DNA of 64,000 nt, from the NCBI GenBank assembly GCA_963666055.2, contig CAXWPH010000015.1, positions 992,001 to 1,056,000 of the forward strand. Reading direction: 5' to 3'. Below, in pieces: positions 1-64,000 of the stretch. The translations under genes and the position numbers were made by a program. This DNA is from Acidobacteriota bacterium (GTDB taxonomy: Bacteria; Acidobacteriota; UBA890; WLXD01). The notes under the pieces were generated by a model, which was not told where the DNA came from, made no database searches, and saw nothing but the letters and a program-made list of their open reading frames with translations. Within the stretch, counting starts at the first letter, position 1. The number at the start of each line of letters is the position of its first letter.

Positions 1-596
1 TTGCCGGGTGGATGCGCCCGCAGGGCGGGCTCACAGGCGCTGCGCATGTGGCGCCGTACGGCGGCGCGAGCAGGGTCGTTGCGGATGTCCAGCACTCGGC
101 AAAGTACGCGTCCGACGTTGCCATCGATTGACAGGTGCGGACGATCGAAAGCGATCGACGACACCGCTGCGGCGGTGTACTCGCCGATGCCCGGCAGCGC
201 CCGCAGCGCATCCACATCTTCGGGTAGCCTGTCTGATCCGTTGGCGATGACCTGACGCGCCAGCCGGTGCAGGTTGCGCGCCCGACGGTAGTAGCCCAGA
301 CCCGACCACTCGGCGAGCACATCGTTCTCGGATGCCGCCGCCACGCTGCGCAGGTCGGGGAAGACGCGCAGGAAGCCCTCGTAGCGGTTGACCACCGTCT
401 CGACGCGTGTCTGCTGGAGCATTACTTCCGAGATCAGGATCCGATACGGGTTGCGGGTTCGCCGCCAGGGAAGGTCGCGCGCCTCCGCCTCGTACCAGCG
501 CAGGAGCGCGGCCACGGCGGCGGGCTCGATGGTGCGATCGACGCGCTCCTCCGAAGTGGGGTTTGCCGGAACCTCTTCAGTCGATCTTGCCGGCAT
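1..596 (-). CDS. mutY: A/G-specific adenine glycosylase (runs off window start)
   Basis: Manual translation from ATG at 596: WYEAEARDLPWRRTRNPYRILISEVMLQQTRVETV...WSGLGYYRRARNLH...LPGIGEYTAAAVSSIAF...DGNVGRV. These are MutY HhH-GPD motifs. Absent from the ORF track because the stop is outside the window. Confidence 0.95.
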   Translation of the reverse strand, partial: MPARSTEEVPANPTSEERVDRTIEPAAVAALLRWYEAEARDLPWRRTRNPYRILISEVMLQQTRVETVVNRYEGFLRVFPDLRSVAAASENDVLAEWSGLGYYRRARNLHRLARQVIANGSDRLPEDVDALRALPGIGEYTAAAVSSIAFDRPHLSIDGNVGRVLCRVLDIRNDPARAAVRRHMRSACEPALRAHPPG

Positions 597-1401
597 CGCG
601 AAGCAGCCCCATCACCAAGTTGCGCCCGGTCCACTCGTTGCCGCTCAAGAGCCGGTTGAAGCCATCGCCGATGCCCAGTGCCACGGCGATCTCGCGCATC
701 GAGCGACCCTCCTCGAAGTGCACCACGGCACGGTGGCGAAGCCCCAACAGGTTGTCGAGCCGCCGGCCTAGCCGGTGCTGATGGCTGGCAAAACGCCCGT
801 TGTGTTGGCAGAACAGTACGCAATCGGGAACGGCCAGTATCTGCCGCAATGAGGCGATCGTCTGGCCGATGTTCTCGAAGTCGAACGCCCGGCGCGGTTG
901 TTCGGCGATGAACAGATCGCCGGAAAACAACCACTCCTGCTCGGGCTCGTGCAGCACGACGTGATCGGGGGCGTGGCCCGGCGTATGAAGCACCTGGAAG
1001 GTGTGATTGTCGGTATGCAGCTGTTCGCCCAGCGGCTCGACGTCGACCGGTTCTGGCGATCCCCAGACGACGCGCCGATAGAAGGGCAACGGCGGCGCGG
1101 CACGGACCAGCTCCATGCCGAGTGGATGAATGCTCGGCTTGGTGTCCGTGTATTGCGCTGCGACGGCGGCATTGCCAACGTGATCCTCGTGGTGATGGGT
1201 GAGGACGATGCGGCTCACCTTCTCCCGCTGGAGAATCTCCTCGAAAGCCCTGCGGCAGCTTCGCGGGCCAGTGTCGATCATCAACCCATCGACGACATAA
1301 ACCGCCACGCCCATGATGCGTCGTCCCGCCAGATACCGGGTCATCCGGTAGTGACGCACCGGGCCGTGGTCTTCGCAGCGCAGACCCTTGCTCATTCGCA
1401 C
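577..1401 (-). CDS. MBL-fold metallo-hydrolase
   Basis: IDTG, THHHEDHVG (HxHxDH), HTPGHAPDH and LFSGD motifs. Confidence 0.9.
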   Translation of the reverse strand: MRMSKGLRCEDHGPVRHYRMTRYLAGRRIMGVAVYVVDGLMIDTGPRSCRRAFEEILQREKVSRIVLTHHHEDHVGNAAVAAQYTDTKPSIHPLGMELVRAAPPLPFYRRVVWGSPEPVDVEPLGEQLHTDNHTFQVLHTPGHAPDHVVLHEPEQEWLFSGDLFIAEQPRRAFDFENIGQTIASLRQILAVPDCVLFCQHNGRFASHQHRLGRRLDNLLGLRHRAVVHFEEGRSMREIAVALGIGDGFNRLLSGNEWTGRNLVMGLLRDAGKID

Positions 1402-2144
1402 GTTGGCTCGGCCGCCAAGCGCCTTTCGAGCTCTTCGAGCCGCTCACGAAGCTGCCGACGCATCTCGGCCGCATACGGGTTCACGGTCTCGATGGCGGCG
1501 AACAGCTCCCACGAGTCGGCCTCGACAATGCGCTCGACCTCGCGCAGGAGAGCCGCGGCCGGCGTGCGAATATCGAGCTCGCGGCCCTCGACCCGGCGCA
1601 GGGCCCGGCCGAGGTATTGGGCGAGTGCCTGGGTATGCGCACATTCACGATCATGGCGGTCGGGGTCGGCTACGATCACCCTCAGCCCGAGGCTCTCCAG
1701 GAACGTCTGCACGGAATCCAGACGCGTCGTGCGCTCCGGGCAGATGACGATCTGCTGGCCCTCGAGCGAGTCGCCGCCGCTGTGGGGTCCGAACATCGGG
1801 TGCGTGCCGATGATCTCAACGTGCTCGGGCAGCGCCTCGCGCATCCAGCGCATTGGTGCTGCCTTGACCGAGCAAACATCGACGATGAGCGCCCCGGCGC
1901 AGACGCTCCCGGCCACCTTTCGAAGGGTCGCCTGCAACGCCTGGATGGGCACTGCCAGGACGACGATCTCGCAGGCTGCCGCCTCTTCGAGCATGACGCT
2001 GCGAACGCCGAGCTCGCCGGCGCTCGCCTCGACGTCGGCAGTGTCGTGTACGACGACCTCGAAGTGGGACGTCAGGAACGGTACGGCGTACCGACCGAAC
2101 TGTCCGAACCCGAGGAGGCCGAGGCGCTTGTTTGCGGGCATCAA
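1392..2144 (-). CDS. tyrA: Prephenate/arogenate dehydrogenase
   Basis: GLLGFGQFG Rossmann motif, DVCSVK, GTHPMFGP, HDRECAHTQ. Confidence 0.85.
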   Translation of the reverse strand: MMPANKRLGLLGFGQFGRYAVPFLTSHFEVVVHDTADVEASAGELGVRSVMLEEAAACEIVVLAVPIQALQATLRKVAGSVCAGALIVDVCSVKAAPMRWMREALPEHVEIIGTHPMFGPHSGGDSLEGQQIVICPERTTRLDSVQTFLESLGLRVIVADPDRHDRECAHTQALAQYLGRALRRVEGRELDIRTPAAALLREVERIVEADSWELFAAIETVNPYAAEMRRQLRERLEELERRLAAEPTCE

Positions 2145-2335
2145 TCGCTCCTGCCCTCCGGGTGGCGGCCGAACCGGCCGCTTTGGGCGTCGCGGCTCCA
2201 GCCTGTCCCGGTGAGCGGAGGGTCTCCGATGCGGCGAAACGGCGCGGGCGCGCGTGGCGAAGCGAGACTACACCATGCGGTTGGCGCGTTGTGCGCGGCT
2301 CACGTCTGGACATGGGCGGATAATCCCACCAGGCT

Positions 2336-2695
2336 GTGAGCATGGAACTGGACGAGATACACGAGCTGCTGCTGGCCCAACGCGGCGCTACCGATGACAT
2401 GCCGTTTGGGCCCGACACCGCCGTCTACCGGGTGGGCAACAAGATGTTCGCGCTCATCGCGCTCGAGCGGATGCCGCCGCAGGTGAACCTGAAGTGCGAC
2501 CCGGAGCGCGCCATGGAGCTCCGAGAGCGCTATCCCGACGGTGTCTTGCCCGGCTATCACATGAGCAAGAAACACTGGAACACGGTGCTGATCGACGGTA
2601 CGGTGCCGCGCGCGTTGCTCGTCGAGTTGGTGGAGCATTCCTGGCAGCTGGTGTTCGATGGTCTCACGCAGGCGGCGCGGGCGGCGGTCGAGTAG
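2336..2695 (+). CDS. MmcQ/YjbR family DNA-binding protein
   Basis: PFGPDTAVYRVGNKMFAL, NLKCDPE and PGYHMSKKHWNTV family motifs. Confidence 0.92.
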   Translation: MSMELDEIHELLLAQRGATDDMPFGPDTAVYRVGNKMFALIALERMPPQVNLKCDPERAMELRERYPDGVLPGYHMSKKHWNTVLIDGTVPRALLVELVEHSWQLVFDGLTQAARAAVE

Positions 2696-2738
2696 CTCGG
2701 CCCGAGCCAGTGGCGCGTCCGCTCGAGCCCGAGCAGCC

Positions 2739-4265
2739 CTATCGAGCCTGGTGCCGTAGTCCCCGTCCCGGGCGTACGCCGGTCGGTTGTCCTTCGGCCC
2801 ACACCCTTTGGCCCGCCACCCAAGTTGCGTGCACGCCCGTGGCTGACCGAAGGGGATCGGTGAAGGTGCTGTGGTCCGTAATGGTGGCGGCGTCGAATGC
2901 CACCAGGTCGGCCATGGCTCCTGGTCGGATGACGCCACGGTCGTTGAGGCCAAGGCGCTGCGCCGGCATCCTGGTGGCCCGCTCCACCGCACGCTCGAGC
3001 GACAGCAGCTCGCGCTCGCGCAGGTAGTGCCCGAGAATACGAGCAAAGGCACCTGCGCCGCGCGGATGGCCGCTGCCGACGCCGCCATCGCTGGCGGTCA
3101 TCACCAGCGGCGAGGTCATGAAGGTGTCGACATCCTCCTGGCTCATGGTGTGGCCGATGATGCCTGAGCCGCCGTTGGCCATCATTTCCATGTACATCTC
3201 GACCTCGCTCTTGCCGGCGCGGGCGGCGACCTCGCTCAGCCTCATGCCGTGAGCCGCGGGGTCCGCGTCGTAGCCGACGATCTGCAAACGCGAACCGCCG
3301 CCGACGGCCGCGAGGCCCTCCGCCACCGCGACCGGATCGTCGAAGCGTCGTGAGGGCACGATGATCCCGAGTCCCGACTGCCAGGCGGTGTAGGGGTACT
3401 GATCGGCGGTCACGTCGAGCCCCGCGACGCGAGCCGCTGCGAGCCGCCCCAGAACCGCACGCGCCTGGCCCCACACCGCGGCGTTGCCGGTCTTGATGTG
3501 AGAGATCTGTACCGGCAGCTTGCCCTCGATGCCGATGCGCAGGGCCTCGTCGATCGCCTCGAGAAGGCCGTCCTCCTCGTCGCGAACGTGCGACATGTAG
3601 AAACCGCCGAGCCCACCGGCGACGCTCGCCAGCTCGATCAGCTCTTCGGTGGTGGAGTAGTAACCGGGGTCGTATTCGAGGCCGCTCGAAAGGCCGAAGG
3701 CACCCTCCATCATCCCCTGCCGTACCCGGAGCGCCATCTCACTGACTTCGCTGGCGCTGGCGGTGCGTCGATAATCGTCCTCCAGCACGGCGCGTCGAAC
3801 GGTACCGTGACCCACGAGCGTGCCGACGTTCAGCGCTGTCGAGAGCGCGTCGATGCCGTCGAGATACTCCCCGATGGGCCACGGGGAGGAGCCGTCGGCG
3901 CCCACCACGATCGTCGTTACCCCCTGGGCGATCTGCGTCGTCGCCAGCGGGTCGCCTTGCAACCTCTCGGTGGAGTGGTTGTGGATGTCGATGAACCCTG
4001 GTGCCAGGATGAGACCAGCGAGATCGATCACCGTCAGCGCTCCCTCCGAGTCCAAGGGGCGCAACGATCCGTTTGTGCCGACGGCGGCGATGCGGTCGCC
4101 CTCGAGCAGCACCTCGCCGCGGTACGCGACGGTACCCGTGCCGTCGACGATCGTGGCACCGACGAGCAGCTGTCGGCGCGGTTCCGACTGACCCGTCGTC
4201 GCGCCGGCGACCGTGGTCGCGATGAACAGCAGGAGTGCGAGGCCGATCACACGATGACGGTACAT
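2739..4265 (-). CDS. Secreted N-acyl-D-amino-acid deacylase (D-aminoacylase) family amidohydrolase
   Basis: Signal peptide; PGFIDIHNHS, GLSSGLEY, SHVRDE, ISHIK, ADQYPY, ASDG, HPRGAG motifs. Confidence 0.88.
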   Translation of the reverse strand: MYRHRVIGLALLLFIATTVAGATTGQSEPRRQLLVGATIVDGTGTVAYRGEVLLEGDRIAAVGTNGSLRPLDSEGALTVIDLAGLILAPGFIDIHNHSTERLQGDPLATTQIAQGVTTIVVGADGSSPWPIGEYLDGIDALSTALNVGTLVGHGTVRRAVLEDDYRRTASASEVSEMALRVRQGMMEGAFGLSSGLEYDPGYYSTTEELIELASVAGGLGGFYMSHVRDEEDGLLEAIDEALRIGIEGKLPVQISHIKTGNAAVWGQARAVLGRLAAARVAGLDVTADQYPYTAWQSGLGIIVPSRRFDDPVAVAEGLAAVGGGSRLQIVGYDADPAAHGMRLSEVAARAGKSEVEMYMEMMANGGSGIIGHTMSQEDVDTFMTSPLVMTASDGGVGSGHPRGAGAFARILGHYLRERELLSLERAVERATRMPAQRLGLNDRGVIRPGAMADLVAFDAATITDHSTFTDPLRSATGVHATWVAGQRVWAEGQPTGVRPGRGLRHQAR

Positions 4266-4320
4266 GGGTCCCCTCTGGTCGCTAGGCCTGCCAGGGCATC
4301 GTCAGGCCGCGTTGCATCTC

Positions 4321-4367
4321 CCAACTCGCCGCAACCAGGCCGCCACACTTCCACCACGGCCTGCTAG
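4321..4367 (+). repeat. Dispersed intergenic repeat, MITE-end-like (copy 1 of 4)
   Basis: CAACTCGCCGCAACCAGGCCGCCACACTTCCACCACGGCCTGCTAG; near-identical at 24550-24574, 30834-30880 and, reversed, 56028-56061. Confidence 0.8.
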
Positions 4368-4456
4368 TCGACTTCTGGCGTCTCGAATACCATGGATTCA
4401 TATCCGTAAGCCTTATTTCGTCTGTTTTTCTTTTATCTGTTTTTTTCTCATACGTC

Positions 4457-7400
4457 ATGACTACGCTGCCCGCCGACCGCTTCGATGTGATCGTCGTGGG
4501 GGCCGGCCCGGCGGGTGTCACCGCCGCGATGGCCCTCGGCAGGGCCGGATTCTCGGTGCTGGTCTGCGAAGCGGGGATCTTCCCGGGGGCCGAGAACTGG
4601 TCGGGCGCCGTCTACTTTTCGGAGAACCTCGAGCATCCGGACGCCTTCGGCCGCGACATCGTCGCGGCGGCGCCGTACGAGCGCCGACTCGTGGAGCGCG
4701 GCGCCTACCTGTACAACGGCCATAGCCTCCTCGGCGCCAGCCTTCGGTCGCCCGACGTTTTCCGCTCCTGCTACACGGTTCTGCGGCCCGTTTACGACCG
4801 GTATCTGGCGGAGGTAACACGCGAGCACGGCGTCATACTCGCCTGTGAGACTACCGTTCAGAGCCTCATCCGGCATCGCGGTCGCGTTATCGGTGTTCAC
4901 ACCGAGCGCGGTCCGGCGTATGCCGATGTGGTGTTTCTCGCGGAGGGCGACGCGTCGCATCTGGTCACCCAGGAAGGCTACGAGCGGGCCTCGGAAAGTG
5001 ATCGAGCCGAGGGAGGACCGCACTTCCTGCAGGGCGTCAAGGAGGTGATCTCGCTCCCGGAGGACGTGCTCGAGGAGCGCTTCGGCTTGGAGCCGGGCGA
5101 AGGCGTCGCCTTCGAGATGCTGCTCCGCAACGCTTCGCGTAAGGGGCGCACGGCGCGGCTCAACATGGGCGGCTTCGTATACACCAACCGCGACAGCTTG
5201 TCGTTGGGGTTCGTCTTGCCGCTCGACAACCTCCGGCAGCACTTCGAAGGTGACCACAACATCCTCATGGAGTGGTTCAAGGGCTTGCCTGAGATCGCCC
5301 GCATGATCGACGGCGGCGAGCTCACGTCGTACGGCGCCAAGATTATCCGCGGCGGCGGCCTGAAGGAAATTCCACGGCTGGTCGATGACGGCCTGGCGAT
5401 CGGCGGTGCCGCCAGCGGTATCGGCCTCGATTTTCCCTATCCGAATTTCACCGGGCCGGCGACGGCGATGGGGCTGTACTTCGCCGCTGCGGTGCGTCAG
5501 ATCGCCGCCGACTCGGGCGGCCTCGGGCGCGGCGGCGATTCGACGAGATCGCCGTTCACCGAGCGGGCGCTGCGCCAGACGTATCTCGAGGCGGTGAAGT
5601 CGAGTCATTACTACCGCGGCGTGCAGCACCTGCGCGACTGGCCGGCGTACATCGAGCGCACACAGTTCTTCTTCGAACAACAGCTCGATCTGGTCAACAA
5701 CACCGCCTACATCATGTCGCGTCCGGAGCTGGGTTCCTGGGAGCGCTACTGGAGCGTGGTGCGGCTCGTGCGCCGTGTCGCCAGGGGTCGCAAGGGCTCG
5801 ATCATGGCCGATTGCCGCGACCTCGCCGGCGCCGTTGGCCTGGGCATGCTCGTTCGTGCCGCGGCCACACCGGCCAACCTGCTGCGGGTGCTGTGCAACA
5901 CAGTCGGGGCCTTCCTGCCGCGCCGATCGGGTACGCGGGTTGGTCTTGCCGAGACCTCCGACTCCGCCGTCGCACCGGCAGCCGGGGCCGGGGTGGCGGA
6001 GGCACGGGCGCATGATGGTGCGCGGCTGCGGGCCCTGTATCGCGTGATGGCGGGAGGGGAACAGCCAGGCAGGGCTCCGTGGCTGTTCCGTTGGTACTGG
6101 CGACGTTTCGGCGGCGCCTTGGCGAGCGCCTTCAGCGACGTCTACACCAACGACGACACCGACGTGGCCGACAAGCTCCGGTCGGCGGCGCGGCATCTCG
6201 CCGGCTGCCTATCGATCTGGGATGTCGCCGTCGTCGCGGGCGCCGGTGCTGTCCTCATCGCAACCAGCTTGAAGCAGGCGGCCACCGAGTGGTTCCAGCA
6301 CTCGGTGCTGCGCTGGGAGCCGCGCCGCTTCGGCGAGCAGCTCACCAACCGGTTGCTGGCCGACAACCACGAGCGCATCCGCCTCGATGACGATCACGTT
6401 GCCATCACCACCACCTACGAGGCGAAGCTGGGCACGATCACGTACCAGGCCGGCCGCCATTCCCACATCAAGGTGATGTGGCCGGCGCAAATCGCCGACC
6501 GGAACAACCTGTCGTCGTCGGCGCTGTGGAACATCTGTCCGGCCAAGGTCTACGAGGTGCGGCGCAACTCGGCGGGCCAGCCCGGGGTGGTGGTCAACTA
6601 CGAAAACTGCATCAAATGCGAGAGTTGTTGGCGGGTGACGGGCGATGTGCACTGGAGCCGCGCCACCCAGCAGCGGCTCATCTATCAGACCTACACACCG
6701 GCGCAGCAGGAGCTCCACGCCTACCTCGTCGACCGGCCCGAGCCACAACCGCGTCTGGGATCACGACCGGGGTTCCTGCCGGCGCTGCTGGATAGCGTTC
6801 GGGATGCCGATGCGAGCGCCCCGCCGGGGCCATCCCACGCCGCCACGCGAGCCCGGCTGGAGCGCGCACGCGCGGCGCTGCGTTGCTATCGCGCCGATCT
6901 GGCGCGTTCTCCGTCGGCGTTGGAAGAGGGGCGTCGCGGCCATCTCCGTGCCCTCCTGGTGGCCGCCCGCGATGCCTTCATTGATGCCCGCCGCACCTGG
7001 GAGGCCGCGACGAGCGATGCGGGCAGCAGTGCCGCGACAAGGTTGCTGACACCCGTCTGGGACGACGCGGCGGAGCGTCTCGAGCAGATGCAACAGCATG
7101 CCGAGGCGCACAGGTTCTTCTGGGCCGATGTGCTCGCCCGCCAGCTCGAGGACCATCATTTCACCGCCATCTTGGCAGTCTGCGGCGCCGCTGCCGCGCG
7201 GGTCGACACCGATGTCGGTGTGAGCGACGACCTGTGCATCAAGCAGCAGCTCGAGGCGGTCGAGTGGCGGCGTCGGGAGGCGGAGCCGCGCAACTTCGAG
7301 GCCAGTCGCCGAGAGGTGCGCGAGGGCTGCAAGCGCTGGTTCGACAACCACGCGGTACGCGCCCTGGAGCGCGGGGAGCCGCTGTCGGCCGGACAGGCCG

Positions 7401-10400
7401 ATTGGCTGCGGGACCAGATTGCTGCCGCACGGCCGCGGCGGGACGGCTACGGGCTTCGGGAGGTGGTACTCGAAGAGCTGGCGGCGACTGACCCGGCGCT
7501 GGCGCTGATCGCGGCGTCGCATCTGCTCGCGGTCGACCTGTTGACGCAGGCCGGTACCCAGCATGCCGAGCTGCAGGAGGCACGCGTGGTTGCCGCGACC
7601 ATCCATGGTGGCCAGCGCGCCGCACGCTGCCTGCAAGGCGGCGGTTTCGAGATCGATGTCTGTGCCGACTTCGTTCCCACCGCGCTCGCGCAGCGCTATC
7701 TCGTAGTCGTCGGCAGCGACGGCTTCCTCATTGATGCCGATGATCCGCGGCTGGTGATCGAGGACGTCGGCAGCGTGGGCCTCATCGGCGCCCGCATCCG
7801 GCGCCCGCGCGGCGGCCACATCACGGTGCCCGCAGCGCGGCGCATCGACCTTTCGGGAGTGGTCGACGAGGTCGTGCTCGAGGCGCCGGCGGCCGGAGAG
7901 CCCTGGGCCGCGGTGCTCGGCGTGGCGCTGCCCGGCTACCTGGCGATGGTTCGCGGATCCGGAAGGTACCTGCTACAGCGTGCCCGCGAGCACGCCGCCG
8001 GGCGCCTGCAGTTCCCCGGTGCGTTCGAGGACGAGGCCGGCCGAGACACTATCGCCAAGTTTGGTGCCGTCAAGCAGATGCTGGCCGAGATGGAGGTGCA
8101 CCGCTACGTGCTCGAGTCGATAACGCTAACCAATCCGGGCGGCGGCGACGAGTGGACCGGGCAGGCTGCTAGCAAGGTGCTGGCCAGCCAGGCTTTCGGC
8201 CCGGGCGATCGCTCCTTCAGCTACAACACCGGTCAGATCTTCGGCGGCACCGCTTTTTCGGAAGACGACGACATCGCCAAGTACTACCGCGACAGCGCGC
8301 CGTGCCGATTTCTGCTCGGTCACGACGACGCGTTGCGCGTGCAGGTCGGGCGGCGCCGGCTAACCGCCGCCCGATCGGGTGGCGATCTGATCCCGTGCAG
8401 TGACGCCGAGCATCGGTGGGCGGCACGCGCCGCGGAGCATGCCTTGCTTGGCGAGCCGGCACGACGCTACCAGGCCGCGCGTCTGCAGACCGAGGAGTGG
8501 GCGAGCGGCCTTGGCCGTGCCGACGATGATCTGACCGCCTACGCTGCCGGCAACATCGTGATCGAGGTGCTTGCCGCCAGGAGCTTGCTGGTGCGGTCGA
8601 TGCGTCGGATTTACGCCGGCATACCGACCGAGGCGATGGTCGAGGCGACGCGGTTGGTTGTGGATCGGCTCGGCGCCGAGCTTCCCGCCTTGATCGAGGC
8701 GGCCGATCTGGCGCCGACGACGCTCATTGCAGGCGACGAGTTGCTCGAGAATGGCGATTTCGCGGCGGTGTCGATCCCGGATGCCGAGTCCTACGAGAGC
8801 GTCTACACCGCCGATCAGCCGCATGAATCTGGTGAGTGGCTTCGCGATGGCTTCGACCCCGCGTCGCCTCGCTGCGTGCCCGAGATACTGGCCCACGACC
8901 CGGCGCTGGCGCGTTATCGGAAGCAGCTAGAGACCGAGCTGCGCCAGCGTTTCGAGGTGCCGAGGTTCGACGGGCTGCCGTACGGGCGTTATCTCGAGAA
9001 GCTCCACATGATCCCCGACGAGGACCTTGACTACATGGTCAGGCGGGGCTTCATGCGCATGCCGATTGCCCGGCATCTCGGCGGTGAGGGAGCCTTGAAA
9101 GCGGAGTACTACATCCTCTCCATGCTCATCGGCCGCTACGGCGACGCGGCACTATCGTTGGCCATCATGGGCAACACGAGCATCGGTACGACGCCGGCGC
9201 TCATCGGCCTGTACCAGGATTTGCCACGCGCCCGCGCCGAGCTCGAGCGCGTGCGCCAGCATCCCGAGGTGCTCGGCGACATCCGTGACCGCATCGACGG
9301 CGTGCTGGCGATGTTGAGACGGCCGAACACGGAAGCGCTTGCTGCGGCGACCACCGAGATCGGTTCGCTGGTCAACAAGCGCGTCGCCAAGTCGATGGTG
9401 TTGAAGTCTCTCGGTGGCGGTTTCTTGCGGGCGTTCCAGGCTGCGGTACGGGCCGGCCAGCAACGCGATCTCGAGAGCTTCGGCACGCACCTGCGCGAGG
9501 CGCGCGAGCTCCTCGATGACGTCCTCGGTGCCGTCGAGGAGCGCCTCGCGGAGTACCCGCGCCGGCAGCGCGCCCACGAGCTCTTCCTGAAGACGATCTC
9601 CGCCGGCTACATCTCGGCGTTCGCGCTTACCGAGCCTACTGCCGGGTCCGATTCCGGAGGCGTGAAAACCATGGCGCGCGCCGCGCGGCGACGCCTACAC
9701 CGCGACGATGACGGGGTGCTGTGGTTCTGGCTGGACGAGGAAAACGAGCTCGAGCGACGCAACCTGCTCGACGCGGATCGGCTGGAACACGACTACGACG
9801 AACGCCGGTTGCTCTATCGCTTCGCAGACGATGCCGCGCCGGCGCACGTCGATCATTCCGAGTACGACTACGACAAGGACGCGCCGGAGCGAACACGCTT
9901 CTATATGCACGGTGCCCGTAAGGTGCAGTTCAGCGACATCGGCCAGCTGCGAACCGACGCCGCCGGTAACTCTTTCTACGAGTACTGGGTGCTCAACGGC
10001 GCCAAGATGTGGATTACGAACGGGCGCTTCTGTCATTGCATGGCGCTGTACGCACGCACCGAGCCGGAGGGCGTGACCGGGTTCATGGTCGACCGGCACG
10101 CCGAAGGGCTCGTCGTGGGAGCCGATGAGGAAAAGCTCGGGCAGCGTGGCTCGCCGACCAACGAGCTGTCACTCAACAACGTCCGTGTGCCGCACGAGGC
10201 GATCATCGGTTTCCGCGGCCGGGGTCAGGTCAACGCGCTCGAAACCCTGAACACCGGGCGTGCAGGATTGGCGGTGACCACCCATTCGACGATCGCGGAG
10301 CTCGCCGACGATGCGATTCCCTATCTGCGCGGCGAGGTCGCCCCCGGCTTCGAGTACTCACCGCGCGCCCCGGCTCGCCCGCTGGAGCGATACTGGATGG

Positions 10401-13165
10401 GGCGTGTTGCCGAGGAGCTCGTGGGGACCGCGTCGGTCACCTACGAGATGATCGGGTTGCTCGACAACAAGCACACTGACTCGGTGCGCATGGAGTCGGC
10501 AATCGGCAAGTATTACTGCACCGAGTCGGAGCACGACTGCATCGACTGGATGGAGCGGGCGCGCGGGCTCGAGGGCCAGACCTGGCTGCACCGCGTCGAG
10601 AAGACGCGGCGCGACGCTCGCGTGCTGAATATCTACGAAGGGACCAACGAGGTGCAGCGCTTTCTGCTGCTGAAAGACCTCGTCCAGCGCGTGCTGCCGC
10701 AGTGGCAACGCGGTGCCGGCGGTCTCGAGGGGCACGAGCTCGCCTATCCGGAGCTGGTTGCGGCGCTCGGTCAAGCCAGGCAGCGGTTGCTCCACCACGT
10801 CGAGGGCGCGGTGGAGAGCTTCGGTCAGCTGGTCTGGGCGAATGTCGGGTTGCAACCGTGCTTCTTCCGCTTGGCCGAGGTCGCCGGGCTGACCAAGGTG
10901 ATGGACGCAGTGCTCTACCGACTCGAGTGGAACGCACGGCACCAAGTCCCAGCCGAGCACCGGGCGCGTCTCGAGCGCGCCTCGCGGCTGGTCGTACAGC
11001 GCGCTGTTTCCCGCATCGAAGCGCTCGAGCGACGCTACGAGATCGCCCTGGCGTATCTCGTGGAGGGGCGGTACTCGCCGGAGACGCAGCTGGGATGTTT
11101 ATCTTTGGAGGAGACTGGAGCGCCGGCCGAGGGCTGGGGTCTCGTGCCCGACGATCTGATCGAGCAGCGGCAGCAGCCCGATCTCGCCCGCGACGTCGAG
11201 ATCGCCGTCTTGCTCAAATCGGTACCGGCGACGGCGCCGCGACCAAGGCTCGGCGATGGCGAGTTCGCCGAGCCGCTCCACCTTATCAATCCGGCGGATG
11301 AGGCTGCCCTGATGGCGGCGCTGACGCTCAAGAAACGCGATCCCGGACGCATCAAGGTCAGCGTCTACACGGTGGCGAGCGCCGCAGGAACCAGCGTCGT
11401 ACGTGCGGCACTCGCACTTGGCGCCGATCATGCCGTGCATCTCGATTCATCCGCCACCAACGGCGTTGGCTCGGCGCCACACGACGGGGACTACGTGACA
11501 CGTGTGATCGTTGCCGCGTTGAGTCGTCGACCCGCCGACCTGGTGGTCTGCGGCGCGCGCGCCGCCGATACCGGCCAAGGGGTGGTGCCCAGCTACCTGG
11601 CCGCGGCGCTGGGCAGCAAGGTCTATGGCGGCGTCGAGAGCCTGCGCTGGGGCGATGGCGCCGCCACGCGTCTGGAGATAGCCGCTGCCTCGTGGGAAGG
11701 CCACGAGCTTTCGGTTCGGCTCCCATGCGTTGTCGCAACCCTGCCGCGGCTCGGCGAAGCCGCCGACTACGATCTCGGCGCCTGGCTGAACGCTGCGACC
11801 GTCGAGATCGAGTGTCTCTCGGCCGCCGACCTGGTCGGGGATCTAGCCACGGTGTGTGTTCGTCATCGTGCGCGAGCGGTGGCAAGCAGCAACCGAGGCG
11901 ATTTACGCGTCGACTCGCCCGAGGATGCGGCCGGTGTGCTGCTCGATGTAGCCGGATTCGGAGCTGCGGCGACCGACCCGGCCAGAGCCTACGAAGATCG
12001 GATGTTGTCGATGGGTGAGCAGCCCGGCGACGACGCTGCCGGGAGCTGTCTGTTCGTTCTGGAGCCAGTCGGCGCCGAGCTCCCCGCAAGCGCCAACTCC
12101 GACCTCCGCCTCGCTGGCGATCTCGCCGACGGCGTTGGCATGGTGCTCGATGTGGTCGTACCCGTCGATACCGATCAAATTTCCGCGGGGATCGTGGCGG
12201 GCTCCGTGCTGGCCGCTGTGAGACCGCGTCGGCTGTACGTCGTAGCGCTGGTCGGAGTGGCTGGCTTCAGCGCCCATGGCCATCTCGAGTGGCTCGAGGA
12301 GTTCTGGGCGATGTATCGCGGTGAGCCCCGATGGCTGCTTGCGGCAACCTGGGCGAACGAGCTGTTCGCCCGCTTTGTGGTCGGCGGCGTTGCGAACACC
12401 GGAGCAGCCAGCGTTGCGGACACCGAGGCCGGTCGCTGCTGGAGCTGGCACAACGTCGAGTCAATCTCCAATAGCGACGGACACGCCCGCGTCGCTACGC
12501 GAATCTATGGGGGCGCAGCTCGTGCGGAGGCCGAGTTTCCGCTCGAGGGCGGCCTCCGCGTCCTCACCTTGGGGAGGACGGTGGAGCTCGATCTCGACGG
12601 TGGACGGAAGGTGGCTGAACGGGAGCACGAACCGCAGGTCTATCGGTGGTCGCCCGATTTGGAGTACGACCCCCGCGACGATCCGCTGGCCCGATTTCTA
12701 GCGAGCTTGGCGGGCGATAGGGACACTCTGCAGGACGCCGAGATCATCATCGACTTCGGCTACGGCGCCGGCGGTCGAGAGGGTATCGATGAGCTCGCCG
12801 AGCCGCTGCGGCAGCTGCTCGTCGATGAGATGGGCCTGCGCAACGTGATGATCGGGGCGACGCGAAAGGTGACACAGGACCTCGAGTTGCTTCCCGCCGA
12901 TCGCCAGATCGGGCAAACCGGTATATCGGTGAACCCGAAGCTGATCATTGCACTGGCGGTATCCGGTGCGCCGCAGCACGTTGATTACATCGGTGACCGA
13001 GCCGTAATCCTGTCGTTCAACGTTGACCCTGGCGCCCCGCTGATGAAGCTCAACGAGCAGCGTAAGGTACCCGTCGTGCATCCGATCGTCGGTGATGTCT
13101 GGGATACCGTGCCGCGGTTTGTCGAGGCGATTCGAGAGCACCTTCGCAAGGCGCGTCTGGCCTGA
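4457..13165 (+). CDS. Giant fusion: FixC/ETF-QO flavoprotein + 4Fe-4S module + degenerate ACAD + intact ACAD + ETF-beta + ETF-alpha (2902 aa)
   Basis: VIVVGAGPAG/FPGAENWSG (FixC-like); CPAKVYE...NCIKCESC (~6536-6628); RLQF...FGAVKQMLAEM and QIFGG...YYRD (ACAD1); FALTEPTAGSD, LNGAKMWITNG, KLGQRGSPT, IYEGTNEVQR (ACAD2); INPADEAAL, ALALGAD, GARAADTGQGVVP (ETF-beta); RQIGQTG...SGAPQH (ETF-alpha). One uninterrupted frame. Confidence 0.9.
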   Translation: MTTLPADRFDVIVVGAGPAGVTAAMALGRAGFSVLVCEAGIFPGAENWSGAVYFSENLEHPDAFGRDIVAAAPYERRLVERGAYLYNGHSLLGASLRSPDVFRSCYTVLRPVYDRYLAEVTREHGVILACETTVQSLIRHRGRVIGVHTERGPAYADVVFLAEGDASHLVTQEGYERASESDRAEGGPHFLQGVKEVISLPEDVLEERFGLEPGEGVAFEMLLRNASRKGRTARLNMGGFVYTNRDSLSLGFVLPLDNLRQHFEGDHNILMEWFKGLPEIARMIDGGELTSYGAKIIRGGGLKEIPRLVDDGLAIGGAASGIGLDFPYPNFTGPATAMGLYFAAAVRQIAADSGGLGRGGDSTRSPFTERALRQTYLEAVKSSHYYRGVQHLRDWPAYIERTQFFFEQQLDLVNNTAYIMSRPELGSWERYWSVVRLVRRVARGRKGSIMADCRDLAGAVGLGMLVRAAATPANLLRVLCNTVGAFLPRRSGTRVGLAETSDSAVAPAAGAGVAEARAHDGARLRALYRVMAGGEQPGRAPWLFRWYWRRFGGALASAFSDVYTNDDTDVADKLRSAARHLAGCLSIWDVAVVAGAGAVLIATSLKQAATEWFQHSVLRWEPRRFGEQLTNRLLADNHERIRLDDDHVAITTTYEAKLGTITYQAGRHSHIKVMWPAQIADRNNLSSSALWNICPAKVYEVRRNSAGQPGVVVNYENCIKCESCWRVTGDVHWSRATQQRLIYQTYTPAQQELHAYLVDRPEPQPRLGSRPGFLPALLDSVRDADASAPPGPSHAATRARLERARAALRCYRADLARSPSALEEGRRGHLRALLVAARDAFIDARRTWEAATSDAGSSAATRLLTPVWDDAAERLEQMQQHAEAHRFFWADVLARQLEDHHFTAILAVCGAAAARVDTDVGVSDDLCIKQQLEAVEWRRREAEPRNFEASRREVREGCKRWFDNHAVRALERGEPLSAGQADWLRDQIAAARPRRDGYGLREVVLEELAATDPALALIAASHLLAVDLLTQAGTQHAELQEARVVAATIHGGQRAARCLQGGGFEIDVCADFVPTALAQRYLVVVGSDGFLIDADDPRLVIEDVGSVGLIGARIRRPRGGHITVPAARRIDLSGVVDEVVLEAPAAGEPWAAVLGVALPGYLAMVRGSGRYLLQRAREHAAGRLQFPGAFEDEAGRDTIAKFGAVKQMLAEMEVHRYVLESITLTNPGGGDEWTGQAASKVLASQAFGPGDRSFSYNTGQIFGGTAFSEDDDIAKYYRDSAPCRFLLGHDDALRVQVGRRRLTAARSGGDLIPCSDAEHRWAARAAEHALLGEPARRYQAARLQTEEWASGLGRADDDLTAYAAGNIVIEVLAARSLLVRSMRRIYAGIPTEAMVEATRLVVDRLGAELPALIEAADLAPTTLIAGDELLENGDFAAVSIPDAESYESVYTADQPHESGEWLRDGFDPASPRCVPEILAHDPALARYRKQLETELRQRFEVPRFDGLPYGRYLEKLHMIPDEDLDYMVRRGFMRMPIARHLGGEGALKAEYYILSMLIGRYGDAALSLAIMGNTSIGTTPALIGLYQDLPRARAELERVRQHPEVLGDIRDRIDGVLAMLRRPNTEALAAATTEIGSLVNKRVAKSMVLKSLGGGFLRAFQAAVRAGQQRDLESFGTHLREARELLDDVLGAVEERLAEYPRRQRAHELFLKTISAGYISAFALTEPTAGSDSGGVKTMARAARRRLHRDDDGVLWFWLDEENELERRNLLDADRLEHDYDERRLLYRFADDAAPAHVDHSEYDYDKDAPERTRFYMHGARKVQFSDIGQLRTDAAGNSFYEYWVLNGAKMWITNGRFCHCMALYARTEPEGVTGFMVDRHAEGLVVGADEEKLGQRGSPTNELSLNNVRVPHEAIIGFRGRGQVNALETLNTGRAGLAVTTHSTIAELADDAIPYLRGEVAPGFEYSPRAPARPLERYWMGRVAEELVGTASVTYEMIGLLDNKHTDSVRMESAIGKYYCTESEHDCIDWMERARGLEGQTWLHRVEKTRRDARVLNIYEGTNEVQRFLLLKDLVQRVLPQWQRGAGGLEGHELAYPELVAALGQARQRLLHHVEGAVESFGQLVWANVGLQPCFFRLAEVAGLTKVMDAVLYRLEWNARHQVPAEHRARLERASRLVVQRAVSRIEALERRYEIALAYLVEGRYSPETQLGCLSLEETGAPAEGWGLVPDDLIEQRQQPDLARDVEIAVLLKSVPATAPRPRLGDGEFAEPLHLINPADEAALMAALTLKKRDPGRIKVSVYTVASAAGTSVVRAALALGADHAVHLDSSATNGVGSAPHDGDYVTRVIVAALSRRPADLVVCGARAADTGQGVVPSYLAAALGSKVYGGVESLRWGDGAATRLEIAAASWEGHELSVRLPCVVATLPRLGEAADYDLGAWLNAATVEIECLSAADLVGDLATVCVRHRARAVASSNRGDLRVDSPEDAAGVLLDVAGFGAAATDPARAYEDRMLSMGEQPGDDAAGSCLFVLEPVGAELPASANSDLRLAGDLADGVGMVLDVVVPVDTDQISAGIVAGSVLAAVRPRRLYVVALVGVAGFSAHGHLEWLEEFWAMYRGEPRWLLAATWANELFARFVVGGVANTGAASVADTEAGRCWSWHNVESISNSDGHARVATRIYGGAARAEAEFPLEGGLRVLTLGRTVELDLDGGRKVAEREHEPQVYRWSPDLEYDPRDDPLARFLASLAGDRDTLQDAEIIIDFGYGAGGREGIDELAEPLRQLLVDEMGLRNVMIGATRKVTQDLELLPADRQIGQTGISVNPKLIIALAVSGAPQHVDYIGDRAVILSFNVDPGAPLMKLNEQRKVPVVHPIVGDVWDTVPRFVEAIREHLRKARLA

Positions 13166-13211
13166 TTCACGGGGCCAGATCGCTGCGCGCCCCGCCGTCC
13201 AGATCGACCAT

Positions 13212-15404
13212 CTATTGCCAGCCGATGGCGATGTAGAAGCGGTTCCGGTTGCCTTCGGCCCAACCGTAATCGAGCTGCAGCGGCCCGATGGGGGTGGCCA
13301 CGGTCAGACCCAGCCCGCCGCCGACGATGGTCGTTTCGACGCTGATATCCGTGCGGCGCTGCCAAACACCGCCCGCCCCGAGACGCCCGTAGAGTCGAGC
13401 CACTGAAGCGAAGTCGATCCCCAGCTCCCCGGAAGCCGCCAGCGCCTGGTTGCCCCATAGCTCGTCGCGCGCCAGCCCGGGGACGAGCTCCGGGCCGCCG
13501 ACGCGGAACTGGTCGTAAATCGGTAGCGTTGATGAGGAGTATCCGTACAGCAACCGCCCTGTGAGGTTGACCCCGCCCAGCTGTACCGCACTGATGCCAT
13601 CGATGCGTACCCGCCAGTAGGGCGACGAGCCACCCAGACCCTCGAGATTGCGCTCCGCCTGTACCGAGTAGCGGTGCCCGCGAACCGGCGCGGCGAGCGA
13701 GCTGAGGCTGTCCCACACGTAGTTGGCGGTCAGCACGCGGTGCGGTCGTGTTTCAGCAACGTATGGAATGCCGAGGCGCTCGATAGTCTCAACCTCACCG
13801 GCGCGGACACCCAGCTGCAGCAGATGGTTAAAACCGAACGGCAGGTTGGCGCGCAGTGCCACGTGCCGGCGGCGAAACTCAGCCCTGGAGACGAACTCTC
13901 CCGCCTCGAAGACTTTCGGCTTCTCCTGGTGCAGCTCGACGTCGACCAGGTATCCGACGTGCGCGCCCAGGAACTGCTCGCCGTGCAACCGCACATCGAG
14001 CCTCAGATCCTTGGCGCTGGCCGCGCCGCCGACCTGCAGTCGATCACCGGGGCCGAATAGACTGCGGGTCTCGAAACGCACCATCGCCTGCGCCTGATCA
14101 TCGCTCTGGTATGCGAGGCCGAGGTCGACCGTGTGGCGGTATTCCTCCTGCACGAACAGGAGCAGCCGGATGCCGTTGGGGCCATCGGGCGCGAGGTCGA
14201 GCCAGGCACTCTGCAGGAGTCCCGAGGCGTACAGATGATCGAGGTCGGCGAGCGTCTGTTGCCAATCGAAGACCTCCCCGACATGCGCCCGAAATTCACG
14301 CCGGATGGCGCGGTCGGACAGGTACACGTTGCCGGTCACTTCCACGCCTCGCACAACGCGCTGGCCGAAGGCATGGTGATCGGTCGGGCTCCGTGTCACT
14401 AACGGGCGCCGCTTGAAGCGCTCCGGGATGCTGTCGAGTGCCGCCTCGGCGGCCTTGCGCCCAGCAGCGATCAGCTCGTCGATACGCGAGTAGTCAGCGA
14501 AGCTATGGCCCTCCAGGTCGGGCACGATGGTGACGTCGGCGGCTTCGCCGTAGCGGCTGTTGGTCGCCGCGGAGAGCAGATCGATGATGCGCTCGGTTAC
14601 CCCGAACAGGTCGGGGTTCACTGATTCGTCGATCGGAGTTGAGGCATCTACCGCCAGCGTGAACTCGGCCCCCATCTCCTTTGCCAGACTCACCGGGACG
14701 TTGTCGGCGAGCCCACCATCGACCAGCAGCGCCCCCTCCCAGGGCACCGGAGCATAGGCCAGCGGTACCGACATGCTGGCGCGAACGGCGCGCGCCAGGT
14801 CGCCTGCCAAGAGTTCCACGCGATCGCCGGAGAGCAGGTCTGTGCCGAGTGTGCGGAACGGAATCGAAAGCGCATCGAACTGCCGCCCGGCGTCGAAGTT
14901 GGCCGGCGCCAGGTGCTCGATCAGCAGACGATTCGCCATGTTGTCGCTCAGCAGGCTGCGCGGCGCGCGCAACCCATCTACGGTGATGCCGAGGCGGGCG
15001 CCAGCGCGTTGTCGCTCTAGTCGATGGAGAAGCGGCCGCAGCCGGCGGTTGTGAGAGTCGATGTACATGGTGCTCCAGCTCAGTCCCGACAGCAGGGCCT
15101 TGATCGCGGCATGCGAGTGGCCGGTGGCGTAGAGCGAGCCAATCACTGCTCCCATGCTGGCCCCGACGATGCAATCGGGCCGCACGCCATGTTCCTCGAG
15201 CACTTGCAGAACGCCCAGATGGGCAATGCTGCGCGCTCCACCGCCACTCAGCACCAGTCCGAGCCCGCAGGCAGAGGCATTCTCCGGCGTTCCCTCGGCA
15301 GGATTCTGCGCTCGCAGCTCGCCGGCAGCCAGAGTTCCGGGCAGCAAGACGCCCAGGAACCGGGCTGTCAAGAGCACCGAGCACCAAGCCGTGCGGTGCC
15401 TCAC
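13212..15404 (-). CDS. Patatin-like phospholipase with POTRA and BamA/TamA-type barrel (PlpD / type Vd-like)
   Basis: LSGGGAR, GASMG and DGG patatin motifs; POTRA-like VEVTGNVYLSD; barrel end FYIAIGWQ. Start placed at GTG 15404 in front of a signal peptide rather than the track's 15752. Confidence 0.88.
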   Translation of the reverse strand: MRHRTAWCSVLLTARFLGVLLPGTLAAGELRAQNPAEGTPENASACGLGLVLSGGGARSIAHLGVLQVLEEHGVRPDCIVGASMGAVIGSLYATGHSHAAIKALLSGLSWSTMYIDSHNRRLRPLLHRLERQRAGARLGITVDGLRAPRSLLSDNMANRLLIEHLAPANFDAGRQFDALSIPFRTLGTDLLSGDRVELLAGDLARAVRASMSVPLAYAPVPWEGALLVDGGLADNVPVSLAKEMGAEFTLAVDASTPIDESVNPDLFGVTERIIDLLSAATNSRYGEAADVTIVPDLEGHSFADYSRIDELIAAGRKAAEAALDSIPERFKRRPLVTRSPTDHHAFGQRVVRGVEVTGNVYLSDRAIRREFRAHVGEVFDWQQTLADLDHLYASGLLQSAWLDLAPDGPNGIRLLLFVQEEYRHTVDLGLAYQSDDQAQAMVRFETRSLFGPGDRLQVGGAASAKDLRLDVRLHGEQFLGAHVGYLVDVELHQEKPKVFEAGEFVSRAEFRRRHVALRANLPFGFNHLLQLGVRAGEVETIERLGIPYVAETRPHRVLTANYVWDSLSSLAAPVRGHRYSVQAERNLEGLGGSSPYWRVRIDGISAVQLGGVNLTGRLLYGYSSSTLPIYDQFRVGGPELVPGLARDELWGNQALAASGELGIDFASVARLYGRLGAGGVWQRRTDISVETTIVGGGLGLTVATPIGPLQLDYGWAEGNRNRFYIAIGWQ

Positions 15405-15453
15405 GTAGAGCCCGCTGCTGTTGACGCGAGCGACCCGTGACGGGCGTATCGCG

Positions 15454-15678
15454 TCAACGCTGGTAGGCAATGATGAGGAGCTTGCCGCTCGACCCGACCT
15501 GAAATTCCACGCCGTTGTCGGTGAGCTCCGCGATGGTGCGCTCGTAGTCGGCGCGGTCGCCGTAGGACAGCACGAGGCTGTCGCATCTGTCGCAGCAGGC
15601 GACCCGGCGGCGCTTCGCGAGGCTACGCGAAGCTTCTTGCTGACAACAATCGGCGAGAGCTTCCATGGTAAGTCGCAT
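15454..15678 (-). CDS. Small Cys-containing hypothetical protein (74 aa)
   Basis: Protein-like composition with DCC and CCDRC; fills the gap upstream of the patatin gene in the same orientation. Confidence 0.55.
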   Translation of the reverse strand: MRLTMEALADCCQQEASRSLAKRRRVACCDRCDSLVLSYGDRADYERTIAELTDNGVEFQVGSSGKLLIIAYQR

Positions 15679-15737
15679 TCCATGACGCTGCCGGCAGTCG
15701 TGGCCGGCGGCTCGGTTCCGTTGATAGTATCGGAGCC

Positions 15738-16820
15738 ATGCGTACCGGCCATGTTGTCCCAGGGTCCTTGCTGTTGCCCGCCATCGCAGGCGCCCTAGCG
15801 CTCGGTTTCGTCGCCGCCAGTGCCGGCCTGGCGCGCCCCCAGGCTCTGCGGACAGACTCGGCGTTCGGCTTCAGGGTCGGTGAGGAGCGTCGCTATGTTC
15901 TCGGTCCTCCCGACGCCCTGGCAAGCGGCGAGGTGGCCGAGTGGTGGATCGTGTTCGACGGGCTCGTGGAGCAGGGCGACACCAGGCTCGCCGACTTCAG
16001 CTTCGGACACGAACGCCTCGAGCGGATCCCGGGGGCCTTGCGGGCGTCGGAGCAGCTCATGAGCGTGCAGGTGGAAGGTCACCTTCAGGTCACGCTGGAC
16101 GGATTTCCGGTGCGCGTGGAGTTCGAACAGCGCTTCGCCCAACGCGGCGAGAACCTTGCCGTCGACAGTCGACGCCACGTCGTCTTCACCTACAACAAAG
16201 AGGACAAGCGATTCCGCAAGGACCTTAGAATTGGCACCCGCGACTGGGATTTCAAGGTCAGCATTCCCGGCTACCGGAACATGGATCTCGACAAGCCGCG
16301 GGGCCTGTACGCCTGGATGCCATCGGCGCTGGCGTGTCTGGGGAGTGGGCGCAGGATATGCGTCGAGACAGACCCGGCGTTCGCCAACCCGGGGTTGCTG
16401 AGCATCGCCCTGCCGGCGCTGTTCGAGCACATCGATCCCGCCGGCGACGCCAAGAAGGTCGAGCGCGAGTTCATGTTCTTCATGCCTGCCGGGATCCCTG
16501 AGTCGCCATTCCGACCCGTGGGCGTAGGGAATTGGATGGCGCGAGAGCGCGACAACTTCGCCAATCGCGACCGCTACTTCGACACCTGGAAGCTCAAGCT
16601 CGGGCCCAGCACTGACGTGGAGGTCGGGCCGCGGACGATGCACGCGTGGGAGCTCGATGTCGGCTATGGAATCGACCAGGCGTACGTAGAGCCGGGCGGA
16701 CGCGTGGTGCGCGTCGATCTGGAAGCCACGATGGATAATGACAAGCGCTGGATCCGGCTGTTGTTCGCCTCGGAGGAGTTCACCTCGCCCGATGACCCGG
16801 CGCAGCGTTGCTGCCGCTGA
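15738..16820 (+). CDS. Secreted hypothetical protein
   Basis: GGAG RBS, signal peptide, 360 aa beta-rich sequence; no family recognised. Confidence 0.75.
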   Translation: MRTGHVVPGSLLLPAIAGALALGFVAASAGLARPQALRTDSAFGFRVGEERRYVLGPPDALASGEVAEWWIVFDGLVEQGDTRLADFSFGHERLERIPGALRASEQLMSVQVEGHLQVTLDGFPVRVEFEQRFAQRGENLAVDSRRHVVFTYNKEDKRFRKDLRIGTRDWDFKVSIPGYRNMDLDKPRGLYAWMPSALACLGSGRRICVETDPAFANPGLLSIALPALFEHIDPAGDAKKVEREFMFFMPAGIPESPFRPVGVGNWMARERDNFANRDRYFDTWKLKLGPSTDVEVGPRTMHAWELDVGYGIDQAYVEPGGRVVRVDLEATMDNDKRWIRLLFASEEFTSPDDPAQRCCR

Positions 16821-16904
16821 GTCCACCAGTGGGCTGCGCGGTGGTTCCAGAGTAGAATCCGACTCCACTGGATGTTTCCGTACTTTCGTCCTGAGGTGCG
16901 AGCG

Positions 16905-18218
16905 ATGGTCAACCGGCGTCAATTCCTCGGAGCGCTCTCCTGGCCGGCCGCTGCCGCATACGGTGGTGGTGCCTTTCTCAGCCCGGCTCGCCGAGCGCAT
17001 GCCATCGCCGCGTCGGAGGGGCTCGCGGCTCATCCAGGCGCCGCCGCCGAGCTCGCCGACGACGAGTACTTCTGGTACGACGTGCGCCAGTCGTTCAGCG
17101 CCGAGGCTGGCATCATCAACCTGAACTCGGGCGGCGTGAGCCCTTCGCCGTTGCCGGTACAGGAGGCGATGAAGCGCTACCTCGATTACTCCAACACTTC
17201 GCCCACCTATGCGATGTGGAAGATCCTCGAGCCGCAGCGCGAACAGGTTCGCGAGCGCTTGGCGATGGAGTGGGACACCGACGCCGAGGAGCTGGCGCTG
17301 GTGCGCAACGCCTCCGAGGGATTACAGATCTGCCAGTTGGGCATCGACCTGGAGCCTGGCGACGAGATCCTGACCACCAATCAGGACTACGGACGCATGA
17401 TCACCACCTACAAGCAGCGTGAGCGCCGCGAGGGCGTGGTGCTCAGGCAGATCTCGCTGCCGGTTCCGGCCGAGGACGACGATGAGATCGTCCGCCTGTT
17501 CGAAAGCAACATCACGTCGCGCACGCGCATCATCCACATGTGCCACATGATCAACCTCACTGGCCAGATCCTGCCGGTGGCCAAGGTCGCCAACATGGGC
17601 CGCCGACACGGCATCCCGGTGATCGTCGACGGTGCCCACTCACTGGCGCACTTCGACTTCACCATCGCCGATCTCGAGTGCGACTACTTCGCCACCAGCC
17701 TGCACAAGTGGCTGTTCGCCCCCCACGGCACCGGGCTGTTGTACGTGCGCCGCGACAAGATCAAAGACTTGTGGCCGCTGATGGCGGCGAACGAGAGGCA
17801 GGACGAGAACATACGCAAGTTCGAGGAGATCGGTACGCATCCGGCGGCCAACTACCTCGCCATCGGCGACGCCCTCACCTTCCATCAGGGCATCGGCTCC
17901 AAGCGCAAGGAAGCGCGGCTCGTTTATCTGCGCGACTACTGGGCCAACCGTCTGCAGGCGTTGTCCGACCGCGTCTACCTGAATACGAGCCAGGCGCCCG
18001 GCAAGGCTGCCGGGATCGCCAACGTGGGCGTCGAGGGCATCGACACGTCGGCGCTCAATGATTGGCTGTGGGCCGAGCACCGCATCATCACCGTGGCGAT
18101 CAACCACGCGGAGTTCACCGGCCTGCGCATCTCCCCGAGCGTGTTCACGACGCTCGAAGAGCTCGATCGGTTCTGTGATGCAATCGAGCACGCGGTGAAG
18201 AAGGGAATAAAAGTCTGA
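16905..18218 (+). CDS. Tat-exported class V PLP aminotransferase (isopenicillin N epimerase-like)
   Basis: NRRQFL twin-arginine signal; NLNSGGVSPSP, RNASEG, VDGAH, TSLHKWLFAPHGTG. Confidence 0.9.
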   Translation: MVNRRQFLGALSWPAAAAYGGGAFLSPARRAHAIAASEGLAAHPGAAAELADDEYFWYDVRQSFSAEAGIINLNSGGVSPSPLPVQEAMKRYLDYSNTSPTYAMWKILEPQREQVRERLAMEWDTDAEELALVRNASEGLQICQLGIDLEPGDEILTTNQDYGRMITTYKQRERREGVVLRQISLPVPAEDDDEIVRLFESNITSRTRIIHMCHMINLTGQILPVAKVANMGRRHGIPVIVDGAHSLAHFDFTIADLECDYFATSLHKWLFAPHGTGLLYVRRDKIKDLWPLMAANERQDENIRKFEEIGTHPAANYLAIGDALTFHQGIGSKRKEARLVYLRDYWANRLQALSDRVYLNTSQAPGKAAGIANVGVEGIDTSALNDWLWAEHRIITVAINHAEFTGLRISPSVFTTLEELDRFCDAIEHAVKKGIKV

Positions 18219-18284
18219 GCAGGTCTCGGCCTTCACCTCGGGCCAACGCCCGTAGGTCCCTGTTCCAGGCCACTAGATGGAGCC

Positions 18285-18887
18285 CTATCCCCGCGGCGCT
18301 GGTGCCGCGAACGGTAGCGTCGTGCGGCGCTCGCCGGATCTCGAGTTCGTCGACCTGAAGAGCTCGAAGAAGCAGAAATAGATGCCGTCGACGTCCTTGT
18401 TTTTCTTCACGCTCTTGTGGCGCAACACGACGCGGACCACATCGCGCATCTTGCTGAGCGCAATAGGTTCGCACACGCGATCAGTATCGCCCCGCACCGC
18501 CTTGAGCTTGAACGAGTTGATGAGCTTGACTTCCTTGCCGTTTGCCTTGATTCCGACGAGCTGCCCATTGATGGTCACGCCCGTCCACGCGACCTGCAGG
18601 GCCGAACTGTCGGCAAGAGTACCGGCGACGTAGCGGAGGCAGAACGTCGCGTTCTTGTTGTCGTTCAGATCCGTTCTCGCCTGCCAGTCGCCATGCTCCA
18701 CCTGGACGTCGATGTCGTCGAACTCGATGGCGCCATCGCTTCCCTTGGCGCCGTCGCCTGCCTCGTGCACGATCGTGATCTGTTTGTTGACTGCGACCAA
18801 TGCGTCATCGGCGGCTCCCGGTGTCACGCCGAGCAACAGCACGAAGGCTACGGTTGCGGCGCTTCGGAACGAGATCCTTCTAGTCAT
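18285..18887 (-). CDS. Secreted hypothetical protein
   Basis: AGGAG RBS, signal peptide ending near PGAA, 200 aa. Confidence 0.7.
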   Translation of the reverse strand: MTRRISFRSAATVAFVLLLGVTPGAADDALVAVNKQITIVHEAGDGAKGSDGAIEFDDIDVQVEHGDWQARTDLNDNKNATFCLRYVAGTLADSSALQVAWTGVTINGQLVGIKANGKEVKLINSFKLKAVRGDTDRVCEPIALSKMRDVVRVVLRHKSVKKNKDVDGIYFCFFELFRSTNSRSGERRTTLPFAAPAPRG

Positions 18888-19253
18888 CGGAGTCTCCTGT
18901 AGCGGGGAGTTGGCGAGCCATAGGTATAAGAAGCAAATCGTTTGCCGAGAAAAGAGCTGGACCGCGTCATTTTTCGAGCAAACCTGGCAAGGGGTTCCTC
19001 ATTCAGGTCGGCCTGCGCATCTGGACTGCCCGTGATGTTGGTGTGACGAAAAATGATCCGAACGACGCCGCGCATCTTCCTGAGCGGTTTCTTGATGCAC
19101 TCCCACGAAGATTCGATGCGTGGGTCTCATGCTTCCTCACTTTCAGTGGGGGCTGCGACGGCACCTGTATACTCGGCGGGATGGGCGGTTTCAACGGAGA
19201 CAGGCTCGGCGATCCGAGCGGCTAGCCGCCGATGATGTGCCGGGACAGAGAGC

Positions 19254-20039
19254 ATGGCTACCCTCTCGCTCGTTGTCATCACGCGCAACGAGGAAGACAA
19301 TCTCGCCGAATGCCTCGACTCGGCTGCATGGTGCGACGAGATCGTCGTCGTCGACGACGAATCGACCGATGCGACCCGTGAAATCGCCCGTCGCCATACC
19401 GACAAGGTCTACCGAAGGAAACTGGACCGCTTCGGGCGCCAGAAGCAGTTCGCCATCGAGCAGGCGACCTGCGATTGGATCCTCGTCCTGGACGCCGACG
19501 AGAGGCTCACGGACGAGCTGGCCGACGGTATCCGCGAGGTCGTCGCGGCTGACGAAACCCGTTTCGATGGCTATCGGCTGCGACGGCTAACGTGGCTGTT
19601 CGGTGAGCCCGTGAGCTTCTCTGGGTGGTACAAATGCGTCCACCTGCGTCTGTTTCGTCGCGGCTGCGCCCGGTACGTCGATCGGCGGGTGCACGAATAC
19701 CCGGTGCTGATAAACGATGGACCGCTGGGCACACTACCAGGCCATCTGGACCATCACACATACGCAGATCTCGATGAGCTGGAATCGAAGCGCCAACGCT
19801 ACTCGAGCCTCGCGGCGGCAGACTGGTATGACACCGGTCGTCGCGTCAACTGGCTGAACGCCATCTGGTGGATGGGCGTCGTGCCGGCGGCCGCCTTCCT
19901 GCGTGAGTTGCTCGTCCAGGGCGGCTGGCGCGGCGGGCGTACCGGCCTGCGGATCGCGAAAATGGCGATGCTGTCGGACTACCAAACGATACGGAAACTC
20001 TGGAAGCTCAGTCGCGCGGCACGGGTCGCCGACTCCTAG
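19254..20039 (+). CDS. Glycosyltransferase family 2 (LPS beta-1,4-glucosyltransferase-like)
   Basis: ITRNEE, VVDDESTDAT, DWILVLDADE, LRLFRR, VHE motifs. Confidence 0.9.
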   Translation: MATLSLVVITRNEEDNLAECLDSAAWCDEIVVVDDESTDATREIARRHTDKVYRRKLDRFGRQKQFAIEQATCDWILVLDADERLTDELADGIREVVAADETRFDGYRLRRLTWLFGEPVSFSGWYKCVHLRLFRRGCARYVDRRVHEYPVLINDGPLGTLPGHLDHHTYADLDELESKRQRYSSLAAADWYDTGRRVNWLNAIWWMGVVPAAAFLRELLVQGGWRGGRTGLRIAKMAMLSDYQTIRKLWKLSRAARVADS

Positions 20040-20847
20040 GCCCGTTCGGCTGGTCGTTGAGCGTCCAGTCGTAGCCCATGATCTTCACGCGTAACGTGTC
20101 GCGATGCTCGCGGATATACGCCGCGTCGGCGTCGGGGGCGTATCGGAGCACGTAGTCGACCACGTCTTCCGCGACCATCTCGAAGTCGCCTTCGTACCAG
20201 TCGAAGTACTTCGTCAGGTACAACGTGCCCGAATCGCGGTCGAGTTGCAGTGCCCGCGGCTGTCGCAGGAACTCGTACGACTGTTGCCCGAGCCTCTCGT
20301 CGAGATTCTCGGCTCGATACGGTTCGTTCAGCAGCCGAGGACAGCCGAACGCAGCGCAGACCAGCGCCCAGTGAATGCGCTCGTCGTCGAATTTCGCGCG
20401 AAGCGTATCGTGCTCGATGTTGTCGGCGCTCATGTCGCGGCCGGCCACCGGATACTTCTGCTTGAAGAAGCCGCCGATCAGTCCCCATAGGGCCCCGACA
20501 TCGCGCACGCTCTCGAGCGGGTAACGTTCCACGACGCCCCAGATCACCACGGCGTTGTAGGCGTTGATCCAGAACGCCATACGCTCCGTGTCGCTGGTGA
20601 ACGAGGTTGGGTCGACGGCGGCGATCGCTGTCATGAACGCCTCGAGATCGGCGAACCCGGCGGCCTTCAGTCCGGCATAGTTCACCAGCCCCTCATCGTC
20701 GACATAGCCGGCGAGCACCCGCGCCCACGGCGCGTACAGATCGTCGTCGGACGCTAGCGCCCCGGCGGCCGCCAACTCGCCCACACCGATACCGCTACCG
20801 CCAGTGGCGATGACGACGAGTGCGGCAATTGCGACGAAACGGTGCAT
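20008..20847 (-). CDS. DUF547 domain secreted protein
   Basis: GLVNY, AFWINAYNA, IEH..LR, RIHWALVCAAFGCPRL, FDWYEGDF, YDWTLN. Confidence 0.9.
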   Translation of the reverse strand: MHRFVAIAALVVIATGGSGIGVGELAAAGALASDDDLYAPWARVLAGYVDDEGLVNYAGLKAAGFADLEAFMTAIAAVDPTSFTSDTERMAFWINAYNAVVIWGVVERYPLESVRDVGALWGLIGGFFKQKYPVAGRDMSADNIEHDTLRAKFDDERIHWALVCAAFGCPRLLNEPYRAENLDERLGQQSYEFLRQPRALQLDRDSGTLYLTKYFDWYEGDFEMVAEDVVDYVLRYAPDADAAYIREHRDTLRVKIMGYDWTLNDQPNGPRSRRPVPRD

Positions 20848-20957
20848 TTCGGTACTCCTGGCTCGAGGAAGCTCAGTCTCACGACCCGGGCGTGGCGTGC
20901 TATTGCGACCACGGCCCGTCTCAGGGTGTTTGGTCTCCAGGGCCGAAAAGTTACCGG

Positions 20958-21194
20958 CTATTCGGATAGATGCTGCTCGATCCAGGCGGGGTCGAAGCCG
21001 ACGCGGAACTCATCACCGATCACCACCGTCGGCGTCGCCACCTGGCCGCCTGTGATCGCCCGTAGCGTACCGAACGCGTCGTCGAGGGTCGTGATGTCGA
21101 TGGAGTCGAATTCGACTCCCTTCTGCGAAAGAAACTCCTCCGCTTGTTTGCACGGTGCTCAGCCAGGGCTGCTGTAAACGGTGATGTGTGCCAT
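20958..21194 (-). CDS. Glutaredoxin/NrdH-like selenoprotein candidate (UxxC, 78 aa)
   Basis: MAHITVYSSPG-[TGA 21161-21159]-APCKQAEEFLSQKGVEFDSIDI...ATPTVVIGDEFRVGFDP. The TGA occupies the first Cys of CxxC; GAGGG RBS upstream. Confidence 0.88.
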
Positions 21195-21213
21195 CGATTC
21201 GTCCCTCTGTTCG

Positions 21214-24200
21214 TTATCTCCCGGCGTCGAGAGCCGCGAAGTGTAACAGCGTGTTGAGTACCAATCCGTACTGCCCGTGGGTTTGATTACGCCACATCGG
21301 GTTGATGGCAAACAAGACCGCATGGCCGTCGCCCACCGGGACGTCGATGATCGCCGGTCGCGACGCCAGCGCGCCCGCGTCGCCGAGCAATCCCGAGATC
21401 AGCAGCTCGCTGCTGGAATCGTGGAAGCGCATCACCACACGGGGAACTTGATCGGGCGCCGGAACCAGATGGCCCGCCAGCAGGCGCATGCGATCGCTGA
21501 GATCCTGGCCGTCGTCGAAGTAGAGCTCCTCGTCGGCATCTTCATCATCCGCCTCGCCTTCCGACTCGTCCGCCTCGCCCTCCGACTCATCCGCCTCGCC
21601 CTCCGACTCATCCGCCTCGCCTTCCGGATCGTCCGCCTCACCTTCCGGGTCTACGTATGGCGGATGACCTGGAACCACGTCCTCGCCCCGCCGGCCGGAG
21701 GCGCGCTCGGTTTCGTCGCTCCCGCCCCCGCCGAAGCTGCGGGGCGCAGCGTCCACACGCAGCAACGGGGCGTTGCTGAAGTACACCGCCATGTCCTCAT
21801 CGTAACCGTAGGCGATGGGGCTGAGCTCGGCGGTGATCCTGGCGCTGAACAGGGCGCCGCGAGCCTTCATATCGGAGGGGGTGTCATCTATCCGCACGTA
21901 GGGCGCGATGCCGGTCTGGGTCAGGAAACCGATGGAGCTGGTGGCCGCAATGATGATGCCGCCGTGCTCGACGAAGCGCTGGATCTTGGCCACGCCATCG
22001 AATCCGATGCCCGCGGTCATGTCGTCGGTGGAGTCGATGTGACCCAAATTGGGAGTGACCTCGGTGCGTTTCCAGGCGATCGGCTGATTGCTGCGGGCGC
22101 CTTGTACGATGCGGGTAACGTCACCCCAACCGGGAGCCATGATGAGCACATCCCAGCGCTCGTTCAGATTGTCGGTTTCGCCGATCGCGTCGGTCGAGAT
22201 GTACTCATAAGGAACGCCGGCGTCGTCGAGTGCATAGCGCCACCAGCCTTCGCTCTGAGTGTTGATCCAGGTGTGGACCAGGCCGATCCGCGGTACTGGC
22301 ATGTCGTGCGCGGCGACCTCCGGAGTCGAGGAGATGGCGTTCAGCCATAGGCCGAGCTCGGTCGCCGCCCCGACCGCCCGCCGCCGCACTTCCGGGTCGC
22401 CGCCGTCGATTAGCATGCTGCCGGCCGGGTAGGTCGTGTCGCCGATGGTGAACTCGTCCTCGGCGGCGCGCATCTGCAGGTCGGCAAGCGCGAAGCGGAA
22501 GCTCGCCACCTCCGGTTCGCCGGTCGCCGCAAGCACCAGGGTGGATCCATCGCCGGAGATTCCCCCGTCCGGGGCGGTGGCATCGAGCGCCATCATGCTG
22601 ACATCGAGCACCGCGGTGTCCTTGACGCGGTAGGTGTCGACGTTGAACAGCGGGCCGAGCGACCAGCCGGTGTCGTCATAGGGTCGGGGGTCGCTGGGGT
22701 TGTAGTACTGGTAGTCGAGCAGCATGTCGGCGAGCCGGCTGTAGGGTTGATCCATGCGCACGATGATGTCGCCGGCGGCGAACTGCACCGTCTCGCTGTC
22801 GTCGGGCTGGCGCGAGGCTTCGATCTCGAACGCCTCCGAGGCGACGTGGAGCTCGATGGTCTGCGCTTGCAGCAGATCGACAAGACGCCGTGTGAGCCGC
22901 GGGCGCGGCCCGTCGGCGGGAATCAACCAGGCGGCGGGGCCCTCGCGCTGCGGCTTTTCGATCGCCCGCTTGCCCTTCCGATAGAACGTCTCCAGAAAGC
23001 GATCCTTGTTCGTCGCCACGTTGTGAAGGCCGACGACGAGCGCGCTTTGCATCAAGTTGGTGTTGTTGCGCAGCGACCACAGTACCTTCGGGGTGGGTGG
23101 GTTCATGCGGTACCAGGCGCGCTGCGACTGGCTGCCGATCTCGCGCATCTGGGTTTCCGGAACGCTGTTGCCGAACGTCTCGTAGAAGCGACCCACCGAG
23201 TTCCGCCCCATCGCCGCGTAGATCATGTAGTTGGCGGCCCAGCCATCGAAGAAGTTGAACGTCCAGACACCCGGTACGTTCCACTCGTTCATCTTCCGCA
23301 CCTCGGTCCACGCCATCTCCACCCACTCCTCGGTGGTAATGGGGTCGAGCCAGGAGTTGAACGGGCCGTGGCCACTCATGATGTACAGAAATGGTACCGA
23401 CTCGTGCAGGTCGTGCATCACCTGCGGGTGCCACTGCAGGTACGTTTCGATGGCCTGCCGGGAGAGGGTCAGCGCCAGCCCGATGCCGTCGCGGTTATTG
23501 TCGTGGGCGACGTACTTGCCCCAGTAGACGAGGTTCGGTGCGGCCTTGCCTGGGTTGGCGGCGCGATAGCGCATGATGTCGATCATGCGCTCGCGACCGT
23601 CCACCTCGACCACCGGGGTGGCCATGAAGATCAAATTGTCGCGAATCTCGTCGAAGATGGGTCGCTCGTCTACCGCGAAGCGATAGATCAGCTCCATGAG
23701 CATCTCCGGTGAGCCGGTCTCCGGCGAGTGAAGCCCGCCGGTTGCCCAGTAGATCGCCTTGCCGTGGCCGATCAACTGGGTCGCCTCTTCGTCGGTCAGG
23801 TGGCGGGGATCGGCGAGGCGAGCAGTGATCTCGCGATAACGATCGAGGTTGGCCATCGACTCGTCGCTTCCGGCGACTACGAGAATGCGCTCGCGGTTCT
23901 CCTCGGTCTCTCCCATGCGAAAGACCTGCACGCGCGGCGATGCATCGGCGACGGCCCGCATGTACGAGTGCACGTCGGCGGCGTAGGTGAGGTGTCCCTC
24001 GGCTCCGGCGATGTAGCCGTGGAAGTCGAGCGGTGTGGGGACGGTGCTCGAGGCTGGCAGCACTTCGACGATGGGCGTGAGGAACTTCTCGTCGGTGGTG
24101 TGGGCACGAATCTCGGCCCCGTAGCGTGCGTCGAGCTGCTGGCCATCCTGTGCCATCGCCGGGGCGACGACGGCAATGACCAGCGTGAGGATCGCGACTC

Positions 24201-24237
24201 GTGGTCGCCGGCGGCTACCGATCATTTCGTGGTCCAC
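21214..24237 (-). CDS. M14 zinc carboxypeptidase-family secreted protein
   Basis: Signal peptide; LHSPETGSPE, HDNNRD and HDLHES zinc-binding motifs. Confidence 0.88.
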   Translation of the reverse strand: MDHEMIGSRRRPRVAILTLVIAVVAPAMAQDGQQLDARYGAEIRAHTTDEKFLTPIVEVLPASSTVPTPLDFHGYIAGAEGHLTYAADVHSYMRAVADASPRVQVFRMGETEENRERILVVAGSDESMANLDRYREITARLADPRHLTDEEATQLIGHGKAIYWATGGLHSPETGSPEMLMELIYRFAVDERPIFDEIRDNLIFMATPVVEVDGRERMIDIMRYRAANPGKAAPNLVYWGKYVAHDNNRDGIGLALTLSRQAIETYLQWHPQVMHDLHESVPFLYIMSGHGPFNSWLDPITTEEWVEMAWTEVRKMNEWNVPGVWTFNFFDGWAANYMIYAAMGRNSVGRFYETFGNSVPETQMREIGSQSQRAWYRMNPPTPKVLWSLRNNTNLMQSALVVGLHNVATNKDRFLETFYRKGKRAIEKPQREGPAAWLIPADGPRPRLTRRLVDLLQAQTIELHVASEAFEIEASRQPDDSETVQFAAGDIIVRMDQPYSRLADMLLDYQYYNPSDPRPYDDTGWSLGPLFNVDTYRVKDTAVLDVSMMALDATAPDGGISGDGSTLVLAATGEPEVASFRFALADLQMRAAEDEFTIGDTTYPAGSMLIDGGDPEVRRRAVGAATELGLWLNAISSTPEVAAHDMPVPRIGLVHTWINTQSEGWWRYALDDAGVPYEYISTDAIGETDNLNERWDVLIMAPGWGDVTRIVQGARSNQPIAWKRTEVTPNLGHIDSTDDMTAGIGFDGVAKIQRFVEHGGIIIAATSSIGFLTQTGIAPYVRIDDTPSDMKARGALFSARITAELSPIAYGYDEDMAVYFSNAPLLRVDAAPRSFGGGGSDETERASGRRGEDVVPGHPPYVDPEGEADDPEGEADESEGEADESEGEADESEGEADDEDADEELYFDDGQDLSDRMRLLAGHLVPAPDQVPRVVMRFHDSSSELLISGLLGDAGALASRPAIIDVPVGDGHAVLFAINPMWRNQTHGQYGLVLNTLLHFAALDAGR
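21548..21647. repeat. 21-bp tandem repeat (~5 units) encoding acidic (EGEADES)n
   Basis: Unit TCCGCCTCGCCYTCCGACTCR starting at 21548, 21569, 21590, 21611 and, partially, 21632. Confidence 0.92.
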
Positions 24238-24375
24238 AGCGGAACAGTTCGAAGGGAGCGGCCGAAGCTCGGCAAGCGGATTCGGTCGCGCTCAGGTAGC
24301 CGGAGGCGGTGCCGCCAAGCGCGTCCGTGCGGCCCGGCGCGCTGTAGTAGGAGTTATGTTCGACCGAGGGTCAAG

Positions 24376-24450
24376 TGGTTGGGGCGCAGGGACTCGAACC
24401 CCGATTCTACGGTCCAGAGCCGTATGTCTTGCCAATTGGACGACGCCCCA
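24376..24450 (-). tRNA. tRNA-Gln (anticodon CTG)
   Basis: TGGGGCG acceptor stem, anticodon arm TACGG-CTCTGGA-CCGTA, GGTTCGAGTCC T-arm, encoded CCA; 75 nt. Confidence 0.96.
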
Positions 24451-24578
24451 ACCTGGAAACGAGATGGTAAGCGGCGAGTGTACCGCCCGCAATCGAGCCG
24501 AGCGGCATTCGACACGCCACCAGCGTCAGGCCACCTTCCAGCTGGCCCCAACCAGGCCCGCCACACTTCCACCACTAG

Positions 24579-24726
24579 CAGGGTGCTGAAGAACTCTGGT
24601 GGGTCTTGCTGGCGATCTCAGCGTCAGAGCTCCTCGACGATGACCCTGGCATCGCCCTCGTCGCTCTTCCTTGATCTCGCCAGCAAGACCCACCCGCCAG
24701 ACCCATCAGAGTTTTTCAGCACCCTG
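24579..24726. mobile_element. MITE (148 bp) with ~20-bp terminal inverted repeats, flanked by CTAG on both sides
   Basis: CTAG|CAGGGTGCTGAAGAACTCTG...CAGAGTTTTTCAGCACCCTG|CTAG, plus internal inverted repeat GGGTCTTGCTGGCGA/TCGCCAGCAAGACCC. No transposase. Confidence 0.85.
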
Positions 24727-27048
24727 CTAGGCGTCGAGAGGCTCGTCGGCGTCGGCGAGGGCCCCCTCGCCGTTGGCGCCGTTGCTTATGTCGCGATGCC
24801 AGACGAGCAAGCCGGGCAGCAACACCACAGCTGTCAACCAGGTGCACAGCAACCCGACGACCGCCAGCAGGCCGATCGAGCGCAACCCGGGATGATGTGC
24901 GAAAGCCATCCCGGCGTATCCCATGATTGTCGTCAACGTTGCCACGGTGATCGGCTCGAAGAGCTCCAGTTGAGTTGCGGCCGTATCGCCGTCGAGCTCT
25001 CGCCAGCGCCGGTAGTAGTGCACTCCGTGATCCACTCCGAGACCGAGCAGCGTTGGCAGCACCACCATATTGAAGAAGTTCACCCGCCATCCGAGAGCGA
25101 TCACGGCGCCGAAGGTCAACAGCAGGCTCGCTACCAGCGGTACTAGCACCCAGGCCGCCTGGTTCACGTCACGACGGTCGATGACCACCAGGATGAAGAC
25201 GCCAAGGAACGTAAGGACAACGATGAGTGGCCCCTCGCGCGTGACTAGCCAGAGGATCTCCGCCAACACCGGCTTATCGCCCGTCGGACCAAGGATGCCG
25301 GCGGGCAGCTCCAGGTCGTAGAGCTCGCGCGTGAAACGCATTGTTATGACGCCGTCCTTGCCCGGACCGGTGGCGTGCAGTCCCAGGATGTAGGCGCCGG
25401 AGCCGTCCAGCGTGACCATGTCCTGCAGCACCGACTCCGGCAGGTCCTCGACCTGCGGCAGGTTCTCCGGCATCTCGAAGCCGAGCACATCCTCGATGAC
25501 ACGGATGCGCTCCGGGTCCTCGACGCGACGTACCCATCGCCGAGCGAGCATCTCCTGGATCAGTGCCAAGGAGTCGCGCCGCAACTGCACCTCAGCCTCA
25601 TCGGGGGCGAAGTCACGCACGCTCGCGACTCGCCCGATCACCGATCCCGGCTCCGCTGCGGTACTGGCGATCAGCGCCAGCATCTCGTCGAGCGCCTCGA
25701 GGTCCTCGGCGACGTAGATCGCCGAGGGCCCGAAGAAGATCGGGTACACTTCCTCCTGTTTCTCGCGGATCGCGTCGAGCTCCTCTAGGTTGGCGCTGAA
25801 GTTGGCAAAGTCGTAGTCGAACTCGAGCAGGAACGCCGAGGCATAGGCCGAGACAATTACCAGCGTGCTCAGCAGAGCGGCCGACCAGCTCGGAGGGATT
25901 GCCAGTCGAGCACTCGGATAGCGCGGCGCGCTCGGCGTAACCAGGCCGAGTCGATGGCCGGCGCTCAACGTTGCCGGCATCACCAACAGCATGCACGCGG
26001 TCACCACCAGGATGGCCGTACCGCCAATCAGCCCGAAGTCGGAGAAGCCTCGGAAGCCCGATACCGCCAGGATGAACAGCCCGAACGACGTCGTAAGCCC
26101 CGAGGTGAAGACCGAGCGCCCGGTAGAGGTGAAGGTCTCGGCGAGCGCGACCTCCGGTGGCTGGCTGAGGATCTCGTGTCGGAAGCGTTTCACCAGGTGA
26201 ATGGAATAGTCGACCCCCATGCCAAACAGCACCATCAGCAGGAACGAGGTGATGGTGTTGAGATCGCCGACCAGATCGGGCACGAAGGCGAACGCCCATA
26301 TCAAGCCGGCCGCGATCGGATACAGCAGCACCGGAAGCACGCGCACCGACCGGAAGCTGATCGCCAGCGTCAACAGAATAGCCGCCGCCGCTACCGCGCC
26401 AGTCCGGGTGACGTCGGAGACGATGACGTCGAATTCCTCCACCCGCGTGCGCAGCGAGCCGCCGATGGAGACGACCACCCCAGCGGCGCCCGCCTCCTCG
26501 CTGGCGATGCTATCGATGCGCTGGTAGAGGTCTCGCAACCCGGTCAGGTCGGTCAGACCTTCGCTGGTCCTCAGGATCACTCCGTACATCGTGTCGTCGG
26601 CGTCGCGGTGGTACTCGGGTAGCTCGCTGTACAGCCGCACGATGCGCTCGAGATCAGATTCCTCCTCGCTTGCCGAATCGTCGAGATCGTCGAGGAACGG
26701 GTTTACCTCCGCTTCCCAGTCCTCGATCGTCTCGATAGCTGTCTCGAGCTGATCGGAAGGCACGAGACCGTAGCGGTAGCGCTCGACGAATTCGGTCGGG
26801 TAGCGGTGGTTGATATCGGTGATCTCCTCGAGCAATTGCAATCGCGCCACCGTGTGATCGACTGCCCTCTTGAGCGATTCGGGGTCGCCGTGCTCGAAGA
26901 TGAGGCTGAAGTACCCGCCGTCGCCGACCAGTGGCTCCAAGTCGCGACTCCATTGCACCGCCGGGCTGTCCTGTGGCAGCAGCCGCGTCAGGTCGGAGTC
27001 GAGGCCGAGAGTGCGCGCCCGCATGAACGCCGGGACAGTGAGCAGCAC
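24727..27048 (-). CDS. MMPL/RND family lipid transporter (HpnN-like); true start uncertain
   Basis: Two TM repeats with GMGVDYSIH and GLGVDHGVH motifs; LDSDLTRLLP after TM1. Confidence 0.88.
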   Translation of the reverse strand: MLLTVPAFMRARTLGLDSDLTRLLPQDSPAVQWSRDLEPLVGDGGYFSLIFEHGDPESLKRAVDHTVARLQLLEEITDINHRYPTEFVERYRYGLVPSDQLETAIETIEDWEAEVNPFLDDLDDSASEEESDLERIVRLYSELPEYHRDADDTMYGVILRTSEGLTDLTGLRDLYQRIDSIASEEAGAAGVVVSIGGSLRTRVEEFDVIVSDVTRTGAVAAAAILLTLAISFRSVRVLPVLLYPIAAGLIWAFAFVPDLVGDLNTITSFLLMVLFGMGVDYSIHLVKRFRHEILSQPPEVALAETFTSTGRSVFTSGLTTSFGLFILAVSGFRGFSDFGLIGGTAILVVTACMLLVMPATLSAGHRLGLVTPSAPRYPSARLAIPPSWSAALLSTLVIVSAYASAFLLEFDYDFANFSANLEELDAIREKQEEVYPIFFGPSAIYVAEDLEALDEMLALIASTAAEPGSVIGRVASVRDFAPDEAEVQLRRDSLALIQEMLARRWVRRVEDPERIRVIEDVLGFEMPENLPQVEDLPESVLQDMVTLDGSGAYILGLHATGPGKDGVITMRFTRELYDLELPAGILGPTGDKPVLAEILWLVTREGPLIVVLTFLGVFILVVIDRRDVNQAAWVLVPLVASLLLTFGAVIALGWRVNFFNMVVLPTLLGLGVDHGVHYYRRWRELDGDTAATQLELFEPITVATLTTIMGYAGMAFAHHPGLRSIGLLAVVGLLCTWLTAVVLLPGLLVWHRDISNGANGEGALADADEPLDA

Positions 27049-27467
27049 GGTGAGCCCGATCCACAGGAACGCGAACCGATGCGACCAACGGCAGACCGCG
27101 CTGATCCCCCGGTAGAAGATCGTGCGCTCGCGAGCGGTGCGACGCTGGAGTTTGCAGCTTGTCGGTCACGGGCGGATGGGTTGGGCGGGCTTGTCGTACG
27201 ACCAGCCGACAGCGCAAGCGGCAGACAGGCCATGCCCGCTAACGGTCGTGACGGGCGTCGATCGCGCCGGAAACGCGCGGCTCACCTTTCAAGGCTCTAG
27301 GAAGGGTTCGCAGGCGTCAAGCCCAGGCTTGTGCGACGGCGCTAGGCGCACCCGAGGTGGCATGCTGGCGAAGCTGCCGAACTCTGCCACTGCGCGGCGC
27401 GATGCTACGCTTAAGCTGCCGTCCCGAACGTAAACTGACCCTCCAGCCAGATCCGTTAGGAGACCCC

Positions 27468-28892
27468 ATGCGCGCCGAGCCCCATGGGCGCCAGCTGTCC
27501 CCGGCCGCCAGCCTGTTGTTAGTCACCGCCCTGCTGGTGGCGGCGAGCGCCAGCGGACAGGAGCCGCAGCCAGCCGCGCGTACCACTGTGCGTCTCGGTC
27601 TCGCTGCCGTGCTGGCGCGGGTGGTCGACTCCAACCCACTGATGCGGGCTCACCGACTGGATGTGGCTCGCGCCGAAGTTGACCTCGACCAGTGGCAGAG
27701 CTTCTGGTCGTTGCCGGAGTTACAGCTGGACAGCTACTCGGGTGTGGTTCCCGGTGCGCGCGGCGACATCTTCAATTCCCCCGACACATCCAGCGACCTG
27801 AACGATCTCGGCCCGTTCTTCAGAGGCCAGATCGGGTTTGCCATTCCGGTGTACGGATTCGGGCGGCTTCGACATGGCACGGCGGCGGCGCGTGGCGTGG
27901 TGGAGGCCAAGGCATCGGAGAGTCAGCGGGCCCGCGACGAGTTGTCGAGGGAGGTCATCCGCACCTATTGGGGGGCGCTGTCGGCCGGCCGCGCCTTCGG
28001 TATCGCGGAGGATATGCGCAGTTCCTACGACGAGCTCCTCGAGCAGGCCGAGGAAAAGCTCGATACAGGCGATATCGACCCCAACGATGCCTGGGAGATC
28101 CGCGCTGGCAAGTACGACGTCGACGCGGTCTACCTGGAGGCGCGTCAGACCGAGCGGCTACTGCGCAATGCGCTTGCCAAGCTGATGGGCTTTGACAGCG
28201 GCAATGCCTATGAGCTCCGGGACGACGGGATGCCGGCGGTGGCTCTTGCCCGCGCCGCCCTGCCTGCCCTGCAGGCGGTGGCCATTGAGCGTAATCCGCA
28301 GCTCCGCGCCCTTGCCGCTATCGCCGGTGCGCTCGACGAGGCCATGGGGCTGAGCCGGAGCAATCGCTGGCCGCTCATCCTGATCGGTGGCGGGTTCGGC
28401 TACGCGCGCTCGTCGGCGCGCGACGATCAGAAAAACCCGTTTGCCTACGACGAGTTCAACTTCACACGCGTCGGAGCTGCGCTGAATGTGCGCTGGGACC
28501 TCAACTTTGCCCGCCACAGCCTGGATATCGCCCGTCGGAGAATCGAGCGTGACGCCACCCTGGCTCGCCGGCAGGCGTTGCAAATGAGTGTCGAGCTTGA
28601 CGTTGCGCGTGCCCTCGAAGCCGTGCTGAAGAACGTTGATTTGCAGGATGCGGCCCGCCAGACGCGCCGGGAAACACGTCGCTGGCTACGGTCTGCGGGC
28701 GACGACTTCGACCTAGGGATCGGTGAGGCGCAGCCCCTCATCAAGGCCTACCGTGCCGACTATCGTTTACAGCAGGAAGTCGTTAAGAGAGAATATGAGT
28801 TGATGGTCTCCTTGGCCGAGTTGGCCTTTGTTATCGGAGACCTTTCTTCATACCTACAGTGGATTGCTGATGGCCAAGTCGTCCTCGACTAG
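27468..28892 (+). CDS. TolC-family outer-membrane protein
   Basis: AGGAG RBS, signal peptide, duplicated OEP repeat (DSNPLMRA / ERNPQLRA) with long helices. Confidence 0.82.
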   Translation: MRAEPHGRQLSPAASLLLVTALLVAASASGQEPQPAARTTVRLGLAAVLARVVDSNPLMRAHRLDVARAEVDLDQWQSFWSLPELQLDSYSGVVPGARGDIFNSPDTSSDLNDLGPFFRGQIGFAIPVYGFGRLRHGTAAARGVVEAKASESQRARDELSREVIRTYWGALSAGRAFGIAEDMRSSYDELLEQAEEKLDTGDIDPNDAWEIRAGKYDVDAVYLEARQTERLLRNALAKLMGFDSGNAYELRDDGMPAVALARAALPALQAVAIERNPQLRALAAIAGALDEAMGLSRSNRWPLILIGGGFGYARSSARDDQKNPFAYDEFNFTRVGAALNVRWDLNFARHSLDIARRRIERDATLARRQALQMSVELDVARALEAVLKNVDLQDAARQTRRETRRWLRSAGDDFDLGIGEAQPLIKAYRADYRLQQEVVKREYELMVSLAELAFVIGDLSSYLQWIADGQVVLD

Positions 28893-29484
28893 CCTCGTGA
28901 CGTCGGTGCTCTTTCTGGGCGTGATAGCGGTTGGCCAGGCCGCGGAAAATATCACCACCCCGATGGAGACGGTCCGCGCGTCGAACGAGGCGATTTCCGC
29001 CATTCTCGCGGAGCATGACCCTCTCGATGCCGAGGGGGAGGCACGTGTCTACCAGGTCATGAACGACGTCACCGACTTCGCAACGATGTCGACCGGCGCG
29101 ATCGATGAGATCTGTGTGGAGCACGAGCTGACCGACGAGAAGTGCGGTGAGTGGAAGACCGTCTTCGGTGATTTGCTACGCATTCGTTCCATAAAGGGGG
29201 TGGGCCGCTACCGAGCGGACCGCTTCGACTACCTGAACGAGGAGATCGACGGCGAGCAAGCGGTGGTCAACACCCTGGCCTACTTCGAGGGCGACGACAT
29301 TGCCCTCGACTACGAGCTCATGCTACGCGACGACCGGTGGCTGATCGTCAACTACGTCGTCGACGACGTTGACACCGCTCGTAGTTGGAGCCGCCGCTTT
29401 ATCCGCCTGCTGAGGACCGAAACCGTCGACGATGTTATTCGGCGGCTGCGGGACCGGATCGAGGAGTTCCACACGGACTCCTGA
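28870..29484 (+). CDS. MlaC/Ttg2D/HpnM-like periplasmic lipid-binding protein
   Basis: Signal peptide; TDFATMS, ALDYEL...WLIVNYVVDDV, F..LL....DDVIRRLR match the MlaC pattern. Confidence 0.8.
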   Translation: MAKSSSTSLVTSVLFLGVIAVGQAAENITTPMETVRASNEAISAILAEHDPLDAEGEARVYQVMNDVTDFATMSTGAIDEICVEHELTDEKCGEWKTVFGDLLRIRSIKGVGRYRADRFDYLNEEIDGEQAVVNTLAYFEGDDIALDYELMLRDDRWLIVNYVVDDVDTARSWSRRFIRLLRTETVDDVIRRLRDRIEEFHTDS

Positions 29485-29600
29485 TTCCGCGTACGCGGCA
29501 CCCGGACGTCGTCAACCAGGCCAGGATCTGAAGGCGTGCCCGGCGCGAAGCGTGTTTTGCGCCCGGCTGTCGACGCTCTTCTCGAGCGAGCGAGACCGAA

Positions 29601-30833
29601 ATGGCTCAAGCCGAAATCACCACCATGAAGGTGGACATCTTCGACAAGACGAACTCCAAGTACTACGCGCGCGCCAACGAGCTGCGCGAGATGGGGCTCT
29701 TCCCGTACTTCAAGGCGCTTCGGGCCCAGAATGGCAACGAAGTTACGGTCGATGGCAAGCAGATGATCATGGTCTGCTCCAACGACTACCTTGGCCTTAG
29801 CCAGGACGAGCGCGTGCAGAGCGCCGGCTTGCCGGCGCTGCGCGAGTTCGGAACGAGCTGCACGGGCTCACGCTTTCTCAACGGCACGCTGGGCATCCAC
29901 GAGTACCTAGAGCGCGACCTGGCGGAGTTCCTGAAAAAGGAGTCGGTGCTGACATTCAGCACCGGGTTCCTGGGCTCGCTCGGCGTTCTGGCCGCCGTCG
30001 TCGGCCGTCGCGACATCATGTACTTCGACCGCGAGAACCACGCCAGCCTGTATGACGGAGCGCGGCTCTCCTACGGTCAGCTGCGCAAGTACCGTCACGG
30101 CGACATGGATCATCTGGAGTCGCTGCTGAAGCGCGATGCCAATCGCGATGCCGGAAAGCTCATCGTCACGGACGGTGTGTTCTCGATGAGCGGCGAGATC
30201 GCCGATCTGCCTGGCGTCGTCGCGTCGGCTCGCCGCTACGGTGCTCGAGTTCTCGTCGACGATGCGCACTCGACCGGTGTCCTGGGTCCTAATGGTCGGG
30301 GCACGGCGAACCACTTCGGCCTCGAGGACGAGGTCGACCTGGTCATCGGCACTTTCTCGAAAGCGTTCGCTTCGGTGGGCGGCTTCGTCGGCGGCAACGC
30401 CCAGATCGTTGACTACATCAAGTGCCTGGCGCGGCCGTTCGTATTCACCGCAGCTTTGCCTCCGGCGCAAGTGGCGACCACCCACAAGGCACTGGAGATT
30501 CTGGCCAGCGAGCCGGAGCATCGCGAGCGGCTGTGGAAGCGCGTCATGATGTTCCGCAAGGGTCTGCGCGGGCTGGGGTTCAACACCCTGGGCTCCGAAG
30601 GTCCGATCGTGCCCGTGTCGATCGGCGATGTCGATCTGGCCATGGCCATGTGGAAGGACGTCTGGGACGCTGGGATCTTCGCCTTGCCGGCGTTGCCGCC
30701 TGCTGTTCCTGAGGGCGAGGCGCTCATCCGAATGGCGGTCAACGCTAGCCACAAGCGCGAGGAGATCGAGCGCGTGCTGAGCGCTTTCGCCGACGCCGGT
30801 CGCCGGCACGGCGTGATCAGTACGGCTGCCTAG
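29601..30833 (+). CDS. spt: Serine palmitoyltransferase (alpha-oxoamine synthase family)
   Basis: SNDYLGL, GSRFLNGT, NHAS, DGVFSM, DDAH, GTFSK; adjacent to a bCerS-like gene. Confidence 0.8.
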   Translation: MAQAEITTMKVDIFDKTNSKYYARANELREMGLFPYFKALRAQNGNEVTVDGKQMIMVCSNDYLGLSQDERVQSAGLPALREFGTSCTGSRFLNGTLGIHEYLERDLAEFLKKESVLTFSTGFLGSLGVLAAVVGRRDIMYFDRENHASLYDGARLSYGQLRKYRHGDMDHLESLLKRDANRDAGKLIVTDGVFSMSGEIADLPGVVASARRYGARVLVDDAHSTGVLGPNGRGTANHFGLEDEVDLVIGTFSKAFASVGGFVGGNAQIVDYIKCLARPFVFTAALPPAQVATTHKALEILASEPEHRERLWKRVMMFRKGLRGLGFNTLGSEGPIVPVSIGDVDLAMAMWKDVWDAGIFALPALPPAVPEGEALIRMAVNASHKREEIERVLSAFADAGRRHGVISTAA

Positions 30834-30893
30834 CAACTCGCCGTAACCAGGCCCGCCACACTTCCACCACGGCCTGATAGGCTCGACCTACGC

Positions 30894-32033
30894 ATGACCG
30901 AGGCCGTTTGCGTACCCGGGGTATCGATTCGTCGGGCGACGAGCAAGCGTGAGCTCGACGCCTTCATCAAGCTGCCGTTCCGGCTGTACGCCGACGACCC
31001 CAACTGGGTTGCGCCGCTGATCCTCGCCGAGCGGGCGCTGCTCGATACCGCCAAGAACCCGTTCTTCCAGCACGCCGAGATCGAGCTTTACCTGGCCAGG
31101 CGGGGCGGCAAGCTGGTGGGCCGGATCGCCGCCATCGACGACGACCGGCACAACGAGACGCATGGCGACAACCTGGGCTTCTTCGGCTTCTTCGAGGCCG
31201 AAGACGCCGAGGTGGCCGGCGCACTCCTAGAGGCTGCCGAGGAGTGGGCTCGAGTGCGCGGTCGCGATGCTCTGCGCGGTCCCGCCAACCCTTCGTTGAA
31301 CGATACGGCGGGCATGCTCGTCGGACCCTTCGATCTCGATCCGCTCATTCAGACGACCCACAACCCGGCGACCTATCCAGGTTGGGTGGAGGCGGCGGGC
31401 TACGAGAAAGCGAAGGATCTTTGGACCTGGTGGTTCGATATGGACACCAGCGTCAACCGGCGCGCCCAGCGGATCCTGCGGCGCATCGAGACGCGCCTCG
31501 ACCCCAAGCCGACGATCCGCCAGTTGAGCAAGCGGAATTTCGAGCAGGACGCGCTGACCATACTGCGGATCTTCTCCGACGCCTGGGCCAACAACTGGGG
31601 CTTCGTGGCGCCCACCGAGGAGGAGTTTCTGCATACCGCCAAGGACATGAAGATGATCCTCAACTTCGAGCTGGCGCTCATCATGGAGGTCGAGGGTGAG
31701 CCGATCGCGTTTTGCCTCACGGTTCCCGACATGAACCAGGTATTCAAGCGCATGCGCGGCCGCCTGTTCCCGTTCGGTTTCTTGCACCTGCTGCGCAAGG
31801 GCAGCATCATCGACCGATGCCGGCTCATGCTTCTGGGAGTGGTGGCCGAGCATCGTCAAAAGGGCCTCGAGCTCGCCCTGATCGCGCACTCGATCCGCGT
31901 CGTCGAGAGGCTTGGCTGGGTCGGCGGGGAGTGCGGGTGGACCCTGGAAGACAACGACGGCATCAACAAGGCGATCCGGCTGGTCGGCGGCCAGCATTCC
32001 AAGACCTACCGGATCTACGAAAAGCGATTGTAG
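30894..32033 (+). CDS. GNAT protein resembling bacterial ceramide synthase (bCerS/YghO-like)
   Basis: FIKLP..LYADDPNWVAP, GRIAA, GFFGFFE, HNP.TY, NWGFV, WTLEDN; 379 aa, directly after spt. Confidence 0.78.
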   Translation: MTEAVCVPGVSIRRATSKRELDAFIKLPFRLYADDPNWVAPLILAERALLDTAKNPFFQHAEIELYLARRGGKLVGRIAAIDDDRHNETHGDNLGFFGFFEAEDAEVAGALLEAAEEWARVRGRDALRGPANPSLNDTAGMLVGPFDLDPLIQTTHNPATYPGWVEAAGYEKAKDLWTWWFDMDTSVNRRAQRILRRIETRLDPKPTIRQLSKRNFEQDALTILRIFSDAWANNWGFVAPTEEEFLHTAKDMKMILNFELALIMEVEGEPIAFCLTVPDMNQVFKRMRGRLFPFGFLHLLRKGSIIDRCRLMLLGVVAEHRQKGLELALIAHSIRVVERLGWVGGECGWTLEDNDGINKAIRLVGGQHSKTYRIYEKRL

Positions 32034-32106
32034 TGTCGGCCGGTCACCTGCTTGCTGTTGCGTTTGATCCTGGGCGGCGCTCCTGCCGCACCCGTCGAGG
32101 AATCTG

Positions 32107-33090
32107 ATGCCTGCCAACGTCGCTGTCATAACCGGCGGCACTGGGTTCATCGGCTGGAACCTAGGTGAGAGCCTGCGCGATTCGGGTTGGGAAGTGCGCG
32201 CCGTGGTGCGCCCATCGAGCCCCAACGCCCTTCCGGATCGGGTGCAGCGAATCGATTGCGAGCTCGACGAGGTCGCCATGTCCGGCGCTTGTGAAGGCGC
32301 CGCGATTGTCTACCACCTCGCCGGGTTGACGCGCGCCATCGACTACGAGTCGTTCGCACGGGTCAACATCGAGGGCGCCCGCCAGGCGGCGCTAGCAGCG
32401 CGGCGCGCCGAGGCTTTCTTCGTGCTCGTGTCCAGTCAGGCCGGCGCCGGCGCAGGCACCCCCGAGCACCCGCGCACTGAGAAACACCAGCCCGCGCCGC
32501 TGAGCTCGTACGGAAAGAGCAAGCTCGCCGGCGAGCGTGCGGTACAGAAGATCGAGGGCTTGCGATACGCGATCATCCGACCGCCGGGCGTTTATGGCCC
32601 TCGCGACCGTGACTTCCTCGCTCTGTTCCGCGGCGGCAAGCGCGGCCTGTGTCCAGTGCTCGGCGATGCGGAGAGCGCCTACACGCTGATCCACGTGGCC
32701 GACCTCGTCGCGGGTCTGCGGGCGGTAGGCGAGACCGGGGCCGCCGAGATCGACGCCGTCATGGGCGAGACTTTCTTCGTCGGCCACGCGGAGCCGGTGC
32801 GGCAAGTCGACTTCGCCAGGTTGCTCTCGGAGGCCTACGACCGTCGTGTGCGGGTGGTTCCGGTGCCACGGTGGCTGTTGTACGTCATCGCCGAGGCCGG
32901 TGAGCTCAGTGGCCGACTCACCGGACGGCCGGCGCTGCTGAACCGCGATCGCCTGCGCGAGCTCGGTGCTCCCGGGCTCGTCTGCGAGGTGGCGAAGATC
33001 GAGCGCGCCGTGGGTCACGTGGCGCGAATCGACGCGGCCCAAGGGTTCGAGGACACAGCGGACTGGTATCGGCAGCACGGCTGGCTTTGA
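32107..33090 (+). CDS. Extended SDR (NAD-dependent epimerase family); candidate ceramide/3-ketosphinganine reductase
   Basis: ITGGTGFIG, HLAG, YGKSK (YxxxK), RPPGVYGPRD. Specific role inferred from context only. Confidence 0.75.
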   Translation: MPANVAVITGGTGFIGWNLGESLRDSGWEVRAVVRPSSPNALPDRVQRIDCELDEVAMSGACEGAAIVYHLAGLTRAIDYESFARVNIEGARQAALAARRAEAFFVLVSSQAGAGAGTPEHPRTEKHQPAPLSSYGKSKLAGERAVQKIEGLRYAIIRPPGVYGPRDRDFLALFRGGKRGLCPVLGDAESAYTLIHVADLVAGLRAVGETGAAEIDAVMGETFFVGHAEPVRQVDFARLLSEAYDRRVRVVPVPRWLLYVIAEAGELSGRLTGRPALLNRDRLRELGAPGLVCEVAKIERAVGHVARIDAAQGFEDTADWYRQHGWL

Positions 33091-33167
33091 CAGCGGGTGC
33101 CACCGGCGAACAGGCGGCCCCATGTCAAGCGTTGTGGCTCGGATCGTGGGACCATCCTAGAAGAAGG

Positions 33168-33638
33168 TCAGTCCGCCGTGTCGAGGTCGAGCGATGCGGT
33201 GATCTCGATCTGCGGGTGCAGGCTTCGATAGACCGGGCAGCCGCCTGGATGCACTTCCATGACCCGGTCGATCACGGTGCGATCGGCGTCGGTGGTGCGG
33301 AGGTGATACGTCACGTGAATACGACGGATCACCAACGTACCGCCGTCTGACTCGATCTCGCCGACGGTGCTTGATCGCAGCCGACCGTCGCTTGCCGCTA
33401 TGCCTCGCTTCTCCAGCGCACCGCCGAAGGTACCGGTCATTCAGCCAGCAGCAGCGGCGACCACGTAGTCGAGCGTCGTGCTGACCGGAGAGAGGTTCTC
33501 CATCGAGACCCCATAGTGCTCGGCGATGGCGCCGTGCACGCCGAATTCCACCGATTCGCCGACCGGCATGGTTGCCGTACGCAGTGGGCCGCTGTTTCGC
33601 GTCAAGGCGATCTCCGATCGGTAGACGACATCTCCCAT
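33168..33638 (-). CDS. OsmC/Ohr-family selenoprotein candidate (in-frame TGA at 33443-33441)
   Basis: Two in-frame track ORFs separated only by TGA: TLDYVVAAAAG-U-MTGTFGGAL...HPGGCPVYRSL. The TGA is at the first catalytic Cys. Start 33638 follows a GGAG RBS. Confidence 0.87.
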
Positions 33639-33785
33639 GTCCATTCTCCAGCTTTGGGCTCTTCCGAGCGCCCGGTTTGGCGCTCGATGTTACGACGCCA
33701 GCGACTCGTCTGGAGCAGGGATTCGAGGACCCGTCGCAGGTGGAGACGAAAATTCGAAACTTCACCGTCGTCACCGCCGTCGTTA

Positions 33786-33815
33786 CTACAGAAACCGACA
33801 TAACAGTTTCTGTAG
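33786..33815. promoter_or_regulatory. Putative PadR operator
   Basis: Perfect inverted repeat CTACAGAAAC-N10-GTTTCTGTAG overlapping the AGGAG RBS of the PadR gene. Confidence 0.65.
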
Positions 33816-33826
33816 GAGTGGCGCAG

Positions 33827-34165
33827 ATGAGCCCCACCGGCCCCGAAACACCGATCCGCATCACGCCCGCCTTTTTCTTCCTGCTGCTGACCCTCGTCGA
33901 CAGCGAGTGTCATGGCTACGCGATGGCGAAGGAAGTAGCCGAGCGCTCCGGTGGCAGCATCGATCTCGGACCCGGGTCGCTTTACTGGTCGCTGGGACGC
34001 CTCGCCGACGCCGGCTTGATCGAGGAGTCCGGCGGCCCCGCCGAGAGCGCTCGCAGCCGGCGCCGCTACTACCGGCTGACCGGTCTCGGCCGTACCACGC
34101 TGCGCCGCGAGACCGAGACGCTGTCCAAAGTGCTGAGCTTCGCTCGCGCCAAGCGAGTCCTCTGA
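33827..34165 (+). CDS. PadR-family transcriptional regulator
   Basis: HGYAM, GPGSLY..L.RL...GLI, RRRYYRLT.LG; start after AGGAG. Confidence 0.92.
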   Translation: MSPTGPETPIRITPAFFFLLLTLVDSECHGYAMAKEVAERSGGSIDLGPGSLYWSLGRLADAGLIEESGGPAESARSRRRYYRLTGLGRTTLRRETETLSKVLSFARAKRVL

Positions 34166-34181
34166 GGGACGCTACGAGCCG

Positions 34182-36881
34182 ATGCAGTCACCGCTTCTCT
34201 TCCGCATCCTCCTGGCGCTGTATCCACGCCGCTTCCGGCGTCGCTACGGCGACGACGTGCTGGCCGCCATGCAGTCACGGCGTGACGAGCTGTACCGTGC
34301 CGGCCGACATCCCGGCCGACTGGCGAGCGTGTTGTTTCGTGACCTGGCCTTTGCACTACCCCGCGCCTGGCTGACGTATGGACCACGTCGCCGGTCGCGG
34401 GTTTTTTCCCCGTCCGAGGAAATACCCACCATGAGCAACCTGCTCGCCGACCTGCGTACCGTCTTCCGCCGCCTGTTTCACAAGCCGGGGCTCGCCGTGA
34501 TTGCGGTCCTTGCCATGGGATTGGGAATCGGCCTGACCACCGCGATGTTCAGCATCATCAACGGCGTCATGCTCAAGGGGTTGCCGTTCGACGAGCCGCA
34601 CGAGGTCGTGGCGCTCAACCGCGTGAACCTGTCTGAGGGTCCGGGTCGCCTGATCGGACGTATCCACGACTATCGCGACCTGGTCGAGAGACAGACGACC
34701 TTCGAGTACCTCGCCGGCATGGAGATCGTGCCTGCCAACGTCAGTCCCCCGGGGCAAGACCCGGAGTATCTCAACGCCGCCTCGGTGACCGCCAACATGT
34801 TCACGTTGCTGGGAACAACCCCGGCGCGCGGGCGCACCTTCTCGGTCGACGACGAGGTGCCCGGGGGTCCGTCGGTAGCGGTTGTCGGGTACCGATTCTG
34901 GCAGGACCGGCTGAGCGGGGCGTCCGACGTGGTGGGCAGTACGTTCCGGGTGAACGGCGCCCAGACCACGGTGATCGGGGTGATGCCCGAGGGATTCGAG
35001 TTCCCGTTCAACCAGCAACTCTGGCTGCCGCTGCAGGTCGACATCGACGCCTTCGGGCGCACCGATGGTCCGAACCTCTTGATGGTGGGGCGCTTGGCGG
35101 ACGGGGTGACGATGGCCCAGGCGCAGGGCGATCTCGAGCGCATCATGCGTGGTCTCGGTGAGGAGTACCCGGAGACCAACGAGGGAATGACGATGCTCAT
35201 GGGCCTGTACGTGCGCGAGATCATCGGCTACCAGATGCCGCAATTCCTCTTCACCATGCTCGGCGCGGTGTCGCTGGTGCTGGTCATCGCCTGCGCCAAC
35301 GTCGCCAACCTGTTGCTGGCGCGCGCCAGCTTGCGCAGCAAGGAGGTCGCCATATGCAGTGCGCTCGGCGCGAGCCGGGCACGCGTGTTCGGTCAGTTGC
35401 TGATGGAAGCGGGCATGATTGCCAGCCTCGGGGCGCTAGTAGGTATCGGGCTCGGCAAGCTGGGGATAGACCTGTTCAACCGTGCGTTGACGGCGCTACC
35501 TGGGAGCCTGCCATTCTGGTTCGACATCAGCATCGATCCTGATGTGCTGCTGTTCGTCGTCGGTTTGACGCTAGCCGCCAGCCTACTGTCGGGGCTGTTG
35601 CCGGCCGTGCAGGCGTCGGGCGCCGAGCTGAGCAATGTGCTCAAAGACGTCGCGCGCGGTGGCTCGAGTCTTCGCATCGGCAGGCTCAGCCGAGCGCTTG
35701 TCGTGGTCGAGGTGGCGTTCTGCTGCGCCTTGCTGGTGGCAGCCGGGCTGATGGTGCGCAGTGTCACCAACATGTCGAGCATCGACTACCCGTTCCAGGT
35801 CGATGGTTTGCTTACAGCGCAGGTGGCGCTGCCGCCGTCCGACTACCCCGACGCGATGACGCAGCGGCTGTTCTTCGAGGAGCTGGGTGGTCGCTTACAC
35901 GCCATTCCAGGTGCCGAGGCCGCATCGATCGCCACCGACCTTCCGGTCGTCGGCTTCGACAACGGGCGCTATGCGATCGAAGGGCAGACGTATCAGGCCG
36001 ATCGTGACTATCCGAGTGCCCGGATCGGCTCCGTCGACCCCGACTACTTCGCGAGCCTCGAAGCGCCCGTCCTGGAGGGTCGTGCGTTCACCATTGCCGA
36101 CAACGCCGACGGGATGCCAGTGGCAATCGTGAACCAGGCCTTCGTCGCGACCCACTTTGCAAACGAGTCGGCCATCGGGCAGCGCGTGTCGATACGAGGG
36201 GTACTCACCACGGGCCAGACCGAGCGCGACGATGACATCTGGTACACGATCGTCGGGGTGGTGCCCGATCTGTATCTCGACGCCCAGCTTTTCATTCTCG
36301 GCGTGGAGGCGATCTATACGCCGTTTGCCCAACGGCCAGCCTCCGCAGCAAGCGTGATGGTGCGTAGCACCGGTGATCCGCTGGAGCTGACCGATGCCGT
36401 GCGTAAGGCGGTGACCGCCATCGACCCCGATCTGCCGATCTCGGGGGTGTCGACGCTCCGGGCGTCGATCGACAACACCCAGCAATTTCTGCGCATCTTC
36501 GGCGTCATGTTCACCATCTTCGGTGCGGCGGCATTGTTCCTCGCCACCGTCGGCCTGTACGGCGTGCTGGCGTTCTCGGTGAGTCAGCGAACCCACGAGG
36601 TCGGGCTTCGCGTTGCCCTCGGGGCCGCCCCCAGCGATGTGGTGGGTCTGGTAATGCGGCAGGGAATGCGCCAACTGGTGGTGGGAATGCTGCTCGGGCT
36701 CCTGCTGGCGGCCGGATTGGGGCGCTTGCTGTCGTTCGTGCTGTACGACGTGCAGCCGCTGGACCCGGTCGTATTCGGTGGCATCGTGGTAATCCTGACG
36801 GTGACCGGGCTGGTGGCGAGCTATCTCCCGGCGCGGCGGGCGACGTGGGTTGACCCGCTAGTGGCGATGCGCTCGGAATAG
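34182..36881 (+). CDS. ADOP-type duplicated ABC permease (MacB/FtsX x2)
   Basis: LYPRRFRRRYG prefix, GLGIGLTTAMFS, LVIACANVANLLLAR, GLYGVLAFSVSQRTHEVGLRVALGA, PARRATWVDP. Confidence 0.93.
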   Translation: MQSPLLFRILLALYPRRFRRRYGDDVLAAMQSRRDELYRAGRHPGRLASVLFRDLAFALPRAWLTYGPRRRSRVFSPSEEIPTMSNLLADLRTVFRRLFHKPGLAVIAVLAMGLGIGLTTAMFSIINGVMLKGLPFDEPHEVVALNRVNLSEGPGRLIGRIHDYRDLVERQTTFEYLAGMEIVPANVSPPGQDPEYLNAASVTANMFTLLGTTPARGRTFSVDDEVPGGPSVAVVGYRFWQDRLSGASDVVGSTFRVNGAQTTVIGVMPEGFEFPFNQQLWLPLQVDIDAFGRTDGPNLLMVGRLADGVTMAQAQGDLERIMRGLGEEYPETNEGMTMLMGLYVREIIGYQMPQFLFTMLGAVSLVLVIACANVANLLLARASLRSKEVAICSALGASRARVFGQLLMEAGMIASLGALVGIGLGKLGIDLFNRALTALPGSLPFWFDISIDPDVLLFVVGLTLAASLLSGLLPAVQASGAELSNVLKDVARGGSSLRIGRLSRALVVVEVAFCCALLVAAGLMVRSVTNMSSIDYPFQVDGLLTAQVALPPSDYPDAMTQRLFFEELGGRLHAIPGAEAASIATDLPVVGFDNGRYAIEGQTYQADRDYPSARIGSVDPDYFASLEAPVLEGRAFTIADNADGMPVAIVNQAFVATHFANESAIGQRVSIRGVLTTGQTERDDDIWYTIVGVVPDLYLDAQLFILGVEAIYTPFAQRPASAASVMVRSTGDPLELTDAVRKAVTAIDPDLPISGVSTLRASIDNTQQFLRIFGVMFTIFGAAALFLATVGLYGVLAFSVSQRTHEVGLRVALGAAPSDVVGLVMRQGMRQLVVGMLLGLLLAAGLGRLLSFVLYDVQPLDPVVFGGIVVILTVTGLVASYLPARRATWVDPLVAMRSE

Positions 36882-36951
36882 GGCCTGGAGGTGGGTGAGC
36901 GCATATGAGCGTGCGTAGACGCTCATGAGTGCGCACTCCGGGTGCACTCGG
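36873..36951 (+). repeat. Palindromic repeat after ADOP stop (second copy 60805-60874)
   Basis: GGAGGTGGGTGAGCG...ATGAGCGT-N6-ACGCTCAT-GAGTGCGCACTCCGGGTGCACTCGG. Confidence 0.8.
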
Positions 36952-37037
36952 TTCCCTCCACTGGATGTCGAACGCGCTGACGACACTGACACCGACGAGT
37001 CACAGTCACGGAAGGCGCCACCGGCTGGCGAACCGGT

Positions 37038-37090
37038 GTCATCCTCAACTGGTTTGACGAGTTGAGGAGGAGCGGGTGCCTAGCGGGTGA
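37038..37090 (+). repeat. Degenerate kinase-PD40 3'-tail copy (VILNWFDELRR)
   Basis: GTCATCCTCAACTGGTTTGACGAGTTGAGG...TAGCGGGTGA; matches the copy ending at 50740. Confidence 0.75.
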
Positions 37091-37103
37091 CTTGGTTGGA
37101 GAC

Positions 37104-37467
37104 TCAGCGGGGCTTGCGGAACTTTGAGCAGGAAGCGATCCATCTCGTGGCGGGCGCCCCAGCCCCCTGTGCGATGGTCGTCGTCCGGATTGCGAAGGAT
37201 GTCGGAGCTGTCGGCGTGCTCGAAGCCGCCCGCGACGAACTCCGCGACAGCGACGCGCCAGTTGAGGCGATGCAGGTCCTCGTCGTCGTGGAACAGGTGA
37301 TTGTCCAGCTCGACGATTCCGAAGACGCCCCGGACGACCACTTTGCCCGGCCGCTTGAGCAACGACTCCAGCACCGCCAGCACACGCGGGGGCAGGAGAA
37401 TCTCCTCGCCGTCGCGGTAGAGGATCCGCGACTCGGAATCGTAGCGGCAGTCGCCGAACTCGATCAT
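37104..37467 (-). pseudogene. Chimeric remnant: CadC/OmpR-type wHTH N-terminus joined to C-terminus of a predicted SAM methyltransferase (COG4798-like)
   Basis: MIEFGDCRYD...LPPRVLAVLESLLKRPGKVV, then LHRLN...AEFVAGGFE...SDILRNPDDDH...DRFLLK/FRKPR with a frameshift near the end. Confidence 0.6.
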
Positions 37468-37748
37468 TGGCAGTCCTCGTGCCGGTCGGAAAGGTGCTGG
37501 GTTGTTGAGGACCTCTTGGAGTCTGGGTGGCGCCTCGATGTGAAAGGTTGCGACGCCGGAACACTATTTGGGGCGTCGCCCGCCGACAAGGGTTATCCGG
37601 CGTAATTCTTTGTCTATCAACGATTTCGGGACATTGGGAACTTCCTTCGGTATTGCTCTGAACTCGCTCACGAGATTGAGAAGCCTGCGCCGCACCTTGG
37701 CCTCGCTGATTCGGCATGTCGCCGGATCCAAGGACAAGCGAGGCAACA

Positions 37749-38402
37749 GTGGGCGCACGATACGCGGTACTGGTCGCAATGATCCTGAGCGTTGCGGCGG
37801 TCGCCGACGCCGCCGAAAGCTCCCCGAGCGATGGCTCCTTCTTACAGGCTGATCCCGTGCCTGGTATGCCGTTGGCCTACCGGGACCAAGGCCAGCTGAG
37901 CGACCGCGTCCGAGACGCCATGCGGGCCGAAGTCGCGAGGATCCTGACGGATGCCGGCATCTCCGTAGACGAGTTCACTCGCGAGGAGTTAGATGAAGGC
38001 CGGCAGCCGGTCGACGGCGTGTTGGTCAGCATCCTCGTGTGGGACAAGCACCCGACCTACTGGAAGCTGCAGGAAAACACGTTGGGCGTAACGATCCTCG
38101 GCGAGACCGTACCCAGCGTCGTCTACGTCTTCTACCCGGTAGTGTTGAGAGAGCTGGGCATCGGGACGAAGAAGTCGGCCAGCTACACCGACGAAGAGAT
38201 CGGTCGTGCCCTGGCCCGATTAGCGGTACACGAGATCGTCCACGCCTTCTGCCCCGACCACAAGCACACCCGCTGGGGCATCATGGGCCACATACAGGGT
38301 GCCAGGTCGCTGACCGACGCGGGCGCGACGCTAGGCGGGTCCGCCGCGACAGCTCTGGTCGAAGCATGGGGAACGGCTCGCGACGCCATCGCCCAACCTT
38401 GA
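37749..38402 (+). CDS. Secreted hypothetical protein with zincin-like HExxH motif
   Basis: Signal peptide from GTG 37749; VHEIVHAFCPDHKH...GIM. Confidence 0.7.
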   Translation: MGARYAVLVAMILSVAAVADAAESSPSDGSFLQADPVPGMPLAYRDQGQLSDRVRDAMRAEVARILTDAGISVDEFTREELDEGRQPVDGVLVSILVWDKHPTYWKLQENTLGVTILGETVPSVVYVFYPVVLRELGIGTKKSASYTDEEIGRALARLAVHEIVHAFCPDHKHTRWGIMGHIQGARSLTDAGATLGGSAATALVEAWGTARDAIAQP

Positions 38403-38484
38403 AACAGCGCCACCACTGACCCAGGTTCCGGTGATCATCAACTGGTTCGAGGAACTGAAGCGGCTCGTGCCGACGGACCCGTAG
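38401..38484 (+). repeat. Kinase-PD40 3'-tail copy (ETAPPLTQVPVIINWFEELKRLVPTDP*)
   Basis: Near-identical to 50657-50740; no upstream gene body. Confidence 0.9.
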
Positions 38485-38653
38485 CCTCATCAGCTCACAC
38501 TGGCGAACCGCGCCACATACTCCGCGTGGTGTTCGAAATCGTGTCCGTTGGGGCTACCTTTTCTTACCCGCCTGAGCACGCGTCCCTCCTTCTGGTCCGG
38601 CGGTCACCATGCTCGCGTGGCCCTGCGAACCGGGACGCCGGCGGCCGCTGCGA

Positions 38654-39190
38654 CTACGAGGACGAGCGCCCCGACCCCTGCGAGAGCGAGTGCAATAGGG
38701 CGACGACCACCTGGTCCTTCGCAGCCTGGTACGCATCGCGGTCGTGCGCGAACCGTCGGGCGAGCGCTCCTTTCGCCGCCGCGTACTCCTGCGCCAGCTC
38801 GCGGTGACTGCGCAGCGCATCTCGGAAGGCGAGCGTCGCCGTCCACTGCGGCCCGTCCTTCTCGACCATGTGGAGGTGGTGCGTGCGCGGCTCGCCCTTC
38901 ACGAAGTAGTGGCGCCGCGCGATCCCGGCCTCGCCGCGATACTCGTAGCGGAGCTCCTCGAGGGGCGCGACGCACCCGGCGGCATCCTCGTAGCTGGCGA
39001 CCCCGACGAGGAGGTCGAGAATGGGCTTGGCGGGCACGCCCTTGATCGCCGTACTCCCGATGTGGCGGACATCGAGGATGTACGGACCGATCGCCGACTC
39101 GATGCGCTGTGCCTCGCGTTCGAACGCGCGCGCCCACTCGTCGTGCGCGCGGTGCAACGAAACTGTTCCCGAAGGCAGTCCCAGGATCAA
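38654..39190 (-). CDS. GrpB family nucleotidyltransferase-like protein
   Basis: HIGSTAIKGVPAKPILD, RTHHLH, FRDALR, YAAAK, YQAAK. Likely TTG start at 39190. Confidence 0.9.
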   Translation of the reverse strand: MILGLPSGTVSLHRAHDEWARAFEREAQRIESAIGPYILDVRHIGSTAIKGVPAKPILDLLVGVASYEDAAGCVAPLEELRYEYRGEAGIARRHYFVKGEPRTHHLHMVEKDGPQWTATLAFRDALRSHRELAQEYAAAKGALARRFAHDRDAYQAAKDQVVVALLHSLSQGSGRSSS

Positions 39191-39454
39191 CTCGTTGCCC
39201 CGCGCCTGATCACGGCCGCAGCAACGCCCGCCTCGGTCCAAGGCTTCGACCGGCCGATCGGCGTGGCGATACCTGTGCGTTCCTGCATGCGACCGAGCGT
39301 AGCGACGATCGAGCGGCGGTACAACGCAACCGAGCGACGGAGGCGAGGTGGACGCCACGCGCGTCAAGCGCCCCTAGTACCCGCCTCGAACCACCCGCTA
39401 CTCACCACCGCCAATCGGCATTGCAACCGGTCAATCCCCTTTGGGGCTACTTTG

Positions 39455-39644
39455 TCAGAGGGGGACTTCCTGGGCGGTTTGAACGGATACGCCAACGGTG
39501 CCTCGGACTTCGACGTGACCGGGGGACGGGCAGCGTTTCGTGATGCTGGAAGCCGCCACCCAATCGCTGAGCGGCGTCGGGACCGTGACGCTGGTCCTCA
39601 ACTGGTTCGACGAGCTGAAGCGGCTCGTGCCGACGGACCCGTAG
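39455..39644 (+). pseudogene. Kinase-PD40 3'-tail remnant (DFDVT/GDGQRFVML...VTLVLNWFDELKRLVPTDP*)
   Basis: Frameshifted at a G run near 39521; no start codon or gene body. Confidence 0.8.
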
Positions 39645-39846
39645 CGGCGTCCAGCCGAGTCTCGGGAGCCCGCGCCATCAACGCGCCTACCTGTCCGCCA
39701 GTTTCCCCCTTGACATTCCTCGAACACGAGATGCCGGGGGCGGTACCGGGCCGGATCGACCTGCTCGTGCGTTAGGGAGACCCACTCCCGAACTCCGGGG
39801 ATAGGTGCGGCTCGTCGGTGAGGGGCTCACAGGGTCGTAGCGGGCG
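39621..39846 (+). repeat. ~225-bp non-coding duplication (second copy 52223-52448)
   Basis: Shared blocks GCCGAGTCTCGGGAGCCCGCGCCATCAACGCGC...GTACCGGGCCGGATCGA...GGCTCGTCGGTGAGGGG.TCACAGGGTCGTAGCGGGCG. Confidence 0.9.
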
Positions 39847-40097
39847 TGTCGGAGGCCGCATGATGGGGTAGAGGGTCAGGGCCCGGCGTCGCCAGTGTCG
39901 CCGTCGCCGCCTATATCCGTGGATGACGACCATGATGATGCTGACAATGGATCAGGCACCCCGTAGCCCTGGTATGCGCGGCAAGAGGCTGCGATTCGTC
40001 GGCAACCTTGAGCAGCCGCCGCCGCCCTGGCCAGCCGCCAGCGGGGGCGCCGCCGCCGTTACAATCCACATAGAGTTTGCGGTTCAGTTCGACGACG

Positions 40098-40173
40098 CTT
40101 ATCCGCGATCCGTTTCAGCCTGCCCACCTCCACAACCTCGGTCGCATCGCGGATAAGATCCAATTCGTTGGCC
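40098..40173 (+). other. Partial attC-like site
   Basis: 12-bp inverted repeat CTTATCCGCGAT/ATCGCGGATAAG, then ATCCAATTC-GTTGGCC (R'-like) just before the cupin gene. Confidence 0.6.
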
Positions 40174-40194
40174 GGCGTGGGTCGTAGCTGGGAG

Positions 40195-40872
40195 ATGGTT
40201 GTGCGGCACTTGTCATGGGGCATTGCGATTGTCGTCGCTCTCTTCGTTGTGGTCGGACCGCTCTTGGATCGCGTCGTATTCCCTGAGCTCGAACCTGGAT
40301 TGGAGTTCATTCCAGAGGTCGGCCAAGTCTTCCACAGCGAGTCCGAAGGGTTCACGCAACGGATCATTCGGCGCGAGCCGGGCCTAATCTGGTCAGAATT
40401 GACCCTTCATCCACATGCGCCCGGCCCCCCTCCCCATGTCCATACGACTTTCTCCGAGCGTTTCCGTGTGAAGCGCGGGACCGTGACTGTGCTCGTTGGG
40501 GATGAAGTCATGCAGCTTCATGCGGGCGAAGAGTTCCTCGTTGCGCCTGGAGTCGCCCATCAGCCGTTCAACGAGACGGACCAGATAGCTGTTGTGTCGG
40601 GGCCACTCACACCGGAGTACGCGCTGCCGGAGCGTTTCGGAATCTTCCTTTCACAGGCTTACGGCTTCTTCGATGCCGCACCGGAGAACCGCGTGCCTCC
40701 TCGCGCGCTCCTGCAAATGTCCCGGTTCAGCCCAGCATACGACTCTTGGTTGGGAGGGCCTCCTGTAGCGCTGCAAAGGGCGGCCTACTGGGTCCTTGGT
40801 CCCATCGCGAGGCTGCTCGGTTATCGTGCCTACTACTCGGAGTACGCTCCCGCCCGGGTAGCAGTTGAGTAG
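40195..40872 (+). CDS. Cupin-domain protein with N-terminal TM helix; probable integron gene cassette
   Basis: GPPPHVH...ERF and PGVAHQP cupin motifs; GCCTAAC (R'') at 40880-40886 just after the stop. Confidence 0.8.
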   Translation: MVVRHLSWGIAIVVALFVVVGPLLDRVVFPELEPGLEFIPEVGQVFHSESEGFTQRIIRREPGLIWSELTLHPHAPGPPPHVHTTFSERFRVKRGTVTVLVGDEVMQLHAGEEFLVAPGVAHQPFNETDQIAVVSGPLTPEYALPERFGIFLSQAYGFFDAAPENRVPPRALLQMSRFSPAYDSWLGGPPVALQRAAYWVLGPIARLLGYRAYYSEYAPARVAVE

Positions 40873-41081
40873 GCACGCCGCCTAACACCTATAGGGTCCC
40901 CAGGTAGCGTGTCGGAGGCCGCATCGTGGGGTAGAGGTGGGGGCGCGTGTCGTCATGAGCGTCGCCGGTGTCGCCGTCGCCGGCCGCGTGGCGCGGCGGC
41001 ATCGTCCCAGCCAGGCACCGGCGCTAGCCGCGAGTCCTGCAGCCAAGACACCTGGGCGCGCGGCGTCAAATTGGTTCCACG

Positions 41082-41167
41082 CAGTAACTTACGTCGACTG
41101 AGGCGTTGCCTGGACTGCTGGATTCCGCAAGGATACCGTCGAAGCGATTGCAGTCGAATACTTAGGC
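41082..41167 (+). other. attC-like site (degenerate)
   Basis: CAGTAACTTACGTCGACTG...CAGTCGAATAC-TTAGGC; the 3' half recurs at 54378-54432 with intact AA-GTTAGGC. Confidence 0.6.
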
Positions 41168-41273
41168 AGGCGGATGAATCCGTGACGGTAGACCTAGAGA
41201 TCTTCGTTCAGAAGCCGTACCGCGACTCGCCTGAATGGCGCCAGGTCGCGCGTGTTGCGGATCGCCTGCACAT

Positions 41274-42645
41274 TGGGCCTCCCCCGATTTCCCGGACACC
41301 TTTGGAAGCCCGATAATGGGCTCGGAGGTGAAGAATGGGGTCACGACGGCGGTACAGTCGCGAGTTCAAGATTGAGGCTGTGAGGATGGTGACGCAGCTG
41401 GGCCATCCGGTGTCTGAGGTGGCGCGGGATCTGGGCGTTGGCCGCGGCATGTTGACCAAGTGGCGCAAACAACTCCAGGAGCAGGGGGTCACGGCGTTTC
41501 CGGGAGTGGGGAAGATGCCCGACCAGGACCTGGACGGGCAACAGCTACGGCGGGACCTGCGGCGAGTACGGCAGGAGCGCGACATTCTAAAAAAAGCGTT
41601 GGCGATCTTCTCGGAACGCCCGCGATGAGGTATCCGATCATCAAGCAACTGTCCGGCGAGTTTCCGGTGCGGCGGTTGTGCAAGATGCTCGAGGTGTCTC
41701 ACGGCGGTTACTACGAGTGGCGAGGATGGGCACCGAGTCCGAGAGCGCGAGAAGATCGCCGTCTACGTGTGCAGATCCGAGCTACGTTCCGGGAGAGTCG
41801 CGACCGGTACGGAAGTCCGCGTGTCCACAAGCAGCTTCGGCAACGAGGCATACGCTGCTCTCGCAAGCGGGTAGCTCGGCTGATGCGTCAGGAAGGACTT
41901 CGAGCCCGCCAACCTCGTCGGTTCCGAGTAACCACACGATCCACGCCTGGGCGGCCGGCGGCGCCTAACCTGCTGGATCGACGCTTCACAGTGGACGCCG
42001 TCGATACCGTCTGGGTGGGCGACCTGACCTACCTGTGGACCCAGCAGGGGGGCTATACCTGGCCGTGCTGATGGATCTGTGCTCGCGACGGATCATCGGC
42101 TGGTCGGTGAGCGAGACGATGACGGACGATCTGACGCTGGCGGTCCTGGATCAGGCCTTGGAGCAACGTCGTCCCGGTTCTGGAGTGGTGCATCACTCTG
42201 ACCGCGGCAGCCAGTACGGCAGCAACGATTACCTAGACAAGCTCCGTGAACGCGGCTTCACCATCAGCATGAGCAGGAAAGGAGACTGTTGGGATAACGC
42301 ACCGATGGAGAGTTTCTTCTCTACCCTGAAGTTCGAACTCGGTGGCTGCTTCAGTTCCCGTGCGGCGGCCCGAGCCGAGTTGTTCGACTACATCGAAGTG
42401 TTCTACAACCGGGCTCGCATGCACACCTCGATCGGAGACCAGAGTCCGGCTCAGTTCGAGGCGGCAACACGGCGGCCAGACCAGAGCCGCCAGTCAGCTG
42501 TGGAAGCTGACGCGCCCGTGGAAATCGATTCCCGATTCCCACCGTCGCTTGGACAACGCTCCGCGTTGCCAACAGCTCCCACAGCCGCTACTACGACTAC
42601 GACAATGGATCTTAACTAAGTGTCCGGGAAAGCGGGGCAAGGTCG
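41274..42645 (+). mobile_element. IS3-family element with frameshifted orfB
   Basis: orfA 41335-41628 (YSREFKIEAV HTH); A7 slippery run near 41589; orfB WVGDLTY / LYLAVLMD / HHSDRGSQY / CWDNAPMESFF broken near 42048. 26-bp imperfect IRs (20/26) ending TTTCCCGGACAC; no TSD. Confidence 0.92.
42497..42585 (+). ncRNA. Multi-stem structured element inside the IS3 3' end
   Basis: Outer stem GCTGTGGAAGCTG/CAGCTCCCACAGC enclosing hairpins GTGGAAATCG-N5-CGATTCCCAC and TTGGACAACGC-TCC-GCGTTGCCAA. Confidence 0.5.
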
Positions 42646-42693
42646 CGGACGGTCCGCTATGCGGCGCGCAGCTGAAGCGCCGAGGCGTTGTGC
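42646..42693 (+). other. 3' half of attC-like site abutting the IS3 right end
   Basis: CGCAGCTGAAGCGCCGAGGC-GTTGTGC followed about 20 nt later by ATG. Confidence 0.6.
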
Positions 42694-42714
42694 GGACGGG
42701 CCAACGACGGAAGC

Positions 42715-43203
42715 ATGATGACGGAGCAAGAAGAACGCTACGTGCACCTCTTCCAGAGCGTAGAGGATCTGAATGGGGCATGGCGTGTGCTCCGCGAGCT
42801 CAAGGACTCTGGAGCAACGGGCGAACTTGCGCAGGCGGCCTTCCGATACGCGCTGGTCGAGTACGCGAAGCCCTATAAACGGTCGCGGGGCACAGCTAAG
42901 GAATGGCATTCCCTTGGCGATGACTGCGTGCCGTCACAGCACGTCGACCTGCACGATGACCTAATCCGTGCACGCGACAAGATCCACGCTCACAGTGACC
43001 TGACTGTTCGCGAAGCCCGGTTGCGTGTGCGCGAGACAAGCGAGGGCAAAATCGTCACGCAGGTGAGGAACGGGGTCGACGTCATGGAAGAGTATCGAAG
43101 ACTCGATTCCATCATCGATCTAGTCGAGCTGACGATCGAGGGTCTCCATGCCAAGCTGAAGCGATTGGGGGCAACGCGGGTCAGTAATACTGTTCGGCGT
43201 TGA
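42715..43203 (+). CDS. Hypothetical helical protein with HEPN-like RxxxxxH motif; native 3' end probably lost
   Basis: LIRARDKIHAHSD; last codons read into the antisense kinase sequence. Confidence 0.6.
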   Translation: MMTEQEERYVHLFQSVEDLNGAWRVLRELKDSGATGELAQAAFRYALVEYAKPYKRSRGTAKEWHSLGDDCVPSQHVDLHDDLIRARDKIHAHSDLTVREARLRVRETSEGKIVTQVRNGVDVMEEYRRLDSIIDLVELTIEGLHAKLKRLGATRVSNTVRR

Positions 43204-44117
43204 TCGTCGGAAGCTCCGCCCGTGGCATCTTGCGCAGAGCGTGCGGTGCCCGACTCCACCTCCAGCGCCAATGCTTTCAGATCCACTACCAGGTCACCGG
43301 CACCCTGGTAGCGCCCAGTGGCCTCCTTCGCCAGGCACTTGTCGAGGATCCACTGCAACTTCAGCGGCAGCCCGTCGGCTACTGGCTCGGGGTCGCTGTT
43401 GACCAGACGATGCAGAACTTCAGCAACGTTCCTGCCGCCGAAGGCTCGCGTCCCCGTCGCCATCTCCTGCAGCACGCAGCCGAAGGCGAACAGGTCGGCG
43501 CGATGGTCGATCTCTCCCCCCTCTACCTGCTCCGGTGCCATATACCCAGCTGTACCCATCACCTGTCCGGCCACCGTGCCCATCATCGTGGGTGACTGCG
43601 TTGCACCGCCCGGTGATCCCGCCACTGCCACCTCGGTCAGCTTCGCCAGGCCGAAGTCCAACACCTTCGCGTGGCCTTCCTTAGTGACGAAGATGTTCTC
43701 CGGCTTCAGATCCCGGTGGATGATGCCGGCGGCGTGAGCCGCTGCCAGCGCCTCGGCGATCTCGGTGGCTAATCCGAGTGCCTTCTTGAGCGGCAGCGCA
43801 CCCTTGCCCAGCGGTTCGCGGAGCGTCTCCCCCTCCAGGTACTCCTGCACCATGAAGCGAGTGTCGTCTTCGGTGCCGACATCGAAGACCGAGGCGATGT
43901 GCGGATGATTCAGGGCTGCTGCGGCACGGGCTTCCTGCTCGAAGCGGGCCAGGCGCTCGGGATCAGAGGCAAACTCGGCGGGCAGCACCTTGATGGCCAC
44001 CTTGCGGCCCAGGCGGGTGTCCTGGGCCAGCCACACCTCGCCCATTCCGCCTGCTCCGAGCGGCTCGAGGATCTCGAAATGGCCTAGTTTGGTTCCGGGT
44101 TCCATCGTGGGAGCCAT
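43179..44117 (-). pseudogene. Ser/Thr kinase N-terminal part, cut at the TM helix
   Basis: GAGGMGEV, VAIKVL, HRDLKPEN, DFGLAK, GYMAPEQ; stops resembling a protein after RRTVLLT. Confidence 0.88.
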
Positions 44118-44119
44118 GG

Positions 44120-45999
44120 CTAAGGTTCAGCGCCGTCGTTGACGCTTCCAGAGCGAGTCCCAGGCGCTTCCCGGACACGCTCGCCGAAATCGTCGAACCG
44201 ACCATCGATGATCAGGCAAACGAAGAACGCTGCACGGCCTGGGCGACAATGCCTCTCCAGCAGCTGATGTGCGCGGTCCCAATCGCCGAGTCCCGCCGCC
44301 GCAAATACGTTTGTCAAACTGCTGACGTATTCCGTTTTCGATAGCCCCTCGAGCTCGCGAGTCAGCTCCTGCACTCGCCCGAGCTCGCCAGCGCGACCCA
44401 GGACGTAGGCCGCGAAGGCAAGCTGGATCGGTGCACGATTGCTGATCTCGACGGCGCGCTCGATGTGAGATATGCCATCGGCAGCACATCCCAGCTCCGC
44501 AAGCGCCATAGCGCGGAGATAGTGGCAGGCGTACGAGTCAGCATCGAACTCGAGACCGCGGGCCGCCAGATCCGCAGCCCCCGAATGATCGCTGGCAAGC
44601 ATCAGGGTCGACGCGCCCACACCGTGCAGATAAGCAGAAAACGGCTCTTTCAGCAGCGACGCCTCGATCTGCTCTCTTGCCTCGTCGACTCGGCCGCGGA
44701 CCGCGAGCACCGCTGCCAGGTAAGCGTTCGGGATTCCATGGGACAGATTCGCCAGGGCATAACGCAGGCTTGCCTCCGAGGCGTCAAACTCCCAGTCGAT
44801 CCACTGCACGATTCCCATGCTGAACTTTGCCTCGGGAAGCGCGGGAGCGATCTGCAAAGCTCGCTCTGCATGCTTGCGTGCCTGCCGCATCGCCGAGTCG
44901 TTGGGTCGTAGTAGGTGCAGAGCGAACGCCCAGTGAGCCTCGGCCAGCCCAACATGGGCCAGTGCGTAATCCGCATCGATCGAGATCGCTTTCTCGAAAC
45001 ACTCGAGCGCCTTGAACAGTCCGTCTCTGTGGCGCTGGTACAGACTAAATTTGCCCTTCAGATACAGGTCGTATGCTTCGCGATTGACCGTCCTGTCGTG
45101 AACGATCGACTCGCCAGAGGGCATCGACAGTTGCACATCGAGCTGCGCGGCGATCGCCCGCGCTGTCTCGTCCTGGATGGCGAAGACGTCGTCGAGCTCC
45201 CGGTCGTAGCGTTCCGCCCACAGCTGGTGTCCTCCAGCCACGTTGACCAGCTCCGTTGTAATGCGGACGCGGTTGCCCATGCGCCGCACGCTGCCCTCGA
45301 GCACGGTCGAGACCCGCAGCTCCTCACCGATGCGCCCGACATCGTAGGGACTACCTTTGTAGCGGAACGATGAGCTGCGCGGCGCCACCCGCAGACCGTC
45401 GATGCGGCTGAGCGCAATGATGAGGTCGTCCGCCATGCCGTCGCAGAAGTACTCCTGCTCCGGGTCGGCGCTCATGTTGATGAAGGGCAGCACGGCAATC
45501 GACCGATCCGCGGCCGTGCCAGAGACAGCCTGCCGCGCTTGTGAAGCTGTCTGCGTGGCGGTAGCTGTCACTGCGTGCTCACCGGAGTCGATCTCCCGAT
45601 GTAACCCCACCAGCTCGTTGAGCACATCGCGAGCCGTCTGGTATCGGTGCAACGGGTCCTTCTGTAGGCAGTGCTGGATGATCCTGCCCAGATGGCGGGG
45701 AAGCTGGCGGTTGCGCTCGGTCACCGGTGGCGGCGTATCTCGCAAGATGGCCGAGCTGGTTGCCGCTGCGCTGCCGCCCCGGAAAGGCTGCTCGCCGGTG
45801 GCCATCTCGTAGAGCACGACGCCCAACGAGAAGATGTCGGTGCGGTGATCGATGACCCGGCCCTCCAGCTGCTCCGGCGACATGTAGGGGACCGTGCCCA
45901 CCATCACTCCCTCATCGGTGAGGGCGCGAGTCGGCATCTGAGTCAGCTACTGGGCATCGTCCGGCTCGAGCAGCTTCGCCAATCCGAAGTCCAACACCC
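44120..45999 (-). pseudogene. 5'-truncated Ser/Thr kinase with TolB-like and TPR domains
   Basis: Begins at VLDFGLAK, in-frame TAG near 45949, then GTVPYMSPEQ, SIAVLPFINMSADPEQEYFCDG and TPR repeats. N-lobe missing. Confidence 0.85.
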
Positions 46000-47781
46000 G
46001 CCGCGGCTCTCGGCGGGCTCGCCGGGCGTTGGCTGGTGCCGTCCGGCAGCGGCACCGTAGCGGGAGCACCGGTTGCTCGCCTTGAACTCGTCCTACCAGC
46101 GGAGGAAACCGTCAGCCTCTTTTACGACCGCGCGGTGGCGATATCGGCGGACGGCACCGTCGTGGTGATCACCGTGGATCGGCAGAACCCGTCGGCTCTC
46201 GGAGAGGAAAGCAACGAGGATCTGCGGTTGTTTCGTCGCGATCTGCGCGACCTAGAGGCAGTGCCCATCCCCGGCAGCGAGGGCGGCCACACTCCAGTCT
46301 TGGCCCCCGACGGCAGCGCGGTGGTCTTCGCACGCCAGGGACAGCTGTTGAAGTTGCCGATTGATGGCGGCATTCCGATTCTGATCTGTGAGCTCACGGG
46401 AGAGTTGTTTGGTCTGGACTGGAGCGTCGCCGACACGATCGTTTTCGCCACCTCGCAGGGATCGATCTGGCGGGTGAATGCGCGCGGCGGCGAACCGGAG
46501 GAGATCGTCCACCTCGACGAGGGTCAGCGGGCACGCGCCCCGCAGCAGCTCGGCGACGGCAACGCGATTCTCTATTCGGTGCGCCCCGAAGGAGCGGTGT
46601 GGGACGAAAGTCGAGTGATGATCGCGCACCTTGACGAGCAACGCACCGAAGTCCTGTTCACCGGCGGGGTGGACGCACGGGGTCTGCCGTCCGGCCACAT
46701 CGTCTACGCGCAGGGAGAACGGCTCTGGGTGCGCACTTTTGACTGGAATAGGCTGGTTGCCGGCGACGAAGCGACGCCGACAGGAGACCTGATCGCGCGC
46801 GACCTGTACCGCAACTACGGTTTCGGCAACGGCGAGGCGCACTTCGCCGTATCGCACACCGGCACGCTGACGCATGTGAGGCGCGCCGTCGATCCGTTTG
46901 GCGAGCACATCCTGTCTTGGCGAGATGGAATCACTGCGACGATGCTCGCGGCCGGTCCTGGAATCGACGAGCCACGAATCTCTCCTGACGGAGCCAGCGT
47001 CGTAGCCGAGGTCGAAACGGAGGACGGCTTCCAGGTGCACATTTGTGACGCCCGGCGCTGTGATTGGACGGTGCTCGACGACAACGGCGCCGACCCCGTG
47101 TGGTCGGCGGATGGTCGGTGGGTCTACTACTCCGTGAATTGGGGCATCCCGGACCGCACCGCGGGGTTGTACCGGCGTCGCGCGGATTTCGGCGATGAGC
47201 CGGAGCTCCTTCTTGCAGCTGTCGAGCACTTGCCCACCCCCGAGTCGGTGGCGGCAGATGGATCGGTGGCGCTTACGACGCTGGGGGACGACGACGCTGC
47301 CAAGCAGATTTGGTTGCTACCGCCCGGCAGTAGCGAGCCACGTCTGTTGTTAGAAGAGCCAGCCATGGTGGTCCAGCTACATCCCAGCGGCGGCTGGTTC
47401 GCGCACGTGACGCCGCCCCAGGAGGGCCTCTACGTGCGCGAGCTCTCGGAGACTGGAGAGGCAGGGCGCCGGATCACCGTAGATACGTTTGGCTACGAGC
47501 CACTGTGGTCGGCCGACGGCGCTACGCTCTACTATCGCCGCGGTGCGCAGCTCATGGCCGCGCCCTTCCGCGACGGAGCGCTCGGCGAGCCTCGCGAGGT
47601 GCTGGACAGCTTCCGTCCCGCAGGCATCACCAACGATCGCAGTAACTACGACGTTGCTGCCGACGGACGCGTTCTCGTTCCCGGCGTTGCCGGCGGAAAC
47701 AGCGCTGCTGCGGCGTCGGTAGTCGTCGTCCTCAACTGGTTCGAGGAGCTGAAGCGGCTCGTGCCGACGGACGGCTCCTGA
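46000..47781 (+). pseudogene. PD40/TolB beta-propeller C-terminal part of a kinase, lacking its kinase domain
   Basis: Half-TM AAALGGLAGRWL, repeats AISADG, PRISPDG, PVWSADG, PLWSADG, tail VVLNWFEELKRLVPTDGS. Confidence 0.85.
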
Positions 47782-48025
47782 TGATCGGCAAGACGCTCGG
47801 CCACTACGAGATCCTCGCCCCGCTCGGTGAAGGCGGGATAGGTCAGGTGTATCGAGCACGCGACACGACGCTGGATCGTGATGTCGCCATCAAGGTGCTG
47901 CCGGAGGACTTCGCCAGCGACGCCAATCGGCTGGCTCGGTTCGATGTGGAGGCCAAAGCTGTCGCCGGCATCAACCATCCGAACATCGTCACCATCCACT
48001 CCATCGAGGAGATGGGCGAGCGTCG
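47781..48025 (+). pseudogene. Ser/Thr kinase N-lobe remnant interrupted by IS6 fragment
   Basis: MIGKTLGHYEILAPLGEGG.GQVYRARD...VAIKVL...HPNIVTIHSIEE, then IS6 sequence. Confidence 0.85.
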
Positions 48026-48028
48026 CTT

Positions 48029-48377
48029 GAAGCTCGGAAGCTATGGGGCCGACACAGGGGTGTGATGCCCTCGGTGGAGCATGTCACCGCGCGCTACGCG
48101 AACAACCGAGCTGAGGTCTCACATCAGCCGACCCGACAGCGGGAACGGCAGATGCGGCGGTTCAAGTCAGCAGGACAGGCTCAACGTTTCTTGCCGTGCG
48201 GGGTTTGGTCCTCAACTTCTTCCGACTTGGACGGCACCGCTCGCGAGCCGCAAACTACCGGCTGCTGCGCGCCCGATCCATGATGGCCTGGCAGGGAGCC
48301 ACCGCTTCCTGAGAAGCTATCTCTCTGGATGCAGGACTCAGCGGGCGGAAGGCTCGGGCGGTTAAGTTGACAGTGCC
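48029..48377 (+). mobile_element. IS6-family transposase 3' remnant with right IR
   Basis: KLGSYGA, YANNRAEVSHQPTRQRERQMRRFKS.GQAQRFL; ends AAGTTGACAGTGCC. Confidence 0.85.
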
Positions 48378-48385
48378 CCCTAGTC

Positions 48386-50398
48386 CTACCGGGACGGCAT
48401 CTCGTCCGTAATGGAGGTTCTTCGCCGGTCGCGGCTTCGAACGAGGAGCTGCTCCCGGACCGCTCGATGCGCCTCGTCGATGGCTGCGTCCGTGTGCGAG
48501 GAGGCAGCGGCATCGGAGTTGGCGATAGAAATCCGACCGAATCGCCGCCTGCCGATGACGCACGGCCGATCGTCGGGGGCGAACAGCGCCCACTCGATCG
48601 GATCGTCCAGGGTGTTGTAGTGATAGGCAGGACCGTGCGGCCAGCGATTCACTGTGATCGCTTCGATGTCCCGGGCCGGGTCGAAACCCCCACTCTGTAG
48701 GGTTCGACCGAGCTGGTCGCGGATGTTGCGCTCGAAGGTTTCGAAGGTGGTGGCCAACAGATCCTCTCGCCCGATGCGATGCTGCTCCTTCTTCGGGTGT
48801 CCAGGAGCGCAAGGTGCCCTGGACATGTGCAGGATCATTGGGTCGTCAGGCGATTTGGAGGGTCGGTAGTCACCGAACTGCACGGAGCGGCCCAGGCTGA
48901 CCCCGCTGTGGTACATCCCCGGAGCGGTCACCCTTGAGATGCCCAGGTTCGTGAAGGCTGTCCAATTTCGGATGAGGACGTTAGTGTAGGCGAGGGGCAT
49001 CTTGACGCCATACTTGAGCGCCACCTTCTGCTCGTCGGACATCTCGGGGCACAGGTGCGGGATGACCCCGTTGTAGCACCCCATCACACAGTGATCCGCC
49101 CGTACCTTCTCGGCCTTGCCGCCGCGCACATACGTGATCTCGACCCCGCGGGCCGCGTCGGGATCGCCCAGGTGCCGGGCGGAGATCACCGTGCTGTTAA
49201 GACGAATTCGGGCATCGGAGCCCGCGCGGTCGATGCGGTCGTACGCCAGGCGCGAGGTCATCGAGTCTTCCTGCGAGGTGCCCGGAAGCGCGTCGGGAAT
49301 CATCGCACGAACCAGCAACCGGGCCACCGTCGCGTTGCCGTCGGGAAAATGGATGTTCGGTCCTGTGTTCCACTCGCTCTCACGACCGTGTTGTCCGCCC
49401 CCGATGTGGCTGAGGGGGCTCACGCGGGGGAAGGGCTCGAGGTTCATCCCCTGGAAGCCGGGATAGCCCAGGACCCATCCATAGAGCGCCGGATGGCCGT
49501 CGATGCCGACGCAGAACCTGCCCTTCGGGAGGTCATCGAAGAACGCGATCACATCGGGGTGAACCTTGGCGAGGTCGAGGAGGAAGTCCCGATAACTGAT
49601 CCGCGCCAGGCGCTCCTTCTTGTCGGCATCCGACAGTCCGGGCATATAGTCTGGGTTCGCACCGTCATCGTAGAGCCGCGCGATGTCCCGCCGCGCCTCC
49701 GGAGATAACGGGGTCTGTGCGAGCCAATCGGCCCATCCGCGACCCCCGGATTCCCCTCCGCGTCCCATCACCAGCCGATCCTCGCCGAATACCTCTTTGG
49801 CGAAGAACGTGGCGCTACCGAGTCCCAGCGATCCGTAGAACCCCCTACCCGCGGTGCTGGTGGCATTCGCACTTTCCACGTCGATGCCGATCGCTGCGAG
49901 GAGCGTCTGGGACACGGCGCTGTACTGGCCCACGGACTCGACCTCCGAGGTGCCGCCGTTGAGCATCAGCGTACGGCCTCGATAGGTCATCTCGTTGCGC
50001 GTGGCATGGCCACCGAAGTCATCGTGGTTGTCGAGGACCAGCACACGTGCGCCGGGACCAGCCGAGGTCAGGAAGAAATAGGCTGCCGAGAGCCCGCTCA
50101 GCCCCCCTCCGACCACCACCAGATCGTAGCTTTCACGCGTGTCGGCGACATCGGTCCATGTGTTCCCGTCGCGGAGCGCATGGGCGACCTCGAACGAACC
50201 GGGGTGACTTCCACGCATTCCAGTCAGGGCCGGTGGATAGTATTCCTGCGCCCGGGACCCATAGGGCGTGCCCTCGCGTGCTGACAGCCAGCCAGGTGCG
50301 ATCAGCGACCCCCCGACGGCAACCCCCACGCCGTTGATGAAGTCGCGCCGGCTGATATCCCGGTGCATCCCGAGATCACGATCCCCACTCCTGGACAT
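48386..50398 (-). CDS. Tat-exported FAD oxidoreductase, spermidine dehydrogenase (SpdH)-like
   Basis: ISRRDFING, YYPPALTGMRGSHPGSF, VVGGGLSG, LDNHDDFGGHA, ITVNRWPHG. Confidence 0.85.
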   Translation of the reverse strand: MSRSGDRDLGMHRDISRRDFINGVGVAVGGSLIAPGWLSAREGTPYGSRAQEYYPPALTGMRGSHPGSFEVAHALRDGNTWTDVADTRESYDLVVVGGGLSGLSAAYFFLTSAGPGARVLVLDNHDDFGGHATRNEMTYRGRTLMLNGGTSEVESVGQYSAVSQTLLAAIGIDVESANATSTAGRGFYGSLGLGSATFFAKEVFGEDRLVMGRGGESGGRGWADWLAQTPLSPEARRDIARLYDDGANPDYMPGLSDADKKERLARISYRDFLLDLAKVHPDVIAFFDDLPKGRFCVGIDGHPALYGWVLGYPGFQGMNLEPFPRVSPLSHIGGGQHGRESEWNTGPNIHFPDGNATVARLLVRAMIPDALPGTSQEDSMTSRLAYDRIDRAGSDARIRLNSTVISARHLGDPDAARGVEITYVRGGKAEKVRADHCVMGCYNGVIPHLCPEMSDEQKVALKYGVKMPLAYTNVLIRNWTAFTNLGISRVTAPGMYHSGVSLGRSVQFGDYRPSKSPDDPMILHMSRAPCAPGHPKKEQHRIGREDLLATTFETFERNIRDQLGRTLQSGGFDPARDIEAITVNRWPHGPAYHYNTLDDPIEWALFAPDDRPCVIGRRRFGRISIANSDAAASSHTDAAIDEAHRAVREQLLVRSRDRRRTSITDEMPSR

Positions 50399-50559
50399 AG
50401 CTCCTCCGACTTCTCTAACGCGGGAACTGCGCGGAACGCCGGCTTTTCGCAGTCCGGCCCTATAGTATCCATTCCTCTACAGTGGGCCAATGTGGTCACC
50501 TCTTGGACACGAGGTTTTCTACGGAGGCTCGGGCTCGGTTTGGACGGATACCAGTCAGT

Positions 50560-50740
50560 CAGGCCAGTGGAGCTGTTTGAACGGCGCTTCACGTTCGAGT
50601 TCGGCAACGCGAATTACGACATCGCCGATGACGGCCAGCGTTTTCTAATGGTCCAAGAGACAGCGCCGCCAGTGACCCAGGTTCCGGTGATCATCAACTG
50701 GTTCGACGAGCTGAGGCGGCTCGTGCCGACGGACCCGTAG
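50560..50740 (+). pseudogene. Kinase-PD40 3'-tail remnant
   Basis: ELFERRF...NYDIADDGQRFLMVQE...VIINWFDELRRLVPTDP*. Confidence 0.85.
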
Positions 50741-50743
50741 CGG

Positions 50744-51991
50744 GTGACAGCGGTGGACAGGCGCGCGTTACTCAAAACCGGTGGCCTGGCGGTGCTCGGT
50801 CTCGGTGTGGGTGGGTGTGCGGGGCGCGCGCCGAGGCCCAACGAGCTGCCGAGGTTCAGAGTCAACCTCGCCACTGTCGAAGCCTCCTGGGATAGGGTTA
50901 TCCGCACCACGGTCGGGTTGCGTCCGCACCGGCCCTCCGGGTTCGTGCTCAGGGCTCAGAAGCTCGACGCCAAGACCGTCATCCACAACTACGGCCACGG
51001 CGGAGCCGGCCACTCGATCGGTTGGGGTACGGCCGAACTGGCGGCCGAGATCGCGATGGAGCACGGCGACCGGCACGCGGCAGTCATCGGCTGCGGCATC
51101 GTTGGGCTGACCACGGCGCGACAGCTGCAGCGGCGCGGCTTCGACGTGACCATCTACGCCAAGTCGGTGCCTCCAGACACAACCTCCAACAAGGCTCTGG
51201 CCGCCTTCACGCCGACGTCCGGGCTGATTGACGGGAACCGGCGCACGCCGGAATGGGATGCGCAGTTCCGGCGCGCTGCGGAGATCGCGTACGAGCAGCT
51301 GCAGCTGCTGGTGGGCCGCGGCTACGGAGTCTCGTGGAGCAACATCTACGGGATGATGAACGAGCCGCCCGCAGCGCCGGAGGGAGGTTCGCTCTCGCCG
51401 CTGCGGCCCGCGTCCTTGCGAACGGGCCGGGTGGTGCTGGAGCCCGGTGAGCACCCGTTCCCGTCCAGGTTCGCCACCCGCGCCCCGTGGCTCCTGATCG
51501 AGCCTGCGATCTACCTGGACGCGCTGGTGCGCGACGTTCTCCTGTTCGGCGGCCGCATCGTGATTTGCCAGTTTGCGACGTCGCGAGATCTGATGTCGCT
51601 GCGCGAGTCGCTCATCGTCAACTGCACCGGGCTCGGGGCGCGCGAGCTCTTCAAGGACGACGAGCTGATCCCGCTGAAGGGCCAGCTCACCATGCTGGTG
51701 CCTCAGCCCGAGGTCGACTACGCGACGTTCGGTGGCGTGCCCGGCAGCCCCAACGCGCGCGGCGGGTTCATCCACATGGCGCCGCGCAGCGACGGCATCG
51801 CGCTCGGTGGCACGAGCGAAGAGGGCGTCTGGGATCTCGAGCCGAACGAGGCGGCGCGGCGTCGGATCGTCGAGAGCCACATCGAGCTGTTCGAGGCGAT
51901 GCGAACGCCGAGCTCCACGCCCATCGTGCGGCCGCCGTCGGCGCCCGCCAGGGCTCCGGCGCTCGAAAGCTTCTACGATCTCGAGTCCTAG
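50744..51991 (+). CDS. Tat lipoprotein, D-amino-acid oxidase family, permuted motif order
   Basis: DRRALL...GGC signal; VGLRP and HNYGHGGAG precede AVIGCGIVGLTTA; VNCTGLGA, PLKGQ. Confidence 0.85.
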   Translation: MTAVDRRALLKTGGLAVLGLGVGGCAGRAPRPNELPRFRVNLATVEASWDRVIRTTVGLRPHRPSGFVLRAQKLDAKTVIHNYGHGGAGHSIGWGTAELAAEIAMEHGDRHAAVIGCGIVGLTTARQLQRRGFDVTIYAKSVPPDTTSNKALAAFTPTSGLIDGNRRTPEWDAQFRRAAEIAYEQLQLLVGRGYGVSWSNIYGMMNEPPAAPEGGSLSPLRPASLRTGRVVLEPGEHPFPSRFATRAPWLLIEPAIYLDALVRDVLLFGGRIVICQFATSRDLMSLRESLIVNCTGLGARELFKDDELIPLKGQLTMLVPQPEVDYATFGGVPGSPNARGGFIHMAPRSDGIALGGTSEEGVWDLEPNEAARRRIVESHIELFEAMRTPSSTPIVRPPSAPARAPALESFYDLES

Positions 51992-52222
51992 CAGGGTGGG
52001 ATGAAGGTGTGCTCGGCTGGTCGGCGCCCTTGCGGGCTGCAGCGCGGGGCTGAACAGCCCTTCTTGCCAGGGGTAGTGCTCGGCCGGCTCGATGGAGAGT
52101 CTCGACGTAGGGGCCGGCGTTGGCGATCGCCCATGTTCGTCAGAATGAACTTAGCCTCATCGAGAGCCAATGCACTTCCGTCGCGCAGAATCACCTCGCC
52201 GGAGAACATCCACACAGCGGCA

Positions 52223-52448
52223 CGGCTCGTGCCGACGGATCCGTAGCGGCATCAGCCGAGTCTCGGGAGCCCGCGCCATCAACGCGCCCACCTGTCCCTC
52301 CGAGTTCTCCTTTGACCTCCCTCGTACACGAGATGTGGGAGGCAGTACCGGGCCGGATCGAGCTGCTCGTGCGTTACGGAGGCCCACTCCCGGGCTCCGG
52401 GGATACGTGCGGCTCGTCGGTGAGGGGGTCACAGGGTCGTAGCGGGCG
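52223..52448 (+). repeat. Second copy of the 225-bp duplication, starting with kinase-tail end RLVPTDP*
   Basis: Aligns by eye with 39621-39846. Confidence 0.9.
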
Positions 52449-52490
52449 CTGGTGAGCGACGGGCGATCAAGGGAGGCGGGCAACGATAGA

Positions 52491-54176
52491 TCAAGGGTTG
52501 AGTCCCGCGTAGTTGTAAAGCGTCGTCGCGTAACTCTTCATCGCCCCGGCAAACCCGTACACTCGCTCGCCGTCCCCTTCGATGACGTAATACTCACCCT
52601 CCGGATGGAAGTGGGCTCCCGTTCCGTAGCCGAGCCCGCCGCGGGCGGTCGGTAGCTGCAACGGCATGCGCGTGAACAGGTAGTCCGGCCACCGCGCCGT
52701 TGCGGTACCGAGGAAGTCTCCCGTGGGCGGCTCATCGAAGGGGACGTCGAACTGGCGGTACATCGCGCGGATGGCGTCGGCGATCTCGGTGTCCGTGTTG
52801 GCGTACGACCAGGGAACATCGCCGATGACGTTCATCTTGACATCCGCATAGCCGTGATCGTCGAGATAGGCGCGGATCACCTCGGCGAGGACTTCGCCGT
52901 CGACGTTTGGCGGATAGCGGATGTCCATCTTCGATGCGGCGACCGGCGGTCGGTGATGGCCGGCGTATCCGGGCACCATGTTGCCACCCCAGGTCCCCAT
53001 GATCGCCACTCGAACGCCAGTGCGGACCCTGAGGATTTCCTCGAAGCTCCTGCCGCTCGACTCGGCGCGACGGCGAAGGTACTCCATCTCCGGGGGAGAC
53101 GGTTGGATCACCCCTTCCGCCATCTGCTGGCGCAGCTCGGAGTCCTCGGCAAAGACCTGCAGCATCTGCATGTGCCGCCACATCGGTTGCTCCGGGAGCC
53201 ACAGCCCGACGCCCGGTGACATACCGTCTGAAGCGTTGAGGCCGGCGAGCGGATGGGTCTCCAGATCGAAGACCAGATTGCCGATCGAGGCGGCGCCACC
53301 GACGCGGCCTTGGCCGTTCGACCCCTGGCCCGCCCCGAGGCCGAAGACCGCATCCGCCTCGAAGAGCTCCGGGTGCTTCATCATGAAGGACCGGATACCG
53401 ATCTCGGCGCGCTCCTCGTCGTGGTCGACGATGAAGATCATGTTCACGGGCAGCGTGCCGGTCGTCGCCTTGATCGAGATCAGCGCGTTGAGCTGCGCCA
53501 TTTCGTGACCCTTCTGGTTGCTGGCGCCGCGTCCCACCAACACCCTCTTGTACGGTGGCTTCTCGATGATTTGCCCACCGAAGGGGGGCGCCGGCCAGTC
53601 TTCCTCGGGCCAGATCGGCATCACGTCGGCCATCACGTAGTCGATGATGGTCTTCTCGGCGCCGACATCGCAGCGCCCGTAAACGACCGGGTTGCCGGGT
53701 GTTCCCCAGTCACCGATGCCGGGATGGTGAATTTCCGCCTGGCAACCGAGGGCCTCGGTGATCAGATCGCGCAGGAAGAGCGCCGAGTCCCAGATCCCCG
53801 GCTGTCCTTCCACGAGGTTCGAAATGCTGGGGATCTTGATCCACTCGCGCAGACGATCCACGTGGGTGTCGAAGTTGGCGTCGATGTGTCGATAGACGCG
53901 CTTGAGCTCGTCCGACACCTCCGTCGGATCGGGCGGATCGCCGTGCACGGTGAGCTGTCGCGTCGGCATGCCGGGTGGTCGCGGCCATGGCGTGGGTGGT
54001 TCTCCGGTCCCAGCAGGCGCGACGGCGTCCGAAGTCATCGGGTTCGCCAGGGCACCGAGGCTGGCTCCTACGAGGTGGCCGCCCCCCGCAAGGAAACCAG
54101 TGATCAGCACACCGGCCAGGAACCTCCGCTTGGTAGGCTCCGTTGACCGACGCTTCATCATCGCTCGGGATTCCAT
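52491..54176 (-). CDS. M20/M25/M40 family metallo-hydrolase, secreted, with atypical metal ligands
   Basis: IPSIS, GNPVVYG, MADVMP, GRGASNQKG, LPVN..F..DHDEE, GTGAH. Confidence 0.8.
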   Translation of the reverse strand: MESRAMMKRRSTEPTKRRFLAGVLITGFLAGGGHLVGASLGALANPMTSDAVAPAGTGEPPTPWPRPPGMPTRQLTVHGDPPDPTEVSDELKRVYRHIDANFDTHVDRLREWIKIPSISNLVEGQPGIWDSALFLRDLITEALGCQAEIHHPGIGDWGTPGNPVVYGRCDVGAEKTIIDYVMADVMPIWPEEDWPAPPFGGQIIEKPPYKRVLVGRGASNQKGHEMAQLNALISIKATTGTLPVNMIFIVDHDEERAEIGIRSFMMKHPELFEADAVFGLGAGQGSNGQGRVGGAASIGNLVFDLETHPLAGLNASDGMSPGVGLWLPEQPMWRHMQMLQVFAEDSELRQQMAEGVIQPSPPEMEYLRRRAESSGRSFEEILRVRTGVRVAIMGTWGGNMVPGYAGHHRPPVAASKMDIRYPPNVDGEVLAEVIRAYLDDHGYADVKMNVIGDVPWSYANTDTEIADAIRAMYRQFDVPFDEPPTGDFLGTATARWPDYLFTRMPLQLPTARGGLGYGTGAHFHPEGEYYVIEGDGERVYGFAGAMKSYATTLYNYAGLNP

Positions 54177-54377
54177 ACTCGACCCTCCTCTACGATCCGT
54201 TCGAGCGTTCGCCGCGGTCGAATCGAATCATGGGGCGTGCTCCCCGCTCAAGGCCGCACCTCGCTACGCTCGGAGGCGTCGCGCCACGGCGTCGCCGGTG
54301 TCGCCGTCGCCGCCTATATCCGTGGAAGACGACCATGACAATAGTGACGATGATCAGACAAGCTCTTAGCCCTGCGG

Positions 54378-54432
54378 TGCTGGAATCCGCAAGGATACCG
54401 CCGACGCGATTGCAGTCGAATACAAGTTAGGC
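54378..54432 (+). other. 3' half of attC-like site followed by a truncated gene start
   Basis: Repeat of ~41117-41167 ending GTTAGGC; then GAGGA RBS and ATG 54457 encoding signal-like [16 protein letters not shown]. Confidence 0.6.
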
Positions 54433-54629
54433 TGCCTTGAACCCTCGAATGAGGACATGGCGATGAAGTCTGTTCTATGTCTCGCCCTGTGGTTGCTTCC
54501 TCCACGCCACCCTTGAGAATCTCTGGTCGCCTACGTCGACACAGCCGATCCTGTGGAGCTGACCACCACGGGCTACGAGGCCTCACCTCGCCTCCCGAGG
54601 CCGTTACTCACCATGACTGCAGTAGCATA

Positions 54630-54850
54630 CTCGTAGGACACCACGGCCTGCCACGGCGCAAGGTGGCTATCAAGGTGCTGTCTGCCGAGTTCGCTTCCGA
54701 CCCCGACCGCCTGGCTCGCTTCGAGCGCGAAGCCAAGCTGCTTGCCTCGCTGAACCACCCGAAACATCGCCACGATCCACGGATTCGACGAATCGGACCG
54801 TGTGTGCTTCGTCGCCATGGAGCTGGGCGACAGCCTCGCTGACCTCATCA
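54630..54850 (+). pseudogene. Ser/Thr kinase N-lobe remnant
   Basis: [35 protein letters not shown], frameshift, then IATIHGFDE...FVAMEL. Confidence 0.85.
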
Positions 54851-54873
54851 AGTCCAGAAGGAGGGCAGTCTGA

Positions 54874-56031
54874 ATGAATATTCAAAGACGTCGGTTTCTG
54901 GGCAGTTTCTTGGGCCCCGCATTTCTGGCAGGAATGCCGCTCTCCACGCTTGTCGCCGGGTCACGCTCGCCACCCGTGGCAGCCGATGCAAACGCTGCTT
55001 TGATCGACAACACACAAGCTTGGGGCGTCTCGGAACGTGCGGCGGCTCTGCACGCTTCAGCCCTGGTGTGGGACGATCACGCTGGCTGGGGGTTCAACAA
55101 GGCCGAAGATCTCCAGTGGCTCGCGCTGTGGAGTGCCGCCGGCGCGGACTTCCTCTCGGTGAACATCGGCTATGACGCCACACCGTGGACTCTGGCTATC
55201 CAGGCGGTCTCACAATACCGCCACTGGATTCGCGAGCACAGCGACCATTTTATTCAGGTCGAGACCTTACAGGATGTGCAGAGGGCAAGGCGCGAAAACA
55301 AATTGGCGGTCAGTTTCGACCTGGAGGGTATGGGCGCCCTCAACGGTGATGTCGGCATGGTCGACCTTTATTACCGGCTGGGAGTTCGCCAAATGCTCAT
55401 CGCCTACAATCTCAACAACCTGGCGGGTGGCGGTTGCCACGACAACGACGCCGGCCTGACGCCGTTCGGCCGCTCGGCGATTCGGGAAATGAATCGGGTC
55501 GGAATGCTGGTCGACTGTTCACACACCGGCTACCGAACTGCCCTCGAGGCGATGGATGCCTCCGACGCACCGGTCATTTTCTCCCATTCGAACGCACGCA
55601 ACCTCCAGGATCACGAGCGAAACATCACCGACGACCTCATCGAGGCATGCGCTGCCACGGGCGGCGTGATCGCAATAAACGGTGTGCATCTGTATCTCGG
55701 GCCGCAGGACGGTACCGTCAATCGCCTGGTTGACCATATCGAATACATGGTTCAATTGGTTGGCCCCGAGCATGTAGGCATCGGCCTCGACAGCGTACCG
55801 GTTCAGATAACTGACGACGCCCCAGCAGACCCCCGATACTGGCCGGCCGGCCAGTATCCCGCTTCCGCGGGCCCAGATCCGTTCGCCCAGGTCGTTCAGC
55901 CCGATGCCATCCCCCAGATCACCGAACGACTGCTTGATATCGGCTATGACGACAGCGCAATACTGGCGATCATGGGAGGTAACTTTGCCCGCGTCGCGGA
56001 ACAGGTCTGGAAACCCGTGAATGTCGCCTAA
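54874..56031 (+). CDS. Tat-exported membrane dipeptidase (M19)
   Basis: QRRRFL signal; DDH, LEG, EMNRVGMLVDCSH, SHSN, RNITD, HVGIGLD, GGNF.RV. Confidence 0.9.
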   Translation: MNIQRRRFLGSFLGPAFLAGMPLSTLVAGSRSPPVAADANAALIDNTQAWGVSERAAALHASALVWDDHAGWGFNKAEDLQWLALWSAAGADFLSVNIGYDATPWTLAIQAVSQYRHWIREHSDHFIQVETLQDVQRARRENKLAVSFDLEGMGALNGDVGMVDLYYRLGVRQMLIAYNLNNLAGGGCHDNDAGLTPFGRSAIREMNRVGMLVDCSHTGYRTALEAMDASDAPVIFSHSNARNLQDHERNITDDLIEACAATGGVIAINGVHLYLGPQDGTVNRLVDHIEYMVQLVGPEHVGIGLDSVPVQITDDAPADPRYWPAGQYPASAGPDPFAQVVQPDAIPQITERLLDIGYDDSAILAIMGGNFARVAEQVWKPVNVA

Positions 56032-56091
56032 CAGGCCGTGGTGAAAGTGTGGTGGGTCTGGCAACAGGGGGCGCGGCGCCCCGATGCCCGA

Positions 56092-57576
56092 CTAGCGGCG
56101 TCGCAACGGCTTGACCACGAGCTCCCAGGCAGCGTGGTCATCCGGTCCGGAGGGGCCGATCTTGCCCTTGGCCATCTCCAGCAGCTCCGCCGGGTCGTAG
56201 ACCACCCCCGCCTTCACCACCAGGCGCACGTTGCGCGCGTTGGAGATGTCCTCCAGCGGGTTGCCCTCAGCGACGTACAGATCGGCGAGCTTGCCGGGTT
56301 CGATCGACCCGAGCCGGTCGACTACCCCGAGCGCTCGCGCTCCGTTGATGGTTGCGGCCTTGAGCACCGCCGCCGGGGGCAGCCCGGCTTGGACCATGAT
56401 CATGAGCTCACGATGGTAGGCGAAGCCTGGCAGCCAGGGACCGGAGGTCGGCTCGTCGGTGCCGACGATGATGAGGTCGCCGCCACCCGACTCGAACAGG
56501 GCGCCGAGTTCGGCGATGTGCCGGCGGGAACTCCTCGACACGACGTACTCGCTCCCCGGCTCGGCCCCGGACGCCGCCTTTCGGGCACGAATCCGCTGCT
56601 GCGCGTACGGCGTGAAGAACTCGTATTCGTCCACCCAGACCAGGTCGAGCGACGGGTGGCCGGTGGGGTCCCCGTCATAGCGGGAGTACATCTGCAGGTT
56701 GGAGTCGAAATACACTCCCTCCTCGAGAAAGAGGTTGATCATGCGCTCCAGCTCGGCCGGATCGTCACCCCTCCCGCTCCTGATCCCGTGCTCGATCCGG
56801 TCCAGTCCCATGGCGATGGCTTCATCGGGCTCGACGTCGTAGGACCCCGCGTAGTTGCCAAGGTGACTGGTCGTGGTCATGCCCCGGCGATGCGCCTGGT
56901 CGATGAGAATGCGCATCTCCTCGGGCGTCGCCTGCTTGATCTTGATGCTGCGTACGCCGCGCTGCGCCCAGTAGTCCACTTCGGCGCGAATCTCTTGTTC
57001 GGTGATGTCGTTCGGCCACGCGATGCAGTCGTCCTCCGCCGTCTTGATCTGGTATTCGCACCGGAAGGCACCGAAGTACGGCCCCGAGACGAAAAGGCGG
57101 GTACCGATTGCCTCACCGCGGTCGATCCGATCGCGCCTCTCGATGACGCGCTCGGGGAAGAACTCACCCGCCGACCAGGTGGCGGTGACACCGTTGGCCA
57201 GGAAGATGATCGAGTTGTATGTGACCTCCTCGGCCCGCCCGATGCCCACCATGTTCATGTTGAGGTGGCCGTGTAAATCGATCATCCCGGGCAAGATCGT
57301 GGCGCCGTCATCGAGCTCGATCTTCCGGGCGGCCGGAAAATAGCGGCCGCTGAGGTCGGCGCCGACCTCGACGAACTTGCCGTCACGGATGACGATCCCG
57401 GTGTTGCGGACACGCGCGTCGCCAACGCCGTCGAACAGCCAGCCGCCGGTGATCACGACCTCGCGCGGCGGCGCTTGTGCCCACTGCGCGGCTGCCGGAG
57501 ACGTCCACACCGCCATCACAGCCGTGAGCAAGGCCAGGCGCATGAGGATGAACGCTCGCACCCGTCTCGTCTTCAT
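56092..57576 (-). CDS. Secreted amidohydrolase-family protein
   Basis: PGMIDLHGH, IEHG, VGTD, ATINGA, GSIEPGKLADL. Confidence 0.88.
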   Translation of the reverse strand: MKTRRVRAFILMRLALLTAVMAVWTSPAAAQWAQAPPREVVITGGWLFDGVGDARVRNTGIVIRDGKFVEVGADLSGRYFPAARKIELDDGATILPGMIDLHGHLNMNMVGIGRAEEVTYNSIIFLANGVTATWSAGEFFPERVIERRDRIDRGEAIGTRLFVSGPYFGAFRCEYQIKTAEDDCIAWPNDITEQEIRAEVDYWAQRGVRSIKIKQATPEEMRILIDQAHRRGMTTTSHLGNYAGSYDVEPDEAIAMGLDRIEHGIRSGRGDDPAELERMINLFLEEGVYFDSNLQMYSRYDGDPTGHPSLDLVWVDEYEFFTPYAQQRIRARKAASGAEPGSEYVVSRSSRRHIAELGALFESGGGDLIIVGTDEPTSGPWLPGFAYHRELMIMVQAGLPPAAVLKAATINGARALGVVDRLGSIEPGKLADLYVAEGNPLEDISNARNVRLVVKAGVVYDPAELLEMAKGKIGPSGPDDHAAWELVVKPLRRR

Positions 57577-58073
57577 TTCTCAACTATCAGGTTAGCGTCT
57601 TGACCCCGGATTTCCCAGATAACCGGTGTTCGGTCACGCGATAAGCTCTGCAATGGTAACGGCGCGCTATCTAACATGGATTCACGATTCTGTCGACCGC
57701 GAAACGGGCCGGAGGACGACGCCAATGGCTCGACGAATCGATCCAGGGATCATCTTCCCAATCGATAGCGGTTTAATCGCCTTTGCGCAGGCCCTCCATC
57801 TCGACCCGTGGTGCGACGGTCCTCTCGGCAGGCGCAGGCTCCTTGAAGGAGCTTGTCGGCGCGGTGTAGTCCGCACGCTTCACGGAGCGCCTAGAGCACA
57901 GCCTCGCTCGCTCGACGCTTCAGGCACCCAGTACACGGCGCTTTCAACTCTGTGGTGCGCTGTGTCCGCGATTGGCCCTTGTCCGGATAGCAACGAACTT
58001 AGTTACTCAGGGTCGCAACGTCTGCTCTGCTAAATTGGGACGAGTTGCGCCCGCATGAAGCCAATCGGGAACC

Positions 58074-60773
58074 TTGCGGGAGACTCCTCGATCGACGAGC
58101 GATGTGCAGGTGCATGCAGTTACGGAAACCAACGAAACGCGGCCGGGACTCGGCGCGGCCATGCGCAGGGCGCTGACGCTCGCGGCCGTCTGCGTGATGC
58201 TTGCCAGCACGGCCGGCGCCGCGGAACAGGAAGGCGCCGAGCAAGAACGTCGCCGCCGGCAAATTCCGGTCCGGATGGTCCGTCCAGGCGAGTCGGCGAA
58301 GTCGGTGCGGCCGGCGCCGGGTCGCAACATCCCGGTCCGAATGGTCCGATCCGGTGAGACCGGCCCGGTGGCGTTGCCGTCGGCCCCGCCGCGGTCGGTG
58401 TCCGATGCACCGAGCCCGAACCCGGATGGATCCAACGCCGTCGAATCGGTGCCCTTACCTTCCGCCGAGGCTCCCCCTGCCTTCCCGCCGGCAGACAACA
58501 CGACGTTGCCAGGTACCGAAGCCCCGACATTGCCGGAAAGCGAAGCTCCGATGCTACCAGCCACCGAAGCTCCGACGCCGATGCCCGCTGCCGGCGCCGC
58601 CAGCGCCGCAGCTCCGCGAACCGACGCCGCGGCGGGTTCGGGATCCGCGGCTGACCTGGGCGGCAAAGTCTCTTTCGCGACATGGACGGACAGGCCCCCG
58701 ATGCTCGATGGGCGGATCGACGACGGGGAATGGGCGCTGGCCGAGGTCGTGAGCGACTTCGTGCAGAAGGAGCCCAACAACGGAGCGGCGCCGACGAAGC
58801 GCACCGAGGTGTACGTCCTGTACGACGAGGACACCCTCTACTTCGGGTGGATCAACTACGACGATGAGCCCGAGAATATCGGCGCTTCGGTGATGCGCCG
58901 CGACGAATTCCACTCCGGGGATGACTGGGTGGCGGTCTACATCGACACGTTCCACGACCATCGCAACCAACTCGGCTTCGAGGTCAACCCGCTCGGCGCC
59001 AAGTTCGACTACACCATTCGTGACGAGAGTCAGCTCAACACGGCCTGGGACGAGAACTGGGAAGCTGCGGCGAGCATCACCGAGCGCGGCTGGGAAGCCG
59101 AAATGGCCATCCCGTTCGCGGCGCTCCGGTTCAACCCTGGAAGCGATGTTTGGGGAATCGAATACGAGCGCGAGGTAATCCATAACCAAGAGCGCATCAA
59201 CTGGAACAACACCAGCCGCGACTACAACTTTCTCGCCGTATCACAGTACGGCCATCTGCTCGGGCTGCAGAACGTGGGGCTCACGGGTCGGTTCCGTCTC
59301 AAGCCGTTCGTTACCGGCGCCTACGACTCCTTCCAGCAGCGTGACGACCCGCTCACTGACACCAGGACCGAGATCGGCATCGAGGTCTTCAAGGTACAGC
59401 TGACCCCCAGCCTCACAGCCAACCTGACGGCGAACACCGACTTCGCCGAGGTCGAGGCCGACACCCAGCAGGTGAACCTGACGCGCTTCTCGCTGTTCTT
59501 TCCCGAGCAACGCGAGTTCTTCCTCGAGTCGGCGAACAACTTCACCTTCGGTACCCTGCCGCGGCGAGCGTCGGGTGAGGGTGAGGGTTTCGGCTTCCAG
59601 CGACAGCCGCCGCTGGCGCTGCTGTTCTTCTCGCGGCGGATCGGTTTGGGGCCGGAAGGGCAACCGGTTCCGATCCGCTTCGGCGGCAAGCTGACCGGGA
59701 AGATCGGCAACGGCAACCTCGGCTTCGTTAACGTGCAGACCGGAGACTCGCAGTTCGGCGTCGCCCAGAACTTCGCCGCCCTTCGCTGGAAACAGCCCGT
59801 CTTCGGTCGATCCAGTGTCGGCGCGCTGGTCACCAACGTTCAGGGGCCCGACGGCCAGTACAATCGCGTCTTCGGCGTGGACATCGACTTCACGCTCTTC
59901 GACCACCTGTTCCTGACGGGGTTCGTGGCCGGCGGCCAGGACAACGACGTCGACGGCACCTCGTGGGTCGGGCAGCTCAGCGCCGGATGGGACACCGAAG
60001 AATGGTCGCTCGGCGCCGATGTCACGTACGTAGCCGACGACTTCGATACCGATCTCGGCTTCGTCTTGCGGCGGGACATCGTGCGCACCAGCAGCCAGGG
60101 GCGCTGGTCGATACGCCCGAGCTGGCCGCTGTTGCGGCGCGTTTCGTTCAACCCCTCGCTGGAACGCATCACCGATACCAGCGGGCGATTGGTATCCCGG
60201 TTGAGTAGCTTGAGCACGCGGTTGGATCTCGAGTCTTCGGACACGGTTCGTTTCCGCATCAACCGCAACTACGAGGTGCTGGACTTCGATTTTCCCATCG
60301 ACGAAAACGTGTCAATTCCCATCGGCGACTACTCGTGGACCGACGGTGAGATCTCGCTGCGCACTGCCCCGCGACGCGCGCTGAGCGGCAACCTGACCTT
60401 CAACCTCGGCGAGTTCTACGACGGCACACGCCTCGGGGTCGGTGGGGGGCCCAGCTTCCGCTTCAGCGACCGCTTCACCCTGCGCCCGCAGTACAACTTC
60501 AACCGCATCGACCTACCGGGGGGCAGCTTCAACACGCACCTGGTACGGCTGCGCGCCAACCTGTCGTTCTCGAACCGCCTGCTGTTCGACTCGCTGCTGC
60601 AGCACAGCAGCGTCACCGACCAGCTATCGGCGTTCGCTCGGCTGCGCTACATCTATCGCACCGGCGACGACTTCTACCTGGTGTACCGGCAGTCGACCGC
60701 GTTCAGCGGGCTGTTCGACCGCCTGGATGACCGCACGCTGACGGCGAAGTTCACCTTCACGATGCAGCGCTAG
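58074..60773 (+). CDS. CBM9-like / DUF5916 outer-membrane protein with Pro-rich repetitive N-terminus; start uncertain
   Basis: LDGRIDDGEW, GWEAEMAIPF, NTDFAEVEAD, NLTRFSLFFPEQREFFLE, FFSRRIG; barrel-type C-terminus. Confidence 0.85.
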   Translation: MRETPRSTSDVQVHAVTETNETRPGLGAAMRRALTLAAVCVMLASTAGAAEQEGAEQERRRRQIPVRMVRPGESAKSVRPAPGRNIPVRMVRSGETGPVALPSAPPRSVSDAPSPNPDGSNAVESVPLPSAEAPPAFPPADNTTLPGTEAPTLPESEAPMLPATEAPTPMPAAGAASAAAPRTDAAAGSGSAADLGGKVSFATWTDRPPMLDGRIDDGEWALAEVVSDFVQKEPNNGAAPTKRTEVYVLYDEDTLYFGWINYDDEPENIGASVMRRDEFHSGDDWVAVYIDTFHDHRNQLGFEVNPLGAKFDYTIRDESQLNTAWDENWEAAASITERGWEAEMAIPFAALRFNPGSDVWGIEYEREVIHNQERINWNNTSRDYNFLAVSQYGHLLGLQNVGLTGRFRLKPFVTGAYDSFQQRDDPLTDTRTEIGIEVFKVQLTPSLTANLTANTDFAEVEADTQQVNLTRFSLFFPEQREFFLESANNFTFGTLPRRASGEGEGFGFQRQPPLALLFFSRRIGLGPEGQPVPIRFGGKLTGKIGNGNLGFVNVQTGDSQFGVAQNFAALRWKQPVFGRSSVGALVTNVQGPDGQYNRVFGVDIDFTLFDHLFLTGFVAGGQDNDVDGTSWVGQLSAGWDTEEWSLGADVTYVADDFDTDLGFVLRRDIVRTSSQGRWSIRPSWPLLRRVSFNPSLERITDTSGRLVSRLSSLSTRLDLESSDTVRFRINRNYEVLDFDFPIDENVSIPIGDYSWTDGEISLRTAPRRALSGNLTFNLGEFYDGTRLGVGGGPSFRFSDRFTLRPQYNFNRIDLPGGSFNTHLVRLRANLSFSNRLLFDSLLQHSSVTDQLSAFARLRYIYRTGDDFYLVYRQSTAFSGLFDRLDDRTLTAKFTFTMQR

Positions 60774-60918
60774 CTTCGATCTCACCGCGCTGGTGGCGAG
60801 ACGGTCGGAAATAGGGTGTGGAGGTGGGTGAGCGTGCGTAGGCGCTCATGAGCGCGCACTCCGGGTGCACTCGGGTCGCTGTCGGGGGTGGGATCCATTG
60901 GCAATATGGAGTTCGGGA

Positions 60919-61461
60919 TTACTCAACTGAGAAGACTGTCGATTGCTTGACGACTAGCCGCCAATGACCGTCCTCGTTGCGGTAAATGTTGGTAAATCGT
61001 CGATGAAGCGTGGTCCCAGGGCCCCAAGGATTCCCTTCCGGAACCGAGTCCACGACAGTGGACTCGGTGCCCATGATCACGACAAGATCGCCTACTTCAT
61101 CGGCATAGTCGATCGTCGTATTGATCGAGCGGTAGACGACCTGACCACTTGCGAACAGGGTCAGGAGGTCATCTCGATGCCGAATCCTGTTGCCAGGATC
61201 GTTTACGACTAGGTCCCGGGACAGCAGCTCATCAAACACGGCAAGATCGCTTGTCCGAGCCGCTGCCACTAGCCGTTCGTTTACCGCCAATACCTCGGCT
61301 ACAGCCGGTGCGCTACCGATCTCTTTCGTGTCTTGCTGCGCTTGAGCGAGTCCCACGCCAAGAAACGCGAGGCTCGTCGCCGCGACTATTCGCACTCTCA
61401 AGAGACAGCCCTCCGATCGTTCGACTAACTCGTATTTCGATCGCACGTGTCGAGGCTCCAT
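60919..61461 (-). CDS. DUF4440 / NTF2-like protein, possible gene cassette
   Basis: LVVIMGTE, RRFTNIY....G.WRLVVKQ; preceded on the minus strand by R'-like GATTCCATTGC-GTTGACC. Confidence 0.8.
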   Translation of the reverse strand: MEPRHVRSKYELVERSEGCLLRVRIVAATSLAFLGVGLAQAQQDTKEIGSAPAVAEVLAVNERLVAAARTSDLAVFDELLSRDLVVNDPGNRIRHRDDLLTLFASGQVVYRSINTTIDYADEVGDLVVIMGTESTVVDSVPEGNPWGPGTTLHRRFTNIYRNEDGHWRLVVKQSTVFSVE

Positions 61462-61615
61462 AGTTGCCGACCCGTGCGGTCAACGCAATGGAATCGCACC
61501 CGGCGGCCGGGCTGGTGTCGAGCTACTTGCCGGCGCGCCCGCTGGGGCTCGCAGTGCGCTCTCCCGGATGCTGACGTTGGATCTCGCACGCTCTGGCGAT
61601 AGGCTTGGATCAACA

Positions 61616-62262
61616 GCTACGGGATGATGAACGAGCCGCCCGCAGCGCTGGAGGGTCGTTCGCTCTCGCCGCTGCGGCCCGCGTCCTTGCGAACGGGCGA
61701 CGTGGTGCTGCAGCCCGGTGAGCACCCGTTCCCGTCCAGGTTCGCTACCCGCACCCCGTGGCTCCTGATCGAGCCCGCGATCTACCTTGAGGCGCTGATG
61801 CGCGACGTTCTCCTGTTCGGCGGCCGCATCGTGATTCGCCAGTTCGCGACGTCGCGAGATCTGATGTCGCTGCGCGAGTCGCTCATCGTCAACTGCACGG
61901 GGCTCGGGGCGCGCGAGCTCTTCAAGGACGACGATCTAATCCCGGTCAAAGGTCAGCTCACCATGCTTGTTCCTCAGCCCGATATCAATTATGCGACGTC
62001 CGGTGGCGTGCCCGGCAGCCTCAACGCGCGCAGCGGGTTCATCCACATGGCGCCGCGCAGCGACGGCATCGCGCTTGGTGGCACGGCCGAACAGGGCGTC
62101 TGGGATCTCGAGCCGAACGAGTCGGCGCTGCGTCGGATCGTCGAGAGCCACATCGAGCTGTTCGAGGCGATGCGAACGCCGAGCTCCATGACAATCCCGC
62201 GGCGTTCGTCGGCGCCTGCCGCGGTTCCGTCGCTCGAAAGCTTCTACGATCTCGAGTCCTAG
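61616..62262 (+). pseudogene. 5'-truncated duplicate of the D-amino-acid oxidase gene
   Basis: Nearly identical to ~51345-51991, including downstream CTAGCAGG..GGGATGAAGGTGTGCTCGG; lacks signal peptide and FAD-binding motifs. Confidence 0.92.
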
Positions 62263-62404
62263 CAGGACGGGATGAAGGTGTGCTCGGGCAATCAGACAAC
62301 CTCGTAGACCTGATCCGGGACGGAGACACTACCGGGCTGCCTACGTTGGATCTCGTCTCCTGTGGCTGTAGGCTTCACGCGCTCCCACCCCCACCGGTAG
62401 CGCC

Positions 62405-64000
62405 ATGAAACCCGGCACCAAACTAGGCCACTACGAGATCCTTGCTCCACTCGGTGCAGGCGGAATGGGCGAGGTGTATCGAGCCCGCGATTCCAACCTG
62501 GATCGTGATGTCGCCATCAAGGTGCTGCCGGACGACTTCGCCACCGACGCTGATCGGTTAGCCCGATTCGAGCGCGAGGCGAAGGCCCTCGCGGCGCTCG
62601 ATCATCCCAACATCGTGACGATTCACTCTTTCGAGGAGATCGATGGGATCAGGTTTCTCGCTATGCAGTTGGTGGAGGGAGACACCCTCGCGGATCTGGT
62701 GCCGGCGCAGGGGTTCTCGCTTGCTAGATTCATGGAGTTGTCGATCCCCGTGGTCGACGCGGTTGGTGCGGCGCACGAGAAAGGCATCACGCACCGCGAT
62801 CTGAAGCCCACCAACATCATGGTCGGATCCGACGGCAGGGTTCGGGTGCTCGACTTCGGGCTCGCGCGGCTGAGTCGCGCAAGTACGGAGGATGAGGATG
62901 CGAGCCAGGCCGCCACGACCCTGGTGACGGTGGCCGGGAAGGTGTTGGGAACCACGGCGTACATGTCACCCGAGCAGGCCGCGGGCGGTTTGCTCGATCA
63001 CCGGTCGGACATCTTCTCGCTCGGGATCCTGTTCTACGAGATGCTCACTGGCAGGCGCCCGTTCGGCGGTGATACGCGCGCCGAGGTGATCACCTCCATC
63101 ATTCGCGACACCCCGCCTTCGCTGACCGAGTCGCACCCGATGTTGCCCGGACGGGTTGCCGAGATCATCGAGCGCGCGCTCGCGAAGGATCCCGACGACC
63201 GTCCTTCGACGAGAGAGTTAAAAGCCGAATTCGAGGCACTTCGCGGGGATGGTGTCGCCTGGCAGGGCGACACCGGTCGCGCCGAGCCGCACGCGAATGC
63301 AAAGGTGGCGTCTCGGAGTCGCATGGGGCGCCTCGTCGCCACCGGGGTTCTGGGGGTGGTCGTCCTGTCGGTGAGTTACTGGGCGTGGCAAGCGCGATCG
63401 GGATCCGCATCGATCGATGTGGAGTCACTCTCGGCCGTGTCCGCGGCACGATCCGCGTACCTGCGTGGACTGGAGTTCAAGGGGGCCATTCAACCCTCAA
63501 GCTGCGTCGAGCAGATGGAGCGGGCGGTGGAGGTCGATCCCGACTTCGTGGTTGCCCACTACCATCTGTCGATCAGCGCCTCGTGGGATGGGCAGCAGGA
63601 CTTGGCGATCGAGCACGCCCGGCGCGCCAACGTTCTCCTGGATCTTGCCCCCGAACAGTTTCGTGCCGTGATCCAGAGCAACTTCTTCTTCGTCAACGAG
63701 ATGTACTCGGAGGCAGTCCCACAGGCCGAGGCGGCGCTTCAGGCGGATCCGGACAACGTCGATCTCTTGTACTTCCTCAACGAATTCGCCGTTCACCAGG
63801 CGCGCGACCCTGACATGCAAAGGGGTGCCGCCTACCTGAGACGTCTGATCGAGTTGGAGCCCGAATACCCGGTGGCGAACTTCGAGTTCCCCTGGGTACT
63901 TGGCTTGACGGGCAATGTCGCCGCGGGTCGCGCCGAGGTCGCGCGCCTCGAAGCGGCCGCCCCCCGTGCTCATGGGCGAATCCCTGGCCATGCTCGACGC
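62405..64000 (+). CDS. Ser/Thr kinase with TM helix and TPR-like region (runs off window end)
   Basis: Manual translation: MKPGTKLGHYEILAPLGAGGMGEVY, HRDLKPTN, DFGLAR, AYMSPEQ, TM LVATGVLGVVVLSVSYWAW; open to the end of the window. Confidence 0.92.
   Translation, partial: MKPGTKLGHYEILAPLGAGGMGEVYRARDSNLDRDVAIKVLPDDFATDADRLARFEREAKALAALDHPNIVTIHSFEEIDGIRFLAMQLVEGDTLADLVPAQGFSLARFMELSIPVVDAVGAAHEKGITHRDLKPTNIMVGSDGRVRVLDFGLARLSRASTEDEDASQAATTLVTVAGKVLGTTAYMSPEQAAGGLLDHRSDIFSLGILFYEMLTGRRPFGGDTRAEVITSIIRDTPPSLTESHPMLPGRVAEIIERALAKDPDDRPSTRELKAEFEALRGDGVAWQGDTGRAEPHANAKVASRSRMGRLVATGVLGVVVLSVSYWAWQARSGSASIDVESLSAVSAARSAYLRGLEFKGAIQPSSCVEQMERAVEVDPDFVVAHYHLSISASWDGQQDLAIEHARRANVLLDLAPEQFRAVIQSNFFFVNEMYSEAVPQAEAALQADPDNVDLLYFLNEFAVHQARDPDMQRGAAYLRRLIELEPEYPVANFEFPWVLGLTGNVAAGRAEVARLEAAAPRAHGRIPGHARR

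Follow-up and report, generated by a model that had tools for sequence, protein, structure and literature searches.

A single open reading frame in the genome of an Acidobacteriota bacterium encodes, on one polypeptide of 2,902 aa (P0001), a FixC/ETF-QO-type flavoprotein, a 4Fe-4S module, two acyl-CoA dehydrogenase (ACAD) modules, and counterparts of both ETF subunits. Ordinarily these components are divided among four or five distinct proteins. The protein is probably a membrane-attached, non-bifurcating acyl-CoA:quinone oxidoreductase, which would carry out the first step of β-oxidation on one chain. The fusion is no artefact and is conserved across many uncultured genomes.

Organization and distribution of the fusion

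The fusion gene occupies positions 4457..13165 (+) of the window, the 64,000-nucleotide stretch of DNA that was analysed, and all of its parts are read from the same strand. It has no internal stop according to the ORF listing and translation, is spanned by contigs, contains no N, and has a GC3 of 0.75–0.90 in each module; a search of 4200–4520 for a sigma-70 promoter or terminator gave no match. The initial annotation had described one unbroken ORF with the order FixC/ETF-QO, Fe-S, two ACAD modules, ETF-β, and ETF-α, and this order was borne out by Pfam, NCBIfam, PDB matches, and structural models. Pfam matches in P0001 are to FAD oxidoreductase (residues 10–151), ACAD M (1826–1909), ACAD C (1921–2072), ETF (2277–2457), and ETF_alpha (2758–2842), with Fer4_ETF_QO at 667–724 (23.6 bits, cut-off 24) and ACAD N at 1511–1580 (22.6 bits, cut-off 22.9) slightly below their cut-offs. 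Residues 6–408 match NCBIfam FixC and PRK10015, both below cut-off.

Full-length homologues, which the initial annotation had proposed should be sought, were searched for among proteins of 1,596–5,079 aa, and the 7,987 best candidates yielded at least 119 clusters at E ≤ 1e-20. The alignment comprised 113 sequences of at least 2,300 aa, P0001 included, with seven shorter ones omitted. Every module was present in 108 of these 113 long homologues, all of which come from metagenome-assembled genomes (MAGs) with labels from six phylum-level groups; the closest named relatives among the matches listed are 80% identical and labelled Acidobacteriota. Database labels of fusion proteins are wrong, reading merely "acyl-CoA dehydrogenase" or "ETF-QO."

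Of 397 pattern matches in a scan of GTDB, 195 were confirmed, and the best 80 of these 195 loci were analysed. By record titles these 80, all in metagenome bins, belong to the Planctomycetota (18), Gemmatimonadota (18), Nitrospirota (17), Acidobacteriota (14, of which 2 are unlabelled), Verrucomicrobiota (9), and Betaproteobacteria (4). One ORF runs from FixC to EtfA in 45 of the 80, 3 are frameshifted, and 32 are partial. Contig ends account for most of the partial loci, among which are three single ORFs of 2,836–2,926 aa. When 40 relatives of the source genome were compared, the fusion was found, whole or in pieces, in 22 of the 25 from the same order and in none of the 15 that belong to other families within the phylum.

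Two ACAD modules with complementary motifs

Module 1 (residues 946–1444; 7292..8788) is a genuine but degenerate ACAD. Scanned alone, it gives a Pfam ACAD_C match (E 8e-6), its profile matches VLCAD (E 7e-12), with the C-terminal extension weak by itself, and ACAD folds match model residues 932–1190 with Z 19–20. Module 2 (residues 1445–2229; 8789..11143) is recognised by Pfam, by PDB matches, and by its motifs; it matches 3owa across the C-terminal helical extension (E 1e-24) and carries two big family-specific insertions, at ~1591–1700 and ~1741–1838. The modules are homologous to each other over 240 columns of the C-domain and extension (HHalign 89%, E 2e-6), and by sequence both are placed in the long (~590 aa) VLCAD/ACAD9-like class.

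The motifs of the two modules are reciprocal. Module 1 retains RxQF (R1183) and QxxGG (Q1260–G1264) in 108 of 108 sequences, whereas TEPxxGSD and GxKxWIT occur in 0 of 108 and [YFWGP]EG at the catalytic loop in just 1 of 108. For this count the Glu of module 1 was looked for in the J–K loop, its position in ACADs being that given in the accessible part of PMC11153573; LCAD and IVD instead use a helix-G Glu. In module 2, conversely, TEPxxGSD, GxKxWIT, and the catalytic Glu (E2061, in IYEGTNE of P0001) are each present in 108 of 108 sequences, and RxQF and QxxGG in none of the 108. In structures of MCAD-type ACADs, each subunit's RxQF and QxxGG touch the FAD bound to its partner. Given this role, the reciprocal pattern is what a pseudo-dimer with one site predicts, and because module 1 keeps just the partner-FAD-site motifs and the Glu is found only in module 2, the pair likely has one active site. 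Modules 1 and 2 would thereby resemble CasC, for which the portion of PMC8399759 available describes two fused ACAD domains, the Glu solely in the C-terminal one and the N-terminal one required for FAD binding; the fusion, like CasC/ChsE-type enzymes, has two ACAD units, Glu in one of them, and complementary FAD motifs. The two ACAD modules of the initial annotation are thus both real and homologous, but just module 2 is catalytic, and module 1 is a pseudo-ACAD.

Genomic context and substrate

In the window, the fusion gene stands alone between a divergent amidohydrolase gene and a convergent patatin-Omp85 gene, and none of the window neighbours (amidohydrolase, prephenate dehydrogenase-like, patatin-Omp85) is a β-oxidation gene. 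The 70 largest clusters of neighbours at the best 80 of 195 GTDB loci include none conserved across phyla; they are lineage-specific, generic families and fad genes excepted, and no steroid genes were found among the recurrent neighbours scanned. Genes for fadD, fadA, and/or fadB lie just upstream on the same strand at 10 of these 80 GTDB loci and at 10 of 51 metagenome loci. They are absent from the other 70 GTDB loci, the positives coming mostly from one Gemmataceae-like clade. At the fad-linked loci, the fusion would supply the sole missing step of β-oxidation, and the operon context points to general β-oxidation as the probable role.

The source genome also contains a fadD-fadA-fadB operon with no ACAD gene next to it, located on another contig (C3) and unlinked to the fusion. 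In the whole genome, the closest matches to the fusion-linked operon of locus L063 are the FadA (53.5%) and FadB (39%) of the C3 operon. FadA of the C3 type was found in 18 of the 22 relatives that carry the fusion and in 4 of the 18 that lack it, these genomes being kin and not independent; at the cut-off used, G011, G013, G023, and G024 (three near-complete or good, one partial) have the fusion and no C3-type FadA. The source genome has two stand-alone EtfA genes and a separate fixCX; of its 15 PF00441 matches, 3 lie in fusion copies, leaving about a dozen other ACAD-family genes. Since other ACADs, two ETFs, and FixCX are thus encoded apart from the fusion, the C3 operon does not have to depend on it for FadE.

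A second fusion copy in the source assembly (G000:C14:524191-532941) was considered as a paralogue and rejected. It shares 92% DNA identity with G012, which belongs to another family, and 68–78% with genomes of the same genus, and the end of the C14 contig repeats other genes at 50–70% identity. A large transfer or a chimera in the contig is the likely explanation of this copy.

Medium- or long-chain acyl-CoA is the most likely substrate, as judged from the operon context and the long-ACAD class. The same wiring might instead serve a specialised acyl thioester, whether branched, derived from aromatics, steroid-like, or carrier-bound, in which case the fusion would be a dedicated enzyme of a side pathway, separate from the housekeeping ETF. 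In favour of such an enzyme are the presence, in the order of the source genome, of stand-alone ETFs and many ACADs beside the fusion, the preponderance of loci at which the fusion is alone, the pseudo-dimeric ACADs of steroid pathways, and the two large insertions in module 2. Against it, fadD, fadA, and fadB are the only functionally related neighbours found, and 4 of 5 distant genomes gave no EtfA match besides the fusion; we regard this reading as unlikely. The initial annotation had likewise proposed a dedicated substrate insulated from housekeeping ETF. That idea fits the source genome, with its two stand-alone EtfA genes and separate fixCX, but not the family, for which the operon context is that of general β-oxidation; since no ETF_alpha match other than the fusion was found in four of the five distant MAGs, which are possibly incomplete, the "insulated wire" is lineage-dependent at best.

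The N-terminal half and the direction of electron flow

The first domain (residues 1–420; 4457..5716) has, by sequence and model, a FixC/ETF-QO flavoprotein fold with an FAD-binding motif, and its FAD is predicted to reduce quinone. An AlphaFold model of residues 1–1190, built from an alignment of 65 sequences, reached pLDDT 86.9 and pTM 0.81. The top PDB sequence match of P0001 is FixC of T. maritima (7koe_C, E 1.7e-33), to which the model aligns with Z 36.0 and rmsd 2.3 over 425 residues; model residues 1–745 match porcine ETF-QO (2gmh_A) with Z 30.8. The quinone-binding Pfam family ETFQO_UQ-bd gave a weak match below cut-off (E 0.026).

Residues 421–650 (5717..6406) have no Pfam match and are helical in the model. 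This region may attach the protein to the membrane, as suggested by a hydrophobic helix at 584–602 (window 6206–6262; 19-residue hydropathy 2.05), with hydropathy exceeding 1.6 in 89 of the 113 sequences of the alignment, together with adjacent basic amphipathic helices. The single 4Fe-4S module follows (6407..6700), with a fold match to 2gmh_A, and the four Cys noticed in the initial annotation, CPAKVY...CIKCESC, are C694, C718, C721, and C724, invariant in 108 of 108 sequences. They align to C42, C61, C64, and C67 of EtfX (7koe_D; numbering counted from the alignment), of which C61 and C64 are named as ligands of the proximal cluster in the part of PMC10734219 available, and the Cys of the distal FixX cluster are absent from the fusion in the alignment to 7koe_D. 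The module corresponds to the FixX proximal cluster and the cluster domain of ETF-QO. A linker (6701..7291) leads to module 1; it contains a predicted four-helix bundle at about residues 790–914, and residues 750–945 have no Pfam match and weak, unrelated PDB matches.

The architecture does not fix the direction of electron flow, and the chain might run in reverse, with quinol driving enoyl-CoA reduction. Menaquinol is sufficiently reducing for this reaction, E. coli CaiA with FixABCX sets a precedent for the direction of enoyl-CoA reduction, and the N-terminal module of the fusion is nearer to FixC than to ETF-QO by the Z scores above. The linked operon, however, encodes an acyl-CoA ligase, a thiolase, and FadB, the set expected for degradation of free fatty acids, and makes reversal improbable.

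The ETF part lacks the tested signatures of bifurcation

The model of residues 2230–2902 (pLDDT 89.5, pTM 0.88) matches both ETF subunits and has the three-domain EtfB/EtfA fold with an FAD-binding domain II. The EtfB-like domain (ETF domain III; 11189..11896) is supported by Pfam and by sequence and fold matches. Its nucleotide-site motifs are degraded: G.Q[AS].D was found in 0 of 108 sequences and the looser G..[AS].D in 43 of 108, with INPxD and GxxAxD retained in P0001, so that the AMP site of the ETF part appears eroded. The EtfA N-terminal domain (ETF domain I; 12014..12691) was delimited from the model and alignment, and the interface where domains I and III meet is the least conserved part. 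The EtfA FAD-binding domain (ETF domain II; 12719..13141; Pfam ETF_alpha, E 7.5e-15) is highly conserved, with G2800, R2803, QIGQ, SG, and PQH invariant in 108 of 108 sequences.

It is very improbable that the fusion is an electron-bifurcating FixABCX or Etf-Bcd system that also reduces ferredoxin from NADH. By sequence, the ETF part is matched best by bifurcating ETFs (6fah, 5ol2, and 7koe), which may reflect ancestry, but the bifurcation signatures DTxxT, D[GS]DT, and RPxFGG (DGDT included) were found in 0 of 108 sequences, the I/III interface is poorly conserved, and the distal-cluster Cys are missing. According to the portions available of PMC6764259 and PMC10734219, the Bf-FAD site is formed by D93, T94, T97, and G127 of EtfS and an Arg of EtfL, and the latter source gives Arg140 of T. 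maritima as crucial for bifurcation; the Arg140 position is Thr2681 (T2681) in P0001 and Thr or Ser in most aligned sequences. With none of the tested bifurcation signatures and only the proximal FixX cluster, the fusion is likely to be a plain relay from ACAD through ETF to quinone. Of the two kinds of chain named in the initial annotation (ACAD-EtfAB-ETF-QO or FixABCX), the complete ACAD-ETF-FixCX set is therefore present, but not the bifurcating type, the Bf-FAD signatures and the distal cluster both being absent.

Assembly check, a split allele, and a reduced clade

The assembly of window 4200–13400 was checked on four runs (X1, X2, X3, and X7). Contigs of X1 and X2 cover it unbroken with 0 differences, and because either may be the source of the DNA itself, independent support comes from the homologue family; X7 gave pieces only, and X3 gave a spanning contig with a 2-nt deletion at 8789. 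At 8300–9300, X5 is intact; the sample of X3 also yielded X4, with the same deletion, and X6, which is broken at 8788/8826. That misassembly or gene decay explains the long ORF is scarcely credible, and for the family it is refuted: the boundary of the two ACAD modules is frameshifted in one of three samples with spanning contigs, and all carriers seen are MAGs, but one frame and invariant cofactor residues are kept in more than 100 full-length clusters with identity down to 33%. The frameshift at a junction that the initial annotation had named as a refutation does exist, as the 2-nt deletion in one strain, and does not extend to the family.

Loss of the 2 nt at 8789 defines a natural split-allele site at 8781..8826 (+), where ATG 8781 is in frame with the ACAD-ETF half and the N-terminal half ends at TGA 8824. 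The split falls exactly between the pseudo-ACAD and ACAD modules, and both products are encoded on another contig of 2.55 Mb, P0213 (1455 aa; residues 1–1444 plus 11) and P0212 (1460 aa; Met-Pro plus 1445–2902). The split allele might function as two subunits or might be defective. Frameshifts elsewhere were seen at GTDB loci L040, L052, and L057 and at L005, none of them at 1444/1445. Locus L072 was considered as an N-terminal half only and rejected, as it ends at an N gap with the other half ~26 kb away, an assembly break.

A short clade of five JGI proteins (1,419–1,507 aa), with the same form at four more loci, is nested among full-length proteins with support of 100/94 in a tree of the FixC domain (52 rows). 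These proteins retain FixC, the FeS Cys, and helical ACAD remnants and are without the catalytic ACAD core and ETF, so the parts are separable in some lineages. At L135, the short form occupies the fusion's own position beside fadD-fadA-fadB, and it was found in none of 10 genomes carrying the full fusion; it was therefore dropped as a candidate partner subunit and is taken to be a reduced orthologue.

Proposed mechanism

Modules 1 and 2 would form an ACAD pseudo-dimer within the chain, sharing one FAD site, an arrangement suggested by the motif pattern, in which module 2 would provide the flavin-ring motifs and the base E2061, and module 1 RxQF and QxxGG. By established ACAD chemistry, E2061 would abstract the alpha-proton, with the hydride going to FAD. 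By analogy with canonical ETFs, the FAD domain of EtfA would swing to and fro, collecting single electrons at the ACAD flavin and delivering them to the 4Fe-4S cluster, and, as in FixCX and ETF-QO, electrons would pass from the cluster to the FixC FAD and to membrane quinone. Transfer may take place inside a single chain or from chain to chain in an oligomer.

ETF makes only transient contacts with ACAD and with its quinone reductase, and its flavin domain has to travel from one partner to the other. There is perhaps an even chance that the single chain is self-sufficient, the tethered ETF flavin shuttling in cis and one gene replacing FadE, EtfA, EtfB, and ETF-QO. If this in-cis reading is true, the split allele and the reduced clade mark the interfaces that hold the machine together. 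A natural one-chain version would bring both docking states into one particle for cryo-EM and crosslinking and make in-cis channelling directly testable, and the fusion may explain how β-oxidation is linked to respiration in uncultured lineages in which no separate etfAB was found.

Comparison with known systems

The architecture is apparently undescribed, although the chemistry of each step is known. In agreement with the initial annotation, which knew of no characterised complete fusion, no description of one was found in the open full-text literature, a coverage that mostly excludes subscription papers; partial fusions, EtfB-EtfA and ferredoxin-EtfA, are reported in the accessible part of PMC12042025. 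One of them, SaETF, has in that text the same order of EtfB then EtfA in one chain but it bifurcates electrons, and separate neighbouring genes encode the ACAD and FixCX with which it works. E. coli YdiO with YdiQRST and CaiA with FixABCX (covered in part by PMC10318755) comprise the same set of ACAD, EtfB, EtfA, FixC, and FixX, but as five separate genes and with a conventional single-module ACAD. CasC of Rhodococcus jostii and ACADs of the ChsE4-ChsE5 type, as far as described in the available text of PMC8399759, share the two ACAD domains with a C-terminal Glu only, a likeness by description, whereas the modules of the fusion are long, VLCAD-like, and embedded in an electron-transfer chain, with no steroid genes seen nearby.

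Fix/EtfABCX of T. maritima (7koe) is similar in its FixC fold and its proximal FixX ligands, both matched by the fusion, which differs in being without the distal cluster, Arg140, and the Bf-FAD motifs, in having ACAD instead of NADH as its electron partner, and in the joining of its parts. The canonical chain of ACAD, EtfAB, and ETF-QO in mitochondria and proteobacteria (2gmh, 1t9g, and 2a1t) would follow the same path, from ACAD FAD to ETF FAD, 4Fe-4S, FAD, and quinone, and the likeness extends to the ETF-QO fold over residues 1–745 and to the lack of bifurcation signatures. The fusion differs from this chain in being one polypeptide instead of four, in a quinone reductase nearer to FixC, in an eroded AMP-site motif in its ETF, and in an ACAD that is probably a one-site pseudo-dimer. 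As far as its sequence features indicate, the fusion resembles the canonical ACAD-ETF-ETF-QO chain built in Fix-type parts and stands outside the bifurcating FixABCX class.

Split, reduced and divergent forms of the fusion

At the ACAD/ACAD boundary, a 2-nt deletion (window 8781-8826; sequencing runs X3, X4, and X6) was found to be a natural allele in which the fusion gene is cleanly divided in two. The halves encode FixC-FeS-pseudoACAD (protein P0213) and ACAD-EtfB-EtfA (protein P0212), the latter with its own ATG in frame. A reduced clade of 1,330-1,510 aa (P0137, P0149, P0184, P0187, and P0188; loci L130:4306-8475, L135:5657-9820, L136:94-4101, and L137:9998-13999) keeps FixC-FeS and degenerate ACAD helices, without the catalytic ACAD or ETF, and the L135 gene is still positioned after fadD-fadA-fadB. 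Proteins P0112-P0120, one of which is labeled Acidiferrobacter, constitute a divergent subfamily of 2,330-2,440 aa that has the architecture of the fusion and forms the longest branch of the FixC-domain tree.

Genomic context

The fusion gene is convergent with a patatin-Omp85 gene, presumably PlpD-like, on the reverse strand (window 13212-15752), which also adjoins the fusion in close relatives. Immediately upstream of the fusion gene is an intergenic repeat of ~70 bp (window 4301-4370) with 332 BLAST matches across the genome. A second fusion copy on contig C14 of the same assembly (about 517000-584537; loci L091 and L092) has the same neighbors as the first and shares 92% DNA identity with a genome from another family; this contig end looks foreign, by chimera or transfer.

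A fadD-fadA-fadB operon with no adjoining ACAD on contig C3 (178726-184074; L170) is a candidate pathway partner of the fusion. In the Gemmataceae-like clade, a similar-looking ~560-aa ORF lies 3' of the fusion on the same strand (L118:18675-20357, L122:18738-20417, L125:15042-16805, L127:18970-20697, L132:18790-20526, L135:10030-11730, and L063:18601-20280); a Pfam scan of the L063 ORF gave no match at 1e-10.

Elsewhere in the window, positions 24727-33090 encode an MMPL transporter, an outer-membrane efflux protein, MlaC, a PLP aminotransferase I/II, an NAD epimerase, and an ORF (30894-32033) with no Pfam match, a cluster that may resemble the Spt-bCerS-CerR bacterial ceramide cluster.

Follow-up and report, generated by a model that had tools for sequence, protein, structure and literature searches.

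A Candidate Adaptor-Less Route for Sphingolipid Export Encoded beside Ceramide-Type Genes in an Acidobacteriota Genome

The window analysed here, a stretch of 64,000 nucleotides from an Acidobacteriota genome (G000), carries three genes for ceramide-type enzymes next to genes for an MMPL transporter, an MlaC-like carrier and a TolC-like protein. With slightly better than even confidence, we propose that the products of spt, bcerS and the SDR gene make dihydroceramide and that the adjoining MMPL/MlaC/TolC-like trio forms an adaptor-less route to the outer membrane. In such a route Spt would join serine and acyl-CoA, bCerS would N-acylate the product and the SDR would reduce it, as in Caulobacter. 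The proton-driven MMPL protein would then extract the lipid from the inner membrane in the manner of HpnN and BstA, which act on hopanoids and sterols, the MlaC-like carrier would cover both acyl chains during the periplasmic crossing, and the TolC-like trimer would stand in for the MlaA/VacJ of MlaC systems, giving the carrier a docking site and accepting the lipid at the outer membrane. A wider idea is more tentative, and we put it a little below an even chance: the TolC family may have been repurposed as acceptor of MlaC shuttles fed by MMPL or ABC-2 motors, in an undescribed route that would occur in about ten phyla and would place sphingolipids in the outer membrane of Myxococcota and of this Acidobacteriota family.

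Organization of the Locus

The locus contains the following features:
24727..27169, minus strand: MMPL/HpnN-like RND transporter, 813 aa once the extra base is removed (PF03176 twice, 4.8e-29)
27147..27150, no strand: extra base in the assembly, which puts the MMPL start out of frame
27403..27411, plus strand: TGCTACGCT, an extended -10-like motif in front of tolC, identified by eye
27468..28892, plus strand: gene for an atypical TolC-like outer-membrane protein of the OEP family, 474 aa (PF02321 twice, 6.8e-31); the label TolC-x is coined here
28870..29484, plus strand: mlaC-like gene for a periplasmic lipid carrier (MlaC/Ttg2D/HpnM-like), 204 aa (PF05494, 1.1e-13)
29601..30833, plus strand: Spt-like alpha-oxoamine synthase (AOS), 410 aa (Pfam Aminotran_1_2)
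30894..32033, plus strand: bCerS/YghO-like N-acyltransferase (GNAT), 379 aa (Pfam GNAT weak, below cut-off)
32107..33090, plus strand: extended SDR, 327 aa, a CerR-like candidate for the ceramide reductase (Pfam Epimerase)

Five genes are co-oriented on the plus strand, the MMPL gene is divergent from them, and the tolC-like and mlaC-like ORFs share an overlap of 23 nt; coordinates and Pfam matches here bear out the layout of the original prediction. Neighbourhood conservation, which it had proposed as a check, is complete within the family: the six genes have identical order in 10/10 Acidobacteriota genomes, with identity down to 49-67%. All six genes are real and their arrangement is beyond chance. 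As had also been claimed, the six genes include neither an ACP gene nor an MFP (adaptor) gene, and an MFP profile gave 0 matches in the 10 family loci. The absence of ACP is expected because, according to PMC11324152 and PMC9386255, the AcpR system belongs to Rhodobacteria and Spt proteins of the Bacteroidetes type use acyl-CoA.

The motif TGCTACGCT sits in a block conserved across 5 genomes, and we infer that it may serve as the tolC promoter. A consensus promoter scan gave nothing above chance (1 site against 0.7 expected), and the motif was not among its output.

The divergence and identity of the MMPL gene stand as predicted, but its start is GTG 27169 and not 27048. The extra base near 27147-27150 is missing from 4/4 congeners and from contigs of three of four public runs (X1, X2 and X4; the fourth run has no coverage), these runs representing at most 3 samples from 2 studies. 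It is probably an assembly slip. Because the real start is out of frame here, the ORF first called (from 27048) lacks the first transmembrane helix.

Ceramide-Type Enzymes

The AOS had been predicted to be an Spt, with a phylogeny proposed as the check. In an IQ-TREE tree of 40 rows, with references labelled by annotation or context and without CapA, HemA or cysteate acyltransferase rows, it lies in a 20-row Spt clade (98/98) together with Spt-type proteins of E. coli, Sphingomonas and Bacteroides, and Kbl/BioF stand apart (100/99), as the prediction required. The best PDB match is a serine palmitoyltransferase at 364 bits (cysteate acyltransferase, 258 bits); the PLP lysine motif GTFSKAFASVGG and the catalytic-histidine motif ENHASLYDG align with the solved Spt and the Spt clade, and identity to E. 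coli BL21 Spt is 36%. At the level of NCBIfam, the best match, SerpalmtaseCFB, reaches 437 bits, under the cut-off of 640, and other Spt equivalogs are also missed (381 of 500 and 317 of 670 bits). The spt-linked proteins of loci L182 and L198 likewise stay below the NCBIfam Spt cut-off (507 and 479 bits), and Kbl proteins score about 320. The AOS is serine palmitoyltransferase-like, with its enzyme activity predicted.

The GNAT is a full-length homologue of E. coli BL21 YghO (33% over 382 columns, E 1e-70), which we take to be the E. coli bCerS, in part from its place within the BL21 spt locus; this agrees with its earlier identification as bCerS. Against the thresholds of PMC11334938 (E <= 1e-30, coverage >= 50%), it matched YghO at E 9.7e-65 (database size 1e8) with 98% coverage. 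It also shares 46% identity with the spt-adjacent GNAT of L182. No solved structure related to bCerS was found.

In E. coli BL21 an epimerase/dehydratase gene precedes acp-spt, and its product was our single CerR reference. The SDR is 31% identical to it, at E 2.8e-24 (database size 1e8), short of the CerR cut-off of E 1e-30 from PMC11334938. Comparison with SDRs of other spt-bcerS cassettes gave E 2.6e-36 and 2.5e-34. The gene is a candidate for ceramide reductase, a weaker call than those for Spt and bCerS.

Transport Proteins

The MMPL protein is of the MMPL/HAE3 type of RND proteins, with two MMPL repeats and Asp in both G.G.D-type motifs (GMGVDYSIH and GLGVDHGVH); at least one such motif occurs in 49/59 homologues. 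A crude hydropathy scan gave 10 hydrophobic segments. The best NCBIfam match is HpnN, at 193 bits with a cut-off of 752, and the protein is likewise below the BstA equivalog level (109 of 1400 bits).

TolC-x belongs to the TolC/OEP family by its OEP repeats in Pfam and by its predicted model (AlphaFold, pLDDT 85), which matches TolC/OprM folds at TMq about 0.65-0.75 and shows the usual TolC architecture, periplasmic tunnel included. It begins with a hydrophobic N-terminal segment and has two conserved long loops between barrel strands, in which R318, N323, P324, D328 and N331 are kept in 84-90% of 132 rows at a mean column identity of 26%. Profile scores part TolC-x (>270 bits) from ordinary TolC (<=223 bits); FastTree support for the split is 0.58 in a 45-row tree. 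TolC-type barrels are not known to open sideways into the membrane, a point against the proposed route. One library protein, P0184 (partial, one member), has MMPL and OEP within one ORF.

The MlaC-like protein has a signal-type hydrophobic segment (7-25), PF05494 above cut-off and the MlaC/Ttg2D fold, its model (pLDDT 90) having lipid-bound Ttg2D/MlaC structures as top Foldseek matches. Its best NCBIfam match is HpnM, with a score far below cut-off. It is the sole MlaC match in G000. MlaA was found in 0/5 carrier genomes searched, and the MlaD match of G000 lies >1 Mb from the locus, within a 500-residue open frame; long-type MlaD works without MlaC according to PMC10665443. A Mla system (MlaA-MlaC-MlaFEDB) was rejected on the lack of MlaA and the unlinked MlaD.

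TolC-x Loci in Other Genomes

How widely do TolC-x and its partners occur together? A GTDB motif scan gave at least 109 stretches, of which 80 had flanks; minus 12 chance matches, 68 TolC-x loci were retained. The control consisted of 39 ordinary TolC loci, taken from 40 loci of a first phylum-wide TolC search (104 of 301 hits, mostly ordinary TolCs). Among the matches listed, MlaC was present in 62/68 TolC-x loci versus 0/39 control loci, MMPL in 50/68, and both in 48/68. MFP, counted in the gene neighbourhood at each locus and not as adaptors encoded elsewhere in the genome, occurred among the matches listed in 1/68 TolC-x loci, where it comes from a separate efflux operon. All 39 control loci had it, 19 of them having trained the MFP profile, and many carry AcrB-type pumps with MFP.

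A second set of 40 TolC-x loci, from the Myxococcota-like phylum of G331, had MlaC in 34, MMPL in 15, MFP in 0 and spt with bcerS in 8, the genes being arranged in three or more different orders. A tripartite RND efflux pump was rejected on the MFP counts (0/10 in the family, 1/68 among the matches listed, 0/40 in the second set). In at least nine loci, mostly labelled Binatia, an ABC ATPase and an ABC-2 permease stand beside TolC-x/MlaC without MMPL. In some lineages the MMPL is thus exchanged for an ABC exporter, and the invariant pair is therefore TolC-x/MlaC. The trio is a widespread adaptor-less module that accompanies TolC-x, with MlaC in place of MFP.

The neighbours of TolC-x, among the matches listed, include NTP-transferase/CDP-alcohol phosphotransferase genes in 18 loci, LPG-synthase-TM in 14, GT4 in 10 and myo-inositol-phosphate synthase in 5. 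The module is best read as a putative general-purpose exporter of speciality lipids, attached elsewhere to inositol-lipid or glycosyltransferase genes. No TolC-x match was found in the plasmid collection. The closest spt-bcerS-SDR cassette there, from the monoderm Rubrobacter (61/49/34% identity), lacks the transport trio in the 9 kb on each side of it.

Association with Ceramide Genes

The co-occurrence of transport genes with spt elsewhere was recovered in a second phylum and in other gene orders, but not everywhere. In the G331 phylum TolC-x is present in 62/66 genomes with bCerS versus 16/55 without it (odds ratio 38, with kin not independent), and the two genes are at most 10 kb apart in at least 17 genomes. 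TolC-x directly adjoins spt-bcerS in three separate places in the TolC tree, with several gene orders. In the phylum of G333 (a Bdellovibrionota-type sample) the association is absent: 14 genomes had both, 15 bCerS only, 20 TolC-x only and 12 neither (odds ratio 0.56). The predicted sphingolipid export system therefore stands as a linkage recurring beside spt-bcerS in a second phylum, but the trio is not specific for sphingolipids. Among the matches listed, spt/bcerS lie within 10 kb of TolC-x in 5/68 loci, all from the window's family; outside the family, 20/50 carrier genomes have bCerS at E <= 1e-25, 14 of them with an Spt-level score as well.

In G011 (same order as G000, 96% complete) the trio lies in a glycosyltransferase cluster, bCerS was not found and the best AOS falls into the Kbl/BioF group, as do the best AOS of G312, G337, G341 and G324. 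The Acidobacteriota genomes G030 and G032 have bCerS, and no TolC-x match was found in them. The TolC-x of the window groups (FastTree support 1.0) with copies linked to inositol or glycosyltransferase genes, and 6/8 of the non-family members of this clade come from genomes with both Spt and bCerS matches.

Cargo and Direction of Transport

These last results bear on an unlikely but serious alternative: the trio would be a general envelope-lipid transporter (for phospholipid, inositol lipid or glycolipid), adjacent to spt for co-regulation, and ceramide would leave through a single Lpt machine, as proposed in Caulobacter. A 2026 preprint (10.64898/2026.04.12.717747) leaves the canonical Lpt route open. 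The occurrence of the trio without Spt/bCerS in G011, G312, G337 and G341, its non-ceramide neighbours, the mixed clade of the window's TolC-x and the G333 sample all fit this alternative; the repeated spt-bcerS adjacency in the TolC tree, the 62/66 genomes of the G331 phylum and the 6/8 clade members argue against it. The enzymes may also make, in place of ceramide, a related amino-lipid for export by the trio, such as an alanine/glycine deoxysphingoid or a sulfonolipid-like compound. We regard this as highly improbable: the AOS is below the NCBIfam Spt cut-off, the SDR is 31% identical to the E. coli enzyme and the tree lacks cysteate acyltransferase, but the AOS is nested among Spt of Bacteroides, Sphingomonas and E. 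coli, scores over 100 bits higher against solved Spt than against cysteate acyltransferase, and adjoins a full-length bCerS homologue.

It is rather improbable, too, that lipid carried by the trio ends up elsewhere than in the outer membrane, either through secretion of sphingoids from the cell by way of the TolC lumen or through inward removal or uptake as with E. coli MlaC. The periplasmic tunnel of the modelled TolC-x would suit secretion. Against the inward direction, MMPL/HpnN-type and ABC-2-type motors, the two partners of the pair, both belong to exporter families, which work outward. The characterised MlaC works inward according to PMC10665443, and G000 does have an MlaD gene, but this is unlinked and of the long type that there works without MlaC, and the carrier genomes searched gave no MlaA.

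As to other cargoes, hopanoids were rejected, with hopene cyclase in 1/5 genomes and not found in G000, G007 and G011. An LPS substitute was rejected for the window's family, with lpxC in 6/6 relatives and lpxB in G000; lpxC was not found in G000 itself (95.7% complete), probably a gap, and neither lpxC nor lpxB was found in G312.

Comparison with Known Systems

The preferred ceramide export route shares parts with several described systems. The Spt-bCerS-CerR pathway of Caulobacter and E. coli BL21 (PMC11324152, PMC11087976) has homologues of all three enzymes (36/33/31% to the BL21 proteins), but the window's cluster lacks acpR/aasR, its Spt is of the Bacteroidetes/delta type, and bcerS directly follows spt, whereas cerS is always in another operon according to PMC11324152. 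Transport genes within a sphingolipid locus are also known as LptF2G2(C2)-LptB of Caulobacter (10.64898/2026.04.12.717747); this is an ABC/Lpt bridge, and the window has an RND protein and a soluble carrier. G000 has one LptF/G pair only, so there is no LptF2G2 as in Caulobacter.

In the HpnN-HpnM-HpnS hopanoid model (PMC12324291) an MMPL-type RND protein and an MlaC-like shuttle also stand beside lipid-synthesis genes, but the outer-membrane partner is the MlaA lipoprotein; here it would be a TolC-family protein, MlaA and hopene cyclase not being found. The mlaA-mlaC-RND genes Cj1371-1373 of Campylobacter jejuni (10.64898/2026.08.28.747810), with MlaC co-transcribed with an MmpL-like RND and outward transport hypothesised, differ in using MlaA, in their proposed (lyso)phospholipid cargo and in lacking TolC. 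The sterol system BstABC (PMC11713862) similarly combines MMPL pump, periplasmic carrier and outer-membrane component beside synthesis genes, but neither BstB, which is a substrate-binding protein, nor BstC, which is a TatT lipoprotein, resembles MlaC or TolC. Tripartite RND-MFP-TolC pumps share the TolC/OEP fold and an RND-superfamily pump; the window differs in having no MFP, an 813-aa HpnN-type protein instead of a 1030-1100-aa AcrB-type one, and an adjacent MlaC.

The original prediction called sphingolipid transport poorly understood, and the route to the outer membrane is indeed stated to be open in PMC11324152, PMC11087976 and the 2026 Caulobacter preprint (10.64898/2026.04.12.717747). 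According to the latter, LptF2G2 explains the inner-membrane step alone, in Proteobacteria, and an MmpL gene beside Myxococcus xanthus spt is hypothesised as an alternative sphingolipid transporter; the words TolC, Mla and RND are absent from its main text. Our literature search, which covered the main text of bioRxiv preprints, gave no publication on the TolC-MlaC side of the system. For lineages that have just one Lpt set, the cluster offers a complete three-part transport candidate. If the proposal is true, TolC would work with a soluble lipid carrier where an adaptor is usual, and this textbook family would gain a new role.

The same gene set occurs in genomes of 9-10 Mb, with an order that fits Myxococcus xanthus MXAN_3744, which PMC10196010 lists as a TolC, and MXAN_3746. 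The latter is an oxidoreductase, and its insertion mutants were depleted in spores (bioRxiv 10.64898/2026.08.28.747804). The system is therefore open to genetic testing now.

Structure and conservation of the six-gene locus

The six open reading frames of the original prediction were recovered, with the MMPL gene on the minus strand.

start GTG 27169, minus: MMPL gene, 813 aa
27468-28892, plus: tolC-like gene (ORF call and domain match)
28870-29484, plus: mlaC-like gene, overlapping the tolC-like gene by 23 nt
29601-30833, plus: alpha-oxoamine synthase (AOS) gene
30894-32033, plus: GNAT gene
32107-33090, plus: SDR gene

The last three intergenic gaps (mlaC-like/AOS, AOS/GNAT, GNAT/SDR) measure 116, 60 and 73 nt. 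Neighbourhood conservation, proposed earlier as a check, was complete within the Acidobacteriota family, all six genes keeping their order in 10/10 fetched genomes. Homologues of the TolC-like protein carry the NCBI label Acidobacteriota.

The true MMPL start is GTG 27169. The frame read from 27048 misses the first helix. Near 27147-27150 the window assembly contains an additional base, absent from four congeners and from contigs of three public runs covering the site. Upstream of this start on the minus strand, a block with TTGACG (27250-27300), conserved in five congeners, is a possible -35 element.

Immediately downstream of the MMPL gene lies tRNA-Gln(CTG) (24376-24450, minus). Past it are an M14 zinc carboxypeptidase-like protein (21214-24237, minus; 1007 aa) with an acidic tandem repeat (EGEADES) and seven or more paralogues genome-wide, a secreted DUF547 protein (20008-20847, minus; recurring in 6/10 family loci in the fetched stretches) and a family-2 glycosyltransferase (19254-20039, plus; 4/10). 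The latter two could reflect lipid modification or plain synteny.

Probable ceramide-synthesis enzymes

The bacterial ceramide pathway is already established. The top model for the AOS was Bacteroidetes-type serine palmitoyltransferase (Spt; 437 bits against a cut-off of 640), and its best PDB match was a solved Spt (364 bits; Thermus-type AONS/KBL 291, Kbl at most 262, cysteate acyltransferase 258). The phylogenetic check set beforehand, an IQ-TREE of 40 rows without CapA and HemA, grouped it with the Spt-type proteins of E. coli BL21, Sphingomonas and Bacteroides (clade support 98/98), with a Rubrobacter plasmid protein as its sister; Kbl and BioF fell elsewhere (100/99).

The GNAT protein is a bCerS homologue, as predicted, with 33% identity across its full length to YghO of the E. 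coli BL21 spt locus (E 1e-70). The SDR shares 31% identity with the epimerase/dehydratase of that locus; judged from sequence, it is only likely to be CerR, because its E of 2.8e-24 (database size 1e8) misses the 1e-30 cut in the accessible part of PMC11334938. The ACP gene noted earlier as missing from the cluster is indeed missing, as expected for this Spt type (accessible parts of PMC9386255 and PMC11324152).

The Rubrobacter radiotolerans plasmid NZ_CP007515.1 (fetched locus L222:8908-12275) bears an unannotated spt-bcerS-SDR cassette with the same three-gene order and 61, 49 and 34% identity to the window proteins. In this single case the transport trio (MMPL, MlaC-like, TolC-like) was not found within 9 kb, as expected of a cell without an outer membrane; its genes suggest that R. 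radiotolerans, a monoderm, probably makes ceramide. An LTA-synthase-family gene follows the cassette.

Putative transport proteins

The TolC-like protein was modelled as a TolC fold (pLDDT 85) and has, between its barrel strands, two long loops with conserved residues in 132 sequences of 26% mean identity. By analogy with TolC these loops are predicted to face outside, and would be obvious candidates for lipid release from the barrel into the membrane. We call this atypical subfamily TolC-x. The MlaC-like protein has a modelled MlaC/Ttg2D fold and is the sole MlaC found in the window's genome. The MMPL protein resembles HpnN and HAE3 pumps, with scores far under their cut-offs; from exporter-type motors we infer outward transport. 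No hopene cyclase was matched in this genome, and MlaA was not found in 5/5 carrier genomes examined.

The genome has one LptF/G pair, whose matches lie within one 801-residue open frame (C12:91279-93549), single in relatives too; this is a fused LptFG. MMPL and OEP share one ORF in a partial library protein; as a second library protein fuses PEPCK to OEP, such fusions may be artefacts.

Among known systems, the accessible part of bioRxiv 10.64898/2026.04.12.717747 shows LptF2G2-LptB for Caulobacter sphingolipids, and its authors have already put forward the hypothesis that the MmpL encoded next to M. xanthus spt plays a part. The routes proposed for hopanoids (PMC12324291) and Campylobacter phospholipids (bioRxiv 2026.08.28.747810), as far as these sources were accessible, share MMPL and MlaC but end in MlaA, whereas here the presumed end point is TolC-x. 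A literature search of mainly titles and abstracts, with few subscription journals, returned no description of TolC as a partner of MlaC, or of the full trio with sphingolipids.

Distribution of the TolC-x module

A GTDB scan for the TolC-x loop motif gave at least 80 loci with flanks, and 68 of the 80 listed were true TolC-x; some come from genomes examined otherwise, so counts are not additive. Labels among the matches listed were Latescibacterota, Gemmatimonadota, Kapabacteria, Bacteriovorax relatives, Binatia, Desulfobacteraceae, Aminicenantes, Methylomirabilota, Planctomycetota and Nitrospirae. MlaC was present in 62/68 of these loci, MMPL in 50 and both in 48. The adaptor (MFP), whose absence had been noted for the window's cluster, occurred in 1/68 against 39/39 ordinary TolC loci, which had MlaC in 0/39; 19 of those 39 had served to train the MFP profile, and TolC-x loci to train that for MlaC. 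In a quick tree, the separation of TolC-x from ordinary TolC had a support of only 0.58.

In nine of the listed loci (L077, L088, L108, L131, L137, L138, L142, L147, L149) TolC-x and MlaC are kept, and an ABC ATPase with an ABC-2 permease takes the place of MMPL; a FabI-like SDR adjoins in five. A DUF3047 protein lies between tolC-x and mlaC in a Latescibacterota-labelled locus (L073:10443-11717) and 17 further ones among the matches listed; in L195 and L201 it adjoins tolC-x, with no MlaC match.

Probable cargo of the trio

The best reading of the trio is a portable lipid-transport module that lacks an adaptor and has been recruited to differing lipid-synthesis loci. With moderate confidence, gene neighbourhood points to ceramide as its likeliest cargo here, because the trio sits with ceramide genes both here and in many Myxococcota-like genomes. 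Among 121 genomes of that phylum, which has genomes of 9-10 Mb and is probably Myxococcota, TolC-x occurred in 78, bCerS in 66, both in 62 and neither in 39 (odds ratio 38, inflated by kinship), and the two lay at most 10 kb apart in 17/20 genomes with both matches on one contig. Forty loci picked there for long contigs included eight with spt and bcerS, 34 with MlaC and none with MFP. The eight gene orders differ from the window's; that of L182 (tolC, mlaC, SDR, bcerS, spt, mmpL) agrees with M. xanthus MXAN_3744 and MXAN_3746 by their published labels, TolC and oxidoreductase (accessible parts of PMC10196010 and bioRxiv 2026.08.28.747804). Spt-linked TolC-x appears at three places in the TolC tree. 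The single LptF/G pair and the lack of a hopene cyclase match in the window's genome also favour ceramide. MXAN_3748 is presumably the M. xanthus spt.

The predicted co-occurrence of transport genes with spt holds in the Myxococcota-like phylum (8/40 loci). In the Bdellovibrionota-type sample, TolC-x and bCerS showed no association (both 14, bCerS only 15, TolC-x only 20, neither 12). Sphingolipid export, as originally proposed, fits the trio's position beside ceramide genes here and in the Myxococcota-like phylum, yet carriers without Spt/bCerS exist. Among the matches listed, spt/bcerS adjoined in 5/68 motif-scan loci, all from the window's family. Genome-wide searches of 50 of 67 carrier genomes, of unstated completeness, gave a bCerS match (E at most 1e-25) in 20, and bCerS with a Spt-level score in 14. 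In five TolC-x genomes (G011, of the window's order, G312, G337, G341 and G324) the best AOS groups with Kbl/BioF, and glycosyltransferase or inositol-lipid genes flank the trio, the latter of a type described in the accessible part of PMC9246714. Two Acidobacteriota genomes (G030, G032) have bCerS and no TolC-x match.

The window's family retains lipid A genes, which rules out ceramide as an LPS substitute there. In the 6.6-Mb trio carrier G312, the genome of L073, lpxC, lpxB and bCerS were all not found.

Seven loci (L080, L086, L105, L115, L133, L152, L188) hold the trio in one operon with inositol-lipid-type genes: an NTP-transferase fused to CDP-alcohol phosphotransferase, LPG-synthase-TM and myo-inositol-phosphate synthase. 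L188 has the NTP-transferase, CDP-alcohol phosphotransferase and LPG-synthase-TM domains in a single 808-aa protein. In 15/40 Myxococcota-like loci (L186, L189, L190, L202 and 11 further), tolC-x/mlaC have FHA-domain and secretion-ATPase (Tad-like) genes as neighbours instead of MMPL. Two Myxococcota-like Spt proteins (L182:13674-15209, L198:15641-17194) are about 510-520 aa long and carry a C-terminal extension of about 120 residues with no Pfam match.
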